Shown: one piece after another, positions 1 to 64,000 of the stretch
How positions within the stretch are numbered: position 1 is the stretch's first letter
Layout: every line of letters begins with the position of its first letter
DNA from: a virus
Virus record (IMG/VR): IMGVR_UViG_3300035181_001203
Coordinates: 1-64,000 of that record
Length of the DNA: 64,000 nt
Reading direction: 5' to 3' (one strand)
The notes under the pieces: generated by a model
The model's input: the letters and a program-made list of their open reading frames with translations, nothing else
Databases searched by the model: none
What the model was told of the DNA's origin: nothing
Made by a program: the position numbers and the translations under genes

Positions 1-607
1 ATTGACGAATATCAGAAAAATCAAAAATAAATCTAGCTTTCTTAGCTTTCTTCTCATATGTAGCTACTTCAAGAATTTCTAAAGCTTTTGCCCATCCTTC
101 TCGACTATCCTCAATCAAATGATAATAATCTGCTTTATAAGGAAAGCCTTCTTTAGCCAATACTTTAATACCCTGATTAATTTGATACTTAGAGTTATAA
201 TCAGCATGGTCCATAGAAAGAACGCAATTAAGAATTGGCATATTACGCCAATCTACGATGATTTGATCATCACTATAATTACGGCCTACACCTGAGCCAT
301 TCAATAATAATAAGAATTCCAAAAATGATAAAGGCGCTGTACTACAGTTTGAAAAGACTTCCATGTTACGATAAGGTTGATCAATATCACCATGCTGATA
401 ATGACGACCAGCGGGTAAAAGACGACCACTAGCGATACCATTACGTACACTAATATAATCAGCTTTACCACTTGGATGAAGTAAAGTATTACCTAATGCA
501 ACTCGTTCACTTAATTGCGACCAATTCTCACCTTGTCTTAAATACGTTCTCTTTGCAACAGCTTGACCTAATAATGGATCTAGTTCTCTAACATAAAAAT
601 TATCCAT
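1..607 (-). CDS. nrdJ: Class II (B12-dependent) ribonucleotide reductase, N-terminal part (runs off window)
   Basis: Manual translation MDNFYVRELDPLLGQAVAKRTYLR...LLPAGRH...FSNCS...LLLNGSGVG...IEDSREGW...FSDIR. PAGR/NC/GSGVG/DSREGW motifs are typical of monomeric class II RNRs. GGAGGA RBS at 611-616. Confidence 0.85.
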   Translation of the reverse strand, partial: MDNFYVRELDPLLGQAVAKRTYLRQGENWSQLSERVALGNTLLHPSGKADYISVRNGIASGRLLPAGRHYQHGDIDQPYRNMEVFSNCSTAPLSFLEFLLLLNGSGVGRNYSDDQIIVDWRNMPILNCVLSMDHADYNSKYQINQGIKVLAKEGFPYKADYYHLIEDSREGWAKALEILEVATYEKKAKKARFIFDFSDIRQ

Positions 608-653
608 TTATCCTCCAATAAAAATAAGACTATCTTAAATATGGGATAGAAAT

Positions 654-682
654 GCCCCACTAAAAACATATCTTAGCGGGGC
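654..682 (-). terminator. Hairpin, probable terminator between the 276-aa gene and RNR
   Basis: GCCCCGCTAA...TTAGTGGGGC on the minus strand followed by ATTTCT; U-tract is weak. Confidence 0.45.
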
Positions 683-725
683 GAAGAAATATAAGTCTAA
701 CATGCGTAACACAATTTGTCAAGCG

Positions 726-1556
726 TTAGACTTGTGCATCTTTTTGAGTTTCTATAAATTGCGATTCCAATTGTTCTTTAGTATAGATAACTGGTTCATC
801 AAAATCTATCTTTGCATTTAAAGTATCAATTAAAGTATCAAGATCTGTTTTACTACCAGCACCCAGTTTGATTAATTTTTCAGAAACATTTACTTGAAAT
901 TTTAACCAATTATTTAATTGAACATTATCTTCTGCCAATAAAGCATCATTAACTTTAATAGAAATAATTTGTAATGCATTATCAATAAGTTTTTTAGGAA
1001 CTATATCTGATATCGTTATGCCTAGTAATACTTTTAATTTATTCCTAGAAGTATTTTTTAGAACTTGTTTTAACAAATTCTTTTCATTAACATCACCTAT
1101 ATAATTATCAATAAAAGATTCTTTATATAAAATTTGTTTATAATTAGAAATACACTCAGTATAGCTATCAATATAAATTATATTGTAGTTATTAAACTCT
1201 CTCATAATGTCAGATTTTCTAAATACACTACTTAAACACATCCCATCTATTTTACGTCTAGTATCTGTATCGAATAATATATCTTGAAAATTATCATCAT
1301 TAAAAACTGAATGCAATCCAGTCAAATTAAATTTACTTAAAAAATACCTAAAATCTGAATCAGTATATGAACCAAGTAGTATTCCTTTTGGAATAGGTTC
1401 TTTAACTAATTCAGATTTTATATATTCAAATGGATCTTCAAAATTAAACTGCACCGACGGAAGATACATTTCAAGCAAATCTCCAAATGTTCCCTTATCG
1501 CATTTGCTAATAGCGGCAAAATAATAAAGTAACTTTTGGAAAGGATATTTTATCAA
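726..1556 (-). CDS. Hypothetical protein
   Basis: 276-aa ORF coupled (ATGA overlap) to the upstream gene; no motif recognised. Confidence 0.6.
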   Translation of the reverse strand: MIKYPFQKLLYYFAAISKCDKGTFGDLLEMYLPSVQFNFEDPFEYIKSELVKEPIPKGILLGSYTDSDFRYFLSKFNLTGLHSVFNDDNFQDILFDTDTRRKIDGMCLSSVFRKSDIMREFNNYNIIYIDSYTECISNYKQILYKESFIDNYIGDVNEKNLLKQVLKNTSRNKLKVLLGITISDIVPKKLIDNALQIISIKVNDALLAEDNVQLNNWLKFQVNVSEKLIKLGAGSKTDLDTLIDTLNAKIDFDEPVIYTKEQLESQFIETQKDAQV

Positions 1557-3319
1557 AGTGAACCAAGATTATAACTAATATTATCCAAAGCAAAAATAGC
1601 TTGGGTTAATTGCGTTTCATCTATATTGAATAAAGTACGATTCATACGTTTAATGATTAATAGTTTACATAGACGATCTAACATTTCATATAGATCAGGA
1701 ATTAAAAGTTTAAATCGTTTAATATTATTATAAGTAACAAGATTTAAACCTAAAGCTAAGTCAATATTAGACTTATCGCCACTTGCTAAAGCTACTTTTA
1801 AAAGATCTGAATCTTCTGTAATTTTATTAATTACTGATGCCATTTTAGTTAATTTTTCATCTTTAACTTCTTCTTTACTTTCTTTTGCATTCCCTTGGAA
1901 AGTATAAACACCATCTTTTTCTGCATTCATTAAAGCATATCTAGCATCATCATGAGATAAGCCACATCTTACTAAAACGACTATTGCATCATTTTTACCT
2001 AAATCTTTTAATTTAGTACTATCAATACCACTAATTCCCGCATCATTAATAGTAAATTTATTATTAAGCTGTTTTGTAATCTTAACTGTCAAACCAGCAT
2101 TTTTAATTACGTCTTCAGGAGTTCTAATCCAATCAGCATGCATATCATCTGGATATACTTTTACTAAATTAGCAAAAGATGAAATTAAATAATTTTTAGG
2201 ATCTAAAGGTATAATTGTTTTAATATCAGAAGAAGTTCTAAGATTAATATTATCAAGAGAATCAGTTAATACGGAATAAATTTTATCTCCACCCATATTG
2301 GATATACTATTAATATAGAATGGACCATAAAAATTATCGCCAATAACAATACCAGCATAATCACCAGCTTTGGCTTGTTCAGTATGAATTTCCATTCCTC
2401 CATCTTGGTTTTCTCTTGCAACTAAAGAACCCATATATCGTGGCAAATATTTACCACATTCTGTTATAATAATATTGCTATCAGTGGAATTATTTTTTTC
2501 GGTTAAAGAAGATAATCTAAAATGATTAAATGAACGAGCTTTAACATACTCTCCATTTATATCAACAAATCCTATTCTATTTTTAGTTTGTTTAAAATTA
2601 TTTTTTAACTCTTTTTTATCTATCTCTAATACAACTTTAGGAGGCATGCTTGAAATAATCATATCTTTATCATACATTAATTTTGTAACAACTTCTTTTC
2701 CAAACTTTTTAGCAAATTCAGATAATTTATATTCTACGTCTGGATTTTTAATATCTCTTACAACTATTGGTTTATTAGAAGAAGCTTCTTTAATAAATAC
2801 TCTAGCTACATACTCTTCGTCATTACTTGGAATATTTCTATTACAAAATTCTTCAATAATTTCAGGGTATTCTTCAGCAATCTTCTGAAGAGTATCTTTA
2901 TGTTTTTCAATAAAATTAATTTTGATATCGCCTGTATCCTCAAAAAGCGATGCCGTTTTAAGAAGTTGTCCCCTTTCAGATTGGGATACAAGTTTAAAAG
3001 GCCACGTTCGTTTTTCTATTAGATTAATGGAATTCTCTGTTAGTGGCAGATACTTCCCATTGTCAATATAAATATCTAATGGATTTAACTCGTATTCATC
3101 AATAATAAAAGGAATACGTTGTGGCTTTCCAATCATAGAGATATAGCCTACGGCATTTCCTTTGATTGGATCAACTTTGGCAAATGTTACATCGCCAACC
3201 AATTTTGAAAGCGTCGGAAATTTGGAAATCAGATGATTTACAATCTGATCACCCCAAGAATTAGAATCCGATGTTAAACGGACACTAGTGTTAACGGAAA
3301 ATAAATCGCTTAATGACAT
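1553..3319 (-). CDS. Putative virion/head protein rich in KxA motifs
   Basis: Likely start ATG 3319 (GGAG upstream). Contains LLKTAS, LQKIAE, FIKEAS, VIKNAG, LTKMAS, LLKVAL. Confidence 0.55.
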   Translation of the reverse strand: MSLSDLFSVNTSVRLTSDSNSWGDQIVNHLISKFPTLSKLVGDVTFAKVDPIKGNAVGYISMIGKPQRIPFIIDEYELNPLDIYIDNGKYLPLTENSINLIEKRTWPFKLVSQSERGQLLKTASLFEDTGDIKINFIEKHKDTLQKIAEEYPEIIEEFCNRNIPSNDEEYVARVFIKEASSNKPIVVRDIKNPDVEYKLSEFAKKFGKEVVTKLMYDKDMIISSMPPKVVLEIDKKELKNNFKQTKNRIGFVDINGEYVKARSFNHFRLSSLTEKNNSTDSNIIITECGKYLPRYMGSLVARENQDGGMEIHTEQAKAGDYAGIVIGDNFYGPFYINSISNMGGDKIYSVLTDSLDNINLRTSSDIKTIIPLDPKNYLISSFANLVKVYPDDMHADWIRTPEDVIKNAGLTVKITKQLNNKFTINDAGISGIDSTKLKDLGKNDAIVVLVRCGLSHDDARYALMNAEKDGVYTFQGNAKESKEEVKDEKLTKMASVINKITEDSDLLKVALASGDKSNIDLALGLNLVTYNNIKRFKLLIPDLYEMLDRLCKLLIIKRMNRTLFNIDETQLTQAIFALDNISYNLGSL

Positions 3320-3493
3320 TCTCTTTAGCTCCAAGAAAAGTCTAAGAGGTTGGGCTACCTGGAATAAACTTTGTTTAAAGAATTGTTTCTCGAAATTAGT
3401 AAATATATTTTTGATAATAAGGATAATTCTATTATTGATGATTTATCTACTAATATTATAATCAGAGTAATAGAATGGTTTGATTAAATGAAC

Positions 3494-3533
3494 AAGGTGC
3501 AATTTGCTATTACAGAGATTGCACCTTTTTTTT
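3494..3533. terminator. Intrinsic terminator-like hairpin downstream of RNAP gene
   Basis: AAGGTGCAAT...ATTGCACCTT with a T-run on the + side. Confidence 0.55.
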
Positions 3534-3591
3534 AGCTATCCCTCATTACTGAATTATATCAGAATCTTTAAATTTTAACACCAACTTTCAA

Positions 3592-6500
3592 TCAGTATCT
3601 TCCACCTGGCCCATCCTCTATTTGGCCTGTTACGAAAGACGCAATTGGAGAATATCCATGTATGTCTGAATCGTATCCATAAGTAGCGCCTTCTTGTAAT
3701 CCGCGTTTTAAATAACGATATCCCATATTAGCTAAAAAATCTCTACTTTTTAACGGAGCTTGTTGAACACCCATTAAAGTTCTATCATAAGATATTGGTT
3801 CATGTTTAACTTCAATTTCTTTATGCTTATGTTTAATTGAATTAATCATAGCGGAGTTGACTCTATCTCCAGCTTTATATCCAGCAACATCTTTAGCTAA
3901 CGTCATGCCATAAGATTCTTCTGGAGATAATTTATGAGTTTCATTTGTTTTTTGATTCCAATTATAAATAGATGAAAGTGGTACTATATCATTTTTAACA
4001 AAATGAGTATGAGTTCCTTCATCTTTTACTATTCCAAATCCAGTCATACCTCTTACTACAGTTTCTAAGTTTCGTCTATCTACCTTAATACCAGAATCAT
4101 TATATAATTTGCTAATTGAATTTGTAATTTTTTGAATTCCTTTAATCTCACCTAAGAGTTTAATTGCATCTTTTGGATGTGGAATACCATAATTTAAAAC
4201 ATCACCTATATTAACATGATCGCCAACTTTTACTACTAAATCTCCAGAATGAGGATTAATAAAGTGTTCTACGTTATCAATATCAACGTGCCAACCACCA
4301 GCAGAACCGGGAGTAATTTTAGTTATCTTTCCTGTTTTAGTAGCCATTGTTGCTTTATTTTTAAAAGTCTCAGGAGCTTGTAAAAAGTTCTGTATATGCT
4401 CAAAACCACCAAAAGCACCACCACCACCTGAAGCTGTTCCTCCAGTATGGAATGTTTTCATAGCAGCTTGAGTTAAAGGTTCAATTATAGCTTGACTAGA
4501 TTTAATACCTACATTATCTCCAATAGGAACTAAATTACCAAATTCATCCATTCCATAACATTTTTGACAAATACCATGTGGAGCTTCACAAGTAGCGGGA
4601 GAGCGTACAGTTACTTCATTATATTTCTTTTTAATAGAATCATAATTAGATTTTGTTACTAAAGTTCCATCAGTTAAATATCTACCAATTAAATAAGGAT
4701 CATCAGTTGACATAGGAATTCCATGATGCGTTTTGCAATCATGTTCTGAAATTACAATATTCATAGTTGTATTAACTACTTCTTTATTTAAAGCTCCAGG
4801 TTTAGAAGTCATTAATTGTTTATCTAATGATCCTTTACGAGCAGAATATAAAGTTGTCCAGTAATCTGCAAAAGGCATACCTTGACCATAATTAGAAAGA
4901 ACTGGTCTAAGAATTACCTCACCATTATGGTCCGTCATCATTCCTGGAGCAAAATTAATAGAAGAAACATTATTTGATGAACCCTTACTTCCTGAAACTA
5001 CAATTTTAACAAAATTATTTGAAAGATCATTAAGAGAAGAATCTTTCATTGCCTTATCAGCTTTAAGTAAAGATTCTTTTTTAATTTTATCAGATACATT
5101 AGAATTAAGAATTTTCATAGCACTACTAAAGTGCTTATTAACTTCTTTTGAATTGTCGGGAAGATCAGCTAATGATAATGAGAATCCAGCCTTAGTGCCA
5201 TACTCATCACCTAACTCTTTTAATTTAGTTACTACTTCACTATATTTATCTGGATGCTTTTCAGCTAATGATTCTAATGTTTTTGTAATAGAAGTTTTAT
5301 TAGCTTCTTTTTCTATGTGATTAATATCAGCAGGAAATAATTTATTTATTTCTGCTAATCCTTTAGGTGTTTTAGATAATAAATATAATCCGATAACCGC
5401 TTCTTGATCAGGTGTATAATTAAGTGTACGCGCCCTCGGATTATATAAATTTTTGCTAGGTAATAAAGAGAAAGATTCTTTTCTAGCTTTTTCTGTAGCA
5501 GGAACATGAAGCACAAGAGTATCGCCATCATAATCAAGACTAAATGGCTTAACAATAATTCCAGGGGTTTCAATTGATAATCCTTTAGTTAATGTTGGTT
5601 GAAAAGCCATAATGGAAAATTTATGTAATGATGGAGCCCGATTCATTAATACTGGGCGATCAGACATTGCAGCTTGAACTGCCTTCTTTCCAATTTCAGT
5701 AAAATTATCAATATGTTCTTCAGCTTCTTTATGTTTATATCCTTGATTTATTAATTCTTTAATAGCAAAAGGTTTATAAATTACTTTAGCCATTTTTTCA
5801 GGAATCGCAATTTGATCCATGTTAAGATTATTATTTAGAATTGCAGTTGCTCTACCAGAAAGATCTTGTTGTTTTCTCAATACTTTGCTTTGAAAGAAAC
5901 CGTGCTTAGGACTTGATTGATTTGTAATAATATTAACTACACCCTTAACTTCTTTCATTTCATTCTGTTTTGATATAGGAGTCATTAATCCTTGAATAGC
6001 TCCAAGTGCTTGATATAATGTGTTAGATAATTCTTTTGTTTGTCCAAATTCTTTTATAGCTTCATTTGTTAAACCTAAATCTCTGTATAAATAATTTAAT
6101 GAATGCGTCTGTAAAGCGCCCCCTGGAAGTTCAAATACAGGTCTGAACTGTGGAGGGATAACAGGCACAACTGAAGTAGTATAAGCTTCATCTGGTTTCA
6201 TTTTTAAACTATCTAATGACTTAAAGATTTTTAACTTTTTGAGCATTATATCTTTTTTTGTCTTTGGCGCAGTTTTTATAGCATTTAATAAATTATCTAT
6301 TTGCTCTTTTACATTGATTTCTGATAACATTTTTTTAATTTTTTCATGACCATTATCTTCGTTGATTATATTTTTAAATTCAGAATCTTTTAAGTCAAGA
6401 ATAGTTTTTACAGCACCTTCAAACATAGGATTTACAACTGGATGTACTAATGTAATTTTAGACCACTTTTGTCCATTAGATCCACCAGTTTTTCCAATAT

Positions 6501-9500
6501 CAAATAATCCACCTTTTATTGGTTCTAGATTATGATCAAGCATTCTAAAGTTTTCAATCTCATTATTTCCAGCTAATTTTAAACTATCTTTATCTGTTAA
6601 TGGTGTTAGGATTTTTTTAGATCCATCGTTACGAACATTAACACCAGCAGCATTAAGAAGTCCTTCAAACTTCTTATAAACAAATGGAATTTGAGGTTTT
6701 GGTAATGGCAATCCATTTTGTAAATTTTGCCAGAATTGAGCATTACCATCACCCTTAATGGTTGAAATTTCATTAAGAATTCCTCTTGCTCCATGAGAAA
6801 GCAATCCATAAAGCGTTAATTGATCAATAGCCTTAGAGCCATCATCGCCACCTTTAATTGGTTTATTATCTATATCATATGTGCCAGTATCTCTGGCTGA
6901 TAAGTTCCCTTTTGCTACTTTGAAAAGTTTTTCAACATAAGGCTGTCCTACCATAATCTGACCAAAACTTTTTCCAGTTTTAGGATCAAATAATTCTTCG
7001 GTATCAGAAATATTATGCTTCTTCAATTCTTTTTTTAATTTATCTAATTCGTTGTGTTCAGCAAAGTTTTGAACTACATAAGGACGACCAGTCTTTAATG
7101 CAATTTTACTAGCTGAATTTTCTAGCATCTGTCCTATACTCATACGAGTAATAACGCTTAATGGACTAATAATTACTTCAGTAGATTTTCCATCTTTTGA
7201 TTGTGGCATTTCGTTATCTGGAACTATTGCAGTAATTACGCCTTTATTCCCATGACGTAAAGCGAGTTTATCTCCTGGTAAAGCAGGAGATTCATATTTG
7301 CCATGAATTTTAATATTCTTACTATTATAAACTGCTTTAGTTATTACTCCAGGAACTAATTGATCCCATGTTCTAGAAACATCTTTGTATGGTTGGACTA
7401 AAGATTTATGCAATCTATTTAAAATTAAATCTTCATTTGTTCCAGATGCTTTTTGTAATACTAAAGCATATGGATCACCTGGCTCTAAAATAACATTCTG
7501 TTTTGCGAGTCCATTATCATCAATCTTATCTAATTGTGCTTTTGTATATTTTGTAGGATACATTGAAACAAATTTCTTCTTATCTACAATAATAGAATGA
7601 TCATCTTTTTCAATATAATCTTGATACATATGATTTGAAGTTAATTTTTTTGCTCCAGTTTCAGAAACTACAATACCATCTTCAAAATTTAATCCCTTCC
7701 AAGGCATATATGCTAATCTCATATTAGTGCCTAAAGCCAAAGTACCATTTCTTGTAAAATTAGAGTCAGCAATTACATCGCCATTTTTAAAAGAATCACC
7801 CTTTTTAAGATGCTCAATTTCATGATGCATATATGATTTATTTTGTAGATCATAATTATTAAATAAAGGTAATTGATAAACTTTTCCTGACTTACCCTTA
7901 AAAGTTAAATGTGATTTTGAAATATCTTCGATTACTCCATCTTCAGGAGCTATCAATGTAATATCATGAGCAGAACCAAAATAATGTTCTACAGTTTGAT
8001 TTTTTTCTATTGGAGATTGTATTTGGACTAATGGAGCTTCACGATGTTTTAAAGAAATAGCTTGGGTAATATGTCTAGAAGCCATACCTGCTCTATTACC
8101 CTGATTATAATTTAATGACGGTAAAGCCTGTGATGACATTGTGAAAGCAGCATGACTAGAAGGAAGTTGATGGGTAATATTTGATGCATTAGTTTCAATT
8201 TGTTTACCTTCTTTAATTGCAGTTACGTTACCTTTTAATACTTGATCTGGTAAAGCAATAGTATGATGATAAGCATCAATAGCACTTACATATTCAGTTT
8301 TCCCAGTTTTAACATTTTTTAATTTAGTTTCTAAATCATTGCCTGCTTTTCTAGTATTAACTGTTAAGTTTAATGTTACACCAATCTTTTTAGACTCTGG
8401 AGTATTAATAGGATCTAAAAACCCTAAATGAGTTGGATGTAATGCCTGTGAATCAGCCATGATTGATTCAGCATTTTCAATACCACCTTCACCAGTAATT
8501 GTAGTTTTATAACTAGCATTAATAATTGATAATGGATTAATTTGTGAAGGGATTTCAGATAATGCAGCAGAATTAAAGAAAGAAAATATATGCTGATTAA
8601 TATGGCCTGAATGCATAATGTTTTCAAGCTTATCACTTTTCTTCATTTTATTTTCAATATCAAATTGTATTTTTCTACGATTTTTATTTAATCGTTCACC
8701 AATAAAATCTTCTACAGTGTGAATAGTTTTAAATGCTAAAGCATCACGATCATCAGGTTCCTCTAATCCACGAGAAACATTAACAACTTTTTCAAAACCA
8801 CGCAATAAAGCTCTACCATCTAAATGACTAAATTCTTTTCCTAAAGTAATTTTAGTTACTTTAGGATCTAGTTTAGCATTTGATAATTCTGTGGCTAATT
8901 GACTTGAAATCTCTGCATGACTACTTGGAAGCTCAAGTTTTGGATTTACAGATTTAAAGAAACGTTTAATCTCTTCATCTGATTTATTACCTAATATTTT
9001 AATATTAGCGTTATAAACATCTTCACCAAAGGCTTTTTTAATTTCAGTATCATTGATTCCAAGAATTCTTAAAACAGGTATTGCCTTAATATTAGCTTGA
9101 TTAACATTAATTTCAAGTTTTTTAGTTAATGGATCTACAGATAATCTTAAATTTTTAAAACCATTTGGATTTATATGTGCTTCAATCTCACCATTTTGTT
9201 TAATACGAGAATAAATACCAGGGCGTAATCTTAATTGGTTATCAATATTATATTCAGTTCCTTGAACTACATATGTCCCTGAATTAGTCAAAACAGGAAT
9301 AGTTGCAATTTTTTGATGCTTCTTGTCTAAAATATTTCCTTTACTATCTTTAAGAATAACATCACCATATAAATTTATTCCATAAGTTTTATCATGTGCT
9401 TTAGCTTCAGAGATAGCATGATAATTTCTTGGATCTGCTTCATCAAATCCCTTTGTTACGATATTTTTAATTTCTAAAGTTTTTCCTCCAGCTTGGATAG

Positions 9501-9573
9501 GAAAAATATTATTAATATTATTCTCAACTACATTTGCTATTTTCTTGGTTTGCTCAATCGGTGATAATAACAT
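3592..9573 (-). CDS. rpoBC: Multisubunit-type DNA-directed RNA polymerase, fused beta-beta' single polypeptide
   Basis: Beta motifs: HLGFLDPINTPES, AYMPWKGLNFEDGIVVSE, GDKLALRHGNKGVI, RMSIGQMLE. Beta' motifs: PVIPPQFRP, LMNRAPSLHKFSIMAF, catalytic DYDGD, SGSKGS, RSPATC..CQKCYG, EPLTQAAMKTFHTGG. Confidence 0.97.
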   Translation of the reverse strand: MLLSPIEQTKKIANVVENNINNIFPIQAGGKTLEIKNIVTKGFDEADPRNYHAISEAKAHDKTYGINLYGDVILKDSKGNILDKKHQKIATIPVLTNSGTYVVQGTEYNIDNQLRLRPGIYSRIKQNGEIEAHINPNGFKNLRLSVDPLTKKLEINVNQANIKAIPVLRILGINDTEIKKAFGEDVYNANIKILGNKSDEEIKRFFKSVNPKLELPSSHAEISSQLATELSNAKLDPKVTKITLGKEFSHLDGRALLRGFEKVVNVSRGLEEPDDRDALAFKTIHTVEDFIGERLNKNRRKIQFDIENKMKKSDKLENIMHSGHINQHIFSFFNSAALSEIPSQINPLSIINASYKTTITGEGGIENAESIMADSQALHPTHLGFLDPINTPESKKIGVTLNLTVNTRKAGNDLETKLKNVKTGKTEYVSAIDAYHHTIALPDQVLKGNVTAIKEGKQIETNASNITHQLPSSHAAFTMSSQALPSLNYNQGNRAGMASRHITQAISLKHREAPLVQIQSPIEKNQTVEHYFGSAHDITLIAPEDGVIEDISKSHLTFKGKSGKVYQLPLFNNYDLQNKSYMHHEIEHLKKGDSFKNGDVIADSNFTRNGTLALGTNMRLAYMPWKGLNFEDGIVVSETGAKKLTSNHMYQDYIEKDDHSIIVDKKKFVSMYPTKYTKAQLDKIDDNGLAKQNVILEPGDPYALVLQKASGTNEDLILNRLHKSLVQPYKDVSRTWDQLVPGVITKAVYNSKNIKIHGKYESPALPGDKLALRHGNKGVITAIVPDNEMPQSKDGKSTEVIISPLSVITRMSIGQMLENSASKIALKTGRPYVVQNFAEHNELDKLKKELKKHNISDTEELFDPKTGKSFGQIMVGQPYVEKLFKVAKGNLSARDTGTYDIDNKPIKGGDDGSKAIDQLTLYGLLSHGARGILNEISTIKGDGNAQFWQNLQNGLPLPKPQIPFVYKKFEGLLNAAGVNVRNDGSKKILTPLTDKDSLKLAGNNEIENFRMLDHNLEPIKGGLFDIGKTGGSNGQKWSKITLVHPVVNPMFEGAVKTILDLKDSEFKNIINEDNGHEKIKKMLSEINVKEQIDNLLNAIKTAPKTKKDIMLKKLKIFKSLDSLKMKPDEAYTTSVVPVIPPQFRPVFELPGGALQTHSLNYLYRDLGLTNEAIKEFGQTKELSNTLYQALGAIQGLMTPISKQNEMKEVKGVVNIITNQSSPKHGFFQSKVLRKQQDLSGRATAILNNNLNMDQIAIPEKMAKVIYKPFAIKELINQGYKHKEAEEHIDNFTEIGKKAVQAAMSDRPVLMNRAPSLHKFSIMAFQPTLTKGLSIETPGIIVKPFSLDYDGDTLVLHVPATEKARKESFSLLPSKNLYNPRARTLNYTPDQEAVIGLYLLSKTPKGLAEINKLFPADINHIEKEANKTSITKTLESLAEKHPDKYSEVVTKLKELGDEYGTKAGFSLSLADLPDNSKEVNKHFSSAMKILNSNVSDKIKKESLLKADKAMKDSSLNDLSNNFVKIVVSGSKGSSNNVSSINFAPGMMTDHNGEVILRPVLSNYGQGMPFADYWTTLYSARKGSLDKQLMTSKPGALNKEVVNTTMNIVISEHDCKTHHGIPMSTDDPYLIGRYLTDGTLVTKSNYDSIKKKYNEVTVRSPATCEAPHGICQKCYGMDEFGNLVPIGDNVGIKSSQAIIEPLTQAAMKTFHTGGTASGGGGAFGGFEHIQNFLQAPETFKNKATMATKTGKITKITPGSAGGWHVDIDNVEHFINPHSGDLVVKVGDHVNIGDVLNYGIPHPKDAIKLLGEIKGIQKITNSISKLYNDSGIKVDRRNLETVVRGMTGFGIVKDEGTHTHFVKNDIVPLSSIYNWNQKTNETHKLSPEESYGMTLAKDVAGYKAGDRVNSAMINSIKHKHKEIEVKHEPISYDRTLMGVQQAPLKSRDFLANMGYRYLKRGLQEGATYGYDSDIHGYSPIASFVTGQIEDGPGGRY

Positions 9574-9590
9574 TTATACCTCTTACGATA

Positions 9591-9619
9591 ATTCTAACAT
9601 AAACAAAAAAGCCGCACAA
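9591..9619 (-). promoter_or_regulatory. Sigma70-like promoter for RNAP gene
   Basis: TTGTGC-17 nt-TAGAAT with extended TG; the -35 lies inside the upstream terminator hairpin; GAGG RBS follows. Confidence 0.5.
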
Positions 9620-9625
9620 GGCGGC
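9605..9625 (-). terminator. Intrinsic terminator after the MSLIKLA genes
   Basis: GCCGC-CTTGT-GCGGC followed by TTTTTT on the minus strand. Confidence 0.75.
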
Positions 9626-9650
9626 CTTAATGTTAAATATTTTAAGTCTT

Positions 9651-9959
9651 TTACATAAAATATATAGTTGGTGATTGGTCTTTATTTTTATGTTTCACAT
9701 AAGAATAAACTGCACTAGCACCTAACATAGCTCCGCCTACTCCAGCCATACGAGAACCATATCTATGAAGTATTCTTTCTTTATTAAAACCCTTCATATG
9801 ATCTACTGCTTCTTTAGCAGCAAATCCTAATGTTCCACCAGCAACAGCAGCACCAATATTTCTCTTATTAAGAGACTTAGACGAACTACCATCATCATGC
9901 TGATTAACAACTATGATTGGATTACTTTGGAGTTGATAAGCTAATTTAATTAGAGACAC
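9651..9959 (-). CDS. Small glycine-zipper protein with MSLIKLA leader (putative internal virion protein)
   Basis: GTG start, SLIKLA, two GxxxG hydrophobic helices. Confidence 0.65.
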   Translation of the reverse strand: MSLIKLAYQLQSNPIIVVNQHDDGSSSKSLNKRNIGAAVAGGTLGFAAKEAVDHMKGFNKERILHRYGSRMAGVGGAMLGASAVYSYVKHKNKDQSPTIYFM

Positions 9960-9992
9960 AAAATCCCCTACTTTCTAACTGCCCATGCTTAT

Positions 9993-10433
9993 TTATAGTT
10001 TTGCTCCTTTAATTGCCTTATCTATCATATTTTCAACAAGTTTCTGTTGAAGTTTAGGATCTTTAAAATTGTGAGTTCCTACTTCTTTAGCAGACCGATA
10101 TACTTCTGGCATCATTCCAAGATCTACTCTATTAACTCCTGCCGCCATTTTAAATCTTGAGCCAAAACCACCTGGCTTTAAGCCTTGAGCTTTAACTGCT
10201 TTCCCTATTCCATGTGCTTGATACGCTAATGTTCCTGCACCAGCACCAGCCCCACCAATAGTAGCGCCAAGTAATGCGTTACGTAATCTATGATCTTTAT
10301 CTCCAGCCATAGCACCACCAATAGCACCTACACTTGCGCCAATAGCAGTATTGCGAACTAGTTGATTGGCAGCTAACGATTTTCCGGCAGCTACAATGCC
10401 ATGATAAGCCGAAGCAAGTTTAATTAAACTCAT
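9993..10433 (-). CDS. Small glycine-zipper protein with MSLIKLA leader
   Basis: AIGASVGAIGGAMAG and ALLGATIGGAGAGAG. Confidence 0.65.
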   Translation of the reverse strand: MSLIKLASAYHGIVAAGKSLAANQLVRNTAIGASVGAIGGAMAGDKDHRLRNALLGATIGGAGAGAGTLAYQAHGIGKAVKAQGLKPGGFGSRFKMAAGVNRVDLGMMPEVYRSAKEVGTHNFKDPKLQQKLVENMIDKAIKGAKL

Positions 10434-10482
10434 TACTAATCTCCTAGTTCTAAAGCTAATTTCATTGTAGATATATTTATTC

Positions 10483-10872
10483 TTAGTTTACAGCATTTTG
10501 AATTTGCTTACCAAGTTTAGTTCCTTGTTGTCTTAATGAAGCCATTAAATTAGTTCCATAACTAGGTAAGGGAGCAGAAGATTTAGCTGCTGTAGCAATA
10601 GCTTTTTGAGCTACTCCCATTTTATTAGCTCCTTGAATAACATTTTTACCTAGAGTTCCAACACCGCCAGCAAGACCACCAATAGCTCCGCCTTTTAAGG
10701 CTCCAGATAATGTTTCACCAGGTTTAGCAGTTACAGCTCCAGCTAATGCTCCAGTCCCAGCACCAATAGCCGCATTTCTAACTGTTGGGATTGCCATTAA
10801 CTTAGAGCCAACACTTAAAGCTGTATCTAATAATCCAGCATGTTTTTCTAATGCAAGCTTGATTAAGCTCAT
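10483..10872 (-). CDS. Small glycine-zipper protein with MSLIKLA leader
   Basis: Start at 10872 overlaps the baseplate gene stop (TAATG). MSLIKLALEKHAG; AIGAGTGALAGA, GGAIGGLAGG. Confidence 0.65.
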   Translation of the reverse strand: MSLIKLALEKHAGLLDTALSVGSKLMAIPTVRNAAIGAGTGALAGAVTAKPGETLSGALKGGAIGGLAGGVGTLGKNVIQGANKMGVAQKAIATAAKSSAPLPSYGTNLMASLRQQGTKLGKQIQNAVN

Positions 10873-12584
10873 TACCAACTCCCTTTAATAAATGTAATAT
10901 CTGTTGGATTAATAAAATATCTACAAGTCCTATAAGTGGCTGACAAGCCATTCTTAATCTTAGGATAAATTTGTCTAGTTGACAAGTAGCAATTTGATGA
11001 ACCATCAATATTATCAACAACCATTTTAGCAAAACATGGGTATGAAGTTGATGTTTGTACTCCAGTAATTTCACCAGTTGAATCAAATAAATATGGAAGA
11101 TTTGATGATAATGTATTAGTAGGAACAACTACTGGATCAGCCCATAATTCACTAATACGAACAGGAGCATCAAAATCCTTAAGTAAAGTGCTTAATCTAA
11201 TAGGTTCTTGTAGTGACCATCCATTAATCATATTAGCAATATTCGTTGCCCATAGCTGTTCATTAACATAATAATTTTGATCATATACAATAACTAATTG
11301 TTTTACTTGAATAGGAATAAATGATTTAATTAAATTTACAGATGTTATTACTCTTGCATCAGAACCTATAAATGTTTGTATGTCTTCAAAACTATTTAAT
11401 GTATTATAATTAAGAGTAATTACTTCAGTAGCATTAATAGCAGAAGTAGTTAAAACAGTTATTCTTAATGACTCATAAATTGAATAACGATAATTTTTTC
11501 CATATGCTTTTTCTACTGGATCCGGTAAAACTTCAACAATATAATCTACTTCTCCATTTACTTTAGTTTTGAATGTAGTATTTGTTATAGTTGAATTCAT
11601 CCAATCAAAAGAAATAACTGGCATAATTGGTAATGGATTTGCAGATTGTAATTTGGTCCAGGGGAGAAGTGATTGAGCCCCTGGTAACGCAGTATCTACA
11701 GCATTCCAATCAAACCCTTTATATCTACGAAGAGTAAAAGTATAACCAGTACTATCTGCATTTCTAGTTGCTGTGGTTGTAAATGTTGTTGGAATAGATT
11801 CAGTTCTTATATAAATATCTGTCATACCACCAAAATGTCCAGACCATGATTTAGCAGCAACGGCAATATCTCGTTGCATTTCTGGATCACCATATCCAAT
11901 AGATAAACAATCTGTAATGTTTGGATATGCAGTTTTTAAAATAGTATATATTGAATCAGGGCCAACAGCATTACGATTAGTAAGTGATTTTTTAATTGAT
12001 TGAATAAATTCTGCATCTGTTTCTGCTGATAATGGGACAGATGATGATTGTAAATTATTAACACTATTTAATTGTGGATGACTTATACTTGTAGTTTTTA
12101 TTGAATTTGGAGCAACTGGAGTTAATGATAATGAACTAGAACAAATAATAGTCGCAACTCTATAAGTTATTCCTGCTAAAACAACAGTTGGTAATAATTC
12201 ATATGTAAAAAGATAATTCTGTATTGGATAGAATACGGCATTTTGAGAAGTTCTAAATTCATCTGTAGTAGATACTACTAATGGTTCAACTACACCAGCA
12301 ACATTATTTAAATAAATTTGAATAGATATATTAGTTAATGATTGTGTTCGACGTGTTATGAAAAATAATTTTGCAAACTCATCTAATTGAGAACTTGACA
12401 TATTCTCTAATTGCATTGATCGTAAAGTAGTTGCATTAATATCAAATAATGGTTTAGCTAAAACTGAAAATGGCAATATAACCATATTATAAAATGCACT
12501 AGATTCAGACATATCTATATCTGAAAATCTAGGGTCTGCCTGTAATATATCTAAAGAGAATTTAATGATATCTGTGCTATTCAT
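10872..12584 (-). CDS. Baseplate J/gp6-like wedge protein
   Basis: LDEFAKLFFITR, ETDAEFIQSIKKSL, IGYGDPEMQRD and GGMTDIY patterns; next to gp25-like gene. Confidence 0.75.
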   Translation of the reverse strand: MNSTDIIKFSLDILQADPRFSDIDMSESSAFYNMVILPFSVLAKPLFDINATTLRSMQLENMSSSQLDEFAKLFFITRRTQSLTNISIQIYLNNVAGVVEPLVVSTTDEFRTSQNAVFYPIQNYLFTYELLPTVVLAGITYRVATIICSSSLSLTPVAPNSIKTTSISHPQLNSVNNLQSSSVPLSAETDAEFIQSIKKSLTNRNAVGPDSIYTILKTAYPNITDCLSIGYGDPEMQRDIAVAAKSWSGHFGGMTDIYIRTESIPTTFTTTATRNADSTGYTFTLRRYKGFDWNAVDTALPGAQSLLPWTKLQSANPLPIMPVISFDWMNSTITNTTFKTKVNGEVDYIVEVLPDPVEKAYGKNYRYSIYESLRITVLTTSAINATEVITLNYNTLNSFEDIQTFIGSDARVITSVNLIKSFIPIQVKQLVIVYDQNYYVNEQLWATNIANMINGWSLQEPIRLSTLLKDFDAPVRISELWADPVVVPTNTLSSNLPYLFDSTGEITGVQTSTSYPCFAKMVVDNIDGSSNCYLSTRQIYPKIKNGLSATYRTCRYFINPTDITFIKGSW

Positions 12585-12590
12585 TCAATC

Positions 12591-13010
12591 TCACTTTACT
12601 GGTAACTTTATTATTGTGTTACTATTATTTGTAGATACTCTTATTGATAATACTAAAGCTGCATTTGTTTTATCAAATAAAATATCTTTTAATTCTAAAG
12701 TTTTAATTCTATCGTTAGCTGGAATATTATTTACAAGCTCATCTGATTGAATTTTCTTTTTAATTAATAATAAATTACTAGAAAAGATAGCTTTAAAATC
12801 GCTAGATCCTAAAGAATCAAAACTATACTTACCAATAGAAGTTACTTCTCCACCATTGATTGTAGAAAAATAAGTTATTTTGCTTTCAGATAAAATTAAT
12901 GTTTGAACTTTTTGTAATAAATTTTCAAAATTATTATTCATACTGGAAAAATTAATTCCAAAAGAAAGATTGCCATATAAATCTCTAGATGTAAAATTGA
13001 TATCACGCAT
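12591..13010 (-). CDS. Baseplate wedge gp25/W-like protein
   Basis: Size, position before J, C-terminal DRIKTLELKDI...LSIRVST pattern. Confidence 0.55.
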   Translation of the reverse strand: MRDINFTSRDLYGNLSFGINFSSMNNNFENLLQKVQTLILSESKITYFSTINGGEVTSIGKYSFDSLGSSDFKAIFSSNLLLIKKKIQSDELVNNIPANDRIKTLELKDILFDKTNAALVLSIRVSTNNSNTIIKLPVK

Positions 13011-13419
13011 TTGTATTATCTTTTATGAGGGATAATTTTAATTGAAGCTTACTAGAAATACTTCTAATGCTTTGAGACTTTAATTTATTATTAGTTACAG
13101 AAGTAAGCTGATTATCTATTTCGGTATTTTGAGAAGATAAAGAATTTGTCCTAACTGAAATACTTGCAGCATATTCAGTTAAGTAATCTTTTGGTTTCTT
13201 ATAAATTTCAATTAAAGACCTTTTAATAGCAACTTGGTCATAAAATCCATTACTCAATTGAATTAATTGCTCAGAACTAGAAACATTATGCAATGCATTT
13301 AATTCAGTTGATGGATCAATATCTAAAATTAAATTTGGAGCAGAATTATTACCAGTTAAATAATTACTTAACTGTTTTAAGTATTGAATTGAACTATTAG
13401 CATAACTTTTAAATGACAA
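13003..13419 (-). CDS. Hypothetical protein
   Basis: 138-aa ORF overlapping its neighbours in the operon. Confidence 0.6.
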   Translation of the reverse strand: MSFKSYANSSIQYLKQLSNYLTGNNSAPNLILDIDPSTELNALHNVSSSEQLIQLSNGFYDQVAIKRSLIEIYKKPKDYLTEYAASISVRTNSLSSQNTEIDNQLTSVTNNKLKSQSIRSISSKLQLKLSLIKDNTNA

Positions 13420-13786
13420 TTGTAGATACTCCAGTAGATGTATCGCTCAATGCTCTAAGAGAAATCATACTATTTTGTATTGATAAAGTAATTGCATCGC
13501 CCCAAAGTTTAGCTCGTTTTTGTAGATCTGCAAGCTGTAGGGTATCATCTTGAAATAATGCTCTGACAACTCCGACAGTATAAAAAGCAACGGGATCGCC
13601 AGCGGTTACTTTAAATTTGGGATAGGTCAGATCCAGGGGATCACCAAACTGACCTGAAGGATTTATTTCTATATCACCAAATTTTTGAATTAATGCATCA
13701 TCAGCAGCATCCTTGGCGACAAGTCTAATTTCTACGCTAATGCCACCATCAATTAATTTAGTTGTTCTCTGAATTGAGGAAGCCAT
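13409..13786 (-). CDS. Hypothetical (probably structural) protein
   Basis: 125-aa ORF coupled to the sigma gene (TAATG). Confidence 0.6.
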   Translation of the reverse strand: MASSIQRTTKLIDGGISVEIRLVAKDAADDALIQKFGDIEINPSGQFGDPLDLTYPKFKVTAGDPVAFYTVGVVRALFQDDTLQLADLQKRAKLWGDAITLSIQNSMISLRALSDTSTGVSTIVI

Positions 13787-14454
13787 TATTTGAACCTCTT
13801 AGCAAGCGAAGTCTTTAAGCGGGAGACTTCGTATGGTTTCATTTTAAATTTCTTACCAAACTCTTGTGGAGATAAAATTTCCGCACCACCAAAACCAGTT
13901 AATGAATCAAATTGTTTTTGTTCTTTTTTATTCATTTGATTTCTAACGGAAAAAATTCTATCGCTCATTTTACTATCAGTATTAGTTGCATTAGTTTGAA
14001 ATTCTGTATCTGAATCATTAATTAAATCTGCCCTATTGTTATGAATAATACGTTCAATATGACTTTGTGGTAAATGCATATAATCTGATAAATCTTCTAC
14101 TGTAGGTTCTCTTCCTAATTCATCACTTAAGTATGCTTTAGCTTGATTTAATCTGCCTAGCTGTTGTATCTGATGCTCAGGGACGCTACTAGCATTCTGA
14201 TGTAAATAGATAAGTCTAGATAGTTGAGAAATATGATTATATAAGTGAGTATTGATTGCTGCTTTTTCTGGATCAAAGGTTTTGAATGCTTCTAAAGCAT
14301 AATGATTACCATATGTAGTAAGCACCGCATCTGGTATAATTCCTCTCCATTTATTAATATTTGCTTTTATGTATGGAGAATATGCATCGAGCAGAAGTTG
14401 CCCGTTTTCTTTTGTTGGATTTTTTTGGTATTGTAAAATAAGTTCATTTGACAT
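13786..14454 (-). CDS. Phage sigma70-family sigma factor (group 3/FliA-like)
   Basis: Region 2 EAFKTFDPEKAAINTHLY, region 3 LSDELGREPTVEDLSDYM, region 4 HTH LSPQEFGKKFKMKPYEVSRL. Confidence 0.88.
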   Translation of the reverse strand: MSNELILQYQKNPTKENGQLLLDAYSPYIKANINKWRGIIPDAVLTTYGNHYALEAFKTFDPEKAAINTHLYNHISQLSRLIYLHQNASSVPEHQIQQLGRLNQAKAYLSDELGREPTVEDLSDYMHLPQSHIERIIHNNRADLINDSDTEFQTNATNTDSKMSDRIFSVRNQMNKKEQKQFDSLTGFGGAEILSPQEFGKKFKMKPYEVSRLKTSLAKRFK

Positions 14455-14462
14455 ACAACGTA

Positions 14463-14491
14463 ATTATAGCATGATAAAACCTAGCTATCAA
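14463..14491 (-). promoter_or_regulatory. Sigma70-like promoter for the sigma gene (near-leaderless transcript)
   Basis: TTGATA-17 nt-TATAAT with extended TG; ATG lies 8 nt after the -10 and there is no SD. Confidence 0.65.
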
Positions 14492-14495
14492 TGAC

Positions 14496-14523
14496 GCAAA
14501 AATATATGGCTTTTTGTTATAAT
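14496..14523 (+). promoter_or_regulatory. Conserved promoter motif GCAA-N15-TGTTATAA (copy 1)
   Basis: GCAAAAATATATGGCTTTTTGTTATAAT followed by GGAGG RBS. Confidence 0.7.
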
Positions 14524-14542
14524 ATATTTGGAGGCTATTTAT

Positions 14543-14689
14543 ATGGCTAAGCAATACCTCAGAAAAAAACCTTTTTGGTATGCATATGTTCCCCTACCCT
14601 GGTGGGTAGGATTTGGAATCATCATGCTTACGCTGTTGTGGATTTTCAGCAAAACAGGACTACCTGTTGAGCTTGAAACAAGAGTATAA
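14543..14689 (+). CDS. Small membrane protein, 48 aa (not in ORF track)
   Basis: MAKQYLRKKPFWYAYVPLPWWVGFGIIMLTLLWIFSKTGLPVELETRV; GGAGG RBS and promoter directly upstream; one TM helix. Confidence 0.7.
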   Translation: MAKQYLRKKPFWYAYVPLPWWVGFGIIMLTLLWIFSKTGLPVELETRV

Positions 14690-14721
14690 TTACTCTTGTT
14701 TTTTACCTCTTCAAAAACCGC

Positions 14722-14749
14722 TTGACCTTTGATCTTTCTGTGATACCAT
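14722..14749 (+). promoter_or_regulatory. Sigma70-like promoter ahead of the RNA island
   Basis: TTGACC-16 nt-TACCAT with extended TG. Confidence 0.45.
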
Positions 14750-14959
14750 TTATATATGCCAACGGAATTCGCTGGCTACCATTAGATTACCGACTTGCTT
14801 TGACGGAATCATGGTTGAGCAGATCCACTAGATTTGTTGGATCGAATTTGACAAAGCCCCTATAATGATCCTGAATTGTTATGGGGGCTAAATAATGTAT
14901 AAAGTGATAATTTTATTAATGATAAAATATCATTAATAGAATAAGCTCCACTAATAAAA

Positions 14960-15050
14960 GGAAGATTGGCCGAGAGGTTTAAGGCAGCGGCTTTGAATAC
15001 CGCAGATGGTTAATAACTATCCACAGGTTCGAATCCTGTATCTTCCGCCA
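14960..15050 (+). tRNA. tRNA-Ser(TGA)
   Basis: GGAAGAT/ATCTTCC acceptor, long variable arm, GGTTCGAATCC, encoded CCA. Confidence 0.92.
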
Positions 15051-15289
15051 TTATATTTCAATAGAAGAGAACCTGACTATTATTCCCGTTCTTGAAACGG
15101 GCAATGCTCCTAGTTTCATTGGATGGGGTATAACTAGGCACGTTTTTTCAATGTCTTTTTTCGTAGACTAACCTGGAAGCTTAGTCATAAAAAGACTGTT
15201 AACGACCCTCTGCACAGGCCATCGTTAATTGAGGTTTTTGGTCATCCGAGAAAAAGAAAACCATTAAAAAACCTAATCTAGACGAATAA

Positions 15290-15853
15290 ATGGATCTTCT
15301 GATAATGGAAAAATATTTAAGAAATAGAGATAATATGCATTATTCATTAGGTTTTAATATTTTGAAGCCACAATATAAAATTACTTATTGGAAATTTTGG
15401 ACTCATGTTCTTAACCCTCGCACATACTGGCGATTGGTAAAGAATTTTTGTTATCGTGGATTTTATGGATATTCAAAAGAAGATTATTGGGATGGTGAAA
15501 GTTATCTAGAATCAGTAATCTATGGAATTATTAAAGATCTTCGAGAAAATCATATTAATCATCCATCCAATCTTTCAAATGAATCTTGGAATTCTATTTT
15601 AGATGAAATAATCGAAGGTTTAGAGGCAGCGAGTGAGTTGAGAATGGAAGATACGGTTCCTAAAGGAATCTATTCTGAGGGACCGTGGAAGTTTGTTCCA
15701 TCTGAACATGATCCAAAACTTTTCAAGATAATTGATGAATCAAATCATGTTTTTGACAAAGAAGGTTACGATAAATGGCAAGCTCCTTTACTCAAAAAAA
15801 GAAAAAGAGCAATGCTGTTAATCTGTAAATATTGGTTAAATTTTTGGGATTGA
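15290..15853 (+). CDS. Hypothetical protein within the tRNA cluster
   Basis: 187-aa Trp-rich ORF with phage-like codon usage. Confidence 0.7.
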   Translation: MDLLIMEKYLRNRDNMHYSLGFNILKPQYKITYWKFWTHVLNPRTYWRLVKNFCYRGFYGYSKEDYWDGESYLESVIYGIIKDLRENHINHPSNLSNESWNSILDEIIEGLEAASELRMEDTVPKGIYSEGPWKFVPSEHDPKLFKIIDESNHVFDKEGYDKWQAPLLKKRKRAMLLICKYWLNFWD

Positions 15854-15865
15854 AATTTTTCTCAT

Positions 15866-15940
15866 CCTCCTGTAGCTTAATGGATTGAGCAGCGCCCTTC
15901 TAAGGCGCGGGTCTAGGTTCGATTCCTAGCAGGAGGACCA
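15866..15940 (+). tRNA. tRNA-Arg(TCT)
   Basis: CCTCCTG/CAGGAGG acceptor, GCGCC-CTTCTAA-GGCGC anticodon arm, CCA. Confidence 0.95.
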
Positions 15941-15944
15941 GTTC

Positions 15945-16134
15945 ATTTTGCAATTTTGATACCTGAGCGATTGTAACTCCCCACTATAGGGATAATCACT
16001 TAAGCCCATTGCAATATCGCAATAGTTTTCATGCTAACCGTGTATTCAATCGGGAGGATGACATTGGACTTCGAGACTCCAGACTAGATTTGCAAATGCC
16101 ATGCTTTTGGCTGAGTATCAATTTATTGCAAAAT
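15945..16134 (+). ncRNA. Putative structured RNA, ~190 nt
   Basis: Closing stems ATTTTGCAAT/ATTGCAAAAT and TTGATAC/GTATCAA enclose internal hairpins; no ORF. Confidence 0.45.
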
Positions 16135-16155
16135 ACTATATTTATTTGTTATAAT
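16128..16155 (+). promoter_or_regulatory. Conserved promoter motif GCAA-N15-TGTTATAA (copy 2), driving large ncRNA
   Basis: GCAAAATACTATATTTATTTGTTATAAT; no RBS or ORF follows. Confidence 0.7.
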
Positions 16156-16159
16156 ATAC

Positions 16160-16975
16160 ATGGGAGAGTATAAACTTTGGAATATTATGGTCTAGGTTTC
16201 GTCAACCTAGTTAATACCTCGATGACAGAGCTATAGAGTCCCACTTTCTGCGGAATTGTGGATTGGCTTTATAGATGAATGGGGAGCCATAATAACCACG
16301 GAATATACTTTCCATAAAGTTTGAAGAGTTCTTTTCAAAAACTCTGTGTTTGGCGGTAGATGAATGACCGTTCCCCTCATAATAGCTTGATTGGGGTTAT
16401 GAGAATGCTGAAGATCAAGCGTTTGACCGTATCGAATAACGGTCTTGTGATTCCCCACAAATAAACAAGAGGGAGCCACCGCTAGGGCTTGCCGTGTTGA
16501 CAAGCGCGCTACTAGGTGGACAAGCAAGTAAAACACATAAGGTGTTGGTCTGCTTACCACAGACTACGGGTTAAAGAATTCCCGTTAAACTTGCAACAGC
16601 CATATATAGATAGGTCTATCGGCGGATAGGTTTATCGAAAATATGGCTCAACTAGTTCAGTCTCGCAAACTGAATTAGTTGCCAGGGCTTGCTAATTAGG
16701 GACGCCTAATAGCAAGAACCTGGGAAACGTTTATCAGTGGCGATTCACTGATGGGTTAAGAAGTTAGCCTGTAAGACCTTTCTATTCTAACGAATAGTAG
16801 GCAAAAAAACTTCAGATACCAACGCCAAGCCTACCTCATCAGGCCGCGTTGAAAATATGGATGAGGGAGTTGCCGGACCTAATAGAAACCGGATAGGGAT
16901 AAGTGCATTTAGAGTTGCAACTCTAAGCCCGAACATATTAAGCCCGAGCAAATGCAAATACTCGGGCGCTTTTCT
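16160..16975 (+). ncRNA. Large multi-domain structured ncRNA, ~810 nt, unassigned
   Basis: Visibly GC-richer than coding DNA, nested long-range helices, many hairpins, own promoter, 3' hairpin plus U-rich tail. Confidence 0.7.
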
Positions 16976-17094
16976 GAAAGGATCACTTCGGAGCTAGTAC
17001 AATCATCGGATTGTATTAATTCCATACCCGGAAGTGATCCTTTGAGAGAAGAATTTTTAAAAATCAAGTTTTCAACGTAAAGAATAATAATAAT

Positions 17095-17182
17095 GCGGCT
17101 GTGGCGGAATCGGTAGACGCTACAGACTTAAAATCTGTCGTAGGTAAACTACATGCCGGTTCGAGTCCGGCCAGCCGCACCA
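17095..17182 (+). tRNA. tRNA-Leu(TAA)
   Basis: GCGGCTG/CAGCCGC acceptor, ACAGA-CTTAAAA-TCTGT, long variable arm, CCA. Confidence 0.95.
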
Positions 17183-17195
17183 AAAAATACACCAA

Positions 17196-17700
17196 GGATT
17201 GAGAGCTTGCTTAAATGCAAATCTACGGATGCTCGAAACTGATCGTCAATGGTGGTAGCCCGATAAGATTAACTCGGGCAAACTTCACGTTCTCAATTCC
17301 AAGTCTGACGAACGGAAGTGTAATGACTTGGGTAAGGTCCACGCACTTTAAGACCTTTGGGGGTAGGGACAAGTGGATTAAAACCCCTCGTGCAAGTTTG
17401 GGAGACTGTAAAGATGCTTAAGGCATCTGTAAGCTGATTCAAAGGCCCTTGAGTAAAGGCTGTAATTTAATGGAAGCGCGGCATCCATTTTAGTTTCGTA
17501 AGGGGGGAGCGAAAGCTGAGAACCTTGTGCGAGATATGCCGATTAACAAGAAAGGTAGCCTAAGCTTATAAGTTAAGACCACTTCCAGGGTGCAAGGCTC
17601 TGGCTTGCATTAATGCAGACATTAAGTAGGCGTTTCATGAAACGCACAACTTAATACCGATAAAAGTTCTGCAATAGCCAATCAATTCGGTGATATTGGC
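17196..17700 (+). ncRNA. Large structured ncRNA, ~510 nt, between tRNA-Leu and tRNA-Lys, unassigned
   Basis: Multiple helices plus a long-range loop pairing GGAAGTG/CACTTCC; no credible ORF. Confidence 0.65.
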
Positions 17701-17709
17701 AAACTTTAT

Positions 17710-17786
17710 GGAACCTTAGCTCAGTTGGTTAGAGCATCTGACTTTTAATCAGAGGGTGCCGGGTTCGATTCCCGGAGGTTCCACCA
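17710..17786 (+). tRNA. tRNA-Lys(TTT)
   Basis: GGAACCT/AGGTTCC acceptor, TCTGA-CTTTTAA-TCAGA, CCA. Confidence 0.95.
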
Positions 17787-17788
17787 AT

Positions 17789-18123
17789 AACCAAGTGTCC
17801 TGCATTCCAGGACTCGATATGCATAATCGCAGCTTGGTTTTTCGGAGAAGAGACTTACCGTGAGGAAGTCAACAAACTGGTGTTAAGGGATTACACCTTC
17901 TCCGAATAGAATCGCTATTAAATTCTGGTGAAGATTTAATAGCAAGCTTGTTGTCTGCTAGTGGCAACTGAAAAAACTCTTCTTACAGGAAGAGTTTAAA
18001 CTAGCTATCAAATCCTGGTTATTAGGAATGACAAAAAGGTGTAGTCTGACAGCTACATTCCCACAAATCATTCGCCTTGTCAGGGGAAACCGAAATCAAT
18101 ATGATTTCCGGCAGGATTTGATA
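17789..18123 (+). ncRNA. Series of small structured RNA elements
   Basis: Closed domains at 17789-17839, 17841-17906 and 18006-18123, plus three simple hairpins. Confidence 0.5.
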
Positions 18124-18142
18124 TACTAACAGAATATCACTT

Positions 18143-18218
18143 GCGCCTATAGCTCAGCGGTCAGAGCTGGCGGCTCATAACCGCTTGGTCCTAGGTTCGA
18201 ATCCTAGTAGGCGCACCA
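18143..18218 (+). tRNA. tRNA with CAT anticodon (probably Ile2/lysidine type; elongator Met not excluded)
   Basis: GCGCCTA/TAGGCGC acceptor, GGCGG-CTCATAA-CCGCT; paired 1:72, so not an initiator. Confidence 0.9.
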
Positions 18219-18299
18219 TCTATTTTTTTACTTTTCGCTATTCACAGGAGAACATATAAAAAAATGCACAACAAACTTCATTAAAACAAGTTTTATTAT

Positions 18300-18375
18300 T
18301 GGGGGGTGGCGGAGTGGTTAACGCGGCAGACTTTGACTCTGTTTTTCCTAGGTTCGAGTCCTAGCCCCCCAACCA
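18300..18375 (+). tRNA. tRNA-Gln(TTG)
   Basis: TGGGGGG/CCCCCCA acceptor, GCAGA-CTTTGAC-TCTGT, CCA. Confidence 0.93.
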
Positions 18376-18520
18376 ACAACGCAAGCGGTAATTGTTATCA
18401 ACGTTTGTGGGCATCGTATAAACCTTCTTTTTTTTAATTTTCTATATAGATGAAACGTGTTCTCAAGTAAACAGCATTCATTTATTAAAGCTTATGAAGA
18501 ATCAAACATTCATGAAGCAT

Positions 18521-18555
18521 AAAAAAGGCCCCGAAAGGGGCCTTCTCTTTTTTTT
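18521..18555. terminator. Bidirectional intrinsic terminator
   Basis: A6-GGCCCC-GAAA-GGGGCC-TTCTCTTTTTTTT between the convergent RNA island and tail genes. Confidence 0.85.
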
Positions 18556-18569
18556 AGCTATTCAATAAA

Positions 18570-18866
18570 TTAACCAATGGCTCTGCGAACAGCCCCAGCA
18601 ACAGCAGGAGTCGGAAATACTTTCGATATACGCTCTTTAATTAAAGCAGCATCTTCAACTTCTAATTCGCCATTTCCAGACCAAACGGCTTCACCGATGC
18701 GATCAAGCTTGATTTTCGCATCAAGAGAAAGAGCAGCATCTTCCTGTAAAGGTGATTTAAGAGCTAAAGTAATGACATCTTTTAAAGTCAAGTTAGGTGA
18801 ATTTTCATTTAGCTTAAGTGGTTCACCCGTAAAGTCTTTCAGTTCTTGTGAGAAATCAATCTTCAC
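18570..18866 (-). CDS. Hypothetical protein (tail-module associated)
   Basis: GTG start with AGGAG RBS; TGCCATAAT upstream. Confidence 0.65.
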   Translation of the reverse strand: MKIDFSQELKDFTGEPLKLNENSPNLTLKDVITLALKSPLQEDAALSLDAKIKLDRIGEAVWSGNGELEVEDAALIKERISKVFPTPAVAGAVRRAIG

Positions 18867-18906
18867 GACTATCTCCTATTATGGCACGATCATTGTGCCT
18901 GGGTTA

Positions 18907-19290
18907 TTAAGCGGTTAAAATACCTCTATTGATTAAGTCTCGATGAATTAAATTATCTACTAAATTAGCTACTTCTTCACCTAAAATTTCACCACCAACA
19001 CAAACCTTAGAGAAGTATTGAGCGAAAGTGGCAAAATCAAGGTTAATAAAACCTCTAGATTGATCATTCATAGTTGGCATTGGAACATTTTGATCTTGCG
19101 TAGTAACAAGACCAATCTTATTTCCATTGGCATCAACTACATATGTTTTCTTTTCATAATTAACTTGTGCATTAAATGCTGCTACCAAAATACCATTTTG
19201 ATCAATTATAACTCGATTAATACCAATGTTTGTAGCTGCATACTCAGAAACTACATTTCCTGAGATTGAACCTGGAACTGGAATGGCCAT
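18907..19290 (-). CDS. Hypothetical protein
   Basis: Start MAIPVPG after GGAGG; TTGACA-17-CACAAT upstream. Confidence 0.65.
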   Translation of the reverse strand: MAIPVPGSISGNVVSEYAATNIGINRVIIDQNGILVAAFNAQVNYEKKTYVVDANGNKIGLVTTQDQNVPMPTMNDQSRGFINLDFATFAQYFSKVCVGGEILGEEVANLVDNLIHRDLINRGILTA

Positions 19291-19331
19291 AATTACCTCC
19301 ATTTAAATTGTGACACAACCAGAATTGGCTG

Positions 19332-19721
19332 TCAAGTTTTTCTGTTTAAGAATTTCACCAAAGGTTTGTCATGTTTATATAAATGTTTAAACCAATTCTT
19401 ATTAGACAATGTAAATTTTATAGTAAAATTTAAAATTTCGGATTATAATTTAGCGTGTAATACTCTTAATTTTTTTATTATTAATTTATGCTCTTTTACA
19501 TATTCTTCTAATTATGGATATTTAGAATCTTTCATTAAATTTTCTTCATTTTTAATATGATATTCTTCTGGTTTAATTAAATTTTCAAATAATTTTACTA
19601 CAATTTTATCTTCTGTACGTCTAGAGATAATTGTAGATAATCCATTAACTATATAAATTAATTCATTATGTTCTTTATCTATTTGTTCATAACCTATTTT
19701 AGATAATTTACGTTCTCTCAT
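19332..19721 (-). pseudogene. Bacteriohemerythrin-like pseudogene with two in-frame TAA stops
   Basis: IGYEQIDKEH...HIKNEENLM...YP*LEEYVKEH...KL*...WFKHLYKHDKPL; stops at 19512-19514 and 19443-19445. Confidence 0.8.
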
Positions 19722-19728
19722 TTAATAT

Positions 19729-20262
19729 CTATGATTTTATAAATATCCAGGGGGCACTTAGATAATCGTCAGGTTCTACTAAACAGGCTGGTTTATTAAA
19801 TATAAATCCCATTTTTTCATAAACTAATTGAGTAGATTCTGAACAAATATAAGCATCATTTGATTTAAACCAGATCTTCCATTCTTTATTAAATAATCTA
19901 CCCATTCCATGCTGCAATAATAAATTAAGTATTGTTAAATATCCATACTTTTTACCAACAAAATATGAAGTAGCTGTCTTTAATTTATCTTGTTCTAATG
20001 GAAGTTGAGAATTATTTAATCTAGCAATACCAGCTAAACGAAAATCATCTGCTCTATTATATAACTCTGCTTCTGTCATAGAAAGTATACGAATGCCTTT
20101 AGTACCTGCATCTAAGATGATATGTTTATCACCTTCCTGATTAATATATAAAGCTACATGGGTAATCTTATTCCCAGTTATTAATCTAATAAGTTTTGGA
20201 ATAATATTAGAAAATTTCCATGCTGGGGCTTCATATAATAAAACGTCCCCTGGGTTAAACAT
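19729..20262 (-). CDS. Permuted papain-like NlpC/P60 (YiiX/YebB-type) hydrolase
   Basis: PGDVLL, ITHVALY, GKKYG, YICSE in permuted His-before-Cys order. Confidence 0.8.
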   Translation of the reverse strand: MFNPGDVLLYEAPAWKFSNIIPKLIRLITGNKITHVALYINQEGDKHIILDAGTKGIRILSMTEAELYNRADDFRLAGIARLNNSQLPLEQDKLKTATSYFVGKKYGYLTILNLLLQHGMGRLFNKEWKIWFKSNDAYICSESTQLVYEKMGFIFNKPACLVEPDDYLSAPWIFIKS

Positions 20263-20290
20263 GCAATTGCTCCTTATATTGTGTTATAAT
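20263..20290 (+). promoter_or_regulatory. Conserved promoter motif GCAA-N15-TGTTATAA (copy 3)
   Basis: GCAATTGCTCCTTATATTGTGTTATAAT followed by AAGGAG RBS. Confidence 0.65.
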
Positions 20291-20311
20291 ATATATGAAA
20301 GGAGAGCTTAT

Positions 20312-21838
20312 ATGAAGCTCCATAAAATTTTTCTAACTCTTTCCATTTTAGCAGCCCTTATGGGATGCTATGGAGGAAATAACGAAAGTAGCAATGGAAA
20401 CAATAATGTTGCGATACAGACACCTAAAACAACTTATGGGTTTTTTAGGAACTTACAGCCAAAAACTACTGTAAAAGCCCAAGTGGTAAATGGACAAACT
20501 GTGGGTAATCCTTCAATCACAATGGCAACAGCAAGAGAGGGGCATAAAGCTATCTCTATCGGAAATGGAAAATTCATGCTTATTGGCGGTGAACGAATTG
20601 TTTCTGCGAATGGACAAGATCTGCCTTCTTCTGATCCATCGGTTATTGATATATTTGATTCAAATACAGAACAATTTACGCATTTAGATACTATCACAAA
20701 TGTAAGTAGACAATGGAGTAGTGGAGGTGGAACTAATTTTGCTATGGTTCAAATGCCAAATAATAAAATTCTAATTATCGGTGGAGCAAGTAATGGTATA
20801 TCTGAAACTATTGAAGTTTTTGATCCATTAGATAATTCAATTCAACTTATTACTGGAGTGTTTCCAGAAAGGTCAATTAATAATGTTGATCATGCATTTT
20901 ATATTGGAAATAATAAGGTTTTATTAGTTGGAACCTATTTTATTGATAATAATGGACTTCATAATAAAGGGAATGCTGTAATTGATCTTACTACAATGAC
21001 AGGATCATTTATCAATACTCCGTATAATGCGATTAATGGAAATGCTGTACAGCTTTCCGACAGGAGTGTTATTTACGCAGGTGGGAACGATCCTACGATT
21101 ATTATCAATTTTTATAGTGATATTTATCGCATTGATCCAAATACTTTAGAAACTACTAAAATTGGCAACATGCTTTTTCCGAGAAGCCATTTTGGGATGA
21201 CTGTCTTACCTAATGGAAATATTGGAATTTATGGGGGTCTTGCACATATAAATGCTACCTTTGGACAAGATGAGGTTTTACGCTATAAAAGTGTAGAAAT
21301 CATTAATACAACTACGTGGATTCCAAGTCTTAGTGTCGATCTTTTAGGTTATCGTTCAATGACTCTTCCTACTGTGTTACAAACGGGTAATGTTCTCGTT
21401 GCAGGTGGTGTAAATGAAATTGGTAGACCAGCAGATAGTGAATTCGTTCATAATAGCGAGTCTAATCTTTCTGCATTTACCGGTAATCTTACTACGCCCA
21501 GGATGTTTTATTCCGTTATTCCGCTTAATAATGGAAGAATACTAATCTCTGGTGGATTATCTGATATCGGAGCAACTAATACGGCAGAAATTTATGACCC
21601 TGCTGCTAAACTACTGGTAACTTACGATACATCTACAACAATTTCAGTTAGTACAGACACAACTCCTTCAATAGTACATTTTACTTCTACCGGAACTAAA
21701 GTTACTTGGAGCATTAATGGTAATGGAACCATTGACGCGAATGGAGTGTATACTGCTCCAACCAGTCCATCAGTTGACATTATTACTGGAAGTGATGGAA
21801 CCAATTCAACTCAAGTTACTATTACTTCCATTCAGTAA
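20312..21838 (+). CDS. Kelch-repeat beta-propeller lipoprotein with C-terminal Ig-like domain
   Basis: True start MKLHKIF (20312); lipobox LMG-C; repeats R-x-x-H...L.NG.ILI.GG...EI(Y/F)DP; VTWS...GTIDANGVYTAP. Confidence 0.85.
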   Translation: MKLHKIFLTLSILAALMGCYGGNNESSNGNNNVAIQTPKTTYGFFRNLQPKTTVKAQVVNGQTVGNPSITMATAREGHKAISIGNGKFMLIGGERIVSANGQDLPSSDPSVIDIFDSNTEQFTHLDTITNVSRQWSSGGGTNFAMVQMPNNKILIIGGASNGISETIEVFDPLDNSIQLITGVFPERSINNVDHAFYIGNNKVLLVGTYFIDNNGLHNKGNAVIDLTTMTGSFINTPYNAINGNAVQLSDRSVIYAGGNDPTIIINFYSDIYRIDPNTLETTKIGNMLFPRSHFGMTVLPNGNIGIYGGLAHINATFGQDEVLRYKSVEIINTTTWIPSLSVDLLGYRSMTLPTVLQTGNVLVAGGVNEIGRPADSEFVHNSESNLSAFTGNLTTPRMFYSVIPLNNGRILISGGLSDIGATNTAEIYDPAAKLLVTYDTSTTISVSTDTTPSIVHFTSTGTKVTWSINGNGTIDANGVYTAPTSPSVDIITGSDGTNSTQVTITSIQ

Positions 21839-22138
21839 ATTACAAATACTCCTAGTATATTTAGATACGTTGTAGTTAGGAAACATAACGCAAATTTCTG
21901 GGCGGTTCTCATAGATACTACATTGAGTTCCGTCCAGAAATTCACATAATTCATGATCTTTTTTATTAGCTGTTCTATAAAGAACTGGTTTAGATATTAG
22001 ATAGCCAAACTTATATATAAACTCTTTAGAAGCTACTTTAATAGTGCTTCTTAAATGTTCTGGAAGTCTATCGTAATCTATTTGACTTAGAGGTAAAGAA
22101 CCTTTACAACACTCAGTACAACCATTGCATAAATTCAT
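21806..22138 (-). CDS. YkgJ-family (CxxCxxCC) zinc/Fe-S cluster protein
   Basis: CNGCTECC...CEFL...CSIYENRPEICVMFP. Confidence 0.85.
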   Translation of the reverse strand: MNLCNGCTECCKGSLPLSQIDYDRLPEHLRSTIKVASKEFIYKFGYLISKPVLYRTANKKDHELCEFLDGTQCSIYENRPEICVMFPNYNVSKYTRSICNLLNGSNSNLS

Positions 22139-22139
22139 A

Positions 22140-22784
22140 CTATACTATCACTTGGTCGCTAATGTAAATAGTACTCTCAGCTTCATAATCCGTAAATAGT
22201 TTTATGTTACCTCCTGATACCCTCGTGTTAGTATAGCGCACTTGAACAGATGATGAAGAAACGTTTGCAGATAAAACACAAGAGTATATAGTAGGTGTTG
22301 TAGTAAGGCTAATTGCTGAACTCCAAGTAGATCCACCATCTTGAGAATACGCAAAAGTAGGAACAGGACACCCTGATGGACTACTAACTGATCCATTTTC
22401 GGTTGAATCATACCAAGCACGAATTTTTAAAGTCCAACCATTAATGTTACTTATAGTCGGAGTAAAATAAGAACCTGAATCTCCCAAGTAAAATGATGCT
22501 GCGGTTACATAAGATACATAACCATACGTAGTTGTATCTACACTTGTTCCAGTAGTATCACATGCTGGTTTTAACTGGGTAATTAGAATACTATTATTTG
22601 GCCTACTCCAAGTAACATTTGTTTTACCTAACCCATCTAAAAGATAAATAGTTCCAGTGGGAACGCCAAATAATGTTCTGACTTGAGATTGATCTAGATA
22701 TATAGTTCCAGATAAACCCAATTCGGTTTCAACTTCACTCATATAAAGCGGGTCACTTGTCGAAGCACTACTTTGTAAAGTCAT
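22140..22784 (-). CDS. Tail fibre tip / adhesin-like protein
   Basis: MTLQSS...LYMSEVETELG N-terminus; directly after the S74-bearing fibre. Confidence 0.5.
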   Translation of the reverse strand: MTLQSSASTSDPLYMSEVETELGLSGTIYLDQSQVRTLFGVPTGTIYLLDGLGKTNVTWSRPNNSILITQLKPACDTTGTSVDTTTYGYVSYVTAASFYLGDSGSYFTPTISNINGWTLKIRAWYDSTENGSVSSPSGCPVPTFAYSQDGGSTWSSAISLTTTPTIYSCVLSANVSSSSVQVRYTNTRVSGGNIKLFTDYEAESTIYISDQVIV

Positions 22785-25700
22785 AGATTAACCTTTTTAA
22801 TTCTTCTATCTCTTTCTGCTGTTCTTTTACGCACTCAATAAGCAATGGAATGAAAGAGTTATATGTAACTGATAAATATTCTTCACCTTCAATAACGGCT
22901 TCTGGAAATGTTTTTAATGTGTGCTGAGCAGAAACACCTACATGAGTTGTAGTTTTATCTGAAGATGGAGCTAATTCATTCCAGTTAAAATAGAAGCCAT
23001 TTAAGTTTTTAACTTTATCTATGGGATTTAAAATTGGAGTTATATTAGTTTTTAATCTCTCGTCAGAAGTGGCACCAAAGTTAGTAGCGTATACAGTACC
23101 AGCATTCATATAAACTGGGCTATTGGTATATAAATAATTACCATAACCAGAACTACTAGTTGTAAATCCAGTTAAATAAACTGTACCAGTGTTTCCGCCA
23201 GCAGTATAGGGATTAGTAGCATTACCAGCAGTTAATGAAGATGCTGTCCCTGTTAATCCTGCACCCGAACCATTAAATTGTGATGCTGATACAGATGACG
23301 CAAAGGAGGCAGCGCCTGAAGCTCTGTTGATGGCAAATGCTGTTCCTACATAAGTACCTGAATCAGTATATCTACAAATAGTATAATCAGAACCAGCATT
23401 AGAACCTGTTTCAGATCCACTAATGTAAGTAGCCCACCTTCTATTTGATCCATTCTTTATAGCAAATACAGCACTATCAGGAATTGTATTGAGATTAAGA
23501 TCTTGTGTAAAGTTTCCACCTGTAGCCGATAATCCACCATTAGCCGTAATTAATCCGCTTGCTGTTACTGGACCATTGAACGTAGATGTGCCTATATTAT
23601 CAATTATTAATCTAATTGAACCGGCAGTAGTGAAATAAAGCTGTCCAGAAGCATCTGTAGCTTCGATATAATTTGCATTTGGTCTTGAGAAAGTTAATCT
23701 GGCTCCAGAAGACTCGAATTGTACCGTTCCTAGAGAGCCGGTTAATGTAATAGATGTATTGAATGTTCCTGAAGTAGCAGTTAAAGGACCGGAAATATTA
23801 GCATAGGTAGAAGCATAGACAGAGGTAGCTGATACTGTGTTTTGAGCAGAATATTTTCTAAGGGTAAGTGTAGCATCATTATTGTAATATCCTCCATACA
23901 AAGCGGCATAGGCGGTTGTGTTATATGAATCCAGCAGATTTAATCCATGAGTATAGTTAGCACCTTGTATGGTTAATCGAGCATTATCACTTGAGTCAGT
24001 AGTAGAACCTATATAGTTAATATGTGTGCCCTGTATTACCTTAATTTGTTGAGAGTCAGCAGTTGTAACAGAAACCTGACTACTAAATGTTCCTGTGGTA
24101 GCTGATAGGGCACTCATAGAGACTGAGTTAGCAAAGGTAGCTATCCCATTCCCCAGGGTAAGGCTGGTCCCATTTCCAATAGTACTTGTTAAAACAAGGC
24201 TGGCACCAGTAGAACCGCTTCCCGTAATGGTTGCTGTATTGCTTGCCTCATTAGCCGTTATAAATATTCCAGGGTTATTAGTGCTTCCAATCGAGCGAAA
24301 TACTACATTAGCTCCACCAGAAATATCCACGCCCATGCGGGATGCACCAGTAGATCCACCATTCGGACCCACAATAAGCGTTGTCGCCGCACTCAATTGT
24401 CCATTGGCTACTACACCAGCGTTGAAGGTGGCGACACCAGAACCAGCTAGGGTTAAAACCAGTGTCCCGCCAGGTTTGAATCTTATCAGATTTGATCCAG
24501 ACACATAGTTTGTAGAAATATCTAAATTATTCTGACCAGCATCACTAAATAGGAATGTTGCAGACTGAGAACCAAGCCCATTTAGAGCACCAAGCAAAGT
24601 GATCTGTGAATAGCTATTTGAGCTTGGTGCAAAGGTTCCCGTAGTAGCAGTTAGTGGTCCCAGGGTAGTTAAACCGTTCTGTAAAATATCAGCTATTCCA
24701 GAGGTTTGAATTTCATATACATTACAAGATGCCAGATACCAAGTTACAGCGCCAGCAGGACCATTTAAATAAACATGCCCACCACTACTAAAAGTTCCAG
24801 TATTACCACAATGAGAAACCCTAATGTATTCTTCCCATTTTCCAGTCCCAGCAGTAGGAGTTAACCAATAACTGTTATTATTTGTTCCCTGTGAATTTTC
24901 AGCTAGACCTAATGAATAGCCTACAGGTATCTTGGCTCTGAATCTTTGGACATAAGTTCTATTTGGCGCAGAATTTATAGCTAACCAAAATCCACCTAAC
25001 CCTGGAGATACCGCATTACTTCCATCATAAGCAATAGTTAATTTATATCCAGTTCTGTTGGGTGCTTGTGAATCTGCTACTCTGGTAATAGTTAGAGAAG
25101 TTCCGCCAGAGTTATTATATACACTCACACTATTTAACCCAACAGCAAACTCTTCATCAGTATAAAGAGGTTTGCCAGCAGAAATAGCAGCATACCATAA
25201 ACTCATTAACCCATTTTCAGGATTAGCTGTTGAACTGATACCAAGAGAACCAATAGTTGATAGATTACTGTATGGAGTTGTTAAATAGGAAGAAAATGTT
25301 CCTGAAGTAGCAGTTAGGGAACCGTTAAAATTACCGTTACCACTTCCATCAATAGAAGCTACAATACCATTAGAACCATTACAGAAATGAGTTCCGCCTG
25401 TTCCAGCATAATAATTTAGATAAACAGCATTAGCACCAGCAGTAGGATCAAGATGGAGATTAGGTGAGGTTTGTCCAGTAGAAAAGAGCCTTCCACCGGT
25501 TGTGATATTAGAACTAAATACTCCTGAAGCAGCGTAAATATTACCCAAAGAGGTAACATTCCCGTTATCCTGGATAGTTAGAACATCTGTATCCACGCTT
25601 GAGCTTCGGCGAGAAAAAGCATACTTCCACCCAGTACCATCTCCGAAGTATGTTTTTCCAGCCCAAGGCGATCCCAAGCCGCCCACCAGAATCACAGAAG

Positions 25701-26226
25701 AATATGCGGAACTGGCAGCAGATAACGCCCCAGTATTCAAGGCAACGGCTCCAGTAAAGGTGTCACCAGCCTTGTTAATTGGAGTATAGTTTAAGGCAGT
25801 AGTAACATCGGAAGAGGTTAGAGTTACTGCACCAGTTCTTGAATTGAATGAATCTACCTTTGTTCCAGTTAAATAGGTGCTGTTGTCATAAGATACAGTA
25901 GTTCCAGAAACCTTTACAAATCCAGTTCCGTTTAATGCAGCCTGCTTACTGTTAAATGTATTCCAATCAGTTCCACTCAAAGCACCTGTCACACCTGAAG
26001 ATGCTAATCCAAGTGAAAGTGTTTGTCCAGATAAAGAAAGCCCGTTAGCTGTTCCCAGTGTAACGGGCGCATGAATATCTGTTAATAATGCAACTGTTCC
26101 AGTATTATTTGGAAAAGTATAAGTTCTATCCGCAGTATTGGCATGAGTTAAAATGCCTTGATAAGTATTTCCAGTTATAACAATTGATGGATTTGATAAC
26201 TTAGTAACTGGCGATCCAATGATCAT
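22768..26226 (-). CDS. Long tail fibre with C-terminal Peptidase S74 intramolecular chaperone
   Basis: G/S/T-rich repeats; SDERLKTNI...GVSAQ...FPEAV...YNSFIPLLIECVKE. Confidence 0.88.
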   Translation of the reverse strand: MIIGSPVTKLSNPSIVITGNTYQGILTHANTADRTYTFPNNTGTVALLTDIHAPVTLGTANGLSLSGQTLSLGLASSGVTGALSGTDWNTFNSKQAALNGTGFVKVSGTTVSYDNSTYLTGTKVDSFNSRTGAVTLTSSDVTTALNYTPINKAGDTFTGAVALNTGALSAASSAYSSVILVGGLGSPWAGKTYFGDGTGWKYAFSRRSSSVDTDVLTIQDNGNVTSLGNIYAASGVFSSNITTGGRLFSTGQTSPNLHLDPTAGANAVYLNYYAGTGGTHFCNGSNGIVASIDGSGNGNFNGSLTATSGTFSSYLTTPYSNLSTIGSLGISSTANPENGLMSLWYAAISAGKPLYTDEEFAVGLNSVSVYNNSGGTSLTITRVADSQAPNRTGYKLTIAYDGSNAVSPGLGGFWLAINSAPNRTYVQRFRAKIPVGYSLGLAENSQGTNNNSYWLTPTAGTGKWEEYIRVSHCGNTGTFSSGGHVYLNGPAGAVTWYLASCNVYEIQTSGIADILQNGLTTLGPLTATTGTFAPSSNSYSQITLLGALNGLGSQSATFLFSDAGQNNLDISTNYVSGSNLIRFKPGGTLVLTLAGSGVATFNAGVVANGQLSAATTLIVGPNGGSTGASRMGVDISGGANVVFRSIGSTNNPGIFITANEASNTATITGSGSTGASLVLTSTIGNGTSLTLGNGIATFANSVSMSALSATTGTFSSQVSVTTADSQQIKVIQGTHINYIGSTTDSSDNARLTIQGANYTHGLNLLDSYNTTAYAALYGGYYNNDATLTLRKYSAQNTVSATSVYASTYANISGPLTATSGTFNTSITLTGSLGTVQFESSGARLTFSRPNANYIEATDASGQLYFTTAGSIRLIIDNIGTSTFNGPVTASGLITANGGLSATGGNFTQDLNLNTIPDSAVFAIKNGSNRRWATYISGSETGSNAGSDYTICRYTDSGTYVGTAFAINRASGAASFASSVSASQFNGSGAGLTGTASSLTAGNATNPYTAGGNTGTVYLTGFTTSSSGYGNYLYTNSPVYMNAGTVYATNFGATSDERLKTNITPILNPIDKVKNLNGFYFNWNELAPSSDKTTTHVGVSAQHTLKTFPEAVIEGEEYLSVTYNSFIPLLIECVKEQQKEIEELKRLIYDFTK

Positions 26227-26230
26227 GCTA

Positions 26231-28723
26231 TTAACCCATAATGATTACTGTATATGTTCCGGAACCTGGGACACCATACCCAAATGAAAGGGTTATATCT
26301 CTTGTTGTATAGTTAATTGCAACGTCACACTGAACTTCTTGCGTTGAATTCGTTGTAGCTAAGTTTGTATCATAAACTTTAACAATCATATATTGATTTG
26401 TAATACCATGTGTTGCGCCGGTAATTGAGAATGTTGGACCAGCACCAGTAATAGTTGTTGTGAATTTTTTAACTGGAGTGAAAGCTAATGCTGTTGTAAT
26501 ATCAGTTGAAGTTAAAGCGGCAAATGTTGGAGCACCACCTGATACTTGTCTTAAGAAGTTGTTTGTAGAAGTAGTATTTACAGCAGTATAGGCAATTAAG
26601 CCAGAAGCGGCATTAGCATAAGGAACACCATACTGAGCAGGAGCACTAGTATAATAAAGCAATGTACCAGAGGCGCCTGGAAGTGTGATCGTAGCATTAG
26701 CACTAGAAGCTAAGGTTGTGACAAATGCACCAGTAGTTGCTAAGGTTGCGCCAGCGGCAATGCTTAAAGTTGCGTTTGAACCACCAGTAGGAGTAATTAC
26801 CAGGGTTGACCAATAAGGCGCACCGGCAGTTGCACCAGCTAAAGCTAAGTTTGCTGTTCCCGGTAAAGCAAGTCTGCTAATTGTTGTTGTTGTATCGTGA
26901 TAAAGAATACCATATTGAAGATAAGTTGTCGAAGCATTAACTTTAACACTTAATGTATCACCAGTAATATCAATACCATTACCAGCAGTTAATGTTGCTC
27001 CACCATTGAACTTAACAAAGGTTAAACCAGTTGTTCCTAAAGTAATTGGTCCTGGAGTGCTTAATACCCACTGACTTCTACCAGCAGTAGTTCCTTCTTC
27101 AACATAAACATACATACCAGTAGTAACTTTAGCAGAAGTATCCGCATCAGTTGCTCTAGTCCATACACCATTAGACCCAGTACCTAAAGTAGTTACAACG
27201 TAAATACCATTTTCAGCCGGAGCAGTTTGATTCTTAACAAGAATACGATCATTAGCTGCAAGTGTAACACCATCTAATGTATTAGGTGCCGCAGAAGCTA
27301 CTGTTACGTTTGCAGTAGTAGCTGCACGAACAGATTGTTTCCAATCATTTAAACCTAATGCAATATTATCTACATATGTTTTATTAACTACATCGGTACC
27401 AAGTGTAGGCGTAAAGTTAAGAATTAATTTATTACTACTATTAAGAGTAATTGTAGGATCTGTTCCCATTACAGGTGAACCTGTTCCGGTAGCAGTTGTC
27501 CATGCTGGAGCAGCAGCATTTGATGATTGTGTTAATACTGAAAGAGCCGCTGGAGCAGTAATATAATAGATAGCATTAGAAGTATTTGCCGCATAAACTA
27601 ATTGATTATTAGCTCCAGGGGCAGCGGTATTGTAGACCATATTCGCGGTTGCCACAGGAGGCAATGCTAATGTTAAGTTAGCACTCTGAGTTAAACTAGT
27701 AGAGAATGCGCCTGTTGTAGCAAAAGCATTAGAGAATGATACAGCAAAAGCTGGAATAGTTAATGAGCCAGAAGCAGGTAATGTTAAAGTTCCTGCTGAC
27801 CAATTTGGAGCAGCATTATTAGCACCTGATAAGAATACTCTACCAGCAGCACCGGGCTGAGCTACAAATGATGTAGTATCAGTAGCAGATTGATAAGGAA
27901 TACCCCAAGCTGCACCAACTAAATTAGTTGCCTTAGCAACTGTTAAAGTATTAGCATTTGTCCATACTGGAGCAACTGCTGCTGAACCAGTAGGAGTTTC
28001 AGTCAAGATATAAGTACCGGCTACCGTAGGACCAGCTAAACGAGTTGCAGCGCCAGAAGCGCCACCATATAACAAATCGCCTAATGTAGTCATTGGATTT
28101 TGGAATCCATTGGCTACCCATGATCTTACACCATCTGTAGTAGATGAAAGAACATATCCTGAAGTTGCTGGATTACCTAAAGCCGCTTCATAAGCAGTTG
28201 CGGCTGTAAATGCAGCAGTTCCTAGCGTTCCACCAGCACCAATATTAAGAGTTGATGAGTCTGTACCAGCAAGAGTTAATGTATTTGATACTGTTAAAGT
28301 TTTTGTGGTAGTTGAACCACCAGTAATCGCAAATCCGGTAGTGTTTGGTAAGATTGTGCAATTACTAAATAAAGGTCTAGTAGCAGAAGCTACTAAAATA
28401 GCCCCTGGGACTGTAGAAGTTACAGCAGCAGGGACACCAGTATTATCATGAGCTAGGATACCACTATTTATAGCTATTCCAGCTAGTGTAGATGAGTTGG
28501 CCCAATATGAAGCATAATTGGTTCCACCAGTTCCACTAAGCGTTCCACTTGCAGAAGTAAGAAATGATACCCATGTTCCATTCAAATACGCATTGAATGT
28601 ATGAGTAGTTGTATTAGTATAGATCATACCTTCTTGCGGAGAAGAAGGTGCGGCAGTTGCTTGATGAACTACAGCATTTAATAATTGATTACCATTAAAA
28701 TTATAATTTGTTCCAATTAACAT
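26231..28723 (-). CDS. Fibre protein
   Basis: WKQSVRAATTAN...DGVTLAANDRILVKNQ...ENGIYVV...WTRATDAD module common in phage fibres. Confidence 0.75.
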   Translation of the reverse strand: MLIGTNYNFNGNQLLNAVVHQATAAPSSPQEGMIYTNTTTHTFNAYLNGTWVSFLTSASGTLSGTGGTNYASYWANSSTLAGIAINSGILAHDNTGVPAAVTSTVPGAILVASATRPLFSNCTILPNTTGFAITGGSTTTKTLTVSNTLTLAGTDSSTLNIGAGGTLGTAAFTAATAYEAALGNPATSGYVLSSTTDGVRSWVANGFQNPMTTLGDLLYGGASGAATRLAGPTVAGTYILTETPTGSAAVAPVWTNANTLTVAKATNLVGAAWGIPYQSATDTTSFVAQPGAAGRVFLSGANNAAPNWSAGTLTLPASGSLTIPAFAVSFSNAFATTGAFSTSLTQSANLTLALPPVATANMVYNTAAPGANNQLVYAANTSNAIYYITAPAALSVLTQSSNAAAPAWTTATGTGSPVMGTDPTITLNSSNKLILNFTPTLGTDVVNKTYVDNIALGLNDWKQSVRAATTANVTVASAAPNTLDGVTLAANDRILVKNQTAPAENGIYVVTTLGTGSNGVWTRATDADTSAKVTTGMYVYVEEGTTAGRSQWVLSTPGPITLGTTGLTFVKFNGGATLTAGNGIDITGDTLSVKVNASTTYLQYGILYHDTTTTISRLALPGTANLALAGATAGAPYWSTLVITPTGGSNATLSIAAGATLATTGAFVTTLASSANATITLPGASGTLLYYTSAPAQYGVPYANAASGLIAYTAVNTTSTNNFLRQVSGGAPTFAALTSTDITTALAFTPVKKFTTTITGAGPTFSITGATHGITNQYMIVKVYDTNLATTNSTQEVQCDVAINYTTRDITLSFGYGVPGSGTYTVIIMG

Positions 28724-28735
28724 TAAGTACTCCTG

Positions 28736-29152
28736 CTAACTTAAATATGCTTTGCCTGAAAACGATCCGGTAAATGATACAATAACATTATTTAAATCAA
28801 CGTATTGTATATCTCCTACTATAACATTATTTCCTGAATCTGTCACTATGACCCCTGGGAACTTATTTAAGTTATGATTAATACTCCAAACAGCAGAACC
28901 GATAATTTGATTATGTATATATTCTTGAGCAATACTTGTTAATTGTGCCCATGTAACTAAATCAGATTCTAAAATATATTTTTTACCATCTTCCTGAACA
29001 AATACTACCATTCCATACTTTAAATTATCTGCCGGAATACTATTACGTTCGGCTAAAGTAGCACATATACGATATGATCCTCTTAGATTTTTATCATCTA
29101 AAAGTGCAAATTGACCTTTGGGAACAATTTCTGAAATCAATGAAATTGGCAT
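28736..29152 (-). CDS. Fibre-associated structural protein
   Basis: WSINHNLNKFPGV motif typical of small fibre-associated proteins. Confidence 0.6.
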   Translation of the reverse strand: MPISLISEIVPKGQFALLDDKNLRGSYRICATLAERNSIPADNLKYGMVVFVQEDGKKYILESDLVTWAQLTSIAQEYIHNQIIGSAVWSINHNLNKFPGVIVTDSGNNVIVGDIQYVDLNNVIVSFTGSFSGKAYLS

Positions 29153-29241
29153 TTAGCACCTAAAATTTTCTAATAGGAATCTTATTATTTTTATAAAAAC
29201 AATATCTACATCAATTCCAAGATTATCTTTTATCCATTCTC

Positions 29242-30408
29242 TCATACAATACTCACAGTTACTACACCTAATCCAGAATTATCACTTCTCCATAAATCAT
29301 ATCCGATTGTAACGCCATAAGTATTTGTGATTTGAAGATTACTTGAAATTAATTGAAATCCACCTTCAAAACCACCAACATAAAATGTAGGAATTCCAAA
29401 AGAAGATGGAATAGCTAAAAAAATGTACTCATTAGGATTTGCTGTTACTGTAAATGTTTGTATAAGATTATTTGATAATATAGAATTTTGTAATTGTGTA
29501 ATTGAAGTTCCGATTATTCCAGTTCCCCAAAATTTTCTTGGTAGCCATGATATTGATAATGATGCAGTTTTTACATTATTATCTAAATCATGAGCTTCTA
29601 AAGTAAAAGTTACTGAAGTTTGATTATAATTAGTATAAGTTCCAGGGGATGTGAATGAGTTGTATGGTGGTGCGAGTGGAATCCAACTATTCAAAACTGA
29701 ATCTTTAAGACGGGCTGACGAAAGTGAAGAATTATAGCTTGCAGAAAAAATGATATTACTAATAGACTGTCCTAATTCTGCATTTTGGACTGAAGATGTG
29801 AAAGAATTGATCGCAAAGGCTGGAGCCAGATCCGACACACTTAATTTTTTCCATAGAGTCTTACTCCCATCATTGAACAGCCAGGTATTCGGGCTACCTG
29901 TAATTGGTGGTAAATTACCGCTATTTCCATCCCCATCCTCAAGATCAATTGGAGTCTGAGGATCAAAAATGAACTCATTATAATTCACCATGCGACCAAC
30001 AACCACTAACCAACGATCACCGTTAATTAATGATGGTCGCACAAATGTTAATTTTCCATCTTGTCCTAAATAAAGAGTATCAATAGTAGATGGAATAATT
30101 TGAGAGTTAGTTGAATAATTTTTTCCATGTATTAAAGCTGCTCTAACAGTTTGACCACTTAATCCAGCTTCAAGAGTAACGCAATCTACATATGGAACTT
30201 TTCTATAAGTTAATACTGGTAAATTATTTGAGGAAACTGGTATTGCAGTACAATCAACTAAAGCACAACAAGTATTAATATCAGTATTTTGGAATAATGT
30301 AACATAATCTATTACTACAGAAGTAATCGGGAGCCCTAATGTATCTCCCGATTTAGCTTCTGTAATTTGTTTAGTTCCAGCATCAAAATAAAGTGGCTTA
30401 ATTTCCAT
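29242..30408 (-). CDS. Virion decoration/structural protein
   Basis: N-terminal domain paralogous to 35116-35958 (LEAG.SGQ.V, LYL..DG.L, NGDRW). Confidence 0.55.
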   Translation of the reverse strand: MEIKPLYFDAGTKQITEAKSGDTLGLPITSVVIDYVTLFQNTDINTCCALVDCTAIPVSSNNLPVLTYRKVPYVDCVTLEAGLSGQTVRAALIHGKNYSTNSQIIPSTIDTLYLGQDGKLTFVRPSLINGDRWLVVVGRMVNYNEFIFDPQTPIDLEDGDGNSGNLPPITGSPNTWLFNDGSKTLWKKLSVSDLAPAFAINSFTSSVQNAELGQSISNIIFSASYNSSLSSARLKDSVLNSWIPLAPPYNSFTSPGTYTNYNQTSVTFTLEAHDLDNNVKTASLSISWLPRKFWGTGIIGTSITQLQNSILSNNLIQTFTVTANPNEYIFLAIPSSFGIPTFYVGGFEGGFQLISSNLQITNTYGVTIGYDLWRSDNSGLGVVTVSIV

Positions 30409-30419
30409 TCAAAATTCCA

Positions 30420-30638
30420 TTAGAATATTAAAAACATTCTTGTTGCATCATAACTAGATGGTGTATAACTTACAGTAAACGCTAAATTCTTACCGCCAAA
30501 TGTAAGATTGATATCTTGACTATAAATGGTATCTATTAATACTTGAAAAGATTTTTTATCAAATCTAAGTAAAGCGGAAGTGCCACTCGGATTACCAGTG
30601 ACTTGAAATCCACCATGAAATTGAAGCGATGATGCCAT
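30420..30638 (-). CDS. Hypothetical protein
   Basis: 72-aa ORF tightly packed in the operon. Confidence 0.5.
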   Translation of the reverse strand: MASSLQFHGGFQVTGNPSGTSALLRFDKKSFQVLIDTIYSQDINLTFGGKNLAFTVSYTPSSYDATRMFLIF

Positions 30639-30639
30639 A

Positions 30640-32799
30640 TTATGATACTACGGTTAATTTTGGATATACAGCAACACCATTAGGTAAACCAGCGGTGGGT
30701 CTAAATCTTCTACGTAATCCAATTGTATTCGTTCCTAGTCCTGCTGTCCATGCAGAACCATTCCAGTATTCAAATACACCATTTGTAGTAGAAGATGAAG
30801 ATTGAGTTAATACATCAGCGTTAGTATCAGAACGATAATAATCAATTTGCATAACATTAGGGAATACGCTAAATGAAGTTGATTGAATAAATCCAGTAGT
30901 TCCGTCTGTTGAAGAACTATCATCCATATTCCATCGAAGCGCGGAAGGTATATCATCCTGAACTTCATAAATTACATATAATCCAAATATTCTGGCTGGA
31001 ATACAAGTTAAGCTAAGAATCTTAAACTCAAATTTAAACTGAATAGAAGTAGCCGCAGTAATACCAGACATATCAAAATTAGCTGGTAGAAGAGTCCATG
31101 CACCACTATTATCTGTAATACCACTTGTTCTATAATAAACTTTATAACCTTCTGGAGAAATACCTAATGTATCACCACCAATATTCTGAGCTTCATTTAC
31201 ACAAAGCCTCCAGAACTTAGAAGCTCCCGGTGTTTGAATTGCAGGAGTAATATAAACATTATAGGGTGCTTTATTTTGATAACCCCAATGCGCTGCAATA
31301 GGAATTAAATAGATTTGATTTAGTGCAGCAGTTGTTCCATGCCTTGCTAATACACATAAACCACCATCTGCATAGGTTGTCATAAGAGTAGAATCGGTTG
31401 ATGGATATGGATAAGCAGTAGCATCAGATGAAGATTGGTGCTGAACCTTGCTATCACCTAACCAAATATGATCAAGTTGAGAAGAATCAGTTCTATATTG
31501 AGTTACATAAGATTTAAAAGCGGTTGCTGAACTTGATATCCAACCAAGCCTATCGAGACTATCAAAAAATTCAAGACTACTCATTGAGTTTGTAGCTGGA
31601 ATTGTATTAGTACTTCCTGGAGGAACTTCTACCATTGAATCAGCTAAAAATGTAGTTGAACCACTTGTTATAGAAGTCAGTGGACAACGATATAATCTGG
31701 TAGTGGTAGTAAAATATAAACAGTTAACACCAGAACCAGCGCCATGATTAAGTGTTGCAATTCTACAATTAAAGTTTTGTGATACGTTTCCAGTAACAGT
31801 AGGTGCTCCTGTAACAAATTGATAAGCTGTAAGATCAACACCAGAAGAAAGAGTAAGGGCTTTTTTAACATTATAAACATAAAACTTAGCTGTAGTAGAA
31901 GACCCATCTAACACATAAAGATTCTGAGTCAAATTATCTGCGGATACAGCATCTAAAGCAAAACCAGCCGCAGTTGTATTTGTAATAGTTGAAGCATCTT
32001 TTAACCAATATACCGCTCTTAAATTATCTGTAGAAGAAGCTAACGCTATTGCATTTGCTGTTGAAGTTAATGACCAACAAGCTGAGGATAGACTTAATCC
32101 TTTAATTACGCGAATACCACCATCAGTAGTAGTTGCATTAGTAGTAGCTACAATTAAACTATAATCTTCAATGATATATGGAGTTCCGGCTGCAATTGTT
32201 CCTGCTGACGAAGCTAAGGTTAAACTGGAATCGGATGTTATAGCTGTAGCAGGAGCAATATCATACCAAGTTGTAATATTATCGGGATTAGTTGAACCAA
32301 AACCAATTCTTGCACCCGCATTAATACGTTTTGTAAACCAATCAGTTCCAGTTCCAGTTACAGCAGTTCCAGAAACGGCTACAGTTCCAGTAGATGTTGT
32401 GCTTCTCTGTAATCGAATAGCACGAACGGTAGCAGCAGTAGGCCAAGTAAATGAGATCGCACCAGAATAGGTTAAAGTATTAGCAGAAAGATCATAGATA
32501 TATAACATGAAGTTTCTAAGTGTAGCAGCAGTTGAAATATCAGCTAATACAATGGCCCATTTAGTACTACTGATTTTTAACATATGCGGAAATCCACCTG
32601 GTTTAGCAATAGTAGATTCCATTGGCCTACCAACCATAATAGGAAGTGGACCAATAAACGGTGTTGTCCCTGTCCAAGAATCAGTCCCTTGAAAAAACAC
32701 AGGACCATAATTATGTTTAGTCGAATCATAATTATTCGCATCTGTTAAAGGAAATCTAACAGCATTCCCAGTCATTAATAATTCGACAGCCGTTTTCAT
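30640..32799 (-). CDS. Large beta-rich virion/fibre protein
   Basis: STGTVAVSGTAVTGTGT fibre motif; T/S-rich. Confidence 0.6.
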   Translation of the reverse strand: MKTAVELLMTGNAVRFPLTDANNYDSTKHNYGPVFFQGTDSWTGTTPFIGPLPIMVGRPMESTIAKPGGFPHMLKISSTKWAIVLADISTAATLRNFMLYIYDLSANTLTYSGAISFTWPTAATVRAIRLQRSTTSTGTVAVSGTAVTGTGTDWFTKRINAGARIGFGSTNPDNITTWYDIAPATAITSDSSLTLASSAGTIAAGTPYIIEDYSLIVATTNATTTDGGIRVIKGLSLSSACWSLTSTANAIALASSTDNLRAVYWLKDASTITNTTAAGFALDAVSADNLTQNLYVLDGSSTTAKFYVYNVKKALTLSSGVDLTAYQFVTGAPTVTGNVSQNFNCRIATLNHGAGSGVNCLYFTTTTRLYRCPLTSITSGSTTFLADSMVEVPPGSTNTIPATNSMSSLEFFDSLDRLGWISSSATAFKSYVTQYRTDSSQLDHIWLGDSKVQHQSSSDATAYPYPSTDSTLMTTYADGGLCVLARHGTTAALNQIYLIPIAAHWGYQNKAPYNVYITPAIQTPGASKFWRLCVNEAQNIGGDTLGISPEGYKVYYRTSGITDNSGAWTLLPANFDMSGITAATSIQFKFEFKILSLTCIPARIFGLYVIYEVQDDIPSALRWNMDDSSSTDGTTGFIQSTSFSVFPNVMQIDYYRSDTNADVLTQSSSSTTNGVFEYWNGSAWTAGLGTNTIGLRRRFRPTAGLPNGVAVYPKLTVVS

Positions 32800-32800
32800 A

Positions 32801-33241
32801 TTAATATCCCTTTGCTACAGCGATTAACAAAGCTTTGGAAAGTGAAGAATTGTATTGAAATCCAAGAATATCTGTCTTGTTTGCAGTTGTGTTTCCTGAA
32901 TAAGAAAGAATATCTGCACCATAACCAATACCAGTTCCTAATGTTACAACTCGACCACCAGTTCCATCTTGTAGCAATTCCAGGGTGAATTTCTGTCCGT
33001 CTGATCCACCAGTAAAGTTAATAGTACAGGAACCAGTTAATGTAATTCTAGCTACCGGAGTTGTGATTGTGGTTAGATCAATATTAATAGTAGTTGCATA
33101 AGATATGGTAGTTACACCTAAACTACCACCTGGAGGCGCAGCCCAGGTTCCATCTGCTCTTAAAAAATTGGTTGTTCCACCACCCGAAGGTGGAACTAAA
33201 CCTTTTAAGACACTAGTGAATAAATTACCAAAATAACTCAT
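32801..33241 (-). CDS. Fibre-associated protein
   Basis: GLVPPSGGGTTNFLRADGTWAAP and QDGTGGR motifs. Confidence 0.6.
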   Translation of the reverse strand: MSYFGNLFTSVLKGLVPPSGGGTTNFLRADGTWAAPPGGSLGVTTISYATTINIDLTTITTPVARITLTGSCTINFTGGSDGQKFTLELLQDGTGGRVVTLGTGIGYGADILSYSGNTTANKTDILGFQYNSSLSKALLIAVAKGY

Positions 33242-33244
33242 TTA

Positions 33245-34636
33245 TTAGATGATGTACCAAGCAGTTCCATTATAGACGATTGTAATAGAATTCCACTGAG
33301 CAGTAAGTGTAAATGAAGCGGCACCATCAATATTTTTACCATTACCATTAATTGTAATAGCGTTATTAGTAGCGTCAATTTTCTTAAAAGTCATACACTG
33401 ATTTGTAACTGGAGCAGCTAATAAAGTAATAGTAAATGCACCACTAGTAGCATCACAAAGGATACATTTATCTGTTACTAATGTTGGATTATAAGTTGCA
33501 GATTTGGTCTGAGTAGGAAGAAGACCTAAGTTACCTTGATACTGTAATTTCTGGAAAGCTTGAAGAATTGTATCAGTAGCCGCTAATTGGGTAGAGTCTG
33601 TACCAAGAGCAAAACCAGTTAACGTTTTACCAACTACCGTAGCAGCCGATAATGTAGTAGTCATACCAGTTGAAGTAACATCACCGGTTAAGTTACCAGT
33701 AAATCCTGTAGCATTGCCGCTTAATGTACCAACGAAAGTTGTTGATGTGATTGAGGTCATGCCAGCTAACACTGTCTGAGTGCCTGAACTAGCATTAATC
33801 TTTAATGAAGTAGTACCTAAGAAAAAAGATTGATCAACAGCCGCTACGGTAACAGCACCAGTTTGACCATTAACTGAGATAACATCAGGTGAACCACCTT
33901 CAATCTTATCCCAAGTTGTACCATCAAATGCAATAATGTCACCAACTGACCAATTATTATTTCCGTCAATTGTAGTATTACCAGCTACCGAAACTTTATA
34001 GTAATAACCTTTAGTTCCTGTTCCACTTACTAATGTTGGTGAGTTTGTAGAGGCATTCCAAGTGCCTTGATAATTCATCCCACCAACTATTGAGGCAGGT
34101 AATTGAGCAAGAGCTACTTTTCCGGTTCCATCTAATCCGCAAATACCATTATTACTATTTATTAATGTCCATACTGGAGCAGCAGAAGCGGTACCTGTAC
34201 CAGTTTGAGTTAATACTGCCATTGTTGTAGAAGTATTACCAGCTAATCGAGCCGCCGCAGGAGTAGCATTTTCATACATAATATCACCCAATGTATTCAT
34301 TGGGTTAGTGAAACCGGCTGTCATTGCAATCCAGCTTCTTACTCCACTAGTAGTTGAGCTTAATACCCAGCCATTAGTACTTGGATTACCTAATGCGGGT
34401 TCAAATGCACTTGAAGCTAAGAATGCAGCGGTTCCTAAAGTTCCGCCTGGACCTATATTTAGAGTTAACGAATCAGCAGAAGCATCTAATGTAATAGTTT
34501 TATTAACTTGTAGAGTTTTGCTAACTGTTCCACCGGCTAATGTAAAACCAGAAGCAAGTGCATTAAGCGTTAAGTTATTAAAACTTCCAGCAGTTACGTT
34601 CCCAATAAAAATAGGACTATTAGGGATATATGACAT
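33245..34636 (-). CDS. Fibre protein
   Basis: YQGTWNASTNSPTL...GYYYKVSVAG; C-terminal CDATSGAFTITL...KKID module. Confidence 0.7.
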   Translation of the reverse strand: MSYIPNSPIFIGNVTAGSFNNLTLNALASGFTLAGGTVSKTLQVNKTITLDASADSLTLNIGPGGTLGTAAFLASSAFEPALGNPSTNGWVLSSTTSGVRSWIAMTAGFTNPMNTLGDIMYENATPAAARLAGNTSTTMAVLTQTGTGTASAAPVWTLINSNNGICGLDGTGKVALAQLPASIVGGMNYQGTWNASTNSPTLVSGTGTKGYYYKVSVAGNTTIDGNNNWSVGDIIAFDGTTWDKIEGGSPDVISVNGQTGAVTVAAVDQSFFLGTTSLKINASSGTQTVLAGMTSITSTTFVGTLSGNATGFTGNLTGDVTSTGMTTTLSAATVVGKTLTGFALGTDSTQLAATDTILQAFQKLQYQGNLGLLPTQTKSATYNPTLVTDKCILCDATSGAFTITLLAAPVTNQCMTFKKIDATNNAITINGNGKNIDGAASFTLTAQWNSITIVYNGTAWYII

Positions 34637-34648
34637 GATTAAATCCTT

Positions 34649-35110
34649 TTAGAATAAAAACCAATTTCCATTAAAAAATACCAAATCAAAAGCGTTACTA
34701 TTTAATAATATATAAGAAGTTTGTTTTTCAATTGTGTCTGAACTATAAGGAATAAATGTGACTGTTCCAGTACCAACATTTCTTAATCTATACTTCTGAT
34801 TATTAATTCCCTTTGGTAAAAATATATTACAATCAATAGGAGAATTAATAATAGCAGCATTTTGAGCATTAGATAATACGGTAGTTCCAGTTAAATATTC
34901 GATTCTTAATAAATTATCTTTAGCAAGCATTTGTGATTGTAATTTTTGAAAGGCAATTAAAATTTGATCTAAACTTGATAATGGAGTTTCATCTGAAGTA
35001 GTAGTAAGACCAGTTAAAGGTGTAGAAAGAACAATATCACCAATATTTGAAGGTGATAAGGCAACTTCTTCAAACTGATCATTATTATCTAACGTTAAAA
35101 CCTTTTGCAT
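34649..35110 (-). CDS. Fibre-associated protein
   Basis: DQILIAFQKLQ shared with the 33245 gene. Confidence 0.55.
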   Translation of the reverse strand: MQKVLTLDNNDQFEEVALSPSNIGDIVLSTPLTGLTTTSDETPLSSLDQILIAFQKLQSQMLAKDNLLRIEYLTGTTVLSNAQNAAIINSPIDCNIFLPKGINNQKYRLRNVGTGTVTFIPYSSDTIEKQTSYILLNSNAFDLVFFNGNWFLF

Positions 35111-35115
35111 AATAT

Positions 35116-35958
35116 CTACCGTGCAAGCTTGATTGAAGGTCGAGGATCAAAAATAAAGTAATTAGTATTACCAATTGATCTACCTACAAAACACGAATAT
35201 GTTGCATTTGTATCTCTTGGAGTTGCGATTACACCAAGGTTATTTAAAAAGTATAATTGATCTGAAGTAAAAAAGAAAGGAGTAAGATACGCCTGATTCT
35301 TGATTCTTGCTACTTTTACTTCTTGATTTGCGACCCCAGCCTCTAAAGTAAGTCCATCAATAAAAGGAAAATTTAAATCATTTGCCTTAACGTTATGAGC
35401 CAATCCATCTGCCATAATCTTAAAACAAGAAAGTGCTGCCATAGGTTCAAATAATGATAATTTATCTAACGATGGATCTGGATACGGACTAGGGGGAACT
35501 ATTCCACCTGGATTTAATAGATCCAGGGGTGGATGTGGATCAAAGATAAAACTATAAGCGTTTACTCTCCGTCCAACATAAACATACCAACGATCACCGT
35601 TTGAAATAGATGGTTCAACTAGTGAAAGTAATCCATTTTTATCAAGATAAAGATTATCGGTTAATATTGTTGGATCAAAAACTGCTTGATTAAATGTATA
35701 TTGCATCCCTTTGACGCGAGCTATATTAACTCGCTGTCCAGATCTTCCTGCTTCTAAAACAACTCCATCAACAATAGGAGTACTTCGAGTTACTATATTA
35801 TTATTATAATTTGAATTTAACTGTATAGCAGAATAATCAACAGAAGCAACGCAGGCTGCTATCGGCATATCAGTAAATAAAACTGCATCTAAATAAGAAT
35901 CAGAAGGTGGGATATCACCTTCTAACATTCCGGTAATAGGATTATATTGAATAATCAT
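35116..35958 (-). CDS. Decoration/cement-like protein with internal duplication
   Basis: Two repeats of IDG.xLEAG...V..ARxK...GR...FIFDP. Confidence 0.55.
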   Translation of the reverse strand: MIIQYNPITGMLEGDIPPSDSYLDAVLFTDMPIAACVASVDYSAIQLNSNYNNNIVTRSTPIVDGVVLEAGRSGQRVNIARVKGMQYTFNQAVFDPTILTDNLYLDKNGLLSLVEPSISNGDRWYVYVGRRVNAYSFIFDPHPPLDLLNPGGIVPPSPYPDPSLDKLSLFEPMAALSCFKIMADGLAHNVKANDLNFPFIDGLTLEAGVANQEVKVARIKNQAYLTPFFFTSDQLYFLNNLGVIATPRDTNATYSCFVGRSIGNTNYFIFDPRPSIKLAR

Positions 35959-36329
35959 TGGCTCAACATTATTAAATCGCTAGGTGCGATAAATAGTTTA
36001 GTAGGAGTAAGAGCTATGCCAATTTTTCTTAATGTTTGCCCATAATTAGATTGAGTTATCATTCCAGAGCTATATAGATATACTGGTTGCAATGGAGTAA
36101 AAGACCAAGCTAAGTTTTCAATAATACCAAATAAACAAACATCAACAAATGACCCAGCAAAGTTAGCTGTTAATGAAATACCTAAAAAATTAGAAACTGA
36201 TGTAACGTCAGGCCAATTTGTGTTTACTATTTCTCCAGTAGATAATACAGATACAGCCGCAAATGCTGGAATAGTTTCTCCAGCTTTAAACGAATCCATT
36301 ACTATTCGTGAACTATTTACATCGGCCAT
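35955..36329 (-). CDS. Capsid cement/decoration-like protein
   Basis: AGETIPAFAAV...LGIS...WSFTPLQPVYL..SG.IT pattern. Confidence 0.55.
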   Translation of the reverse strand: MADVNSSRIVMDSFKAGETIPAFAAVSVLSTGEIVNTNWPDVTSVSNFLGISLTANFAGSFVDVCLFGIIENLAWSFTPLQPVYLYSSGMITQSNYGQTLRKIGIALTPTKLFIAPSDLIMLSQ

Positions 36330-38453
36330 TTAAATTCTCTTAGGATTTTTAATCCAATCTAAATGAAGATTTATGATATCTGAATTAGCTAAATGTGGAA
36401 GCGAAACAGGCTTCTTATTAATAGTATCATAAACTTCAAAATAATGGGTTGAAAAATTATTTGCAGCAATACTAGAATCAAAAAGTTTTCCACCATAAGT
36501 TGTAGGCATATCTTTTATAGAATCATTAGCAACAGTAATTCCATTTAAGTCCATGTATTGTTTATAAGTACAGACTGAGCGATTATATTTTTTCTTTAAA
36601 GCATCCAAAGCATCTTTATCGCTATCTTGATATTTAGAAAAGAGGGTTGTAATTGCGTTTTTTACATCAGTATAAGATTTTTTAGCAACACTTAATCCAT
36701 CTAAAGGCTTAGATCCAATTAATTTTCCCATTTCATCTAAAGACATTTGATTTTGTGAAATAGTATCAATAACATTTCCTAAATCACCAAAATCTTCAAA
36801 ATAGTATCTAGGATAAGCTACATCTAAAGATATATTCTTTTGTCCGGTTGCCGACCATGCTTTTCTTATTCCGGTACAAAAAGCTATAACGTGTTCACCC
36901 ATCTTATTTAAGACAACTAGTGGGAATCCAGGTATAGGATTACAGTCTGGAGTAACCATAACAGAATATTTACGAGTTCCTAAGAAGTTTTGAGCAAATT
37001 CATAATTTAAATAATTATTAATTTTATTAATTGAATCTTGACTGTTATCAAGATTCTTTAATAAAGAACTATCAAATGCATAACTTAAATCAAGTCTTGT
37101 ATATTTGATCCCATATTCAGATTCATACTCGGAATAAGCATCTACTTCTCTAAGATTCCCTGGAACAATGTTTGGTAATGTTAATGATTTTAAATAATCA
37201 TTACTACTATAATTTGGTCCGACTATAACTTGGCAAGTTAATATATTAGAATCTACCCCTGGAATTTCTTTTCGCTGATATAAAACTCTTGTTGGTGTAT
37301 TAAAGTAATCAAAGAAAACAGACTCTTCGAGCACCTGATCAGGCCAGATTACATTACATTGAAATGGAATTCCCATAACAGAAATTGGCTTAAAAATATA
37401 TTCAGCTAATCCCTTATAACTTTTTTTGTTTTTTAGTTCAACTCCATATGTTTTACTATTTGTTGGAGATAATACAGTTACAACTTCTGGATGAGGATCA
37501 ATAGATAAATCTAAAACCTTACCGTTTGCATCTTTAGTTATTTTTGTTAATTTTTCTGATGGTAATAAAGTTTCTACATCAATTTTATCACTTCCACCAT
37601 CAGTATCTATAAAAGTTGGATTTGGAATATCATATACATTAAAAAATCCATATCTTGAAATAGTCATAGCTAATTGCCAAAAAGTATTTTCACCATATAC
37701 ATCATTATCAGTATTTGTAACAAGTTTTACGAATGTATCAACATTAAAATAATTTTTAAGATTAGCAGATGTACTTACACCATAAACCTTATTAGCGAGT
37801 TTATAGTCACATAAAAATCTATCATAATATTTAGGATTACTAGCATTATCAGACGACGATCCATCTGATAGAACCTTCTTAGTATATATTTTACCATTAA
37901 AACTATATTCATAATAAGATGTAGCACTAGTTGGAGGATTAGAAGTTGTGTCAGTTTGACTATGAATATGTGACGTTAAAATGGATGCTATAGCGCATCC
38001 AATATCAAATTGATTTTGTTGTAAAGTTTCTGCAAAGAAATTTGTTATTTGTCCATCTGCTCTCATATTCAAAACATCGCCAGTTCCTCTATAATCAGAA
38101 GAAGCGATATTTTGTAAATAAAAATCAGAACGTTTACGAATATTCCAAATAGCCCCATCAGTTAAACAACTTAATGAAACGAAAACTTCTCCTAAAAGAT
38201 TTCTTTTTCTCTGGACACCAATAATAATGCCATCAAATTCTAATGTTGGTTCATTTATAACGCCACCATCTATAATTTGTTCCCATATCTGTATTTTTGC
38301 ATATTCATGAATTCTTGTAATATATGGGCTATAATTGATAGACACATTTAATGATGCTAAAGATCCTAAAGTAGAAGCGATAACAGTAGAAAGAATAGGA
38401 ACTTGAACACCAGCAATATATGCATATTGTCTATATATTTTAGCTACACTCAT
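36330..38453 (-). CDS. Baseplate hub-like tail protein
   Basis: AYIAGVQVPI N-terminus, CNVIWPD and PGFP motifs; position after tape measure/SLT. Confidence 0.5.
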   Translation of the reverse strand: MSVAKIYRQYAYIAGVQVPILSTVIASTLGSLASLNVSINYSPYITRIHEYAKIQIWEQIIDGGVINEPTLEFDGIIIGVQRKRNLLGEVFVSLSCLTDGAIWNIRKRSDFYLQNIASSDYRGTGDVLNMRADGQITNFFAETLQQNQFDIGCAIASILTSHIHSQTDTTSNPPTSATSYYEYSFNGKIYTKKVLSDGSSSDNASNPKYYDRFLCDYKLANKVYGVSTSANLKNYFNVDTFVKLVTNTDNDVYGENTFWQLAMTISRYGFFNVYDIPNPTFIDTDGGSDKIDVETLLPSEKLTKITKDANGKVLDLSIDPHPEVVTVLSPTNSKTYGVELKNKKSYKGLAEYIFKPISVMGIPFQCNVIWPDQVLEESVFFDYFNTPTRVLYQRKEIPGVDSNILTCQVIVGPNYSSNDYLKSLTLPNIVPGNLREVDAYSEYESEYGIKYTRLDLSYAFDSSLLKNLDNSQDSINKINNYLNYEFAQNFLGTRKYSVMVTPDCNPIPGFPLVVLNKMGEHVIAFCTGIRKAWSATGQKNISLDVAYPRYYFEDFGDLGNVIDTISQNQMSLDEMGKLIGSKPLDGLSVAKKSYTDVKNAITTLFSKYQDSDKDALDALKKKYNRSVCTYKQYMDLNGITVANDSIKDMPTTYGGKLFDSSIAANNFSTHYFEVYDTINKKPVSLPHLANSDIINLHLDWIKNPKRI

Positions 38454-38698
38454 AATGCATCCGAAGGATCATGTTGATATTTAACAATTCCAGTAATACC
38501 ATCTAAAACAGTTGCTATTTGATAATCTTTTATAGTAATAAAAGCTTTTTTTGTAAAATCAGTTACTAAAGAACAAATATATATTCCATTAGCATCTATT
38601 TCTTTAAAAAATACCGTGCATCCAATTCCACAAACAAAACCACCGCTATTAATAGCTTTTAAAAGTATTATATCACCCATAGTTAAACTGGGAAGCAT
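38450..38698 (-). CDS. Hypothetical protein
   Basis: 82-aa ORF in the operon. Confidence 0.55.
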   Translation of the reverse strand: MLPSLTMGDIILLKAINSGGFVCGIGCTVFFKEIDANGIYICSLVTDFTKKAFITIKDYQIATVLDGITGIVKYQHDPSDAL

Positions 38699-38707
38699 GG
38701 TATATCC

Positions 38708-39607
38708 TTATTGTATATAAATTTGTTCTGAAGAAAGTCTTTCTTTAACTATTAAAGAAAAAGAAAAAGTAACAATAAAATCATTAGGAGCAACTTTTGA
38801 TCGCTGGAATCCAAATGGATATCCAGAATAAAGATTACGATCTGCGTACAATTGCAATATATTACCCTGTTCGGCTAATTTTGTCCCACGCATATAATTA
38901 TCCCAAAGGAATAACATATTCATATTCCAGGGGTTATCCATTGTATTTTTGAGAATTCCTTGAATTTGTAAAACTTCAGGACGTCTCCCATAAAATAGTA
39001 ATTGGAAATCTTCTGATGTTTCAACAATTTGCATTCTTTCTTGTGAGGCTTCTCCAAGAGACATTAAAATAAATTGTCTAAACTTATTTTGGGAGATTCC
39101 TGGAGCAATATATTGATTTTGATAATTAGGGAATATTATTGTTTTAGGATCATTTGCATTTACAATTCTAAAGAAAGCAACATCAGCAGCATCGTTAGAT
39201 CTTATTGGAGCATCAATAGAAAAATATCTATTATTATAATCCATAACATCTGTGCTGTCAAAAACTAAACTTATATTATCTTTATTGTTATTTGCCTTAC
39301 TTGTATCTTTATCTCTTACAGAAGGAACACCATTTAAGAATGAGACAGAGTAAATATTACCATTAGAGTCTGATAAATCTTCTCCATAAATTGTTAAATT
39401 AGATAATCCATCTAATTGAGCAGCTTCTATTTTTGCTACATCTGACAATACTTTAGCTAATTGATCTGACATAGCTTTTCTATTAGCTGTATTTATTTCA
39501 GCTATTTGAGACTTACTCATATTAATGAATTTTTCGCTCAGCATAGTTGAAGATAGATCAACTGCCGGAGTATTCCATAGTGTAGCTAAATATGATAAAA
39601 ATTCCAT
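38708..39607 (-). CDS. Tail tube initiator / baseplate-like protein
   Basis: ERMQIVET...FYGRRP...GILKN pattern; position in the tail module. Confidence 0.45.
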   Translation of the reverse strand: MEFLSYLATLWNTPAVDLSSTMLSEKFINMSKSQIAEINTANRKAMSDQLAKVLSDVAKIEAAQLDGLSNLTIYGEDLSDSNGNIYSVSFLNGVPSVRDKDTSKANNNKDNISLVFDSTDVMDYNNRYFSIDAPIRSNDAADVAFFRIVNANDPKTIIFPNYQNQYIAPGISQNKFRQFILMSLGEASQERMQIVETSEDFQLLFYGRRPEVLQIQGILKNTMDNPWNMNMLFLWDNYMRGTKLAEQGNILQLYADRNLYSGYPFGFQRSKVAPNDFIVTFSFSLIVKERLSSEQIYIQ

Positions 39608-39618
39608 TGTAAGTCCTA

Positions 39619-40356
39619 TTATCTGTTCCTAGGTAATTGTTTATTAGTTGCAATTGGAATTAAATTAGCTAATTTTCCATTTGCCATACGCTCTCTTAAT
39701 AGTCCAATATCAAGTTTTGATGTGACAGATTCTAAATTATTCATTGAGTCTCTTGCGCTTTGAGTTAATGCTTGAAAAAATGGTTTGTTTGGATCTGCAA
39801 CTTCAGTTGTCTGTGGTGGAGTAAAATTTGCTTCAGATTGAATACTTGAATCAGCAGGAGCAGATAATGGACCTATTTTATATTCTTTACCTAATGCTTT
39901 TGCTAATCGTTTTGGATATTCTGAGGTTTCAAATGCTTTGCCTTTTGCTGCATCGTTTTTATAATGTTTATAAATAGCTCTAGAGATTGTTTCATTATTA
40001 AGAGGTTTTCCTATTAATTCTCTAGCTACTTCAGGTCCAGCATTATAAGCTATAGCTATTAAGTTTTGATCGTTTTGAAACTGTGGAGCAAGCCATTTAA
40101 TGTAATATGCTGCGGCTAAAGCCTGTTCGTTAACTTTTTTAGAATAGGGTTTATTTGGATGACCTACTCTTCTCCAAATATCTTTCCAAGTATTTCCAGT
40201 TATCTGAAATAAACCATTAACACCTGTTTTTGAACGAGTATCTAAATTAAAATTAGATTCAATTTGAGCAAAAGCAGTAAGTATTTGTTCGCTAACGCCA
40301 GTTACTTTACTGGCATTGCTTATTGCTAATTTAATATCTACGGGAATGTTTTGCAT
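39619..40356 (-). CDS. Lytic transglycosylase (SLT)
   Basis: AQIESNFN, GLFQI, AYNAGP. Confidence 0.9.
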   Translation of the reverse strand: MQNIPVDIKLAISNASKVTGVSEQILTAFAQIESNFNLDTRSKTGVNGLFQITGNTWKDIWRRVGHPNKPYSKKVNEQALAAAYYIKWLAPQFQNDQNLIAIAYNAGPEVARELIGKPLNNETISRAIYKHYKNDAAKGKAFETSEYPKRLAKALGKEYKIGPLSAPADSSIQSEANFTPPQTTEVADPNKPFFQALTQSARDSMNNLESVTSKLDIGLLRERMANGKLANLIPIATNKQLPRNR

Positions 40357-43250
40357 TATTTAATAGCATTAGCTAAGGCGTTACAAGCTCTTGTTAAAGC
40401 TTCTACAGCTTGATTATTTGGATTATCAGCAGAAACTCCAAATTGTTTATTTGCTGCATCATCAACAGGGCCTATTTGCATATCTTTAAACCAACCAGTA
40501 TGCATGAATTCACTAAAATGATTTTCTTTATCATTTTTATTTAGGTCAGCATGCATCTCAATATTTCTTACTAAAGCTTCAGCAAAATTAGAACTACCTG
40601 TAGCAATTTCAGCATTATAAATTAAATCTTTTTTATTTGTTCCTTGTGACAACCACTTTTTAACATCAGCAGCACTCATATTTTTAAAGTTATCAATGGT
40701 ATATTTGAGTTTACCAACCTTATCTTTATATGTATCAAAATTAATATTACTATATTTACCATGACCTGCATTTTGTATAGCAACAAATGCATTTCTTTCA
40801 CTAAATTCATCTTCTTGATTTCGTCTTTTTTGATATTCAGCAAATAAACCTTTACCGCCTGCTCCAATAGAACCATCTGCACGAATATACTTTTCTAAAA
40901 GATTAATTTCATCTTTTGATAAGTTATTTCCCGGCATATTTATAATTTCATCAAAAGCAGCCACATTTTCATCTTTATTATCTCCCATATTACTATAAAG
41001 TAATCTTAACGAATCAATATTTTTGCCATTAACAATTTTTTCAAATGCTTTATAAACTTTATCTGAAACTGGACTATATCCTTCAAGCTTTCCAAAATTT
41101 CTTGGATCTTGACCATATGTTGAAGCATCCCTAACAGCTTGCCCAATTGTCATTCTTGAAGAACCACCTTCACGTAAAAGAACTCTCTTTGATTTTAACC
41201 ACGGTGCGAAATCATCTATAAGCATTGTCGTAAGAACACTATCATCCTTACGTGCCTCTCTTTCTTTTTCAATTTCAGCTAATATCATATTAATGGCTTT
41301 TTCAGCATTACTTGATGATAAGTTATTTCCAGCACCACTTCCCATAGTAGCATCTTCCATGATGCTTCTTTTTATTTTAGTTGCGCTTACTACATCGCCT
41401 TTTAATAAAGATGAGTAAAGTTTTCCAATACGATCACTAAATAAACTTCTAAATGCACCAAAACTATCTCTCTCTTCATCGGTTACATTACTAGATTTAA
41501 TATCTTTATAAAAACTTTCTAATTTAATACTATTTGAATTACTATATGGGCTAATTTCTTGTCTTATACTATTTAAACTAAACGTAGTTAATTTTGTTGG
41601 ATTATTAGTTCTATCAGCTTCTTTTCTAGCAGCACTTCCAGCAGCAAGCATAGAACCCATACCACCATCAAACAAGGCGGCATCAACCTGTGCTCGTTCT
41701 TCTGGAGTTTGTGGATTTAAAACCCCTACAACAGCAGCATAAGCCTCAGAAGGAGTTTTATTCTTACTAAACTCTTGATACATACTTATCGCTGCTTTTT
41801 TAAGATTAGCATTTGGGTCTGTTGCATCTGGAAGCATTCCATGTTGCATTAATACAGTTCCCGCAGCGGTGCTACCACCTGCACGACTAGCCAAATAAGC
41901 TGCGGCTGTAGCTATAGCAGATTGTGGACTACTAGCATTACCACTAAAGCGATTTATAAATCCATATCCATACTGTCCATAACCTATAGCTCTTTCTGTA
42001 TTTTTTATAGATAAACTTCCAGCATCAATACTTCTATCTATAATTCCAGCTTCCTGTAAAGCTTTTACAGACGCTAATTCGGTTAATCCAGATTGACCAA
42101 CAATTCCTTTATTTAATCCAGATTGTAATCCCATACCAATATATGCACCACCAAGATTAGCCACAGTTGCTAAATCTAATCCAGTAGACATTGATGTAGT
42201 AATCATATTACCCATCATTGTATTTTGTTCTAAATTATTAAAACCCATTTGATTTAATTTAGCTTTTAGACCAAGGATTGAATCTTTGGTTGTATTTGCC
42301 AGGGCAGCAAACTTCTCTACTATCACAATGGTATCTTTTACAAACTTCTCCATTCCATCAACATCTTTTAAGTTTTGATCCCTAAATAATCCAGCTTGCA
42401 TCATCTTAGGTATAAACTCAGAAGCTTTTGTGTCTGGAGCTAATCTATCAGCAAGAGCATCGCCAATTAAAGGTATGTATCTAGCTCCATATGGATTACG
42501 TTCACTCTCATAAAATCTACCAATTAATGCGTCAGAAGTATCTTTATCTAAACGTCTTTGACCTGCCCCATATGAAAGATCGGTTATTTCAGTCATTTTT
42601 CTAAAGTTTTGTTTATATTCTTCTGGTTGAGCATATCCTACATTATATAATCTACCAACAATCTGATCTAATGCAAATCCTACGCCAAGTCCCGCCATTG
42701 GACTAAGAAGTTTTGCCGCTCCAGATCCTAAAGCACTAGATAAAACAGATGTTAATCCACCACCAGCTTCAATTTTTAGATCTTCGATTCTATGATTCCA
42801 TGATCTTTGCATTTGAAATTCTAATTCCTCCTGACTCATAAACTCAGGACGACGACCACCAATTTTTAATGCTCTACCAAACTCACTTTGAGCTATTCCA
42901 GAAGCCCATGCAGCTTCTCTAATAAACCCACGTTGTAATTCGTAATTACCACCGCCCAATAACATATCTTGGTATTGAGTTTCTTTAGCTTTATCAACTA
43001 CAGATTTACCTGTGTTATATATGGCCATACTAGCAGCCATAGTGCCTTGCAACACATTTGCCATATCTCTATGGAAATTATCTTGAGCAGTACGCATAGT
43101 AGCAGCTAAATTATTTTGCCCAAGATTCATTACAGCTTGATTGTTTTGTAAATAAGAATAATCCATCATTTGAGAAGATGGATTAGGTATATTCTGACCA
43201 AACTGTTGACTAGGATCATTCGGTTGATTGTAATATGGCATATCTGGCAT
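40356..43250 (-). CDS. Tape measure protein (putative)
   Basis: 964 aa, helical, A/G-rich with hydrophobic segments; lies between the frameshifted chaperone and SLT. Confidence 0.7.
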   Translation of the reverse strand: MPDMPYYNQPNDPSQQFGQNIPNPSSQMMDYSYLQNNQAVMNLGQNNLAATMRTAQDNFHRDMANVLQGTMAASMAIYNTGKSVVDKAKETQYQDMLLGGGNYELQRGFIREAAWASGIAQSEFGRALKIGGRRPEFMSQEELEFQMQRSWNHRIEDLKIEAGGGLTSVLSSALGSGAAKLLSPMAGLGVGFALDQIVGRLYNVGYAQPEEYKQNFRKMTEITDLSYGAGQRRLDKDTSDALIGRFYESERNPYGARYIPLIGDALADRLAPDTKASEFIPKMMQAGLFRDQNLKDVDGMEKFVKDTIVIVEKFAALANTTKDSILGLKAKLNQMGFNNLEQNTMMGNMITTSMSTGLDLATVANLGGAYIGMGLQSGLNKGIVGQSGLTELASVKALQEAGIIDRSIDAGSLSIKNTERAIGYGQYGYGFINRFSGNASSPQSAIATAAAYLASRAGGSTAAGTVLMQHGMLPDATDPNANLKKAAISMYQEFSKNKTPSEAYAAVVGVLNPQTPEERAQVDAALFDGGMGSMLAAGSAARKEADRTNNPTKLTTFSLNSIRQEISPYSNSNSIKLESFYKDIKSSNVTDEERDSFGAFRSLFSDRIGKLYSSLLKGDVVSATKIKRSIMEDATMGSGAGNNLSSSNAEKAINMILAEIEKEREARKDDSVLTTMLIDDFAPWLKSKRVLLREGGSSRMTIGQAVRDASTYGQDPRNFGKLEGYSPVSDKVYKAFEKIVNGKNIDSLRLLYSNMGDNKDENVAAFDEIINMPGNNLSKDEINLLEKYIRADGSIGAGGKGLFAEYQKRRNQEDEFSERNAFVAIQNAGHGKYSNINFDTYKDKVGKLKYTIDNFKNMSAADVKKWLSQGTNKKDLIYNAEIATGSSNFAEALVRNIEMHADLNKNDKENHFSEFMHTGWFKDMQIGPVDDAANKQFGVSADNPNNQAVEALTRACNALANAIK

Positions 43251-43253
43251 ATT

Positions 43254-43628
43254 TTAACTCTTATTAAATTGTCTATTTACTTCAAGAGGATCTAACTTAT
43301 TTTTTGTATCAACAGAAATTCTAAGTTTATCTCCAAATTTAGTAAGATTTTCTCTTGCTTTTTCCATCAAACTTTCATCTTCATCTTTGACTTCAGGGAA
43401 TAAGAATTTAATCATATTCTTTCTAGTTGTTTCTACGCCTTCCTTATTTCCAACCGATGCTTGAGCTTGCATAATATTATATAATAATTCTTTTTTAATC
43501 TCTGTTTTTATTCCTTCTTCTTTCATATACATTAATAAAGGTTTAAACTCATCTGGGCAAAAGTTTAATTGACCTCTAGCAGCTAATAAAGCAATTCGCT
43601 GGCCCCTAGAAGTCTCTAGGAGTTTTTT
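43254..43628 (-). CDS. Tail assembly chaperone, frameshift extension (GT-like)
   Basis: The -1 frame from the slippery site is open: KLLETSRGQRIALLAARGQLNFCPDEFKPLL runs into ORF 43254-43532. Confidence 0.7.
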   Translation of the reverse strand, partial: KKLLETSRGQRIALLAARGQLNFCPDEFKPLLMYMKEEGIKTEIKKELLYNIMQAQASVGNKEGVETTRKNMIKFLFPEVKDEDESLMEKARENLTKFGDKLRISVDTKNKLDPLEVNRQFNKS

Positions 43629-44113
43629 AGTGCTTGCTCACTATTAAAAGCTTTTGATGTAAGAGTAGCAAAAACCATAAGCCATTTAGAAATCTCACGA
43701 ACATTATCTTCGTTGAGTTCTTCAATAAAACTAATTCGTTCTTCAATTGAGCCTTGAGAAACTTGTGTAGTATTATTCTGGATCTTTATACGAACAAGCT
43801 GTAATGCAATATTGGTATTTTTAGTATATGTATCAATAATGGCGCGAGAAGTATCTTCATGATCTTTTGTAAATTGTCGAACAAGATCATACCCTAAAAT
43901 TCTTTCCTTTTCAGAGATTGTTGAATAAGTTAAATAATAAAGATCTTTAAATACTTCAAAGGTTTTTGTGTAAGTGCCTAGTGTAAGAATTTGAATAAGA
44001 ATATCTTTTAATTCATCAATATTAGTTGTATAAAGAACTTTCCCTTCATAATCCTTTATTTCAAAAAAACTATTATCAACTTTTGCTTCTTGACTTTCGA
44101 CTAGCTCTGCCAT
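43616..44113 (-). CDS. Tail assembly chaperone (G-like)
   Basis: Acidic 165-aa protein ending CTA AAA AAC TCC TAG, upstream of tape measure; AGGAGG RBS and TGATATAAT. Confidence 0.7.
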   Translation of the reverse strand: MAELVESQEAKVDNSFFEIKDYEGKVLYTTNIDELKDILIQILTLGTYTKTFEVFKDLYYLTYSTISEKERILGYDLVRQFTKDHEDTSRAIIDTYTKNTNIALQLVRIKIQNNTTQVSQGSIEERISFIEELNEDNVREISKWLMVFATLTSKAFNSEQALKNS

Positions 44114-44135
44114 ATGGCCTCCTAATGTTATTATA

Positions 44136-46061
44136 TCATGATTGTGCAGGGATGAAACCCCACTTTGCTTTTAAGAAAAATAAAGATATAGATTTGCCAG
44201 GGTAGTATCCCGAAAAATGAATATTATTTACTTTTTTAACATCGCCTGAAATTCTTACACTTAAACTCCAATTATGGCATCTAATTTGTTCTCCAGCATG
44301 AGGTATTTTATTTATAGATGATGCTAAATTATATTTTTGTAGAGTACAACTATTTAGCTTTATATATTTTCTAACCTGCGTATCAAATGCATCAGTTCGA
44401 TAACTAATACCATCTGCAACTGTTTGTGCTGGAATAGTAACTCCAGTAGTAGGAACTATATATGCTGCCCACGTAAATATAGGATTATTTAAAATAACTC
44501 CAGTAGAAGAATCAATTTTAATGCTACCGTCAATATCTCCAGGGGGCGCAGTTATTGTGTTTGTAAACGTCCATGCTCCAGTAGCATCTGGAATAAAATC
44601 AGTAACAGTAAAATCTGCGTCTGTCAATATTTTTACTTTAACAACTCTATTTGTAATATCAAGAACCTTAAAAAGTAGCGGAAATGGAACTATTGTTGTT
44701 CCTTGAACCCAAGTAAATGTTAAAGGTTTTTGAGTAATGGGATTTATATAATAATAAGAACTTCCAATCTGAATATCTGAAACTTTTGTAATATCTGTTA
44801 AATATAAACCAAAAGTTCCGTCACCATTATTAATTAATTTATTATAATCAAAAGTTTCTTTACCATAGTTATAATAAGATCCAATTACTCTAGTTGTCAC
44901 AGAATCATTTGGGCCTAATGCATCGCCACGAGCAACAGCTCTAACAATAGTTTCACCATCATTAATAGATAAATCAAAAATTAAATTAACATCAGGCCCA
45001 AGTCTATAATCTAATCCAGCAGAAATTAATCCATCTGGTCCATCTGGAACTACTATATAGCCTTCTTCAGTTCTAGAGGCGATTGTTACAATCATTCCAG
45101 AATTAGGATCAAAATTCTTTGCCATCTCATTTAATCTAGGAATAACAACAAAATCATCATCAATATTACAATCAAATATTCCACCTGAATTTGTAAGACT
45201 CCAATTAAAAGATGATTCTTGGGTATCGGTATAAATAAAATCAGATAAAAAATCATCAGGTATAGTTTTTGCTGATGCTAAACTAACCTGTAATGCACCC
45301 TTAACAGATTGATAATAAAGGAATGAATTGATTCTATTTCGTAATAATGTTAATCCTATGTTTAATTGCATTTTAATACGTTTACCCGAATCTAATAATG
45401 TAGTTGTAGCTTTATTGGCTTCAGCTATTGCATTTTGTAATTCTACTACAGCACCTAAAAGATCAAAAATATCTGTTGATTGTTGAAGTTGAGAAAATAC
45501 TTCTTTACCACAGATTGCAATTAAGTAATTAGCGTTAGTTTCAACAAGCATCATATGTTTTAATTCTGTAATTTGAGATTCGAGTTCATCAATTTTCTGA
45601 ATAATAGTTACAATCATTTCATTAATAGAAGCTATGTAACTATTGATTAAGTTGTTAACATTAGTTACTACTTGTGTATAACACTTTGCAGCATCATAAA
45701 CTTCTTTAATTAAACTTACAGCACCAGCAGCTAATTTTTTATCTTTTGAATTCTCTGGTCCCATTGCTTGAAATTTTGTCTTAATTTCATTCATTGCAGC
45801 AATTTTAAAGTTATTTAATCCATCAATAATTGGTTGTAATGTTACGATTCCTAATCCCTCATTCATATTAAATTCATCTGAACGAGTCTTTGGATATTGA
45901 CATAATTGTTTAGGAATATATGGCTTAAAATTTCTACGACCAGCCTGAATATTGTTTAAGATACTTTGCGTTAATTGTGATTGAGTAGCTACTGGCCCAA
46001 GCTTTGAGTCTAATAAGCTAATTGTATCATTAAGTATAGTTTTATTTTCTACTTGTTTCAT
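44136..46061 (-). CDS. Hypothetical virion protein (coiled-coil N-terminus, beta-rich C-terminus)
   Basis: 641-aa ORF in the structural operon. Confidence 0.55.
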   Translation of the reverse strand: MKQVENKTILNDTISLLDSKLGPVATQSQLTQSILNNIQAGRRNFKPYIPKQLCQYPKTRSDEFNMNEGLGIVTLQPIIDGLNNFKIAAMNEIKTKFQAMGPENSKDKKLAAGAVSLIKEVYDAAKCYTQVVTNVNNLINSYIASINEMIVTIIQKIDELESQITELKHMMLVETNANYLIAICGKEVFSQLQQSTDIFDLLGAVVELQNAIAEANKATTTLLDSGKRIKMQLNIGLTLLRNRINSFLYYQSVKGALQVSLASAKTIPDDFLSDFIYTDTQESSFNWSLTNSGGIFDCNIDDDFVVIPRLNEMAKNFDPNSGMIVTIASRTEEGYIVVPDGPDGLISAGLDYRLGPDVNLIFDLSINDGETIVRAVARGDALGPNDSVTTRVIGSYYNYGKETFDYNKLINNGDGTFGLYLTDITKVSDIQIGSSYYYINPITQKPLTFTWVQGTTIVPFPLLFKVLDITNRVVKVKILTDADFTVTDFIPDATGAWTFTNTITAPPGDIDGSIKIDSSTGVILNNPIFTWAAYIVPTTGVTIPAQTVADGISYRTDAFDTQVRKYIKLNSCTLQKYNLASSINKIPHAGEQIRCHNWSLSVRISGDVKKVNNIHFSGYYPGKSISLFFLKAKWGFIPAQS

Positions 46062-46063
46062 AA

Positions 46064-46435
46064 TTATATTCTTCTTTTAAAGAGTAAAATATTGTTTTTA
46101 GTATCTATACCCATACATATAGCAATATATTTATCATCTTCTGCCAAATCTAGAATACCATTTTTAACGGTTAAGTTGCAATTTTCTGTATATACACTAG
46201 TTTTATTATATTGATCTGTTCCAGCTTCATAGTATCCAACAATAATGAAAAGATTTGATACAGGTGCCCTTTGATTTAAATTATACACTTGTTCTACTGG
46301 TTTAGACATATCAGGAGCAATAATAGCTTCTTCATTTTGAATTTGAATCCAACTTCCTATATCTGGAATAGTTGTCATTTTATTTTTTAAAATAACATTT
46401 ATTATTCTATGTTGATTTGTGAATATCTGTAACAT
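46064..46435 (-). CDS. Hypothetical protein
   Basis: 123-aa ORF. Confidence 0.55.
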   Translation of the reverse strand: MLQIFTNQHRIINVILKNKMTTIPDIGSWIQIQNEEAIIAPDMSKPVEQVYNLNQRAPVSNLFIIVGYYEAGTDQYNKTSVYTENCNLTVKNGILDLAEDDKYIAICMGIDTKNNILLFKRRI

Positions 46436-46443
46436 ATTATTCC

Positions 46444-47409
46444 TTATATGAATATAGCTTTTTGTATTTGTCTATATCTAGTATTATAAACATATAGATT
46501 TGTACCGGAAGATGCTATCATAGCAATATCATCATCATTATTTATGATTTTCGAAATATTATTTACAAGGTCTATAGAAATTAAATTAGTCCAACTTGTC
46601 AATACATAAATTACACCATTTGAATCAACACATAAAGAATATAAATCATTATTTAAAATGGTTGCATCTATAGTTCCAACAACATCATTTTGATAATTAG
46701 GGGGTGTTTGAGTTCCAACAACGACCTCTACAGTGTTTGTACTAGGTTTATATCTTCGTATTTGTGAGTTAAGAGTGAAATATATCCAATCACCAACAAC
46801 ACCATTATAAGCAAGACAATATGCAGTATTACAAATAACCTCAGATGTATATTTAAGTGTTAAAGTTCCGGTTGTAGTTAATTGCCATATTTCTAAATAA
46901 CTACTTTGATTAATTACCGTAATATAAAAATTTCCATCTGAATAAAAAATAATACCACTACACCATTTTCCACCCGTATCAGCAACTTGAGTTAAAACAC
47001 CAGAAATTACTCTATAAATTTTTCCGGTACTACCTCCATCACAACAATATAAGTTATTATTCGTATCAAAAGCAATTCCACCTATTGATGGTAAATCATT
47101 AACAATAGTTGTTTCTATATTATTTAAAATTTTTGCTATAGAAGAACCATCACTTAAATAAAAAGCATTATCAATATTATTAAAAATAAAAGCCCAAGGA
47201 TACATATAAGAAGAAGAAGCAATATATATAAATGTAATAACACTAGTTGTAGATGTACCATTTTTATTTACTCTAAAATTTATAGAATTATTAATTATAT
47301 CACAAACTCTAATATAATATGTTCCAGTATATGGTAATATATAATCACCAATTGAACGTGAATATTCTGCTATTACATTTAATGAACTGTCTAATAAATA
47401 GTACATCAT
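46444..47409 (-). CDS. Beta-propeller (NHL/SMP-30-like) protein; may be the C-terminus of the upstream gene
   Basis: GIAFDTNNNLY, GIIFYSDGNFYI, SLCVDSNGVIYV blades. Confidence 0.6.
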   Translation of the reverse strand: MMYYLLDSSLNVIAEYSRSIGDYILPYTGTYYIRVCDIINNSINFRVNKNGTSTTSVITFIYIASSSYMYPWAFIFNNIDNAFYLSDGSSIAKILNNIETTIVNDLPSIGGIAFDTNNNLYCCDGGSTGKIYRVISGVLTQVADTGGKWCSGIIFYSDGNFYITVINQSSYLEIWQLTTTGTLTLKYTSEVICNTAYCLAYNGVVGDWIYFTLNSQIRRYKPSTNTVEVVVGTQTPPNYQNDVVGTIDATILNNDLYSLCVDSNGVIYVLTSWTNLISIDLVNNISKIINNDDDIAMIASSGTNLYVYNTRYRQIQKAIFI

Positions 47410-50400
47410 TCTAATCCCCCTTCTTCCCCTCCCCATCCTGATTGTACATAAATAGTAATATCATCATGAACAGTTCCATTAAACTGATACAATTTATAAT
47501 GATTTCCAAGAACTACAGGGCACGGAGGATCCGTAGAAACAACCTTATCAATAACATTTTGACCATAAATTATAGATGTAGCAGTACCTATTGGATTTAT
47601 AGTTAAATTAAACGTATTAATTATTCCATTATATGTAACCGTCAATGTATAAGTAGTACTTACGGTAGGATTGACTGTCACAGATCCATTATTTAAAATC
47701 GGAATATCTCCAGGGGTTATGACGCCTGTTCCAAAATTAAATTTAGCTGTTAAAACTATAGGATCACCTGGATTTATAAAAGTATTACTACTTGCTGTAA
47801 ATGTTGCTTTTAGATTTAATGTAATTGGAATTACATTTGTATCTATTGTATCCGTTCCTAAAGTAACAATTGCATACCAGTTTCCACTCATAGTTGCCGT
47901 AATTTTGTTATACCCATTTACTATTGGAACATTCTCAGGCATTAAAATAGCAGTTGCACCAACTGGCATACATATATACACATTTATAGTATCGCCATAA
48001 TAAATTGGATTAGAAGTATCAATAGAAAAATCAATAATACTAGCCTGTATAGTTTGAGTCATTATTGTTGAGTTATCATTTACTACAAGTTTAAATGATG
48101 TTAATGTTAAACCTGGAAATTGAGATGGAATATCAATTGTTAATGTATTAGATAAAATTAATAATGCATGATCAGACTTACCATTTACATAAATATAAGA
48201 TAATTTATTTTTAACAAAATCACTAAATGTCAAAGTAAATATACCCGTTGTATTAAGCATCGGAGTATAATTAAAAATTAAATCATCAGAAATTGTTAAT
48301 GGTAAAGTTACAACTTCTACCCCTGGATTCAAAACAACTACTGGATCTATCCAAAATGGACTACTCCCTGGAGTTGTATCAACATCATATAATTTATAAG
48401 GAAAATAAACTGGAGTAATACCACCATATATAACTGGTCTATTATAATTATCTCTACCATATTTTGCCGGAATTTCAGGAAGAACATTTCTCAAAGGGAT
48501 ATTGACATCTAAATCCGTAAAAATATCTATATGGACTAACTGAATACCTGTTTGATCATAATAAGTTTTTGAAATAACCAATTTAAAGTATAAGTATTTA
48601 ACAGTATTAGTTATAAATATTGGCATATTATCTAACATACCTGAATCAACTAATGATATATTTATAGTTTCTATTAAATTCCATAATAAACCATCAGAAG
48701 ATCCATAAATACCAAACTGCGAAATACTAGCAGAATAATATTTTAATCTAAATCTAATTCCTTGAATAATTGCTGGAGTTTTAAATTTAAATTGATAAAA
48801 AACACAATTAGGATCTGTTAAATCGTAATTCATGCTTGATGCTATATTTACATAAATTGGATAAGAATATGAACTATCATCAGCATACGTTATAAATAAT
48901 TCTCTTAAGTTTGACTTAATTAAAGAACCCATATAATCTACTTTTGTTGGATCAGCCACCCCATTATTAAAACCAGATGTTAATATGGGTCCAGCATATA
49001 ATACTCTACCTTTAATTCGAGAATCTATATCTGGGATAGGTTCTGTTCCACTATAACTAATCTCAACACTTACATTATCTATTCGCGGTATTTCCTGTAT
49101 AACCCTATTATAACCACCAGCAATATATAAATCTACAATTCCATCATGAATATATACAGATAAATTTGCTCCATATCTTGCTCCCTTACTTAGAGGTCCA
49201 TAAATAACAGTTTTGTTATTAATTATATCATAAATTTCATAATTTTCTCCACCACAAATTGCAATAAGACCAGGTTTATTAATCCCTTCAAGTTTTACAC
49301 AACTTGCATGTAAATGGCCAAATTTAGTATTTCCAATACTAGATATAGAACAACTTTTTTTGTCATCACTCACAACGACTTTATATATTTTATTAGAAAT
49401 AGGAGCATTCATCCAAGTTCTCGGACAAGTTGTTGCTCCACCAAAAATTAAAAATGTATTTAAATCAATTTGAATACAAGTAGATCCATATAATCCAACA
49501 GGCAAATTACCTATACTTCTCATTTCTAATGTCGTTTCATCAAACAAATGAATACTATTAGAAATAGTTTCAGTTTTATATGGAATATACGTATAATTAC
49601 TACTTGTATTTATTTTATATAATGGTGCAGATATTCCAGAAACAGCAACAAACCAACCTTTAGCAGTTGTATATCCTCTTATGGGGGTTTCGCATGCGGG
49701 ATTTGGAGTAAATGGTGGCATTCCCGGATCATTCCAATCAGTATCACCACTACATCTATATGTAGCATCACTCCACCCTTTAGTATCATTATCATAAGTT
49801 GCCGGATAAATTTTTACAACGCCAAAAACAGGAGTGGGTCTAGCATACTTCCAATAAAAAGAATTATTAGTTTGATAAGGAGTAGAACCATATATTATAT
49901 GACCTTGATATACAACTTGTGCATCTGCACTACCGCCACACGAATTACCTCCACAAATATCATAATATTCGTTTTCTGTAATATCTCCATCACTTAATTG
50001 CATTTTTTGATCAACTTCAATTTCTGCTGTTTGTAATGTTGAATATGCTCCACCTATAAATACCGTGCACGTATCTAATTTAACTTTACTTGGATTATAT
50101 GGAGTATCAAAAAATTCATTATTCTTTGGCATTAACCCTTTTTTAACAAATTTGAAACCATCGTATAATTCCCAAAAATGATTTACTTTAACTATTATAT
50201 CAATACTACGAATACTATTAATTAAATAAAAATTTTCACCAATAGTTGAAAAATTACCACAAGCATTACCAAATGGATTATTATTACTTGCATCTGGTGG
50301 AAACATTATATATTGAAATCGTACCTGGTTAGAATAAATATCATATATATTAGTAGATCCATCTATAATTTTATAATCTGAAATATATGTAATATCCTGA

Positions 50401-50765
50401 TACCCATTATTATAAGTTGAATAAATAGCTTTAATGTATTGTTCTTTAACAGTTATACTACCAAGGCTTTTACCAAAAGCTGAAAAATCTAACCAAAAAC
50501 TAGCAGGCGTCGGAAGATTATTATTTTGTTGATATGGAGTCCATCCATCCCACAACGTATAATCAGAATATGTTATTTGAAAAGTTACACTGTCACCTGG
50601 ATATGTAATATTATAAGAAAAATAAAACTTTGCTAGTGCATTTGCTTCAAAATGAACTGCTGATATATCCTGACGATAAACAATACTACTTAAAGTTCCT
50701 TTAAATCCATAAATCGCCTGGCTTGTCGAACTGATGTTATGAGATAATAAAACATAATTTTTCAT
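47406..50765 (-). CDS. Large multidomain virion protein (Kelch-like, discoidin-like, Ig-like)
   Basis: IFGG/ICGG/IAGG Kelch blades; FGIYGSSDGLLW...YLYFKL (F5/8-like); GTGVITPG...TTYTLTVT (Ig-like). Confidence 0.6.
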   Translation of the reverse strand: MKNYVLLSHNISSTSQAIYGFKGTLSSIVYRQDISAVHFEANALAKFYFSYNITYPGDSVTFQITYSDYTLWDGWTPYQQNNNLPTPASFWLDFSAFGKSLGSITVKEQYIKAIYSTYNNGYQDITYISDYKIIDGSTNIYDIYSNQVRFQYIMFPPDASNNNPFGNACGNFSTIGENFYLINSIRSIDIIVKVNHFWELYDGFKFVKKGLMPKNNEFFDTPYNPSKVKLDTCTVFIGGAYSTLQTAEIEVDQKMQLSDGDITENEYYDICGGNSCGGSADAQVVYQGHIIYGSTPYQTNNSFYWKYARPTPVFGVVKIYPATYDNDTKGWSDATYRCSGDTDWNDPGMPPFTPNPACETPIRGYTTAKGWFVAVSGISAPLYKINTSSNYTYIPYKTETISNSIHLFDETTLEMRSIGNLPVGLYGSTCIQIDLNTFLIFGGATTCPRTWMNAPISNKIYKVVVSDDKKSCSISSIGNTKFGHLHASCVKLEGINKPGLIAICGGENYEIYDIINNKTVIYGPLSKGARYGANLSVYIHDGIVDLYIAGGYNRVIQEIPRIDNVSVEISYSGTEPIPDIDSRIKGRVLYAGPILTSGFNNGVADPTKVDYMGSLIKSNLRELFITYADDSSYSYPIYVNIASSMNYDLTDPNCVFYQFKFKTPAIIQGIRFRLKYYSASISQFGIYGSSDGLLWNLIETINISLVDSGMLDNMPIFITNTVKYLYFKLVISKTYYDQTGIQLVHIDIFTDLDVNIPLRNVLPEIPAKYGRDNYNRPVIYGGITPVYFPYKLYDVDTTPGSSPFWIDPVVVLNPGVEVVTLPLTISDDLIFNYTPMLNTTGIFTLTFSDFVKNKLSYIYVNGKSDHALLILSNTLTIDIPSQFPGLTLTSFKLVVNDNSTIMTQTIQASIIDFSIDTSNPIYYGDTINVYICMPVGATAILMPENVPIVNGYNKITATMSGNWYAIVTLGTDTIDTNVIPITLNLKATFTASSNTFINPGDPIVLTAKFNFGTGVITPGDIPILNNGSVTVNPTVSTTYTLTVTYNGIINTFNLTINPIGTATSIIYGQNVIDKVVSTDPPCPVVLGNHYKLYQFNGTVHDDITIYVQSGWGGEEGGLE

Positions 50766-53677
50766 TAGGATAAAACCTCATATCCGGTTGTAACATTACA
50801 TATCATTGGATACATAATACCATTAGAATCAAAACCATCTACGTTAGGATCAAATCCACTATTAGGAACAAATACACGAGTATATAATATAGTTATTGAA
50901 AAATATTCTACATTTGAAACATTTGGAGTAGATATTTTAATTAAATTATAAGCATATGGAGAGGGAGAAGCAGGATTCGTCGTAAAATCTTCACCACTTA
51001 TATATAAAATATCTGAGCATGGTGGAACTAATGTTTTTGTATCTAAAATTGTTGTATATGTATTATCAGAATAAATATTAATTAATATAGAATAAAGTGA
51101 ATTTGGTAAAATTATAGGTCCATTAATAGCACTTAAATTAGCTTTATAAAGATTAGAAACCATTATATAACTACCATTTGTACTGAAAAAATATTCTTTA
51201 TTTAATTCAAGAAATACATTCTCAGTAATAGCAAAAGCTGACTGATTGTTTGTTCCAGGGGTGTCATAGCCACATACAGCGTATGGATTAATCTTCATTC
51301 CATCTGATCTCATAACTATATACTCTTCTAAAACAGTAATATCAATATTAGTATTGTAATAATAATGACATTCAATCTTATGCAATACGTTTGGATTTAA
51401 TTGTACAGGTAGATCACTTAATTTAACATAATCAAAATAACCGCTTGTTATAGACTGATATTCTCCATCATGTCCAAAATAATTAAATAACAAATTATTT
51501 GCAGTAGTATCCATTAATCGTACGTATGCAGTTTTAGGTATTTCGATACCATCAACAAAAGTTTTTGTTGTATATGTCCATAGTTGATCATTATCTCCAA
51601 TTAGTGATGGACTAAGTGTTGTATCTGGCATTCTAATATATCCGGGCCATCTTAAAGGCCACGACGATAATGGTGCGCTGCTATAATTAGACTTAAATAA
51701 ATATTTTAAACTATCTGAATAAGATAATTCATTATATATAAATGGAACTTTAGTAACTGGATTATCGAATCTTTTATATCCAGTTGTATATAAAGTATCT
51801 GTCGTATATAATGAATTTGTTCCAACAACTGAAGCTTCTTCAATATCTAAAGAAACAGTATATGGTGTATTGTTGATATCATAACCACTATCTAATATAA
51901 AATAAAATCCTGCATTAAAATTCAACGCAGCTTGTAACGAAGAGGATGCATCTGTTAAATTTTTAACATTATTATTAATATTTAAATTTGTCGCATTAAT
52001 TATTGCTTGAATAATATATGTTCCATTAAAAAGAAAGTAATTACTATCTAAAGTTAAATCATCATTAATAACGCAATATGATAGATTGTTAAAAACTTGC
52101 TTCCCTTTCATGTAAATTATATAACCTTTAAAATTATTTAAGCTTGTTACTTTTAATTTAACTATTTTTTTATAAAAATTATCATGTTGATAATTAAACG
52201 GAGTAGATTTATTAACTTGTAAAGCTGAATCAAAAGTTGTTCCACCTAAAACGTTAGTATTTTTAATAAAATTCATTGTATATTTATGATAATAATTCTT
52301 ATAAATATACCCTGAACCAAGATATTCAGTATTTATATTAAACACAAGTTGATATTTACCTTCTATAAACACATTCAATTTATCAAGATTTATAAATGTA
52401 TTATGATAAATTCTTTCTGAAGCAACATAAAAGTTATGACTATTTATATAATTAGGAGAACCAATTGGTGCATCAACACTCAATAAAGTATAACTATCTA
52501 TTCTAAAAATATATGTATTAAAACAATTTAAAATTAAATTTCCATTAAATCTTGAACTATATTTTGTGTTTCCACCATCTAAAATATTATTATGTAGCCT
52601 ATAAACAACCGCAAGATAAGATTTTTCTCCACAATAAAAATTCTGGTCAACGCATTGTATATAATTAATAGTTTCGAACAAATTTGGGCTTATTTGATTA
52701 TAATAAACTTTCTTAATTGAGACTATTTCAACATAAATACAACCATTATTATCAATCATTCCATAATGCATTTCAATATTATGACTACTATTTATATAAA
52801 AACTAAGACTATCACTTATTGTATCATCCTGAATAACATTATTAACATAAATATTTAATTTTAATGTATGTAAACTATTTATTGATAAATTAGAAATTAA
52901 TGATGTTAAATCAATTTTACCTTCATAATTTGTAGAATAAACAGGAGCTACAGTTGTTGCTACACTATCTATAACAACTTCTATTTTAGTAATACTATTT
53001 TTATCTAACGTGTTAGAAAACAATCTAAGAGTTAAAATATTTAATAAATCTTTTTCTAACCAATATGATACTACGAATAAATCTGGTAGTGTTGAATCTG
53101 GGAAAGGTAATGTTACATTATCGGTATTCCTGTTTAATAAACTTACTGATGTTTTATTATTTCCTTCACTCACATCTGAAGATGATGAATTTATAGGTTG
53201 TAATTCTGAAATATCATTTGCTCCATAAAATTTTACAATGGTTGAACCATTATCTGCTAATCGCTGATTAACTGGAACTAATTGTGGATTTAAATCTGTA
53301 GAAATAATACTTATATGACCACTATTAATATTTCCAATAACATTATAAACATATTGATATCCATTCCATATTGTCGAACCACTTGGTAAATTAATGGCTA
53401 TTGTCGCATAACATGAATTATTATTACATACAATATTATAGGCTATATCAATATTATCTCCAACATATTGTTGGAATTTTGTAGCATAATCATTATATGA
53501 TATGTTATTATTAAGATATTGAATATTATATGATGTTAAACCATTTATTACTGATGTATATAAATCTTGATATTGATCAAATGGAGTTGAATCATCTAAT
53601 GTTGTATAGAAATAGTTACCATTATTAAAATAGTTATTTGGTAATAAATACCCATCATAAGCAATAAAAATACTCAT
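50765..53677 (-). CDS. Large hypothetical virion protein
   Basis: 970-aa N/Y/I-rich ORF in the structural operon. Confidence 0.55.
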   Translation of the reverse strand: MSIFIAYDGYLLPNNYFNNGNYFYTTLDDSTPFDQYQDLYTSVINGLTSYNIQYLNNNISYNDYATKFQQYVGDNIDIAYNIVCNNNSCYATIAINLPSGSTIWNGYQYVYNVIGNINSGHISIISTDLNPQLVPVNQRLADNGSTIVKFYGANDISELQPINSSSSDVSEGNNKTSVSLLNRNTDNVTLPFPDSTLPDLFVVSYWLEKDLLNILTLRLFSNTLDKNSITKIEVVIDSVATTVAPVYSTNYEGKIDLTSLISNLSINSLHTLKLNIYVNNVIQDDTISDSLSFYINSSHNIEMHYGMIDNNGCIYVEIVSIKKVYYNQISPNLFETINYIQCVDQNFYCGEKSYLAVVYRLHNNILDGGNTKYSSRFNGNLILNCFNTYIFRIDSYTLLSVDAPIGSPNYINSHNFYVASERIYHNTFINLDKLNVFIEGKYQLVFNINTEYLGSGYIYKNYYHKYTMNFIKNTNVLGGTTFDSALQVNKSTPFNYQHDNFYKKIVKLKVTSLNNFKGYIIYMKGKQVFNNLSYCVINDDLTLDSNYFLFNGTYIIQAIINATNLNINNNVKNLTDASSSLQAALNFNAGFYFILDSGYDINNTPYTVSLDIEEASVVGTNSLYTTDTLYTTGYKRFDNPVTKVPFIYNELSYSDSLKYLFKSNYSSAPLSSWPLRWPGYIRMPDTTLSPSLIGDNDQLWTYTTKTFVDGIEIPKTAYVRLMDTTANNLLFNYFGHDGEYQSITSGYFDYVKLSDLPVQLNPNVLHKIECHYYYNTNIDITVLEEYIVMRSDGMKINPYAVCGYDTPGTNNQSAFAITENVFLELNKEYFFSTNGSYIMVSNLYKANLSAINGPIILPNSLYSILINIYSDNTYTTILDTKTLVPPCSDILYISGEDFTTNPASPSPYAYNLIKISTPNVSNVEYFSITILYTRVFVPNSGFDPNVDGFDSNGIMYPMICNVTTGYEVLS

Positions 53678-54003
53678 TGTACAATAGTCCTAAAAAATGC
53701 ACCTGTTATACCATTATTTAATACTAGTGTTGGTAAGACAATTGGCTTATAAGCTATAATTGGCTGTGTAATGTATATATTCGTTTCATATTGTGAAATC
53801 ATGCCATTTGAATTATCTTTAACAGATAATAAAATATGTTTTACACCTAAAGAATCAAATTTAACATAAATTTTTCTACCAGTAAGCGTAATTATATTAA
53901 GATGATCTAAATTTATTTGCCATGAATAACTATAATTTGCATTATGCTTAACTAAATCGTTAGCTATTAATAAAACTTTTGAAAATTGTGGAAAATATCT
54001 CAT
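53674..54003 (-). CDS. PKD/Ig-like small protein
   Basis: YSYSWQI...F..LGVKHILLSVKD. Confidence 0.45.
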   Translation of the reverse strand: MRYFPQFSKVLLIANDLVKHNANYSYSWQINLDHLNIITLTGRKIYVKFDSLGVKHILLSVKDNSNGMISQYETNIYITQPIIAYKPIVLPTLVLNNGITGAFFRTIVQ

Positions 54004-55025
54004 GAAATTTTAATTCCAGAAATAGGATTGGTGTCTAACTCACTGATATTAATTCCAGCAGCTTTTCTATTTACAGAACTTGTATTGTCTATTATTTTAG
54101 CTTTTTGTCTTACTAAATTAGCGTTTCTTTCTATATCACCAGTTATATCTTCATATAAATTACCATCAATCTGTCTTACAACATCACCTTTAATAATTTC
54201 TTTATATAATAATTGTCCACCCATTCCACCAATAGTTTTGTTGTAAATAGTGTTGTGTTGATCATCAACGATCACAGTTTCTATAATACCATTAGAAAAT
54301 ATATTATAAGTTATATAATTTCCACAAACTATTTGAATATCTCCAACTGGTTTTAAAATAATAGTTAAATTAGGATTTCTTTTTTTAGTTGTTGGGTCTA
54401 TATCACCAACAAATACCGTTATTCCGGCTTGTGTAAAATCAATCTGATATTCAAAATTCTCAGACATAGCATCTTCATTATCGTTTGCGCCGTTAATAAA
54501 ATTACGATCACTACCAGAGAAGCATAGTCTAGTAATTACTTCATCACCACTGTTAATAGAAAATACTCTAAAACCAGCCCCCATAGCATCGTAATTTTGA
54601 CATACCGTGCGAATCAGACCCTCAAGACCCGAGTAAATCGTCTGACACAGGGGGCTAGACCCCATCATGCTTAATTTTCCGCGTAACAAGGATAAAAAAG
54701 CACCGTCTGGACCTGAAATCATACGGTCGCCGGGTAAATGTCTATTTAATGGCAAATTTCCACCAAAGCCTGATAAGAACTGCGTTAAGTTATTATCATC
54801 TCTAGATCTGCCGACATACCAACGAGAAATCTTTGATCCACCATCCTCGTCAGTAAAAATAACTGCTATATCACCTAATTCTGGATGGTGTAAGTCTCCA
54901 GACTGTTTTAAACTACATTCAGCATATGAAACATCTTCAGTGAAGAAATTACCATCAATTGAGATAGTATCGCAACACAATCTGTTAACATCAACATAAA
55001 TTATTCTAGCTTCATGATAACTCAT
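54000..55025 (-). CDS. Baseplate spike (gp5/gpV-like) protein
   Basis: N-terminal OB-fold-like region (PELGD) and C-terminal beta-helix-type repeats (IKGDVVRQIDGNLYEDITGD). Confidence 0.6.
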   Translation of the reverse strand: MSYHEARIIYVDVNRLCCDTISIDGNFFTEDVSYAECSLKQSGDLHHPELGDIAVIFTDEDGGSKISRWYVGRSRDDNNLTQFLSGFGGNLPLNRHLPGDRMISGPDGAFLSLLRGKLSMMGSSPLCQTIYSGLEGLIRTVCQNYDAMGAGFRVFSINSGDEVITRLCFSGSDRNFINGANDNEDAMSENFEYQIDFTQAGITVFVGDIDPTTKKRNPNLTIILKPVGDIQIVCGNYITYNIFSNGIIETVIVDDQHNTIYNKTIGGMGGQLLYKEIIKGDVVRQIDGNLYEDITGDIERNANLVRQKAKIIDNTSSVNRKAAGINISELDTNPISGIKIS

Positions 55026-55405
55026 CTAAATTGACCTTTATCATCTATAATTTTAGGAATATCTGTTATTACTTTTGCATTAATTCTTTTATTACAGATA
55101 AGACTTGAAGGTTTTCCAATATAATTTTTAATAACTTTATCTTTTGATAATTCAAAAACTTTAAGACCCAAATCCTCATTTGAAATACCAGGGTCATTCA
55201 TAATGATATCATGTATGTCAGAATCTTCATACAAAATATGAATATGTATATCTATAAAATTATCAATATAATCACTAATCAAACTAGATAAGCTTTTCCC
55301 ATATTTTTGCAAGATTCTTGTAATCAATAACCATTTTCCCATATTCATATGAAATGAAGTTATTCTTCCCATCATTTCTGTCTTTTTAGTATTCTTAATT
55401 TTCAT
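55022..55405 (-). CDS. Hypothetical protein, possible ribbon-helix-helix DNA binder
   Basis: ITSFHM...KYGKSLSSLISDYIDNFI. Confidence 0.45.
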   Translation of the reverse strand: MKIKNTKKTEMMGRITSFHMNMGKWLLITRILQKYGKSLSSLISDYIDNFIDIHIHILYEDSDIHDIIMNDPGISNEDLGLKVFELSKDKVIKNYIGKPSSLICNKRINAKVITDIPKIIDDKGQFR

Positions 55406-55563
55406 GACAGCATCTCGCGCGCTTTAAAAGCAACTACCACAAAAAGAAAAACCAGGGGTTGTTGCATATATGTTCGTATTAGCTGATATTTTATTATTCA
55501 TGAGTATTAAAAAACCAATTAATGATTGTTTTAGATTTGTTAAAAGTGATAAAAATTTCTTTT

Positions 55564-55608
55564 AAAAAAAAAAAAAAAAAAAATAAAGAAAATAATAATA
55601 ATAATAAT
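55564..55608. repeat. A20 homopolymer and (AAT)6 tract
   Basis: Directly visible. Confidence 0.9.
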
Positions 55609-55664
55609 ATATTATTATATATAATATACTCTATCGCTACTCCCATCATTAATCGAACCGACTA

Positions 55665-55934
55665 GAGCACAAGTCCAATGGATCTAAGATCTACACTGTT
55701 CATACCACCGTCCTACAATCATATTTGGGATGACCCTCACACGCGAAGGTGGAAAAAGGGAGGAATCCCAAAACTCGCCTCGCGCACGTAGCCGATTTTT
55801 GAAATACGATTGTAGGGCGGGGGTATGAAGGGTCGAAATACTGATTTTCATGGACTTGTGCTCCCCCTGGAATCCATTATCAACATGAGTGTTGGACCCT
55901 TCAAACACGAAACCCCGACATTTGCCGGGGTTTC
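55665..55934. other. GC-rich structured intergenic element (ncRNA or origin element)
   Basis: Perfect 13-bp GAGCACAAGTCCA/TGGACTTGTGCTC enclosing nested stems; GAAACCCCG/CGGGGTTTC hairpin. Confidence 0.6.
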
Positions 55935-56069
55935 TACCAGATACTTGTGTTACACTAATCACTTGAGGTCGCTCCACTTTCGTAAAACTCTCAAACTTCA
56001 ACAATAAGTGTCACACAATCTTGATATAAAGTCAACTTTTTTTTAAATATTGAAACCAATAATATATTA

Positions 56070-56096
56070 GCAAAATATTAAGTCTTTTTGTTATAA
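56070..56096 (+). promoter_or_regulatory. Conserved promoter motif GCAA-N15-TGTTATAA (copy 4)
   Basis: GCAAAATATTAAGTCTTTTTGTTATAA followed by AGGAGG RBS. Confidence 0.7.
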
Positions 56097-56113
56097 CAAT
56101 ATTAGGAGGAACA

Positions 56114-57781
56114 ATGAATATTGATATTGAAATTGAAAATGGAGTTGAAGAATATTCACTTTTTAATTATTTTTACATAAGTCAACGCTATTTTGCTTCA
56201 GGGATCAATAGAATCACTGGAGAAACTAAAAAATTTATCACAACAAAAGGTTTTGATCAAATTTTAATGTCCTCTAAAAAGGGAATTGAATATAATTTTA
56301 CGAAAAAACATTTCAATCCATATTTATGTGATAAAGAGAAGCTGATTTTTAGGGAATCACAGCTTATTGAAAATCAAAAAATTATAAAAGATATAGGTCC
56401 ATCTAATTTTAGTGGTAATTATGAAGTAGTTAAAAAAAATCAGCCATATAAAGATAATTTTTATTTTGAGACAGTTCCTTTTAAGGTAGAAGGTTTTGAT
56501 CTTTTTAGATATCAAAACGATGATTTGTATTTTACACAGTATCAATCAGATGCTAGAAATAAATTGCCTCAACTTGTGAATGTTTTTGATGCAAATTTGT
56601 ATGAAAAAATTAATATAGTACATGCAGTTAATGATAATGGTGATGATTATTTTGATCTTAATTGTCTTATTCGTATTTGCGATGCAGAACTTGGATATCC
56701 AGATAAGAATTCATTCTATTCTATTATTAGAGCGGCAGGATTTGAAGGGGTTTTTAAACCCCATAAAATAGGTCCATTAGAATTTGTAAACTTAAAAGAT
56801 ATTTTACAGTTTAAAAATGATTGTGGCAACGCTTATATTCAAAAAAACATAAATAAGAAGCTTTCTAAACGCAAATTTGCATTTAGATACTTATATGAAT
56901 ACTTTAAAATTATAGAATCTTTATGTTCTAAACGTAGAAAACAATCAATAGGCTCACAAACTGGGCCTAAAGAATATAAAAAGGAAGAATTTTTACCTAT
57001 TTTTTACGATAATACAATTATGGATTTTAAAATTGTATATTTTAAAGATATTTTTACTATTGAACGTAAACATGAGCTTAAGAAGATTGTTCCAGGGGAT
57101 CCAATCTTCTATATTGATGGTCATTATGACTTTAATACTGGAGCAGTATCCTTTTATAATTTCAAATCAACAGGTGAAATAGTTAAAAAAATAAAAGAGA
57201 AGTTAGGAACAACCACTTCAATTAGATTTGCTAAAGTTATATCTGAATGGCTTCCTAATACATTTGGATATATTCCCCTTATAGTTAAACTAAGTATGTC
57301 TCAAAAAGCAAATCCTTCTCCATTATCCGATAATCTCACTCTCTATACAATTCCGATTAGAGAAGAAGGTTCAAATGAGGTTTTTGGTGCTGAGACGTAT
57401 GTAAATTTATTTGAGTATTTTGCTAACTTTGGCATACACATTCCACAAATACGTAATATGCTTAATGCAAATAGATTTAGTTCTAAGATCTTTACACTTC
57501 TCGATACAACATTTCCAGTTTATAACGTATGTAAGGATACTCGACGTAAAATACATGAATTTGACGAGATAAATGATCAGGATAATGAGCTTATAAATCT
57601 AATGTTTCCAGTAAGTTACGGAGTCTTAGTAATTTCACACATTCTTGAAAAAGCTGGTATATCCAAAAACTCTTATTGGTATTCCAACCTTAATAGGCTC
57701 TGCCAATCCTTCCCCCCTGGAGATGCAATTTCAACCGTCTATACCCCTCCTGAACTTCAGGAATATTTAAATGAGGAATAA
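56114..57781 (+). CDS. Hypothetical protein, 555 aa
   Basis: Long ORF with strong RBS; no motif recognised. Confidence 0.7.
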   Translation: MNIDIEIENGVEEYSLFNYFYISQRYFASGINRITGETKKFITTKGFDQILMSSKKGIEYNFTKKHFNPYLCDKEKLIFRESQLIENQKIIKDIGPSNFSGNYEVVKKNQPYKDNFYFETVPFKVEGFDLFRYQNDDLYFTQYQSDARNKLPQLVNVFDANLYEKINIVHAVNDNGDDYFDLNCLIRICDAELGYPDKNSFYSIIRAAGFEGVFKPHKIGPLEFVNLKDILQFKNDCGNAYIQKNINKKLSKRKFAFRYLYEYFKIIESLCSKRRKQSIGSQTGPKEYKKEEFLPIFYDNTIMDFKIVYFKDIFTIERKHELKKIVPGDPIFYIDGHYDFNTGAVSFYNFKSTGEIVKKIKEKLGTTTSIRFAKVISEWLPNTFGYIPLIVKLSMSQKANPSPLSDNLTLYTIPIREEGSNEVFGAETYVNLFEYFANFGIHIPQIRNMLNANRFSSKIFTLLDTTFPVYNVCKDTRRKIHEFDEINDQDNELINLMFPVSYGVLVISHILEKAGISKNSYWYSNLNRLCQSFPPGDAISTVYTPPELQEYLNEE

Positions 57782-57784
57782 AAA

Positions 57785-57994
57785 ATGAAAATTTTATTAA
57801 AAACCGATAATCGTAAAAGAATTACTTTACCAAAAGAAGCTAATATTAAATCTGGTGATGTTCTTTCTTTTGAAATTTTAGAAACAGGTCAAATTATGTT
57901 GACTCCAGTTGAAATTATTCCTAAGAGGTTAATTAAAGATGGAGTTTTTACAGAAACCAATGAATCCGTTCAAATTATTATTAAGGAAGATTAA
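57785..57994 (+). CDS. AbrB/MazE/SpoVT-family DNA-binding protein
   Basis: KTDNRKRITLPK...IKSGDVLSFEI...GQIMLTPV. Confidence 0.8.
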   Translation: MKILLKTDNRKRITLPKEANIKSGDVLSFEILETGQIMLTPVEIIPKRLIKDGVFTETNESVQIIIKED

Positions 57995-58018
57995 AATCTG
58001 TATTTTTCAGGAGAGATC

Positions 58019-58312
58019 TTGAGTAATCCAATAATTAAAACCAATCATCAGCCTAGACCAGTAATATTTTTTAGTGAAATTCCAGAAGCTATTAGAGTTA
58101 ATGAATTTAATTATTATACTGAAAAAGATTATGTAGGATGTTTTTTTAAATATAAAGGTTGTTATTATGATGTATTACAATTTGTACGTCTTAATAAAAA
58201 TTCTTCTTTTCCAGGGTGGGATGGTATTATGAATCAAAGTTTCTTTTCTGGTTTATTACTTAAATGGTGCAATAATCCTGATTATGTTGTTATTGGAAGG
58301 TATTGCTTATGA
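58019..58312 (+). CDS. Hypothetical phage protein
   Basis: TTG start with AGGAG RBS. Confidence 0.65.
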   Translation: MSNPIIKTNHQPRPVIFFSEIPEAIRVNEFNYYTEKDYVGCFFKYKGCYYDVLQFVRLNKNSSFPGWDGIMNQSFFSGLLLKWCNNPDYVVIGRYCL

Positions 58313-58500
58313 AACTTTTTCTATTAGCCTACTTCGCTGTAACAACTTGCACTACGATTTATTGTTTTGAGAAAAAGAAGGTATATTTTGATATAGACTC
58401 TGTTATTGACTGGTTTTTCTTATTTATGATGTTGTCAGGTATTTCTATTTGTATTGCTATAACAACAAAACAATCGAGGGTTAATCGAAATGTTCTTTAA
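58309..58500 (+). CDS. Small membrane protein
   Basis: Two hydrophobic segments; ATGA-coupled. Confidence 0.5.
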   Translation: MKLFLLAYFAVTTCTTIYCFEKKKVYFDIDSVIDWFFLFMMLSGISICIAITTKQSRVNRNVL

Positions 58501-58684
58501 AACCTTAAAACGCATTGCTGTAGCATTAGAGCAAAACAATATTCTTCAAGAACGGATCTTACAAGAAGTCACTGATCTTAAATTATATACTGTTGCCAAT
58601 TATAAAATGCTTAAGGAAGATTTTGAATCTACTCATACAATACCTTATTCTGAAGCCAGTGAATCTAACCCTCAAAAGGATTAA
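58490..58684 (+). CDS. Hypothetical protein
   Basis: GAGG RBS; in operon. Confidence 0.55.
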   Translation: MFFKTLKRIAVALEQNNILQERILQEVTDLKLYTVANYKMLKEDFESTHTIPYSEASESNPQKD

Positions 58685-58689
58685 TTCAG

Positions 58690-59073
58690 ATGACTTATAA
58701 TGATTTAGTAGTTGAAGTATTTCCTAATGCAACAACTGAAGATTGCGAAAAGCTTCTCTGGTATTGCAAAGCATTTCCTTTCTGTGATGTTGAACACACT
58801 AAGCGTCAGCTTAAAGAGATTTATGAGCGATCCGGCGGTAACGTCAGTGTCGCAATAGCCCTTGCTCATGATGATATTGATACAGCAATAACAGAGGCTC
58901 ATCAATCGGAGATCAACGCAGCTATGGATATAAATCTATCTTATGATTATAATAAAGATATTTACCTTCTCTGGTTAAAAAATATCCCACATGGAATCAA
59001 TCATTGGGAAATGAGAAGATTAAATGAATTATGCCAACAAGCATATTTAATTAAGAATAAAGAAGCTTTATGA
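58690..59073 (+). CDS. Hypothetical protein
   Basis: 127-aa ORF. Confidence 0.6.
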   Translation: MTYNDLVVEVFPNATTEDCEKLLWYCKAFPFCDVEHTKRQLKEIYERSGGNVSVAIALAHDDIDTAITEAHQSEINAAMDINLSYDYNKDIYLLWLKNIPHGINHWEMRRLNELCQQAYLIKNKEAL

Positions 59074-59155
59074 GCGTATCTTTAATGATTATTTATCATA
59101 GTTTTATTAGAAATATAGAAGAATGAGATAAACCTAATTCAAATGGAGCAGAAAT

Positions 59156-59533
59156 ATGAGCGTGACATATTTTGGATTTGCCGCAATTTGGGAAGATGGT
59201 GTAAATCTTGGCTACTCAACAAACTTAATGGACATAGCGACTAACGCCGCATTAGTTAATCTTGCAGGACAAGAGGAAACTAAAGTAGGTATTATAACCA
59301 ATATAGAGTTGTTTGAAGAGCTATTTAATGAATCTATTTTGTCTTCAGTAGATGAAACAGATAATTCAGAAGATTATAAGATTGATAAGCTAGATAAGAT
59401 TTATAAGAGAGCTTGTTCTCTCATTGAATCACAACCTGACGATAACTTTTACCTTGCATATATTGAACGAGAGCATGTTACATTATTCTATAATGGTAAC
59501 TTAATGCCTTCCACTGAACAGGATGCAAAATGA
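59156..59533 (+). CDS. Acidic hypothetical protein
   Basis: GGAG RBS. Confidence 0.6.
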   Translation: MSVTYFGFAAIWEDGVNLGYSTNLMDIATNAALVNLAGQEETKVGIITNIELFEELFNESILSSVDETDNSEDYKIDKLDKIYKRACSLIESQPDDNFYLAYIEREHVTLFYNGNLMPSTEQDAK

Positions 59534-59880
59534 AAAAGATTATTGACAAAGGCCGTGAACCTGTGATACACTATTTCTGTGATGGTTGTAAAAGGCAGAT
59601 AGCTAATCCTCCAGAGAATCTTAGTTACTCTCTACAAGTGGTCGGTAACTTTGGATTTGGTTCAGGGCATGATGGATTAATATTTAATCATGCATACTGT
59701 GAAGATTGTGGTATAAAAGCAATCAAAGCTATTGAATCATCTTTGAAAATTGAGATTAAAGCTGGTGACAATATTCTGTTCGATTGCGATACAGAAGATT
59801 GTGATACAGACGAAGCACAATCTCAACAAAATATTGATGAAGTTGGAATTCCTAAAGATGTATTAGAAGGATGGGATTAA
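59530..59880 (+). CDS. Hypothetical CxxC...CxxC protein
   Basis: CDGC and CEDC; acidic tail. Confidence 0.6.
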   Translation: MKKIIDKGREPVIHYFCDGCKRQIANPPENLSYSLQVVGNFGFGSGHDGLIFNHAYCEDCGIKAIKAIESSLKIEIKAGDNILFDCDTEDCDTDEAQSQQNIDEVGIPKDVLEGWD

Positions 59881-59881
59881 T

Positions 59882-60316
59882 ATGATTGGTCATTTACTTA
59901 CTCCAAATCAAACAATGGAAGTTAATGTAGAACCTTTTAAAGTTACAGTTTTTGATGATACAACTTATGGGCTTCTTATTAGAGAAACTCCTGTTGAAAA
60001 ACACGTTACTCACCAACTACTTCTTAAAAAAGAAAAATATATTGAGCTTATTAATAATTTAGCTGCAAATATTAATATGTGTATTACTCCAGATCCTTCA
60101 TCTAAACTGCGCGAGGATGATATTTTATCAGATCACAACTTTCTTGATTGTGAAATAGAGCTATCAAGAGCTTTAAACACAGAAGGTAAAGTTTCTTGGA
60201 ATGATATGATTGCAATAGTTAAACGCCAACGAGAAACTTTACTTGCACTCGCTTGTCTTGGCAATGAAATGGCTAAAGATGGATTAAAGTGGTATCAATA
60301 TGGATTAAATGCATAG
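59882..60316 (+). CDS. Hypothetical protein
   Basis: 144-aa ORF. Confidence 0.6.
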   Translation: MIGHLLTPNQTMEVNVEPFKVTVFDDTTYGLLIRETPVEKHVTHQLLLKKEKYIELINNLAANINMCITPDPSSKLREDDILSDHNFLDCEIELSRALNTEGKVSWNDMIAIVKRQRETLLALACLGNEMAKDGLKWYQYGLNA

Positions 60317-60436
60317 ATAAACTTCCTCTAATTAACAAGTATATTTTAATTGTAGATAAAGAAGATTAAATAAAACTAGTTTATTGCTTTAATATTGAAT
60401 TGTCTTCATTGTCTTCATTACCTTCAAAGGATTAAT

Positions 60437-60796
60437 ATGTCCTTCCCAACCTTAAAAGAAATGCAATTACAAATGGAAGTGGATCAACTTAGAGCAGAAT
60501 TACGCAGAGCAGAGTCTAAGACGGTCCACATTACAAGAGATTACCTTAATGCTGATATGATGATTCATGATAATAAACATTATAGACTAAATCCTTATAT
60601 AGAAGTACAAGGTAATTCAGCAATGCAACGTGGCGAAAACTTTATTGCACGTTGGAAACGATATGATGAAGAAAGTTATCATCAGATTTTATATAAAGCA
60701 GATTTTGTAACCATTACTCCAGAGGCAGCAGATCATATATTAGAAGATATGCTTAGAAGTTGTCTTATTCATATAATTAAATCGAAAGTAAATTAA
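60437..60796 (+). CDS. Hypothetical protein
   Basis: Likely start MSFPTLKE after AAGGA. Confidence 0.55.
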   Translation: MSFPTLKEMQLQMEVDQLRAELRRAESKTVHITRDYLNADMMIHDNKHYRLNPYIEVQGNSAMQRGENFIARWKRYDEESYHQILYKADFVTITPEAADHILEDMLRSCLIHIIKSKVN

Positions 60797-60844
60797 TGAC
60801 AATAGAACGTAATATTAATATATTATTATTGGAATACTATCATC

Positions 60845-61435
60845 ATGAAGCATAATAATGTAGAAATAGAACGTAAATATCTTTCTTATGCAGAAATGTA
60901 TGAAGATAGTGTTCCTGATAAGATTTATTATAAAACATCGGTTTCACATGATCGTTATTATGTTACACCAAATGGACTTTTACGTTTACGTGATGATCAA
61001 GAAAAAGGTATTGAATTAACAGCTAAGACTTACAAAAATAATAATCTTCATAGAAGAGAAATTAATTTACCAATGATTGCAACAATTGATATTAAAGATT
61101 GTTTAGAATTTGCAGAGGTAGCTGGATGGACATTAAGACTTGAATTTAAGCAAGAACTACAGATTTGGATCTGTCCAACTGTCGTTGTTTCTCAAACAAT
61201 TATTACAGATCTTGATGGAAAACCTTATAGATTTTCAAAAGAACTCAATTGCATTACAGATCATTATGCTTTTAGAAAAGCTCAATTTGTAGAAATAGAA
61301 GCATTAGATTCAGCAGATGAAAAGTTTGCAATATCAGAAATTAGACGTTATCAAAAAATCTTGAATCTTAAATCTTCTGATATAATTAAATACTCTCTGG
61401 TGCAGCTCTTTGGCGCATTCCCGTTAAAAGGATAG
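60845..61435 (+). CDS. CYTH / triphosphate tunnel metalloenzyme (class IV adenylate cyclase-like)
   Basis: VEIERKY, DRYY, LRLR, LTAK, RREIN, FVEIE, YS. Confidence 0.85.
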   Translation: MKHNNVEIERKYLSYAEMYEDSVPDKIYYKTSVSHDRYYVTPNGLLRLRDDQEKGIELTAKTYKNNNLHRREINLPMIATIDIKDCLEFAEVAGWTLRLEFKQELQIWICPTVVVSQTIITDLDGKPYRFSKELNCITDHYAFRKAQFVEIEALDSADEKFAISEIRRYQKILNLKSSDIIKYSLVQLFGAFPLKG

Positions 61436-61438
61436 ATT

Positions 61439-61648
61439 ATGGTAAACGCACACTATTTTATTAAACTTGAAACTCCTAATTCTAATGAATACTTTTTGAG
61501 TATTAATGGAGCAGATATTAAGACAGTACCTGAAATGTCTGATGCTGTTCCATTTGATACTCTTGAGTCTGCAACAGCTTTAATTAATTATGTTCTTCCT
61601 ACTCCGTTAATGGGTTCTTGGAAAGTGGTGAAGAGTGGGACTAATTAA
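61439..61648 (+). CDS. Hypothetical protein
   Basis: 69-aa ORF. Confidence 0.5.
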   Translation: MVNAHYFIKLETPNSNEYFLSINGADIKTVPEMSDAVPFDTLESATALINYVLPTPLMGSWKVVKSGTN

Positions 61649-62132
61649 TTTATTTATTTCTAAAAAATTATCAAAAGAAAAAAAGACCGAAATACCTTTA
61701 GAACCCTCTTCTATGGGGAGGGTTCTAAAGGAAATTTCTGAAGTAGGATTATCACATACAGAAACTGAAATTCTTAAAAATCTTTATAAAACAGTTCTTG
61801 TAATACCTGAACAAAAAAATAGGTTGGAAATAATTCTTTATTTAAAGAAATTAATTTTAGATGTTCCATTAACACCAGTAATAAATCCAATGGAAACTGG
61901 TGAGTTTATTTCTCATTCAAAAACAAATTTTCAATCATCACGCTGTAAATCTTTGTGGTCAATAGATGGTGGAAAAAATTGGTATGATGTAGATGGTTAT
62001 ATACCTTTGAAGTATAAAATTTATCGTTGGATACATAAAAATATTTTTCGCCTATCACAGAAAACTCCTGCTTTTATAACATCACGAATGATACCTTATG
62101 TCAACTTCCCCTACATTAAAAATATCGAATAG
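61635..62132 (+). CDS. Hypothetical protein
   Basis: 165-aa ORF; FQSSRCKSLWSIDGGKNWYD. Confidence 0.55.
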   Translation: MGLINLFISKKLSKEKKTEIPLEPSSMGRVLKEISEVGLSHTETEILKNLYKTVLVIPEQKNRLEIILYLKKLILDVPLTPVINPMETGEFISHSKTNFQSSRCKSLWSIDGGKNWYDVDGYIPLKYKIYRWIHKNIFRLSQKTPAFITSRMIPYVNFPYIKNIE

Positions 62133-62278
62133 TATTATTCTAAGTAAGAACAAGCTATTTCCCTCTAAAATAGAAGGATATAAAGTTATTTATATAATGA
62201 AGAAAACCCATAAAACATATTGTAATGTTTGTGCTTCTAAATTTAAAGACGATGTATTAACTGGAAAATTAGCTTTTT

Positions 62279-62731
62279 TTGAAGATGATCAAAACCTTAA
62301 ATGTAATTATTGCAAGAAAGGAATTTGAAGTGGATGAATCAAACATTGAACATATCGTTGAGACAGTCAAAGATCGTCAACCAGATGTAGCTGAAGAAAT
62401 TGTTTCTGCATTAACATTTCCAGGGGTTGACTTTATTTTTCAAATTTCAAGAGAAGAGACTTGGGAAGGAGAATGGATTTTCCGTGTTTATAATTTTACG
62501 CTGACAGCTTTTGATGAAATTAGTGAACTTAAATATATGCATTTAAGAGAATTAATGATGAATGCATTTACTTCTTATAATGATGGTGATATGTTATCAT
62601 TAAAAGTTAAAATTGACGAAATGATGGATTACTGGAAACTTCAAGAGTTTAAGATCAAGACAGCCTATAGGTCACAGAAAGATGGTGTTAATCTAAAACC
62701 ACAGAAAGATGGTGTTAATATAAAACTATAA
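62279..62731 (+). CDS. Hypothetical acidic protein
   Basis: 150-aa ORF; start may be GTG 62330. Confidence 0.55.
   Translation: MKMIKTLNVIIARKEFEVDESNIEHIVETVKDRQPDVAEEIVSALTFPGVDFIFQISREETWEGEWIFRVYNFTLTAFDEISELKYMHLRELMMNAFTSYNDGDMLSLKVKIDEMMDYWKLQEFKIKTAYRSQKDGVNLKPQKDGVNIKL
62673..62726 (+). repeat. 27-bp tandem duplication
   Basis: CACAGAAAGATGGTGTTAAT(C/A)TAAAAC twice. Confidence 0.9.
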
Positions 62732-62747
62732 CAATTAAGGATATTAT

Positions 62748-63053
62748 ATGGATCCCATAACTATACAAGAAATGCACAATCATCATATAGAAGTTTACAA
62801 TAAGCTAACAAGTTTTTGTGCTCCTATGGGCTATCCTAACATCCCACAATTTGATAATCTTGTTCAAGAATTAGCTAAAAGTCAAACAATTCTTAAGCAT
62901 ATCCAAAATATGCTTTGTCATGAGTTTACTTCTATTGATTCAAAATTTGATCCATTGATTCTTTGTAATGATTTTGATAAATGGAGAGATGTAATTTTGA
63001 TTCTTCAACAAAAAATTTCTGGAGCATCAACAGTAGCAAAAAGGAATAGATAA
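62748..63053 (+). CDS. Hypothetical protein
   Basis: AAGGA RBS. Confidence 0.55.
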   Translation: MDPITIQEMHNHHIEVYNKLTSFCAPMGYPNIPQFDNLVQELAKSQTILKHIQNMLCHEFTSIDSKFDPLILCNDFDKWRDVILILQQKISGASTVAKRNR

Positions 63054-63496
63054 TGTTTGAATTTATTAAAATGTATGATGATGTAGAATTACCACAATAC
63101 AAAACAATGAAATCTAGCGGTCTTGATATTAAGGCTTACATTAAAAATGATTATAATAAAATAATTATTCCTTCAATGAGTCATGCTTTAATTTCTACTG
63201 GATTAAAATTAAAATTTAAAACAGATGTTGGGACACTAAATGTTGAAGCACAAATTAGAGGAAGATCTGGATTAGCGTTAAATCATCAAGTTATAGTCTT
63301 AAACTCCCCTGGAACTATTGACGAAGATTATGAGGGCGAGATTAAGATTATTTTATTCAATTTATCAGAAAGTCATTATACCGTTCGTCACGGTGATAGA
63401 ATTGCACAAATAGTTTTTTGTAATATTTTACGTCATCATAAATATATCCAAAATTCTATTCGTGGTGAAGGTGGTTTTGGATCAACTGGGAAATAA
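63053..63496 (+). CDS. dut: Trimeric dUTPase
   Basis: SGLDI, GRSGLA, GTIDEDYEGEI, GDRIAQ, RGEGGFGSTG. Confidence 0.97.
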   Translation: MFEFIKMYDDVELPQYKTMKSSGLDIKAYIKNDYNKIIIPSMSHALISTGLKLKFKTDVGTLNVEAQIRGRSGLALNHQVIVLNSPGTIDEDYEGEIKIILFNLSESHYTVRHGDRIAQIVFCNILRHHKYIQNSIRGEGGFGSTGK

Positions 63497-63535
63497 AATA
63501 ACTGTAAATCATCTTATAATTAAGGAGATTGATTA

Positions 63536-63814
63536 ATGGACTTCTCACAAGCTTTAATCCTTTGTAAATCTGGCTCTAAAATTACTCGTACTGGTTGGAA
63601 TGGTAAAAATATGTATGTAGTTTACCAGAAAGGCTATCCAGAAGGTATTAATATTAATAAAAATACTGCTGAAGCTACCGGCATTCCGGAAGGAACGCTT
63701 TGCAAGTTTACCCCATATCTAATGATGAAAACCGCAGATACAGATCCCACCTTCTGCCCCTGGTTAGCTTCTCAAACTGATATTTTGGCTGAAGATTGGA
63801 TTGTTTTACCATAA
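63536..63814 (+). CDS. DUF2829 / Tad2-like anti-Thoeris sponge protein
   Basis: MDFSQAL...G.KITRTGWNGKNMYV...PYLMMKT...PWLASQTDILAEDW. Confidence 0.85.
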   Translation: MDFSQALILCKSGSKITRTGWNGKNMYVVYQKGYPEGININKNTAEATGIPEGTLCKFTPYLMMKTADTDPTFCPWLASQTDILAEDWIVLP

Positions 63815-64000
63815 TGACTTGGGCAACCTATCAAAAAACTATTAGGACTGATTGTGGGTCCGTAAAAATTTGGTATAAACGAAAAGATGGAACGACTTTT
63901 TATTTAAATCCACATCTTATTAGAGAACGTAAAATTGGTTGGATGGCGATTAAAGGAATTGTTAAGGCTCATAAAGAAAAAGATGCAATTATTAATGCTA
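63814..64000 (+). CDS. Hypothetical protein (truncated by window end)
   Basis: MTWATYQKTIRTDCG..., coupled via TAATG, open to the end of the window. Confidence 0.55.
   Translation, partial: MTWATYQKTIRTDCGSVKIWYKRKDGTTFYLNPHLIRERKIGWMAIKGIVKAHKEKDAIINA

Follow-up and report, generated by a model that had tools for sequence, protein, structure and literature searches.

The locus and its surroundings

The window, meaning the whole 64-kb stretch of DNA that was analysed, is the first part of a 112.6-kb IMG/VR phage contig with a completeness of about 72%. The source is an uncultured large tailed phage. Its nearest isolates are the Salmonella phage Arash and the Vibrio phages D69, D148, and D181, whose polymerases are 31-33% identical to the polymerase described here. 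The genes around the polymerase gene encode tail fibre, baseplate, portal, DNA polymerase, and sheath proteins. The papers found in the literature hold no biochemical study of this large phage lineage or of any fully fused relative. The features of the locus are listed in Table 1.

Table 1. Positions of the features in the window.
Feature	Position	Strand	Basis or remark
593-aa protein, conserved, downstream of polymerase gene	1553..3334	-	neighbour conservation
Single-chain beta-beta' RNA polymerase, 1993 aa	3592..9573	-	ORF list, Pfam, PDB, homologues
Beta part, aa 1 to ~984	6622..9573	-	phmmer and BLASTP against Salmonella RpoB
Beta' part, aa ~985-1993	3595..6621	-	phmmer and BLASTP against Salmonella RpoC
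Beta/beta' junction, aa 973-994	6592..6657	-	alignment to RpoB/RpoC
Flap-tip-like helix NEDLILNRLHK, aa 713-723	7405..7437	-	position from alignment
Clamp coiled coil, aa 1159-1190	6004..6099	-	aligns to RpoC 265-305
Catalytic loop SLDYDGD, aa 1345-1351	5521..5541	-	alignment; three Asp retained
Second beta' zinc site, Cys 1613, 1662, 1669, 1672	4558..4737	-	phmmer alignment
Putative extended -10-like site TGTTAGAAT	9591..9599	-	upstream of polymerase ribosome-binding site; read from sequence
Terminator-like hairpin and T run	9608..9628	-	between 102-aa ORF and polymerase gene
570-aa virion-type protein, sigma operon	10872..12584	-	weak PHROG baseplate-wedge match
Three small ORFs (139, 138, 125 aa)	12591..13786	-	overlap or abut one another and sigma
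Sigma-70-family factor, 222 aa, domains 2, 3, 4	13786..14454	-	Pfam, model, Foldseek
Promoter-like site, TTGATA, 17 nt, TG-extended TATAAT	14463..14491	-	just upstream of sigma
Motif copy 1 (GCAAAA, 13 nt, TGTTATAAT...)	14496..14523	+	directed from sigma toward tRNA genes
Motif copy 2	16128..16155	+	within tRNA cluster
Motif copy 3	20263..20290	+	start of rightward ORF 20261..21838
Motif copy 4	56070..56097	+	head of rightward block from 56114

The sigma ORF is the first of a leftward block, and upstream of it lie a divergent intergenic region and the tRNA cluster. The promoter-like site of sigma ends 8 nt before its ATG, matches the consensus at 11 of 12 positions, which is the best match in the region, and is conserved in the relative L089. 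The order of the three small ORFs is kept in L089 and in a second relative, L128. The 570-aa protein is homologous to gp13 of Arash, a particle protein (PMC10585845). On the other side, the 593-aa protein was found 3' of the polymerase gene in 63 of 80 viral loci (the search also took in three isolate loci); it matched weakly to the Arash particle protein gp218, and fold searches with it gave no match. An earlier note on this DNA had described polymerase and sigma as one module. They do not form one operon, because the polymerase gene is immediately preceded by the hairpin and the putative promoter site.

The fused polymerase

The earlier note had read the 1993-aa ORF as beta followed by beta' with a near-zero linker. 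This reading was borne out by the ORF itself, by the Pfam order (Rpb2_3 and Rpb2_6 of beta at aa 343-908, then Rpb1_1, 2, 4, and 5 of beta' at aa 1065-1742), and by the alignments to Salmonella RpoB and RpoC. PDB beta' chains matched the protein at E 8e-88. The beta part covers RpoB 39-1338 of 1342, the alignment ending at aa 981, and the beta' alignment starts at aa 1065 (RpoC 171) and extends to RpoC 1367. Judged by eye, aa ~985-1064 resemble the first ~170 residues of beta' minus the zinc ribbon; this N-terminal region has shrunk to ~80 residues, and the Cys4 zinc ribbon is gone. The lineage-specific inserts SI1 and SI2 are missing from the beta part and SI3 from the beta' part. The protein is small because these three inserts and the ribbon are absent. 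The four Cys of the second zinc site are the only ones in the whole protein, and phmmer aligned the stretch that carries them to the Cys-bearing part of Salmonella RpoC, within 780-945.

The junction peptide quoted earlier was located at aa 973-994. It contains essentially no linker, and all of 18 family members share G977, P991, and D994. In Arash, one aligned segment spans the junction. The C-terminus of beta and the N-terminus of beta' are adjacent in cellular enzymes. The flap-tip helix is retained, as had been noticed. The clamp coiled coil, which had been called shortened, is also retained, its start LNYLYRDL at aa 1159 pairing with LNDLYRRV of RpoC, but it is only about 4 residues shorter than that of RpoC in this alignment. 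In the catalytic loop, the family shows no variation at D1347, D1349, G1350, and D1351; the majority family loop is NADFDGD, and the usual Asn is missing from this copy. Judging from the alignments, the fused protein keeps both double-psi beta-barrel regions, the DxDGD metal site, the stretch that carries bridge helix and trigger loop in RpoC, the flap tip, and the clamp helices.

The fully fused form is common, with more than 100 protein clusters of ~2000 aa, and a single continuous ORF of 1984-2207 aa was present in 73 of the 80 fetched IMG/VR loci. By these sequence comparisons, the fused polymerase is real and under selection. In the phylogenetic tree, 12 bacteria from 6 phyla stood on one side of a branch (SH-aLRT 100), and the fused forms formed one clade with Arash and D69 (support 99). 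The phylogeny proposed in the earlier note thus placed the enzyme in a phage clade and not among the bacteria. All NCBIfam rpoB and rpoC models scored far under their cut-offs on the fused protein, including the Wolbachia-type fused model PRK14844 (377 bits against 4632). A binning error, with an ordinary bacterial rpoB-rpoC region or a fused bacterial rpoBC taken for viral, would account for the general homology only. Against it stand the surrounding phage genes, the separate clade, the 427 bits obtained with the Helicobacter-type fused model PRK09603 (cut-off 5372), and a pattern-seeded scan across the genomes of 185,579 species, in which nothing exceeded 28% identity. We regard the chance of mis-binning as negligible. 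The enzyme is phage-type and not bacterial rpoBC, as supported in silico.

Comparison with known systems

The earlier note had compared the locus with phiKZ/AR9, YonO, and crAss gp66; this list missed the closest systems, namely Arash, the mReC lineage described below, and the group of YerA41, GN1, and Carin-5. In Arash, beta and the N-terminal half of beta' form one chain, the C-terminal half forms a second chain, and a sigma is encoded as well (PMC10585845). Arash Gp206 and Gp216 (sigma Gp10, OQ632216) and the enzymes of D69, D148, and D181 belong to the same polymerase clade and are fused likewise at the junction, and this group has a homologous sigma in the same virion-gene context. In these four phages, however, beta' is cut after about aa 1400, close to the border between the cyanobacterial rpoC1 and rpoC2 models, and the rest lies in a second gene 3-5 kb away, whereas here it is one chain. 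The sigma gene of Arash is distant from the polymerase gene.

The multimeric-RNAP-encoding Caudovirales (mReC) of Weinheimer and Aylward 2020 (PMC7481178) are similar by description: metagenomic tailed phages of 100-200 kb, with beta/beta' apart from cellular enzymes and among virion genes. Fusion, sigma, and the lack of alpha are all unmentioned in that paper (PMC7481178), and its filter demanded NADxDGD, which the SLDYDGD of this copy fails. In YerA41 and GN1 (Yersinia) and Carin-5 (Cobetia), beta and beta' are separate genes, unlike here, and the enzymes form a separate long branch in the tree with ~24% identity. The gene upstream of beta/beta' is annotated as sigma in Carin-5; in GN1 the gene at the same position is annotated as hypothetical. 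The phiKZ/AR9 enzymes are also multisubunit-type phage polymerases without alpha or omega, one set of which is in the virion (PMC7598289), but their beta and beta' each consist of several separate chains, with no sigma-70-family factor (PMC7824862), whereas here the chains are fused and a sigma is present. Helicobacter and Wolbachia RpoBC are likewise one chain, joined C-terminus to N-terminus, of ~2850-2890 aa (model lengths 2890 and 2839) as against 1993 aa. These bacterial fusions work with alpha and omega. The crAss-like gp66 and YonO are single-chain two-barrel enzymes from phages or prophages, for which we know of no sigma-70-family factor. They are beyond COG/Pfam detection (PMC7481178), whereas the present protein is plainly bacterial-type.

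The sigma factor and its probable pairing with the polymerase

The 222-aa ORF matched Pfam Sigma70_r3. Of 79 homologues, 77 showed region 3, 20 showed region 4, and 3 showed region 2. The predicted structure (pLDDT 90.5) matched sigma A, S, and B over the full length in Foldseek (E 4e-8), and the protein is 33% identical to Arash gp10. The factor is a divergent three-domain sigma-70-family protein. The earlier note had called it FliA-like; its place at the head of the block and its domains 2, 3, and 4 were upheld. A specifically FliA-like factor was rejected, since FliA_WhiG, whose cut-off is 189.6, gave 20 bits and the RpoD, SigB/F/G, and sigma-28 models scored about the same.

The sigma family was found in 16 of 17 polymerase-bearing genomes, and a search that started from sigma gave a polymerase for 7 of 8 contigs with a completeness of 90% or more. 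The exceptions were two near-complete genomes, one with polymerase and no sigma, the other with sigma and no detectable polymerase. A complex of polymerase aa 640-1270 with sigma was modelled, a check that had been suggested earlier. It scored 0.75, a mark that 58 of 80 solved complexes and 2 of 110 mismatched pairs also attained, whereas the best of three controls scored 0.00. The runs shared at least 83% of contacts, with partner pLDDT of at least 79. Polymerase 711-725, the flap tip, contacted residues of the sigma C-terminal domain. The expected error was lowest for the contacts that clamp 1146-1230 made with sigma 37-51 and 84-95. Bacterial holoenzymes have already been solved, and therefore the high score may be the predictor's memory of those structures; the model shows likeness to holoenzymes rather than binding by this copy.

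Sigma could instead redirect the host RNA polymerase, like T4 gp55 or SPO1 gp28, leaving the phage polymerase to another factor or none. Sigmas for the host core are known from many phages (PMC7824862), the repeated motif of this phage resembles a host-type promoter, and the genome with sigma and no detectable polymerase fits such a role. The tight co-occurrence in both directions, the flap tip and clamp helices kept in the phage core, and the modelled complex, which contained the phage core only, speak against it. We consider this redirection improbable. Sigma may also serve both cores.

Alpha and omega subunits

The absence of alpha and omega, claimed earlier for the window, extends to the rest of the available genome: Pfam found neither alpha (PF01000, PF01193) nor omega (PF01192) in the entire 112.6-kb contig, which is about 72% complete. 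Neither was found in Arash or D69. The alpha N-terminal domain PF01000 was absent from 15 relatives, a set in which 11 genomes have a completeness of 90% or more and 4 have terminal repeats. Across 18 related genomes the Pfam models, which unrecognisable structural equivalents would escape, found no alpha.

The enzyme may be alpha-independent, or the core may recruit the host alpha dimer, perhaps with omega, and function as a chimera of phage and host subunits. Both halves of the fusion are clearly bacterial-type over almost the whole length, and no phage alpha is available as a replacement. Natural bacterial beta-beta' fusions, such as that of Helicobacter, still use alpha. The hosts of the family are very different, however (Salmonella, Vibrio, and, for this phage, a low-G+C host), and therefore one conserved core would need to fit many alphas. 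A particle-borne enzyme would also need host alpha aboard, and phiKZ- and AR9-type phage enzymes function without alpha (PMC7598289). The chimera is unlikely in our view, and we favour alpha independence.

A repeated strand-specific motif

The bipartite motif occurs in 11 copies, all on the plus strand, opposite the polymerase block (shuffles 0.31, maximum 3). It precedes tRNA, small-ORF, and replication genes and not virion genes. In L089 there are two further copies, and the divergent arrangement upstream of sigma is kept. The core TG(G/T)TATAA(G/T) is over-represented in Arash and D69 (shuffles 0.38 and 1.5), and 16 of 16 and 13 of 14 sites, respectively, lie opposite the polymerase gene. 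The motif of these two phages is related to the one here, and their hosts differ (Salmonella and Vibrio). Most of their sites read TATAAG, with G in place of the final T, whereas this phage has TATAAT plus the GCAAAA element. Host sigma-70 needs the final T of TATAAT. In the complete relative G013 (50% identical), no such motif was found. The strand-specific extended -10 motif is a new result of this analysis. We infer that it is a promoter read by the phage holoenzyme; the motif here (TTGCAA-like -35, TG, TATAAT) would also fit the housekeeping sigma of a host, above all a low-G+C one.

Possible virion carriage

In Arash particles, the polymerase chains accounted for the largest number of spectra and sigma was also detected (PMC10585845). 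A sucrose gradient was the only purification of these particles; the proteome covered 116 of 272 proteins, ribonucleotide reductases among them, and its authors consider carry-over possible (PMC10585845). Polymerase subunits and a sigma were likewise associated with YerA41 particles (PMC7354516). In the present phage, the sigma gene overlaps or directly adjoins downstream virion-type genes, including the homologue of Arash gp13. By analogy, the enzyme may travel in the virion together with sigma. Carriage, suggested by the Arash and YerA41 proteomics, was absent from the readings of the earlier note.

The enzyme could also be unpackaged: the genes of polymerase and sigma would first be read by the host enzyme, and the phage holoenzyme would then serve middle or late genes, like the phiKZ non-virion enzyme. 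Both genes have their own host-like promoter site, the YerA41 polymerase genes are early (PMC7354516), and the Arash and YerA41 particle proteomes include many obvious non-structural enzymes. Against this, the genes lie inside the virion-gene block, with sigma joined to virion-type genes, the polymerase had the largest number of spectra in Arash particles, and the repeated motif stands before tRNA, small-ORF, and replication genes rather than virion genes. We regard this course as possible but doubtful.

Proposed mechanism

The two-component holoenzyme of the earlier note was strengthened in silico in several parts: a phage enzyme, co-occurrence with sigma, modelled canonical contacts, and absence of alpha in complete relatives. 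Taken as a whole, the best explanation is probably that the phage polymerase core is a fused beta-beta', partnered by the phage sigma into a holoenzyme of two gene products without phage alpha or omega. The beta C-terminus leads directly into the beta' N-terminus as one catalytic-core polypeptide, and the fusion may do the work of the alpha dimer, the platform on which cellular enzymes assemble. Sigma domain 2 would sit on the clamp helices and domain 4 on the flap tip. As products of the virion-gene block, enzyme and sigma would be synthesised late, and at least a portion of both would be packaged and enter with the DNA. The holoenzyme would then recognise a phage-specific extended -10 class (consensus tGCAAAA, 13 nt, TTTGTTATAATATA), which would drive the tRNA, small-ORF, and replication genes of the opposite strand. 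The phage likely encodes a two-protein transcription machine.

Structure of the fused polymerase

The contig is a linear IMG/VR virus record of 112,653 bp, with an estimated completeness of about 72% and a G+C content of about 32%; its initial 64 kb make up the window. The polymerase neighbourhood consists of phage genes. Tail-fibre, baseplate and decoration-type proteins and an SLT transglycosylase are encoded in the window, and a DNA polymerase, a helicase, a portal and a sheath-like protein are encoded elsewhere on the contig. The polymerase occupies one reading frame. The Pfam domains were arranged in the order beta Rpb2_3 and Rpb2_6 (aa 343-908), then beta' Rpb1_1, 2, 4 and 5 (aa 1065-1742). 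The beta barrel region (PF00562, Rpb2_6) was matched at 7e-46 and the beta' barrel (PF00623) at 5e-21. Both barrels and the DxDGD metal site were present, which places the protein among the two-barrel, multisubunit-type polymerases. Residues D1347, D1349 and D1351 of the metal site showed no variation across the family. The catalytic loop reads SLDYDGD here and NADFDGD in the family majority (50/120 relatives). DxDGD was not recognisable in 9/120 homologues, seven of which were long forms.

The results of the PF04998 match showed that the bridge helix/trigger-loop region and the second zinc site are present, and the alignment to RpoC 688-945 takes in all four cysteines. These are the only cysteines of the polymerase, and most relatives also have exactly four. 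The best match among solved bacterial beta' chains had an E value of 8e-88. Against Salmonella RpoB and RpoC, references that came from a contaminant record, the beta part spans RpoB 39-1338 and ends at aa 981, and the beta' alignment starts at aa 1065, equivalent to RpoC 171. Judged by eye, aa 985-1064 correspond roughly to the first 170 or so beta' residues minus the Cys4 zinc ribbon. The alignment gaps coincide with the positions of the E. coli lineage-specific inserts SI1, SI2 and SI3. The Pfam order and these alignments bear out the earlier note, which had described a single chain of beta followed by beta'; its junction peptide, flap-tip-like helix (aa 713-723) and clamp helices (aa 1159-1190) were confirmed in position. 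No second polymerase paralogue was found in a search of the contig.

Features of the contig and of related phages (L004 is the Salmonella phage Arash; G013 is a complete relative, 50% identical)
Feature	Position	Strand	Remarks
593-aa conserved protein, fold without match	window 1553-3334	-	Downstream of polymerase gene
Fused beta-beta' polymerase	window 3592..9573	-	1993 aa
Terminator-like hairpin	window 9628..9608		Upstream of polymerase gene, together with a TGTTAGAAT site
Small glycine-zipper proteins	window 9993-10433 and 10483-10878; contig 76939-77184	-	Flanking polymerase gene
Sigma factor	window 13786..14454	-	222 aa
Promoter-like site of sigma gene	window 14454-14491	-	Ends 8 nt before ATG
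tRNA cluster	window 14960-18375	+	Six genes: Ser-TGA, Arg-TCT, Leu-TAA, Lys-TTT, Met-CAT, Gln-TTG
Second promoter-like pattern	window 19303-19511 and 56005-56113	-	Two leftward intergenic regions; TTGAC(A/T), then about 17 nt further TTGTGT(C/G)ACA
Arash gp7	L004:7425-8105		226-aa particle protein resembling the Cys-bearing second zinc-site segment of beta'
Tandem array	G013:C1:110100-111300		Units of about 36 bp, each with TGTTACT(T/A)T and GATTCAAT
Long conserved repeat of Arash	26.6, 66.4, 100.2, 138.5 and 173.3 kb		Five facing pairs about 135 bp apart; includes GGTTACAACGTTTG

Relatives and phylogeny of the polymerase

The best phage records were the Vibrio phages D69, D148 and D181 and the Salmonella phage Arash, with about 31-33% identity. 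In these phages, a gene of about 1525 aa encodes beta and the first 420 or so beta' residues, and another gene (about 606 aa), at a distance of 3-5 kb, supplies the remaining beta'. Because the larger gene spans both subunits, the beta/beta' junction is fused in these isolates too. The cut in beta', close to the meeting point of the cyanobacterial rpoC1 and rpoC2 models, is the sole difference from the full fusion. The fully fused form is the commoner one; it accounts for over 100 clusters with lengths around 2000 aa, some enlarged by inteins. Relatives are encoded on more than 572 IMG/VR stretches, and the genomes of the family measure 140-200 kb. Gene neighbourhoods were taken from IMG/VR loci, and 73 of the 80 loci fetched had one ORF of 1984-2207 aa spanning the whole family profile. 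Many metagenomic homologues of 2400-2600 aa (P0036-P0114) carry intein or LAGLIDADG domains, and in the Vibrio phages (L003, D148 and D181) genes for homing endonucleases are found within the polymerase region or close to it. In the more distant phages GN1 and YerA41 (Yersinia) and Carin-5 (Cobetia), beta and beta' are separate genes; the gene directly upstream of them is annotated as a sigma factor in Carin-5.

A maximum likelihood tree (LG+G4, 1994 columns) was built from 34 sequences, either fused or concatenated. A branch with an SH-aLRT of 100 set apart the 12 bacteria, which represent six phyla. Eighteen fused forms, Arash and D69 formed one clade (99), and GN1 and Carin-5 formed a separate long branch. 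The tree is unrooted, was built without Campylobacterota or Wolbachia, and applies a site-homogeneous model to sequences of heterogeneous composition. Nesting inside the bacteria, which the earlier note had named as one outcome that would refute its reading, was not seen among these taxa. The tree agrees with the published analysis of multimeric-RNAP-encoding Caudovirales, or mReC (PMC7481178).

The NCBIfam models for cellular polymerases were not reached: rpoC_TIGR scored 396 against a cut-off of 963.5, rpoB 284 against 801, and the fused PRK09603 427 against 5372. Descent from the fused forms of Helicobacter or Wolbachia was rejected on scores alone, neither group being in the tree. A genome scan for polymerase relatives gave only cellular rpoB/rpoC at 24-28% identity, mostly from Patescibacteria. 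These matches were read as an effect of the compact genes of that group and not as a sign of kinship.

As in mReC, beta and beta' were detectable with cellular models, the contig is of Caudovirales and the polymerase clusters apart from cells (PMC7481178). The mReC inclusion filter NADxDGD would exclude this polymerase because its loop is SLDYDGD; this motif is a filter rather than a biological definition. The phiKZ/AR9 type, in which beta and beta' are each split over several genes and no sigma-70-family factor is present, is unlike the one-ORF polymerase and sigma found here. The splitting of the phiKZ/AR9 polymerases into several chains had been recognised in the earlier note, which overlooked the closest systems, such as mReC and Arash.

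The sigma factor and its probable pairing with the polymerase

The sigma factor passed the Pfam threshold for Sigma70_r3 only, and Sigma70_r2 and Sigma70_r4 had no direct match on the contig. It matched region 2.4-3 of solved RpoD chains. An exhaustive profile search gave 1190 sigma cluster representatives, with full-length alignments for nearly all of them. Of 79 such homologues, 77 had a detectable region 3, 20 a region 4 and three a region 2. A model built from the homologue alignment had a pLDDT of 90.5, and its full-length Foldseek matches were sigma A, S and B in holoenzyme structures. The protein thus belongs to the sigma-70 family, with domains 2, 3 and 4 in order; since the two Pfam models were silent on the contig, domains 2 and 4 are assigned from the homologues and the model. 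The factor had been called FliA-like. FliA/WhiG (sigma-28) scored 20.3 bits against 189.6, RpoD, SigB/F/G and RpoS were similarly weak, and no NCBIfam sigma subfamily came near its own cut-off. By these scores, the label fits the size of the protein, not its kinship.

The sigma profile matched 16 of 17 polymerase-bearing genomes, including 10 of the 11 virus records at least 90% complete. In the reverse direction, a beta barrel was found in a large ORF in seven of the eight sigma-bearing contigs at least 90% complete, and the sigma contigs lacking it were mostly small fragments. The sigma loci for this reverse test were found independently with a 12-sequence alignment, the first alignment being too diverse for a locus scan.

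A complex with sigma was modelled for polymerase residues 640-1270, which take in the flap, the beta C-terminus, the junction and the clamp. It scored 0.75, and the best of three controls scored 0.00. Of 80 solved complexes, 58 attained the mark used, as did 2 of 110 mismatched pairs; between runs, at least 83% of contacts were shared, and partner pLDDT was at least 79. In the model, clamp helices 1146-1230 contact sigma 37-51 and 84-95, flap tip 711-725 contacts the sigma C-terminal domain, and the sigma linker 138-168 runs along polymerase 895-907, 945-952 and 1009-1019. The predicted arrangement is canonical and indicates likeness, not binding. The predicted contacts are those expected from the earlier note, and the pass may be memory on the part of the predictor because bacterial holoenzymes have already been solved.

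Alpha and omega

Cellular RNA polymerases assemble beta and beta' only with an alpha dimer. The Pfam models of the alpha N-terminal domain found none on the contig, and the complete Arash and D69 genomes were likewise negative with the alpha models. PF01000 had no match in 15 further relatives (11 at least 90% complete, four with terminal repeats), so that no alpha gene was found in any of the 18 genomes searched. In the controls, alpha was detected in 14/14 reference genomes. The phage thus encodes no recognisable alpha. Omega was likewise not found on this contig. The absence of both genes from the window, reported earlier, therefore extends by Pfam to the whole contig.

A repeated, putative extended -10 promoter class

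Plain k-mers and an EM finder returned chiefly ribosome-binding sites, AT-rich noise and some 24 sites resembling terminators. The promoter-like motif emerged only by tracing the word TGTTATAA, which is enriched in intergenic DNA. Alignment of its sites gave the consensus tGCAAAA, 13 nt, TTTGTTATAATATAtATGg, and the TGGTATAAGTA sites would be those of an extended -10 promoter class. Eleven copies of the bipartite motif were counted on the contig, every one on the + strand, whereas 0.31 were expected (100 shuffles, maximum 3), and 10 of the 11 were intergenic or at the extreme start of an ORF. Copies lie upstream of the tRNA cluster, of the rightward block from 56114 and of small ORFs before the replication genes; none of the 11 faces the leftward virion/sigma/polymerase block. 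A generic sigma-70 consensus scan showed no enrichment (70 found, 88 expected from shuffles). The tRNA cluster has a G+C content above its surroundings and reads away from sigma, with one motif copy at its head and one inside.

The closest relative, L089, has two motif copies, one of them in the matching divergent position beside sigma. Arash has 16 sites of the type TGGTATAAG(T/A)A, all opposite the polymerase-gene strand (0.38 expected), and D69 has 14 of the type TG(G/T)TATAA(G/T), 13 of them opposite that strand (1.5 expected). The position -7 is G in most Arash and D69 sites and T here. Host sigma-70 requires T, its most conserved base, at this position. The form of the motif in this phage would also fit the housekeeping sigma of the host. 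Because the core is common to Salmonella phage, Vibrio phage and a phage of a low-G+C host, a reader encoded by the phage is suggested, and from the sequences the conserved sigma would be the obvious candidate. This putative promoter class is new in the present analysis.

In G013, no equivalent promoter motif was found. Its repeated words were rejected as promoters; they proved to stem from a family of paralogous proteins with conserved N-termini and from the tandem array near 110-111 kb, which may be an origin-like iteron field. M-I-I-K-L starts ten genes of G013. On our contig, the first and third glycine-zipper genes of the table begin with an identical DNA word encoding M-S-L-I-K-L, and glycine-zipper homologues lie near the polymerase gene in 11 other loci. 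Some 9 nt beyond most of the promoter-like sites of D69 there is a short GGAGA-loop-TCTCC inverted repeat, which would form a hairpin at the 5' end of the transcript. No Shine-Dalgarno sequence is visible before the sigma gene, and the distance from the promoter-like site to the ATG is 6 nt in L089. With the site so near the ATG, the sigma mRNA may be leaderless.

Gene context and possible packaging in the virion

The sigma gene adjoins or overlaps the genes downstream of it, which are three small ORFs and one for a 570-aa protein homologous to Arash gp13. The order in Arash is alike: sigma (gp10), gp11 and gp12, then gp13, which was detected in particles (PMC10585845). The 593-aa protein follows the polymerase gene in 63 of 80 viral loci, which were searched alongside three isolate loci. 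It weakly matches the Arash particle protein gp218, and no match came from Pfam, PHROG, the Atlas or, by fold, the PDB (model pLDDT 66).

The proteome of Arash particles, purified by sucrose gradient, comprised 116 proteins; the polymerase chains ranked first by number of spectra, sigma was among the proteins detected, and carry-over was allowed for by the authors (PMC10585845). Polymerase subunits and a sigma of YerA41 were likewise particle-associated (PMC7354516). Virion-carried phage polymerases, such as those of N4 and the phiKZ virion enzyme, are marked by their presence in purified particles and by early transcription that resists rifampicin. As indirect evidence for this class, the two proteomes and the gene context make packaging of the polymerase and sigma plausible but unproven. 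Arash gp7 matches the beta' segment at 31% identity over 81 residues (E 8e-8, pairwise) and could be a piece of beta' that has strayed into the virion module; a search of this contig gave no counterpart.

Meaning of the fused polymerase and its sigma

The lineage has already been covered by a phylogenetic study (2020) and by two isolate papers with particle proteomes (2020 and 2023). The single-chain form, the sigma pairing, the absence of alpha and the promoter class are unmentioned in these three papers; the mReC paper mentions neither fusion nor sigma (PMC7481178). We found no published paper on the biochemistry or structure of the lineage.

The earlier observation of a fused polymerase with its own sigma and without alpha or omega was right, and the putative two-component holoenzyme drawn from it is reasonable but unproven. 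Our fuller proposal is tentative, and we consider it possible rather than probable. The 226-kDa fusion and the 222-aa sigma would form a minimal two-polypeptide bacterial-type holoenzyme needing no alpha, omega or beta' zinc ribbon. Carried in the particle, it would start infection by reading its own extended -10 class, which a very large lineage of phages with unrelated hosts would have conserved in varying forms.

The family is very common in metagenomes. Since cultured relatives infect Salmonella and Vibrio, the idea is directly testable, and the repeated promoter motifs are ready templates for it. If the fused chain and sigma are a complete enzyme, they would be the simplest bacterial-type transcription machine known. 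They would then offer a tractable two-gene system for structures and for the roles of alpha, omega and the zinc ribbon, with possible use in orthogonal gene expression.

Follow-up and report, generated by a model that had tools for sequence, protein, structure and literature searches.

The question raised by this phage locus is what is encoded between its tRNA genes. The window, by which is meant the whole 64,000-nt stretch of viral DNA analysed, carries at 14960-18555 a tRNA island that an earlier note had read as a polycistronic operon of mostly structured non-coding RNA, possibly an undescribed RNA-based system. In the reading favoured here, which we consider probable, the locus is a phage tRNA cluster with long spacers that encode stable folded non-coding RNAs of uncatalogued families, co-transcribed and freed by tRNA processing. 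The RNAs were found to be common to only two other uncultured phage lineages, designated L007 and L008; no phage isolate carrying them is known to us.

Layout and transcription of the island

Six tRNA genes, all on the + strand and every one with an encoded CCA, were located by ARAGORN and Rfam where the earlier note had placed them: tRNA-Ser(UGA) at 14960-15050 (ARAGORN; Rfam, 52.2 bits), tRNA-Arg(UCU) at 15866-15940 (both programs; 100% identical to the tRNA-Arg of L008), tRNA-Leu(UAA) at 17095-17182 (ARAGORN), and tRNA-Lys(UUU), tRNA-Met(CAU) and tRNA-Gln(UUG) at 17710-17786, 18143-18218 and 18300-18375, respectively (both programs). The strong terminator said to close the island was also recovered, at 18525-18553, as an 8-bp GC stem (18525-18544) preceded by an A-run and followed by a T-run; it is two-sided, being common to the island and a convergent gene on the - strand, and L007 has a homologous terminator. 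Genes for a phage RNA polymerase and a phage sigma factor lie near the island. The spacers had been described as richer in G+C than the genome, which held for four of them (0.40-0.44 in 15941-16125, 16160-17094, 17183-17709 and 17787-18142, against 0.318 for the genome and 0.309 for the ORF at 15290-15853) but not for 18219-18299 and 18376-18524, which are AT-rich and unstructured.

Only one long ORF lies within the island, in agreement with the single protein gene reported before. It occupies 15290-15853 (+ strand) and encodes 187 aa, the conserved part of which begins at Met23 (15356). Ten homologs with 45-85% identity and many invariant residues were found. The protein had no match in Pfam or among PDB sequences, one weak match in PHROGs (E 0.009) and no fold match in Foldseek when searched as an AlphaFold model (pLDDT 68.6), and no relatives were obtained when viral contigs were searched with the gene as anchor. 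The sequence before it (15051-15289, + strand, G+C 0.37) is either spacer or a 5' leader of the ORF; no homolog was detected in L007 or L008 by nhmmer.

A consensus scan identified a promoter at 16126-16155 on the + strand (TTGCAA, 18 nt, TATAAT; 10 of 12 positions, with the TG of an extended -10) inside the island. The + strand of the genome has about nine such sequences, those outside the island lying upstream of small ORFs, and the same -10 block stands upstream of the RNA in L008 and L007. Because this consensus promoter is internal, the island comprises at least two transcription units, and the proposal of a single operon was not supported.

Folding and conservation of the spacer RNAs

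Folding was scored as z against dinucleotide shuffles, with 24 coding controls, each 350 nt long and drawn from the window, giving a mean z of -0.9 (sd 1.6, minimum -3.9). The spacer downstream of the promoter, 16160-17094, is a 935-nt non-coding stretch with a z of -12.5; the corresponding RNA between promoter and tRNA-Leu scored -12.1 in L008 and -4.7 in L007. The 356-nt spacer at 17787-18142 (z -6.3) was also far better folded than shuffles and coding controls. The earlier note had held that nearly all spacers fold, with shuffles as the check. These two spacers bore it out, but 17183-17709 (z -2.1) and 15941-16125 (z -0.2) did not clearly beat shuffles, and 18219-18299 and 18376-18524 did not support it either. 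With 15051-15289 (z -2.6) and 17183-17709 both inside the range of the coding controls, about half of the spacer length is without homologs or exceptional folding (15051-15289, 15941-16125, 17183-17281, 17388-17709 and 18219-18524), and the earlier picture of almost wholly structured spacers was not upheld. The segment at 15941-16125 (+ strand) is unstructured filler, and its slot is taken in L008 and L007 by a small ORF of 87 or 135 aa.

The 935-nt RNA, all on the + strand, is composite. Its first domain, D1 (16163-16312, z -4.2), is closed by a 9-bp stem and has no homolog, the D1 position being occupied in L007 and L008 by a pseudoknot motif described below. It is followed by the X region of five hairpins (16316-16442) and by the A unit with subsequent hairpins (16443-16811; core 16443-16529, body to about 16700). 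The X-A stretch as a whole (16314-16815) has a z of -7.4, and L008 carries a 100% identical copy of 16316-16491, a segment that takes in X and the first part of A. Pairs differing between the window and L008 in X-A gave a weak signal (2 changed on both sides, 7 kept by a one-sided change, 4 broken). The A unit matches the more distant L007 (nhmmer, E 1e-9), and both sides were changed, in a compensatory manner, in 18 of 73 predicted pairs.

The B unit (16812-16973; 186 bits with model R1) is a 160-nt module with two pseudoknots and a hairpin whose 4-nt loop is palindromic, located upstream of tRNA-Leu. The window copy is about 92% identical to both copies in L008. All eight helices, the two pseudoknots included, are kept in L007 with different letters, and both pseudoknots are present in all four copies. 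Among the nested pairs, 8 of 27 are compensatory, a count reached by none of 500 shuffles and by slid controls only up to 2. The nested minimum-free-energy fold of the unit is no better than shuffles (z -0.6), as expected since the fold is pseudoknotted. Covariation, for which the earlier note had suggested looking, is present in both units, and comes mainly from one distant relative because only three lineages exist for comparison; three metagenome copies of L007 were identical and added none. The RNA ends in a long imperfect hairpin (16973-17047) with an AU-rich tail (together 16973-17094, z -7.0) found only in the window phage; in L008 the B unit directly adjoins tRNA-Leu without this hairpin.

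Downstream of tRNA-Leu, the ORF-free spacer at 17183-17709 (527 nt, + strand, G+C 0.435; z of its parts -2.7, -1.0 and -1.9) contains one conserved block, the 106-nt M3 at 17282-17387 (+ strand), which is identical to L008 at 106 of 106 positions by blastn with unalignable flanks; outside it the spacer has no homology to the relatives. Read from its sequence, M3 could form an H-type pseudoknot. In the next spacer, which by itself matches L008 (nhmmer, E 4e-25), M4 (17787-17909, + strand, z -4.9) consists of two stem-closed domains and starts directly after the CCA of tRNA-Lys. It has the same position in L008, within an 83%-identical blastn match that also covers tRNA-Lys, and compensatory changes are visible in two of its hairpins. 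Three hairpins without a detected homolog follow (17913-18005, + strand, z -3.7), and then the pseudoknot motif (18006-18124, + strand, z -4.5), in which a 12-bp stem encloses a second, inner hairpin, and the 6-nt loop of the latter is paired with a downstream hexamer. In L007 and L008 this motif is the first domain downstream of the promoter, and in L007 the loop and its pairing hexamer were changed together; helices of the motif were compared by a hand-scripted check.

That these stretches hide proteins, read through an alternative genetic code or by frameshifting, has a negligible probability. Unusual composition is all that speaks for it. The longest stop-free run in any frame under four genetic codes was at most 153 codons, reassignment of TGA, TAG or TAA opened no long frame while control genes were open under code 11, and ARAGORN called no suppressor tRNA. 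The 53 substitutions relative to L008 fell 17, 17 and 19 on the three codon positions, without periodicity. The evidence supports the large spacers as conserved, structured non-coding RNA that shows compensatory changes in its base pairs. Their conservation is above that of genes: the RNA blocks share 92.6-100% identity with L008, the adjacent protein genes 65%.

Rfam 15 returned only tRNAs for the island, whether the gathering score or an E of up to 10 was applied, in line with the earlier note's description of the RNAs as unknown. For GOLLD (RF02032, gathering 150 bits), the island gave no match with E up to 10, and neither did the complete 112.7-kb record (18 candidates scored). ROOL (RF03087, gathering 99.1 bits) had none in the island at E up to 10, which is the stronger negative, as the search of the whole record was silent for the control genomes too. 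Group I introns (no RF00028 match, and no intron-bearing tRNA in the window by ARAGORN with introns allowed) and tmRNA (no RF00023 match or ARAGORN call in the window) were not detected, and no HDV-like Rfam model matched in the island.

Exchange of modules among three phages

Relatives were sought widely. With the sigma factor as anchor, used singly and as an alignment, only two related viral contigs were found; five pattern scans of viral, metagenome and genome collections returned the same two lineages plus chance matches; and in cultured phages nothing but tRNAs matched the island. The family is tiny as known, with three uncultured phages. In all three, the same promoter is followed by an RNA of about 1 kb and then tRNA-Leu(UAA). 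The A unit, the B unit, the hairpin-loop pseudoknot motif, the 106-nt block and a 125-nt trailer are shared modules, and their order, copy number and position vary. The A core, by model R2, is present once in the window, once in L008 and twice in L007; the B unit once, twice and once, respectively. L007 is without X, M3 and M4, L008 without D1, and the window without a second B or A. The RNAs, non-coding, conserved and held by compensatory pairs, are swapped as cassettes among the three phages. L008 in addition has a tmRNA (90.9 bits).

The differences in order, copy number and position point to independent cassettes and told against the suggestion of one integrated RNA-based system with cooperating parts, made up of all spacers together. 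Such a system would fit the clustering of the parts on one strand before one closing terminator and the co-occurrence of several modules in three phages; given also the internal promoter, the differing module sets and the part of the spacer sequence without sign of function, we regard it as improbable.

The same mobility could mean that the modules are selfish or decaying cassettes (mobile elements, ribozyme inserts, or remnants of introns or tRNAs) spread by co-infection without benefit to the phage. The blocks of 100% identity to L008 have sharp edges within genomes that are otherwise 65% identical, and recent transfer, not selection, may account for them; L008 has a duplicate of B and L007 one of the A core, and the tRNA-Leu of L007 carries a group I intron beside the RNA. 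Set against this, compensatory change has maintained the helices over the great distance to L007 (sigma factor only 58% identical to that of the window), the RNA has a dedicated conserved promoter, and neither a homing-endonuclease gene nor, with E up to 10, any match of intron, ribozyme or tRNA-like kind was found in the window. We judge it very improbable that the modules are selfish or decaying cassettes.

Proposed biogenesis, possible roles and relation to known RNAs

Under the favoured reading of folded RNA genes within a tRNA cluster, transcription would start from the promoter at 16126, and the composite RNA (D1, X, A, B and the hairpin; about 935 nt) would be made first. Transcription would then take in tRNA-Leu, tRNA-Lys, tRNA-Met and tRNA-Gln and stop at the terminator (18525), with tRNA-Ser, the 187-aa gene and tRNA-Arg forming a separate upstream unit. 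With RNase P cleaving at tRNA 5' ends and the 3' ends trimmed to the CCA, the spacers would be released as separate RNAs composed of pseudoknot modules predicted to fold independently (A, B, M3, M4 and the loop-pseudoknot motif). Such release is reasonably inferred because the RNAs lie on the tRNA strand and abut tRNA ends; a parallel is given by RNAC and RNAD of phage T4, which are excised from a tRNA precursor by host tRNA-processing enzymes. Along with co-transcription and release, we infer that the RNAs accumulate and act in trans.

The structured RNA could instead act in cis, as a leader and trailers for the tRNAs that shield the precursor against 5'-end-dependent decay, guide nuclease cuts or set their order, or modify the transcribing polymerase like antitermination RNAs of the put or nut type, with no role after processing. 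The constant placement of the RNA between a strong promoter and tRNA-Leu(UAA) would suit this, as would the start of M4 exactly past the tRNA-Lys CCA in two phages, the long perfect stems that could be RNase III sites and the nearby genes for RNA polymerase and sigma factor. A conserved multi-pseudoknot RNA of about 1 kb, however, far exceeds the needs of known leaders. The pseudoknot motif, 5' in L007 and L008, lies between tRNA-Lys and tRNA-Met in the window, module copy number varies, and other tRNAs of the same islands are without such elements. A role confined to cis is accordingly rather unlikely.

For RNAs freed from the tRNAs, as we favour, it may be guessed that during infection they bind host or phage factors, as platforms or as decoys, or self-assemble like GOLLD or ROOL. 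The sequence points to no partner or activity. A bolder version, which we hold only tentatively, is that the RNA of about 1 kb represents a giant ornate phage RNA of a new class, built from exchangeable pseudoknot cassettes and acting in trans during infection, for example by assembling with itself via its palindromic loops or by binding up a host factor of translation or defence; its fixed linkage to tRNA-Leu(UAA) would then belong to its function and not be a by-product of processing. We know of no established function for GOLLD, ROOL, RNAC or RNAD.

Phage tRNA islands are increasingly found to contain many structured RNAs beyond tRNAs. The present locus is a well-delimited case, with a consensus promoter, a 3' boundary at a tRNA, modules of 105-160 nt and cassette-swap variants in relatives, so that excision by tRNA processing and independence of the modules become testable; modules of this size suit probing, structure determination and pull-downs.

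Among known systems, theta ribozymes are HDV-like, lie a few nucleotides from the 3' end of phage tRNAs, often tRNA-Leu or tRNA-Met, and are proposed to cut trailers (PMC10879173). M4 resembles them in starting directly after the tRNA-Lys CCA, and was considered as a candidate on account of this position; it was rejected because theta ribozymes are minimal HDV-like ribozymes, for which a nested double pseudoknot beginning no more than 5 nt from the tRNA 3' end is expected, whereas M4 has two nested stem-closed domains and no HDV-type match. RNAC and RNAD of T4 are non-tRNA RNAs transcribed from the phage tRNA cluster, with role unknown (PMC3014915). The window RNAs likewise lie inside a tRNA cluster on the tRNA strand. 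RNAC and RNAD measure about 120-140 nt, the main RNA here about 0.9 kb with its own promoter. Neither T4 RNA is known to be pseudoknotted. GOLLD and ROOL are large non-coding RNAs, rich in pseudoknots, that phages and prophages encode, in many cases near tRNA islands; in GOLLD the 5' part varies, the 3' part is conserved and a tRNA is sometimes contained in the RNA (10.1101/2024.12.08.627333). The window RNA shares with both their size (0.6-0.8 kb and more), richness in pseudoknots and tRNA linkage, and with GOLLD the viral location near tRNA genes (here tRNA-Leu) and an architecture of a variable 5' part before conserved sequence; in the window a variable first domain precedes conserved modules and tRNA-Leu follows directly. 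GOLLD forms a homo-oligomeric cage. Unlike either GOLLD or ROOL, it is made of cassettes that are reordered and recounted among its relatives.

Layout and predicted transcription of the island

The source viral record comprises 112,653 bases and is an estimated 72% complete; the window is its first 64 kb. ARAGORN and Rfam concordantly placed six tRNAs in the island, all on the + strand and all with a genomically encoded CCA: tRNA-Ser(UGA) (14960-15050), tRNA-Arg(UCU) (15866-15940), tRNA-Leu(UAA) (17095-17182), tRNA-Lys(UUU) (17710-17786), tRNA-Met(CAU) (18143-18218) and tRNA-Gln(UUG) (18300-18375). The sole long ORF lies at 15290-15853, and G+C content is 0.40-0.44 in the four large spacers, against 0.318 for the genome and 0.309 for the ORF. 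The only convincing terminator has a GC-rich stem (18525-18544) with an A-run on one side and a T-run on the other. The earlier note's raw observation of tRNAs, GC-rich spacers, one ORF and a single strong terminator was upheld by ARAGORN, Rfam, G+C content and a terminator scan. The terminator is two-sided and, within the stretch 18516-18866, also serves a convergent - strand gene (18570-18866), which has 93% identity with that of L008, a close relative phage.

The 187-aa ORF product has homologs at 45-85% identity, shares many invariant residues with them and belongs to a conserved family; Pfam, PDB sequences and a fold search gave no match, and the protein offers no clue to the RNAs. Its homologs begin at the residue matching Met23 (15356), and the annotated start codon may therefore lie too far upstream. 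One homolog is carried by 29 contigs, the longest of 240 kb.

An internal promoter (16126-16155; TTGCAA, 18 nt, TATAAT with an extended -10) is predicted to drive the large RNA that runs to tRNA-Leu. The island therefore probably has at least two transcription units, which speaks against the single polycistronic operon proposed earlier. The 38-nt promoter stretch at 16126 is repeated elsewhere in the same genome, and a motif search found about nine + strand copies of this type, at 16126, 20261 and 56068 in the window and at 66713, 73606, 84427, 85360, 85648 and 86147 in genome coordinates (G000:C1). The near-identical copies share TGCAA, ~17 nt, an extended -10 and then a kept AT-rich start region. 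Those other than 16126 precede small ORFs with ribosome-binding sites, so this is a general promoter of the phage; four copies are packed into 1.8 kb at 84.4-86.2 kb. Outside the window, between a family promoter and the ORF at 84755, a stretch of ~240 nt (G000:C1:84465-84700) with somewhat raised G+C, hairpins and a T-run may encode another leader or small RNA.

Folding, coding capacity and relatives

Spacers and their parts were folded against dinucleotide shuffles and z computed, with 24 coding segments of the same window, each 350 nt long, as control (mean z -0.9, sd 1.6, minimum -3.9). The large RNA (16160-17094) folded at z -12.5, clearly beyond the coding range, as did its parts 16163-16312 (-4.2), 16314-16815 (-7.4) and 16973-17094 (-7.0). 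Spacer 17787-18142 exceeded the controls as a whole (z -6.3; parts -4.9, -3.7 and -4.5). The claim that nearly all intervening sequence is folded thus holds for these two spacers but not for the remaining five, which fell within the coding range: 17183-17709 (-2.1), 15051-15289 (-2.6), 15941-16125 (-0.2), 18219-18299 (-1.6) and 18376-18524 (-1.3). Folded from the opposite strand, the large RNA was 30 kcal/mol worse at a similar z; the promoter, together with the tRNAs and G-U pairs, fixes the strand. In no frame did an open stretch exceed 153 codons, either in the standard code or when TGA, TAG or TAA was taken as sense, with control genes fully open, and the 53 substitutions between the window and L008 fell 17, 17 and 19 across the three codon positions. 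The RNA region is non-coding.

Cultured phages shared the tRNAs alone with the island, and bacterial genome contigs searched for the island RNA gave no match. Relatives were sought using the adjacent sigma-factor gene as anchor and DNA patterns from the RNA, and two further lineages were recovered: L008/L019, an 88.8-kb viral contig, and the more distant L007/L020 (G001), a 157-kb genome that is complete and bears terminal repeats; three metagenome contigs match it exactly. Each of the three phages has its sigma gene facing the tRNA island and, 3' of a promoter of the same type, 0.94-1.0 kb of RNA that lacks ORFs and ends at tRNA-Leu(UAA). The homologous RNAs also beat shuffles (z -12.1 in L008, -4.7 in L007).

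The L008 island carries a full tmRNA (L008:2894-3301, - strand; Rfam RF00023, 90.9 bits; tag peptide by ARAGORN), unlike the window phage, where ARAGORN and Rfam found none. In L007, tRNA-Leu(UAA) (2944-3244, - strand) is split at anticodon-loop position 35, the classical intron site of this tRNA, by a 214-nt group I intron (Rfam 47.2 bits, E 1.7e-10, slightly below the gathering score; called by ARAGORN with introns allowed). Small homologous ORFs of 87 and 135 aa (L008:2478-2741 and L007:4275-4681, both - strand) lie between tRNA-Arg and the large-RNA promoter, a slot occupied in the window by 185 nt of unstructured sequence (15941-16125). The window also encodes a fused beta-beta' RNA polymerase of 1993 aa (3592-9573, - strand); its nearest cultured relatives, Vibrio phages D69, D181 and D148, are only ~31% identical, and the lineage is therefore one without a close isolate.

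RNA modules, their probable exchange and covariation

The X-A-B block (16316-16972) is 92.6% identical to L008, its first 176 nt being identical. Unit B (16812-16973) occurs twice in L008, on either side of X-A, and once in L007, ahead of A; the A core (16443-16529) occurs once in L008 and twice in L007. Module M3 (17282-17387) is identical to L008 at 106 of 106 positions between unalignable flanks. M4 (17787-17909) follows tRNA-Lys in L008 as well (nhmmer E 4e-25; blastn match over tRNA-Lys and M4 83% identical). In L007 the pseudoknot motif (18006-18124) is the first domain 3' of the promoter; L008 has a looser form of it at that place. D1, the first domain of the large RNA (16163-16312), and a long hairpin (16973-17047) had no counterpart in the two relatives. 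Since order, copy number and position vary among the three phages, the modules appear to be independent cassettes. Identity of the window to L008 is 92.6-100% in the RNA blocks, 65% in adjacent protein genes and 71-83% in the shared tRNAs, tRNA-Arg excepted. Three sharp-edged blocks are 100% identical (15863-15940, 16316-16491 and 17282-17387); these, tRNA-Arg included, suggest recent cassette exchange between phages.

In a model-guided alignment of the four B copies, 8 of 27 nested pairs had changed on both sides, a count reached by none of 500 shuffles (slid controls, at most 2). Helices checked by hand form two pseudoknots. In one, the loop enclosed by two 5' stems pairs with downstream sequence; in the other, the last hairpin has a 12-nt loop whose partner is the strand immediately preceding the third hairpin. 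Pairing is complete in each of the eight helices in every one of the four copies, with L007 letters differing in seven; the nested MFE of B is unremarkable (z -0.6) because the fold is pseudoknotted. Of the 73 pairs predicted in A, 18 show compensatory changes when L007 is compared with the window or L008; the 6-nt loop of the pseudoknot motif and its downstream partner co-change in L007, and M4 has compensatory changes in two hairpins. For X-A, the window and L008 alone gave a weak covariation signal. M3 is without any variation, so its fold rests on a reading of the sequence. Looking for covariation at homologous loci, as suggested earlier, yielded compensatory pairs in A, B, the pseudoknot motif and M4, across only three lineages; judged by the changes against L007, the folds are under long-term constraint.

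Proposed role and known systems

The island holds conserved, structured, non-coding modules that share the strand of the tRNAs, follow a consensus promoter and abut tRNA ends. By analogy with tRNA maturation and T4, RNase P and 3' trimming would release the spacers as discrete RNAs, which dense pseudoknotted folds would stabilise. The freed RNAs may act in trans, either self-assembling or serving as decoys or binding platforms. We favour such a trans-acting role over a purely cis-acting leader because of the autonomy of the modules, their size and the dedicated promoter.

In Rfam 15, at E up to 10, tRNAs were the only catalogued ncRNA family in the island, and the GOLLD and ROOL models had no match over the whole record. 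ARAGORN (introns allowed) and Rfam found no group I intron, tmRNA or HDV-type ribozyme in the window. The known RNAs most similar in context are GOLLD and ROOL, phage RNAs of unknown function that lie near tRNA islands and form cages in vitro (10.1101/2024.12.08.627333); T4 RNAC and RNAD, transcribed from the tRNA region and with unknown roles (PMC3014915); and theta ribozymes, located at the 3' ends of phage tRNAs (PMC10879173), from whose fold that of M4 differs.

Follow-up and report, generated by a model that had tools for sequence, protein, structure and literature searches.

A candidate new family of large, modular structured RNA in the tRNA island of uncultured phages

What is encoded in the G+C-rich, ORF-poor DNA between tRNA-Arg(UCU) and tRNA-Leu(UAA) in the tRNA island of an uncultured phage, and does it belong to any RNA family already known? 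The DNA analysed here, referred to as the window, is the first 64 kb (64,000 nucleotides) of a 112,653-bp IMG/VR virus record with an estimated completeness of ~72%. The phage genome has a G+C content of ~30% and encodes a 1,993-residue fused beta-beta' RNA polymerase, a sigma factor and tail genes. The nearest GenBank phages (Salmonella phage Arash and Vibrio phages D69, D148 and D181) are only 32-33% identical. The RNA island lies on the + strand with - strand genes on either side, and consists, in order, of tRNA-Ser, tRNA-Arg(UCU), the candidate RNA, tRNA-Leu(UAA), tRNA-Lys, tRNA-Met and tRNA-Gln, as identified by ARAGORN and Rfam (Table 1). A strong terminator is first seen at 18525-18544, beyond the candidate RNA. 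The candidate region has a G+C content of 42%, compared with ~30% elsewhere, within a stretch of 42-43% over 16-18 kb; its ORFs are few and short, and none has a family match. The gaps between tRNAs at 17196-17700, 17786-18143 and 18375-18525 are likewise G+C-rich and ORF-poor, and these remaining gaps probably hold more structured RNAs or swapped cassettes.

The initial annotation, made from the sequence, proposed that the + strand encodes a large and ornate RNA without coding function, driven by a promoter of its own. This proposal holds: two homologues carry many compensatory changes, and the promoter is kept in all three phages. The promoter is of the sigma70 type, with a -35 element TTGCAA (16126-31), an 18-nt spacer and a TG-extended TATAAT (16150-55), and the same -35, spacer and extended -10 stand in front of the RNA in both homologues. 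Transcription would start near 16160-16163, and the candidate RNA measures ~810 nt from promoter to last helix. We infer the promoter, both ends of the RNA and its status as a single transcript from these sequence features. Across 836 nt, the minimum free energy (MFE) is -280.5 kcal/mol, with a z-score of -6.9 against dinucleotide shuffles, and the + strand fold is favoured over that of the - strand by 22 kcal/mol. The curated helices of the window contain 147 pairs, namely 138 Watson-Crick pairs, eight G-U pairs and one mismatch. Read from the - strand, the eight G-U pairs would turn into A-C mismatches; together with the promoter, they fix the + strand, as the earlier remark on G-U pairs had anticipated. 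All complementarities quoted in the initial annotation exist, exactly or displaced by 1-3 nt.

Table 1 Positions of the genes, signals, modules and helices discussed in the text, in window coordinates
Feature	Position	Strand	Remarks
Single-chain beta-beta' RNA polymerase, 1,993 aa	3592-9573	-	
Phage sigma factor gene	13786-14454	-	
tRNA-Arg(UCU)	15866-15940	+	ARAGORN, Rfam; upstream neighbour in all three phages
Sigma70-type promoter	16126-16155	+	Consensus scan, 10/12 matches plus TG; predicted
D1, variable 5' domain, multi-branch	16163-16313	+	MFE; closed by a 10-bp helix, 16163-72/16304-13, with one G-U
X, optional 129-nt insert of hairpins	16316-16444	+	In L003, absent from L002
H module	16447-16519	+	Four copies: window, L003, two in L002
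H1 hairpin	16451-55/16471-75	+	Invariant
H2, closing helix of H module	16476-80/16515-19	+	4 compensatory pairs
H3, inner hairpin of H module	16487-93/16499-505	+	5 compensatory pairs
Four-way junction	16524-16594	+	P4 encloses P5, P6 and P7
P4	16524-29/16589-94	+	4 compensatory pairs
P5	16532-36/16542-46	+	2 compensatory pairs
P6	16547-52/16560-65	+	L002 keeps a hairpin of other length
P7	16566-70/16581-85	+	Invariant
P8, long hairpin	16598-16648; outer 16598-605/16641-48, inner 16609-20/16625-36	+	Outer helix: 1 compensatory pair
P9, 13-bp hairpin	16649-16681	+	Conserved loop; 4 compensatory pairs; 97% of cells paired in sequence-only alignment
P10, hairpin	16682-16723; outer 16682-86/16719-23, middle 16688-94/16710-16, inner 16696-700/16705-09	+	1 compensatory pair
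P11, 9-bp hairpin	16731-16754	+	L002: 6-bp hairpin of unrelated sequence, same conserved flanks
P12, hairpin at core end	16767-16802; outer 16767-70/16799-802, inner 16782-87/16792-97	+	
M module, double pseudoknot, 148 nt	16820-16967	+	Four copies: window, two in L003, one in L002; 14 compensatory pairs
PK2	16820-25/16846-51	+	Crosses P1 of M module; 4 compensatory pairs
M-module P1	16834-40/16860-66	+	
M-module P2	16873-76/16889-92	+	
M-module P3x	16896-98/16928-30	+	
M-module P3	16909-15/16920-26	+	Invariant palindromic loop UUGCAA
M-module P4	16942-48/16961-67	+	
PK1	16904-08/16952-56	+	L002 keeps PK1 via 1-nt deletion plus substitution
Window-specific spacer	16969-17060	+	MFE -43 kcal/mol; short U run, long irregular hairpin, U run
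tRNA-Leu(UAA)	17095-17182	+	ARAGORN, Rfam; downstream neighbour in all three phages

The homologue search suggested in the initial annotation finds the RNA in two further IMG/VR phages, at the matching locus between tRNA-Arg(UCU) and tRNA-Leu(UAA) and behind the same promoter; both were reached through the neighbouring sigma gene and conserved RNA motifs. The first, L003 (an 88.8-kb contig), is 92.6% identical to window 16316-16972 and carries a second copy of 16822-16967 upstream. The second, L002 (a 157-kb contig), is much more divergent, with conserved islands separated by stems that cannot be aligned; three other contigs (L008, L010 and L012) are 100% identical to it. Scans with RNA motifs across viral contigs, metagenomes and species genomes return only the L002 and L003 phages, the remaining hits being fortuitous hairpin similarities in genes or in unrelated DNA. 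Protein-anchored scans, seeded with the sigma factor, with an alignment of 21 sigma sequences or with the small ORF that precedes the promoter, lead to the same two contigs only. The RNA has no blastn match among GenBank phages, and nhmmer detects no extra copy of the H or M module in the 112-kb record. The sigma proteins of these phages are 56-58% identical, and the RNA is far better conserved. In a large protein database, 58 homologues of the sigma factor are found, many of them on contigs 20-170 kb long; the phage clade is therefore much more extensive than it appears in IMG/VR. The RNA is a feature of a small clade of large uncultured phages that bring along a sigma factor and a fused beta-beta' RNA polymerase of their own.

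Conservation along the locus is uneven. Between the window and L003, tRNA-Arg(UCU) is 100% identical, and the optional insert X carries no substitution (100% identity), while the next 528 nt carry 40. The identity of X and tRNA-Arg beside diverged blocks suggests that these phages have recently recombined within their RNA island. Further downstream, window 17282-17387 is 100% identical to L003 982-877, with diverged flanking sequence. The surroundings of the RNA differ as well. The tRNA island of L003 also includes a tmRNA immediately upstream of tRNA-Arg (2894-3301, -; Rfam 90.9 bits), whose tag peptide, according to ARAGORN, ends in AKAA; at this place the window has a 187-aa ORF (15290-15853) of no known family. 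Between tRNA-Arg and the RNA promoter, a small conserved ORF is found in L003 (2478-2741, -; 87 aa) and in L002 (4275-4682, -; 136 aa), the two being 40% identical. The window is without this ORF and has instead 185 nt of non-coding, foldable sequence (15941-16125). In L002, tRNA-Leu(UAA) is apparently split by a group I intron at 3000-3245 (-), which scores 47.2 bits with Rfam Intron_gpI (E = 2e-9; gathering score 50), and the 5' half of this tRNA aligns to window 17102-17140. A tRNA-Leu(UAA) with an intron is typical of cyanobacteria, so the intron may give a hint at the host.

The fold is tested by comparison of the three phages. Helices were set by coordinates in the window, transferred to L003 by pairwise alignment, and read in L002 between conserved anchors with the arms placed by eye; all pairs were checked by script. 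Both sides have changed with pairing kept at 35 base pairs in 15 helices, and breaks are few, in a comparison of three genomes that falls short of R-scape-grade statistics and in which many conserved strands are invariant. Because the L002 arms were placed by eye, the count was redone on MAFFT alignments made without structure, with controls in which partners were slid by 1-3 columns and with 500 shuffles. In the M module, 90.1% of cells are paired, compared with 25-45% for slid partners, with eight double changes against 0-2, and on most measures none of the 500 shuffles reaches the observed values. The H module with P7 gives 90.9% against 38-56% and six double changes against 0-1, with one shuffle in 500 reaching the observed values on most measures. 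For the outer helix of P8, P9 and the outer helix of P10, the corresponding values are 95.0% against 18-43% and six against 0-2, with three shuffles in 500, again on most measures. As an independent test, the unambiguous alignment of the closer pair of genomes gives the same picture: 40 substitutions separate the window from L003 over 16445-16972, and 15 of them fall in 12 pairs, of which ten remain paired (three via a double change) and two break. Across the three genomes, covariation is consistent and is strong evidence for a folded + strand RNA.

These results also bear on the possibility that the locus holds no RNA gene and is a degenerate coding region or a chance cluster of G+C-rich inverted repeats. 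The - strand holds a 109-aa ORF in this region (16231-16560), which the near-identical L003 also keeps open. However, a family search gives no match for any ORF overlapping 16160-16975, the L002 copy of the RNA is crossed by no ORF of at least 80 aa, and the substitutions track base-pairing rather than codons. This possibility is hardly conceivable, and we are highly confident that 16160-16975 (+) is a real structured non-coding RNA.

The RNA is built as a row of modules, each self-contained, and between phages some of these have moved or been duplicated. In the window, the variable 5' domain D1 is followed by the optional 129-nt insert X, a conserved core of ~355 nt (16447-16802) and the 148-nt M module. 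The initial annotation had instead drawn three domains, each closed by a long-range helix. Its large folded RNA stands, as does the helix that closes domain 1, in the 10-bp register of D1. The proposed closure of domain 2 (16345-51/16531-37 and 16351-57/16478-84) is rejected, because it overlaps the covarying helices H2 and P5 and its 5' partner region is absent from L002. For the closure of domain 3 (16541-49/16818-26), the complementarity is present, but conservation is limited to 5 bp, one of them a compensatory pair, and the helix competes with P5, P6 and PK2, so that as a native pairing it is weakly supported. Long-range pairings from whole-RNA MFE and RNAalifold predictions, such as 16566-74 with 16763-72, involve invariant bases, are broken in L002 and were discarded.

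L003 and L002 each have a 5' domain of similar size right after the promoter, with a long closing helix and a sequence unrelated to D1 of the window. As the 5' domains of the three phages are unrelated in sequence, the interior of D1 lies outside the covariation test. In the conserved core, the H module, the junction and P8 to P12 come in the same order in each of the three phages. Helices H2 and H3 of the H module covary around conserved internal loops. The invariant H1 hairpin, in a module duplicated in L002, looks like a candidate binding site for an outside partner. Two bacterial-looking metagenome contigs (L005:2230-2410 and L011:310-500) contain a small RNA gene of ~150 nt, composed of a promoter, two tandem hairpins very like H1 and a strong terminator, with HicAB as neighbour in one contig and NUDIX/HIT in the other. 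This small RNA could have a binding partner in common with the phage RNA, or the similarity could be a coincidence. An H1-like hairpin in a Pseudanabaena genome was also considered as a host element and rejected: it is single-copy there, and the repeats are those of a flanking palindrome.

Downstream of the junction, five hairpins (P8-P12) are joined by conserved linkers, except that P8, P9 and P10 abut with zero linker, which fits one folded unit. All pairs of P8 are standard, three of them G-U, and L002 has a long hairpin at the same site that is built differently. P9 had been picked out in the initial annotation as a long hairpin (16649-61/16669-81), and it acquires compensatory changes in the other phages. 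The outer helix of P10 shows a compensatory change between the window and L003; in L002, the hairpin differs in sequence and shares the conserved flanks. P12 has one wobble-compatible change in L003, and the short L002 hairpin begins in the same conserved block.

The M module is a double pseudoknot. The two 3' hairpins described in the initial annotation, which correspond to P1 and P4 of this module, are present and covary in the other phages; the loop-to-upstream pseudoknot that it predicted is also present as PK1, and its survival in L002 combines a 1-nt deletion with a matching substitution. The position of the module is not fixed: the window has it at the 3' end, L003 has one copy at each end of the X-core region, and the L002 copy belongs to the 5' half of the RNA. 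What follows its last hairpin varies too. In the window, a short U run follows (16969-73); in L003, tRNA-Leu begins 6 nt on, without a U run; and in L002 and the upstream L003 copy, further RNA lies 3' of the hairpin. This variation indicates that the last hairpin is a structural part of the double pseudoknot and not clearly a dedicated terminator. The spacer between RNA and tRNA-Leu in the window, 127 nt of unrelated sequence, includes a hairpin (16969-75/17045-51 around a 16-bp stem) with a better U run near 17055. This predicted hairpin, absent from L003, is possibly the true terminator or a processing site. The L003 layout, with the last helix 6 nt before tRNA-Leu and no U run, supports a 3' end made by RNase P.

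Whether these modules form one molecule is a separate question. No well-supported long-range helix joins them, and they move, duplicate or drop out between phages; being mobile and without a supported inter-module helix, what appears as one 0.8-kb RNA could be several RNAs. The locus would then be an array of separate small or medium-sized RNAs, in which D1, X, the core with its H module, and M are cassettes that phages exchange and that are separated by cleavage of the transcript, as the flanking tRNAs are. Each supported helix indeed stays within its module, M shifts position among the window, L003 and L002, H is duplicated in L002, X behaves as an indel, and blocks of 100% identity adjoin blocks of 92% in a mosaic. 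Set against this are the single conserved promoter-like site, located upstream of D1, the absence of any internal terminator or tRNA-like processing signal among the features found within the RNA, and the constant order of H, junction and P8-P12 among the three phages, in which helices follow one another at a distance of zero nt. We judge such an array unlikely but a serious contender.

The same neighbourhood raises the possibility that the RNA acts in cis, as a structured leader of the tRNA-Leu(UAA) unit that controls read-through, processing or stability of the downstream tRNAs. The RNA is always directly upstream of tRNA-Leu(UAA), at a distance of 6 nt in L003, and the promoter would drive the downstream tRNAs as well, because the strong terminator comes only at 18525-18544. 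Nevertheless, 0.8 kb of covarying structure far exceeds the need of any known tRNA leader, the junction between RNA and tRNA is not conserved (the unrelated spacer of the window contrasts with ~150 nt and a second H module in L002), and Rfam gives no match to T-box or any other leader family. A leader function appears quite unlikely.

The reading that we lean towards, with modest conviction and by analogy with GOLLD and ROOL, is a single structural RNA that acts in trans, as a scaffold or decoy, and is produced along with the tRNAs of the phage. Transcription would begin at the RNA's own sigma70-type promoter inside the tRNA island and, to judge from the adjacency of the genes, run on at least partly into the tRNAs. 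The 3' end would be set by weak termination, by an RNase P cut at the 5' end of tRNA-Leu, or by both, again as adjacency suggests, and the knotted M module would cap it. The freed RNA may then act in trans as a compact RNA particle that serves as scaffold or decoy for a host or phage partner. Self-association is conceivable, since two of the four conserved hairpin loops hold 6-nt palindromes: UUGCAA in P3 of the M module, and GAAUUC in P7, where the palindrome is formed by the loop and its closing C. These palindromic loops, which never vary and so lie outside the covariation test, are a hint at possible self-pairing. In its boldest form, the trans-acting reading makes the RNA a third, independent class of giant phage RNA, a self-assembling, symmetric RNA-only particle held together by kissing UUGCAA and GAAUUC loops, with an M-capped 3' end made by RNase P; this we regard as rather unlikely.

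The comparison with known families is consistent. Rfam searches at gathering thresholds and at E<=10, covering the window, the 861 nt of the RNA alone with the laxest filters, L002 and L003, find no family that fits the RNA in any copy; in the rest of the scanned DNA they find only tRNAs, the L003 tmRNA and the near-threshold L002 group I intron. Within 16130-16990, Rfam 15 at E<=10 yields nothing apart from a meaningless 14.7-bit snoRNA match. At this threshold there is no match to tmRNA, RNase P RNA, 6S, OLE, HEARO, raiA, group I or II introns, riboswitches or T-box, and ARAGORN finds no tmRNA in the window. In directed searches, the GOLLD model RF02032, which describes the 3' region conserved in all members and has 416 positions and a gathering score of 150 bits, gives no match at E<=10 in the whole virus record with 18 candidates scored, and the ROOL model RF03087 (574 positions, gathering score 99.1 bits) gives none with six candidates scored. 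The initial annotation, which recognised no known family and noted a size and context recalling GOLLD, is right on both counts: the RF02032, RF03087, OLE and intron models are all without a match at E<=10, and an RNA of ~810 nt lies between tRNA-Arg and tRNA-Leu with a 5' domain that differs in all three phages. Location, length and a variable 5' half of the GOLLD type are, however, too unspecific for membership. A very divergent GOLLD or ROOL could have escaped Rfam models that are too narrow, and the shared niche, the similar size and a layout with variable 5' and conserved 3' parts as in GOLLD (PMC12286853) speak for it. The empty RF02032 and RF03087 searches, together with the empty all-Rfam scans of the 861 nt and of both homologues, speak against it, and we consider such a relationship very unlikely.

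A survey of structured RNAs in IMG/VR describes 8,495 candidates, with motifs of only 29-151 nt (PMC10690425). By sequence comparison, the RNA is a new family, outside every family catalogued in Rfam, of a known kind, the large structured RNAs of phage tRNA islands; it is much longer than the motifs of that survey (PMC10690425), among which a fragment of it may be listed. A third unrelated family in phage tRNA islands would suggest that the niche itself selects such RNAs, and it would offer an independent system for asking what giant phage RNAs do, with tRNA protection or delivery, a decoy for host defences and ribosome binding as candidate roles. Large ornate RNAs without a protein partner are very rare, and to our knowledge two phage classes exist, GOLLD and ROOL. 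The modular evolution is unusual, in that a double-pseudoknot cassette, complete in itself, changes place and is duplicated within the RNA. If a symmetric RNA-only particle were indeed formed, RNA cages would be a convergent, general device of phage tRNA islands. For now, the value of the family is bounded by the few sequences, from three genomes.

Several known systems resemble parts of this picture. The stable RNAs C and D (species 1 and 2) of the T4 tRNA region are non-tRNA species co-transcribed with tRNAs and freed by tRNA-processing enzymes, and their function is unknown. Like the candidate, they are encoded inside a phage tRNA cluster, but they are simple and only ~120-140 nt long. The 3' ends of the long non-coding RNAs MALAT1 and MEN-beta are cut by RNase P at an adjacent tRNA-shaped element and shielded by a compact 3' tertiary structure. 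As an analogy only, this is the 3'-end mechanism proposed here for the M module followed by tRNA-Leu, and the L003 layout points to RNase P 3'-end formation that would be a bacterial-virus parallel to MALAT1-type processing. The MALAT1 and MEN-beta RNAs are eukaryotic, nuclear and evolutionarily unrelated, and they use a triple helix rather than a double pseudoknot.

The closest parallels are ROOL and GOLLD. ROOL is a phage and prophage RNA of ~580 nt near tRNA islands, with multiple pseudoknots and conserved kissing loops that drive self-assembly (PMC12286853). The candidate is likewise a phage RNA at a tRNA island, with pseudoknots and conserved loops; it differs from ROOL in its larger size and other helix layout and in having no RF03087 match. 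GOLLD is a phage and prophage RNA of >800 nt, often in or beside tRNA islands, whose 3' part is conserved and whose 5' part is conserved less well (PMC12286853), and it contains many pseudoknots and conserved loops (PMC12286853). Both GOLLD and ROOL build RNA-only cages through kissing loops and A-minor contacts, and their function is still unknown (PMC12286853). The candidate is set apart from GOLLD by the lack of an RF02032 match and by self-contained modules that are mobile and sometimes duplicated. In conclusion, what it has in common with GOLLD is a large structured phage RNA in a tRNA island, a variable 5' and a conserved 3' part, pseudoknots, and conserved loops.

Follow-up and report, generated by a model that had tools for sequence, protein, structure and literature searches.

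A Probable Structured RNA of 527 nt in the tRNA Operon of an Uncultured Phage Shares a 106-nt Core with a Counterpart in a Related Phage

The window analyzed here, a 64 kb (64,000-nt) stretch of DNA, is the first part of a 112,653-nt phage record in IMG/VR (IMGVR_UViG_3300035181_001203), which is ~72% complete. The phage genome has a GC content of 31.8% and codes for tail and baseplate proteins, a large RNA polymerase, and a sigma factor. A plus-strand tRNA operon runs from ~14.9 kb to a strong intrinsic terminator (18525–18544, plus strand) detected by a terminator scan, and comprises, in order, tRNA-Ser, a 187-aa ORF, tRNA-Arg, a 1154-nt gap, tRNA-Leu(UAA), an element of 527 nt, tRNA-Lys(UUU), a 356-nt gap, and tRNA-Met and tRNA-Gln. 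The same scan found no terminator-like site inside the element on the plus strand. The two tRNAs that the sequence-only reading had placed on either side of a large non-coding RNA were both recovered by ARAGORN on the plus strand: tRNA-Leu(UAA), with an encoded CCA, forms the 5′ border (17095–17182; 60.6 bits with the Rfam tRNA model), and tRNA-Lys(UUU) forms the 3′ border (17710–17786; 73.4 bits with Rfam). A consensus scan identified a promoter-like site on the plus strand (16126–16155), with TTGCAA and TATAAT separated by 18 nt and with a TG, which probably starts the transcript through tRNA-Leu and the element. A promoter-like motif, TTTGTTATAATATA, occurs twice (14511–14539 and 16143–16171), heading both parts of the island. 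Many sites on one strand of G001, a related phage, also match the region at ~16126–16163, which therefore probably represents a phage-specific promoter consensus.

The element itself (17183–17709, plus strand) is a non-coding, GC-enriched segment of the tRNA operon, and is probably a new structured RNA. Its GC content of 43.5%, compared with 31.8% for the genome, falls within the top 2.7% of the 527-nt windows of the genome, and the enrichment extends over the 5′ part (42%), the conserved core described below (47%), and the 3′ part (42%). The earlier claim that the stretch is non-coding is supported. It lies between tRNAs of the same strand with no terminator between them, and a related phage has a counterpart of nearly equal length. 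The predicted minimum-free-energy fold of the whole element (−151.4 kcal/mol) gave a z score of −2.09 against dinucleotide shuffles, 4 of 100 of which folded as well, and the opposite strand folded about equally (z −2.35). Folding support for the whole element is modest and not strand-specific. Lower scores were obtained for the sub-domains 17196–17299 (z −3.46) and 17621–17655 (z −4.6), the borders of which were picked after the stems had been seen.

All of the stems that the sequence-only reading had listed, together with a GGAAGTG/CACTTCC complement, were located where it had placed them, and most of these stems appear in the minimum-free-energy fold of 17183–17709. In the 5′ part, GGATTGAGAGC (17196–17206) pairs with GTTCTCAATTC (17289–17299) over 11 bp, two of which are G-U, and closes a multi-stem domain (17196–17299). 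This helix, proposed earlier, is present here and has no equivalent in the related phage, making the domain specific to this phage. The core contains three predicted hairpins. Hairpin B (17299–17331, z −2.6) has a 7-bp stem, formed by CCAAGTC (17299–17305) and GACTTGG (17325–17331), and a 19-nt loop with GGAAGTG at 17314–17320. Hairpin C (17334–17357, AAGGUC/GACCUU) holds CACUU in its loop and has a mean pair probability of 0.89, as predicted in the context of the related phage. Hairpin D (17359–17387, GGGG/CCCC), taken from the predicted fold, holds AAGUG in its loop. The core is followed by a hairpin recognized from the sequence (17412–17428, AGATGC/GCATCT) and by a long irregular stem-loop with a GAAA-capped tip (17457–17562; pair probabilities 0.6–0.99, z −2.35), which includes the CGGCAU/AUGCCG arms (17479–17484/17536–17541). 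Further downstream lie a CACUUCC box (17580–17586), which by sequence complementarity is proposed to be the distal site contacted by the loop of hairpin B, a two-tier ATTAAGT/ACTTAAT hairpin (17621–17655), and a terminal GCCAAU/AUUGGC hairpin (17677–17700) 9 nt before tRNA-Lys, evident in the sequence and weak in the fold. All of these features are on the plus strand.

Relatives were reached through neighboring proteins (the sigma factor, a baseplate protein, and the RNA polymerase), yielding L003, L012–L021, and L024–L030, and three related phage records were found by this route; the 187-aa ORF as a probe yielded none. The sigma-factor search returned 81 proteins, 80 of which were relatives from other assemblies (Logan, ENA, and JGI), several of them encoded on contigs of 18–170 kb. 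A BLAST search against deposited phages gave tRNA matches only, and the best sigma-factor relatives among deposited phages, in a tblastn search, were only ~33% identical, indicating a phage group without a cultured member. Among the relatives, nhmmer and BLAST located the element in L019 only. The RNA polymerase of L003/G001 is 70% identical to that of the window phage, and its island contains nothing resembling the element. The spacer before tRNA-Lys in L003 (Glu–Lys) contains a free-standing 131-aa HNH endonuclease ORF (2194–2589, minus strand, 30% GC), and was rejected as a homologue; its occupation of this spacer suggests that mobile cargo inserts into the slots between tRNAs. We also scanned sequence collections with exact 18- to 20-mers. 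The core-loop k-mer matched only the L019 record among viral contigs, the core-junction k-mer had no match among metagenome contigs, and a 20-mer from the 3′ part had none among viral contigs. Three candidates were discarded: a single core-junction match in genome contigs that had no extension and was attributed to chance, a 23-nt match of the hairpin D loop in three viral contigs that lay inside a protein ORF and was likewise attributed to chance, and a weak match of a core covariance model in L012 that lay inside a coding ORF.

The L019 phage, whose RNA polymerase is 70% identical to that of the window phage, has a 525-nt spacer at its tRNA-Glu/tRNA-Gln junction (L019 404–928, minus strand). 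This counterpart is non-coding, has a GC content of 41% against 33% for its locus, and gave a fold z score of −4.14. A block of 106 nt, corresponding to the three-hairpin core (17282–17387, plus strand), is 100% identical in L019 (696–801, minus strand). On both sides of this core, the flanks of the two elements aligned no better than shuffled sequences. Most tRNAs across both islands are only 71–83% identical, and complete identity over 106 nt therefore suggests a recent transfer of the core rather than long-term constraint. These comparisons show that the 106-nt core passes between phages as an intact, discrete unit. The sharp borders of the core show that RNA modules are swapped between phage tRNA islands, and this has a bearing on the spread of such RNAs. 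In addition, the two elements occupy different tRNA junctions, and tRNA-Leu(UAA) and tRNA-Lys(UUU) of L019 are separated by 14 nt only; for these reasons, the element looks like an accessory, movable cassette. Other RNA genes of the two islands showed their own patterns. tRNA-Arg(UCU) (15863–15940; L019 2583–2660) is 100% identical in a block that ends exactly at the tRNA 3′ end, representing a second sharply bounded identical RNA unit, of 78 nt. The tRNA operon of L019 also includes a full tmRNA (2713–3120, minus strand; tag peptide reported by ARAGORN, Rfam 90.9 bits), and the window island has none.

The longest ORF in the element, a 68-aa frame with an ATG start (17215–17421, plus strand), covers the core and was judged not to be a gene. 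It found no homologue when used as a probe for homologous loci, and no match in Pfam or PHROG. Its GC3 of 0.50 compares with 0.11–0.23 in the genes of the phage, and its codon score is no different from that of sequence read out of frame. Moreover, the L019 sequence interrupts this frame on either side of the core and provides no upstream start. Although an ATG-started ORF of 68 codons spans the core, it is hardly credible that the element encodes this protein, with its lack of homologues and family matches, its codon usage unlike that of the phage genes, and its interruption in L019; nor does the ORF explain the conservation, a possibility that had been raised with the original description of the stretch. 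Pfam found no trace of a protein in any frame of the element, and alternative genetic codes or recoded stops opened no long frame.

The detailed stem architecture proposed at the outset is not supported by the comparison. The identical core is predicted to fold differently in the window and L019 contexts, and imposing the three-hairpin form carries a penalty of +4.7 kcal/mol in the former context and 13.4 kcal/mol in the latter; according to these models, loop–loop contacts would have to repay this cost. Being identical in both phages, the core carries no information on its own fold, and with only two sequences no statistical covariation test is possible. The predicted folds have several junctions but differ between the window element and its L019 relative (n = 2), and a tree-edit comparison of the predicted 3′ folds found them no more alike than shuffles (p ~0.25–0.3). 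A pair of 17-nt hairpins, at 17412–17428 in the window and 427–443 in L019 (element positions 486–502), has common AGAU/AUCU pairs and three compensatory inner pairs, and lies in different places in the two elements. Their likeness could be due to chance or to a shuffled module.

Each element carries, in its unrelated 3′ part, a sequence complementary to the loop of hairpin B (core positions 25–43), which includes AACGGAAGUGUA. This complement is CACUUCC (7 bp) in the window, and UACACUUC (8 bp) and ACGCUUCCGUU (11 bp, including one G-U) in L019. When the flanks were dinucleotide-shuffled, the 7-bp match of the window was reached in 7% of trials and the 8-bp match of L019 in 5%. Both matches together occurred in 0.4% of shuffles, and on overlapping loop bases in 0.1% (joint p 0.004 and 0.001, respectively), values to which an approximately four-fold correction applies, the loop having been chosen after looking. 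The L019 island has a single GAAGTG and a single CACTTC. The window island has two of each, as two pairs, and the CACTTC outside the CACUUCC box sits in a separate local hairpin. The long-range GGAAGUG/CACUUCC pairing that the sequence-only reading had proposed, for which the 7-nt match alone gives p ~0.07, gains support from the complementarity of the L019 3′ part to the same loop. These matches suggest that the hairpin B loop pairs with the distal CACUUC box. In the L019 3′ part, the core-loop motif AACGGAAG is present a second time (element positions 248–260 and 361–373), and this copy pairs locally with CUUCCGUU, the very sequence that might otherwise pair with the core loop. Since CUUCCGUU has two candidate AACGGAAG partners, alternative pairings are possible in L019.

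A second correspondence outside the core involves a perfect palindrome of 16 nt in each element. In the window, it occupies 17630–17645, forming the inner part of the 17621–17655 hairpin with a 6-bp stem and a CAUG loop; in L019, it occupies 465–480, with a 6-bp stem and a CUAG loop. The palindromes are located at element positions 448–463 (window) and 449–464 (L019), 72 and 69 nt before the next tRNA, respectively. The 112.6-kb genome contains five perfect palindromes of at least 16 nt, three of which are pure AT repeats, and the other two lie in this RNA island. Between the window and L019, two stem pairs are changed on both sides (G-C to A-U and U-A to G-C), and the central loop dinucleotide changes from AU to UA, leaving the loop self-complementary. 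All eight symmetric positions pair in both palindromes, with three changed on both sides, and no slid control matched this; a shuffle control on the two sequences reached the observed value in 50 of 500 trials. The paired changes are suggestive, though not proof. In the OLE and GOLLD RNAs, switching of a loop between palindromic tetranucleotides is evidence for symmetric intermolecular kissing loops, which were shown by cryo-EM (PMC12286853). On the basis of this precedent, we infer that the palindromic hairpin may bring two RNA copies into symmetric contact. Equally, a dimeric protein could recognize such a perfect palindrome in the DNA, and kissing through a loop of 4 nt would be a tight fit unless the three adjoining U-A pairs open.

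Comparison of the two elements shows a putative family of ~525-nt modular spacer RNAs, with two known members, in uncultured phages that have their own RNA polymerase and sigma factor. It also shows several non-random features common to both elements outside the core. We tentatively favor the explanation that the element belongs to a small new family of modular phage tRNA-island RNAs, which tRNA processing would release and which may self-pair through the palindromic loop. The element would be co-transcribed with tRNA-Leu and tRNA-Lys, and an RNA of ~0.5 kb would be freed when RNase P and 3′ end-trimming enzymes process the tRNA ends. The loop-to-box pairing would then compact the RNA, and the palindromic loop, CAUG here and CUAG in the relative, may let two copies pair symmetrically. 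Instead of serving as a message or a simple spacer, the RNA might act as a folded, possibly self-associating particle like ROOL, GOLLD, and OLE. A bolder version, which we regard as rather unlikely, holds that the element represents a new ~525-nt RNA class, in which the transferable core docks on the CACUUC box and the RNA self-assembles by palindromic kissing. Such a class would form a third, independent lineage of ornate, self-associating phage RNAs beside ROOL and GOLLD, and the neighboring palindrome-bearing RNA may share its particle.

The observation that the block of 100% identity is sharply bounded, with flanks that align only at shuffle level, raises the alternative that the 106-nt core is the sole functional part, a mobile small RNA gene or module, and that the other ~420 nt are filler or independent modules. 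The location of the core at different tRNA junctions in the two phages is in line with this alternative, as are the tRNA-Arg block, a second sharply bounded unit of 100% identity (78 nt) in the same islands, and the absence from L019 of the helix that closes the 5′ part in the window element. However, the core resides in both phages within a host of ~525 nt that is GC-rich and non-coding, both sets of flanks complement the same core loop, and a related perfect palindromic hairpin is positioned at the same distance from the next tRNA in both. The shared length, complement, and palindrome therefore make unrelated filler improbable, and we consider a core-only function unlikely.

We judge it just as unlikely that the stretch is non-functional mosaic DNA, derived from recombination debris or foreign, GC-richer DNA acquired in a variable slot of the tRNA island, with any function of the palindrome exerted at the DNA level through protein binding or cutting. 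The cargo of these slots does vary widely, from 14 nt in L019 to the HNH endonuclease gene in L003, and the closest other relative lacks the element. The collection scans with two 20-mers from different parts of the core matched the L019 record only, or nothing, and the folding z scores are modest on both strands. Neutral DNA should nevertheless drift AT-rich in a genome of 32% GC, whereas both elements hold 41–44% throughout, and no remnant of a protein gene was seen in any frame. The symmetry of the palindrome has survived three paired changes, and the loop-to-box complementarity is kept within unrelated flanks. If the stretch were mere recombination debris, it would be of little consequence.

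A cis-acting role, in which a self-folding spacer lets the adjoining tRNAs fold and be processed independently, or times their processing, and has no function after release, appears quite improbable. The closed domains begin and end near the tRNA borders, and the terminal hairpin lies 9 nt before tRNA-Lys in the window and 14 nt before tRNA-Gln in L019, as expected for an insulating spacer. The L019 tRNA-Leu and tRNA-Lys are processed with 14 nt between them, making a 0.5-kb insulator unneeded, and insulation does not account for the 100% conserved core or the palindromic loop.

ROOL and GOLLD are large structured RNAs found beside phage tRNA genes, and form protein-free cages of unknown purpose. 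The sole hint of such a homo-oligomeric assembly in the element is its palindromic loop, which is still a palindrome in L019. The element resembles ROOL in size and setting, being 527 nt long, located in a phage record, and flanked by tRNA genes. To search for known families, we used the 4227 models of Rfam 15 at the gathering score and then at E ≤ 10 with permissive filters. No family was detected in the element at either threshold, whether the query was the 64-kb window, a 5.5-kb region, or the 527 nt alone. The ROOL model RF03087 (gathering score 99.1 bits) had no match in the whole 112.6-kb record; the control genomes were also ROOL-free, and the sensitivity for ROOL is thus not shown by them. 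The group II intron domain model RF01998 had no match, and no tmRNA, RNase P RNA, group I or II intron, self-cleaving ribozyme, or riboswitch was found in the element by Rfam or ARAGORN. As a positive control, the same Rfam search recovered the genuine tmRNA in the L019 island with 90.9 bits, and it gave no match in the L019 counterpart either.

ROOL RNAs are ~580 nt in length (mean 581 nt), originate from phages or prophages, and occur near tRNA genes (PMC5737381, PMC12286853). The ROOL-likeness noted previously accordingly stands for size and tRNA context, and fails for membership, with no match at E ≤ 10 to RF03087 or any other Rfam family. The prospect that the element is a divergent member of ROOL or GOLLD is vanishingly small: its length and phage tRNA-island setting are compatible with ROOL (PMC5737381, PMC12286853), but none of the 4227 models matched with permissive filters at any scale from the 527 nt to the whole record, and the L019 counterpart likewise had no match. 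Membership is not supported, and the likeness is limited to size and context. Like ROOL, the element would be a large non-coding RNA of ~0.5 kb encoded by a phage or prophage; such RNAs frequently adjoin tRNA islands, and the two are probably transcribed together (PMC5737381, PMC12286853). Several multi-stem domains, long-range loop pairings, and a possible symmetric loop contact are further similarities, as predictions in the element. Unlike ROOL, it shows no sequence or structure-profile similarity at E ≤ 10, and the six junctions and three pseudoknots of ROOL are not demonstrable in it. ROOL is an evenly diverged family, in contrast to two members with a 100% identical core and unalignable flanks.

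With GOLLD, the element shares an origin in phages or prophages near tRNA arrays and the combination of a conserved and a variable part (PMC12286853). GOLLD also has self-interacting kissing loops with a covarying palindromic loop sequence (PMC12286853), the equivalent of which is a prediction in the element, and tRNAs are sometimes embedded in GOLLD, a feature of its own (PMC12286853). GOLLD RNAs usually exceed 800 nt and have a universally conserved 3′ region, whereas the element is 527 nt in length and matched no Rfam model at E ≤ 10. T4 RNAC and RNAD, which are only slightly longer than tRNAs, also differ from the element, with its spacer of 527 nt and shared core of 106 nt, in a comparison by description only. 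They are small, stable non-tRNA RNAs from a phage tRNA cluster, which the element fits by genomic context, and their roles are unknown (PMC3014915). Together with ROOL and GOLLD, they are the closest precedents in terms of function. If the favored reading of a modular, self-associating RNA is correct, the element would be a third, unrelated RNA in the niche of ROOL and GOLLD with a symmetric-loop signature of the same kind. This would suggest that phage tRNA islands in general carry self-assembling RNAs as an accessory, and its short length (0.5 kb) would make it an easily synthesized test case.

The island contains another large non-coding RNA upstream of the element (16316–16972; L019 1319–1980, minus strand), which is 92.6% identical between the two phages over 664 nt and is partly duplicated in L019. 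This neighbor resembles the element in its operon, its GC enrichment, its occurrence in the two phages, and its possession of a perfect palindromic hairpin, the stem of which covaries in a third phage. It differs in sequence, in its 92.6% identity throughout rather than a 100% core with unalignable flanks, and in its presence in the third phage, from which the element is absent. Its palindrome is a perfect one of 18 nt (16909–16926), and the L003 version has another stem with the same UUGCAA center. A perfect 14-nt inverted repeat, TTCCATAAAGTTTG/CAAACTTTATGGAA (16310–16323 and 17700–17713), would join the 5′ region of the upstream RNA to a segment made up of the final bases of the element and the initial four of tRNA-Lys; the 1.4 kb enclosed in this way includes tRNA-Leu. 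By our own estimate, chance alone would yield ~0.03 such repeats in an island of 4.1 kb, and the 3′ end of the L019 element shows no long-range repeat that corresponds to it. Immediately beyond the element and tRNA-Lys, a stretch of ~120 nt (17787–17909; L019 1008–1140) is ~83% identical between the two phages and represents a conserved spacer module.
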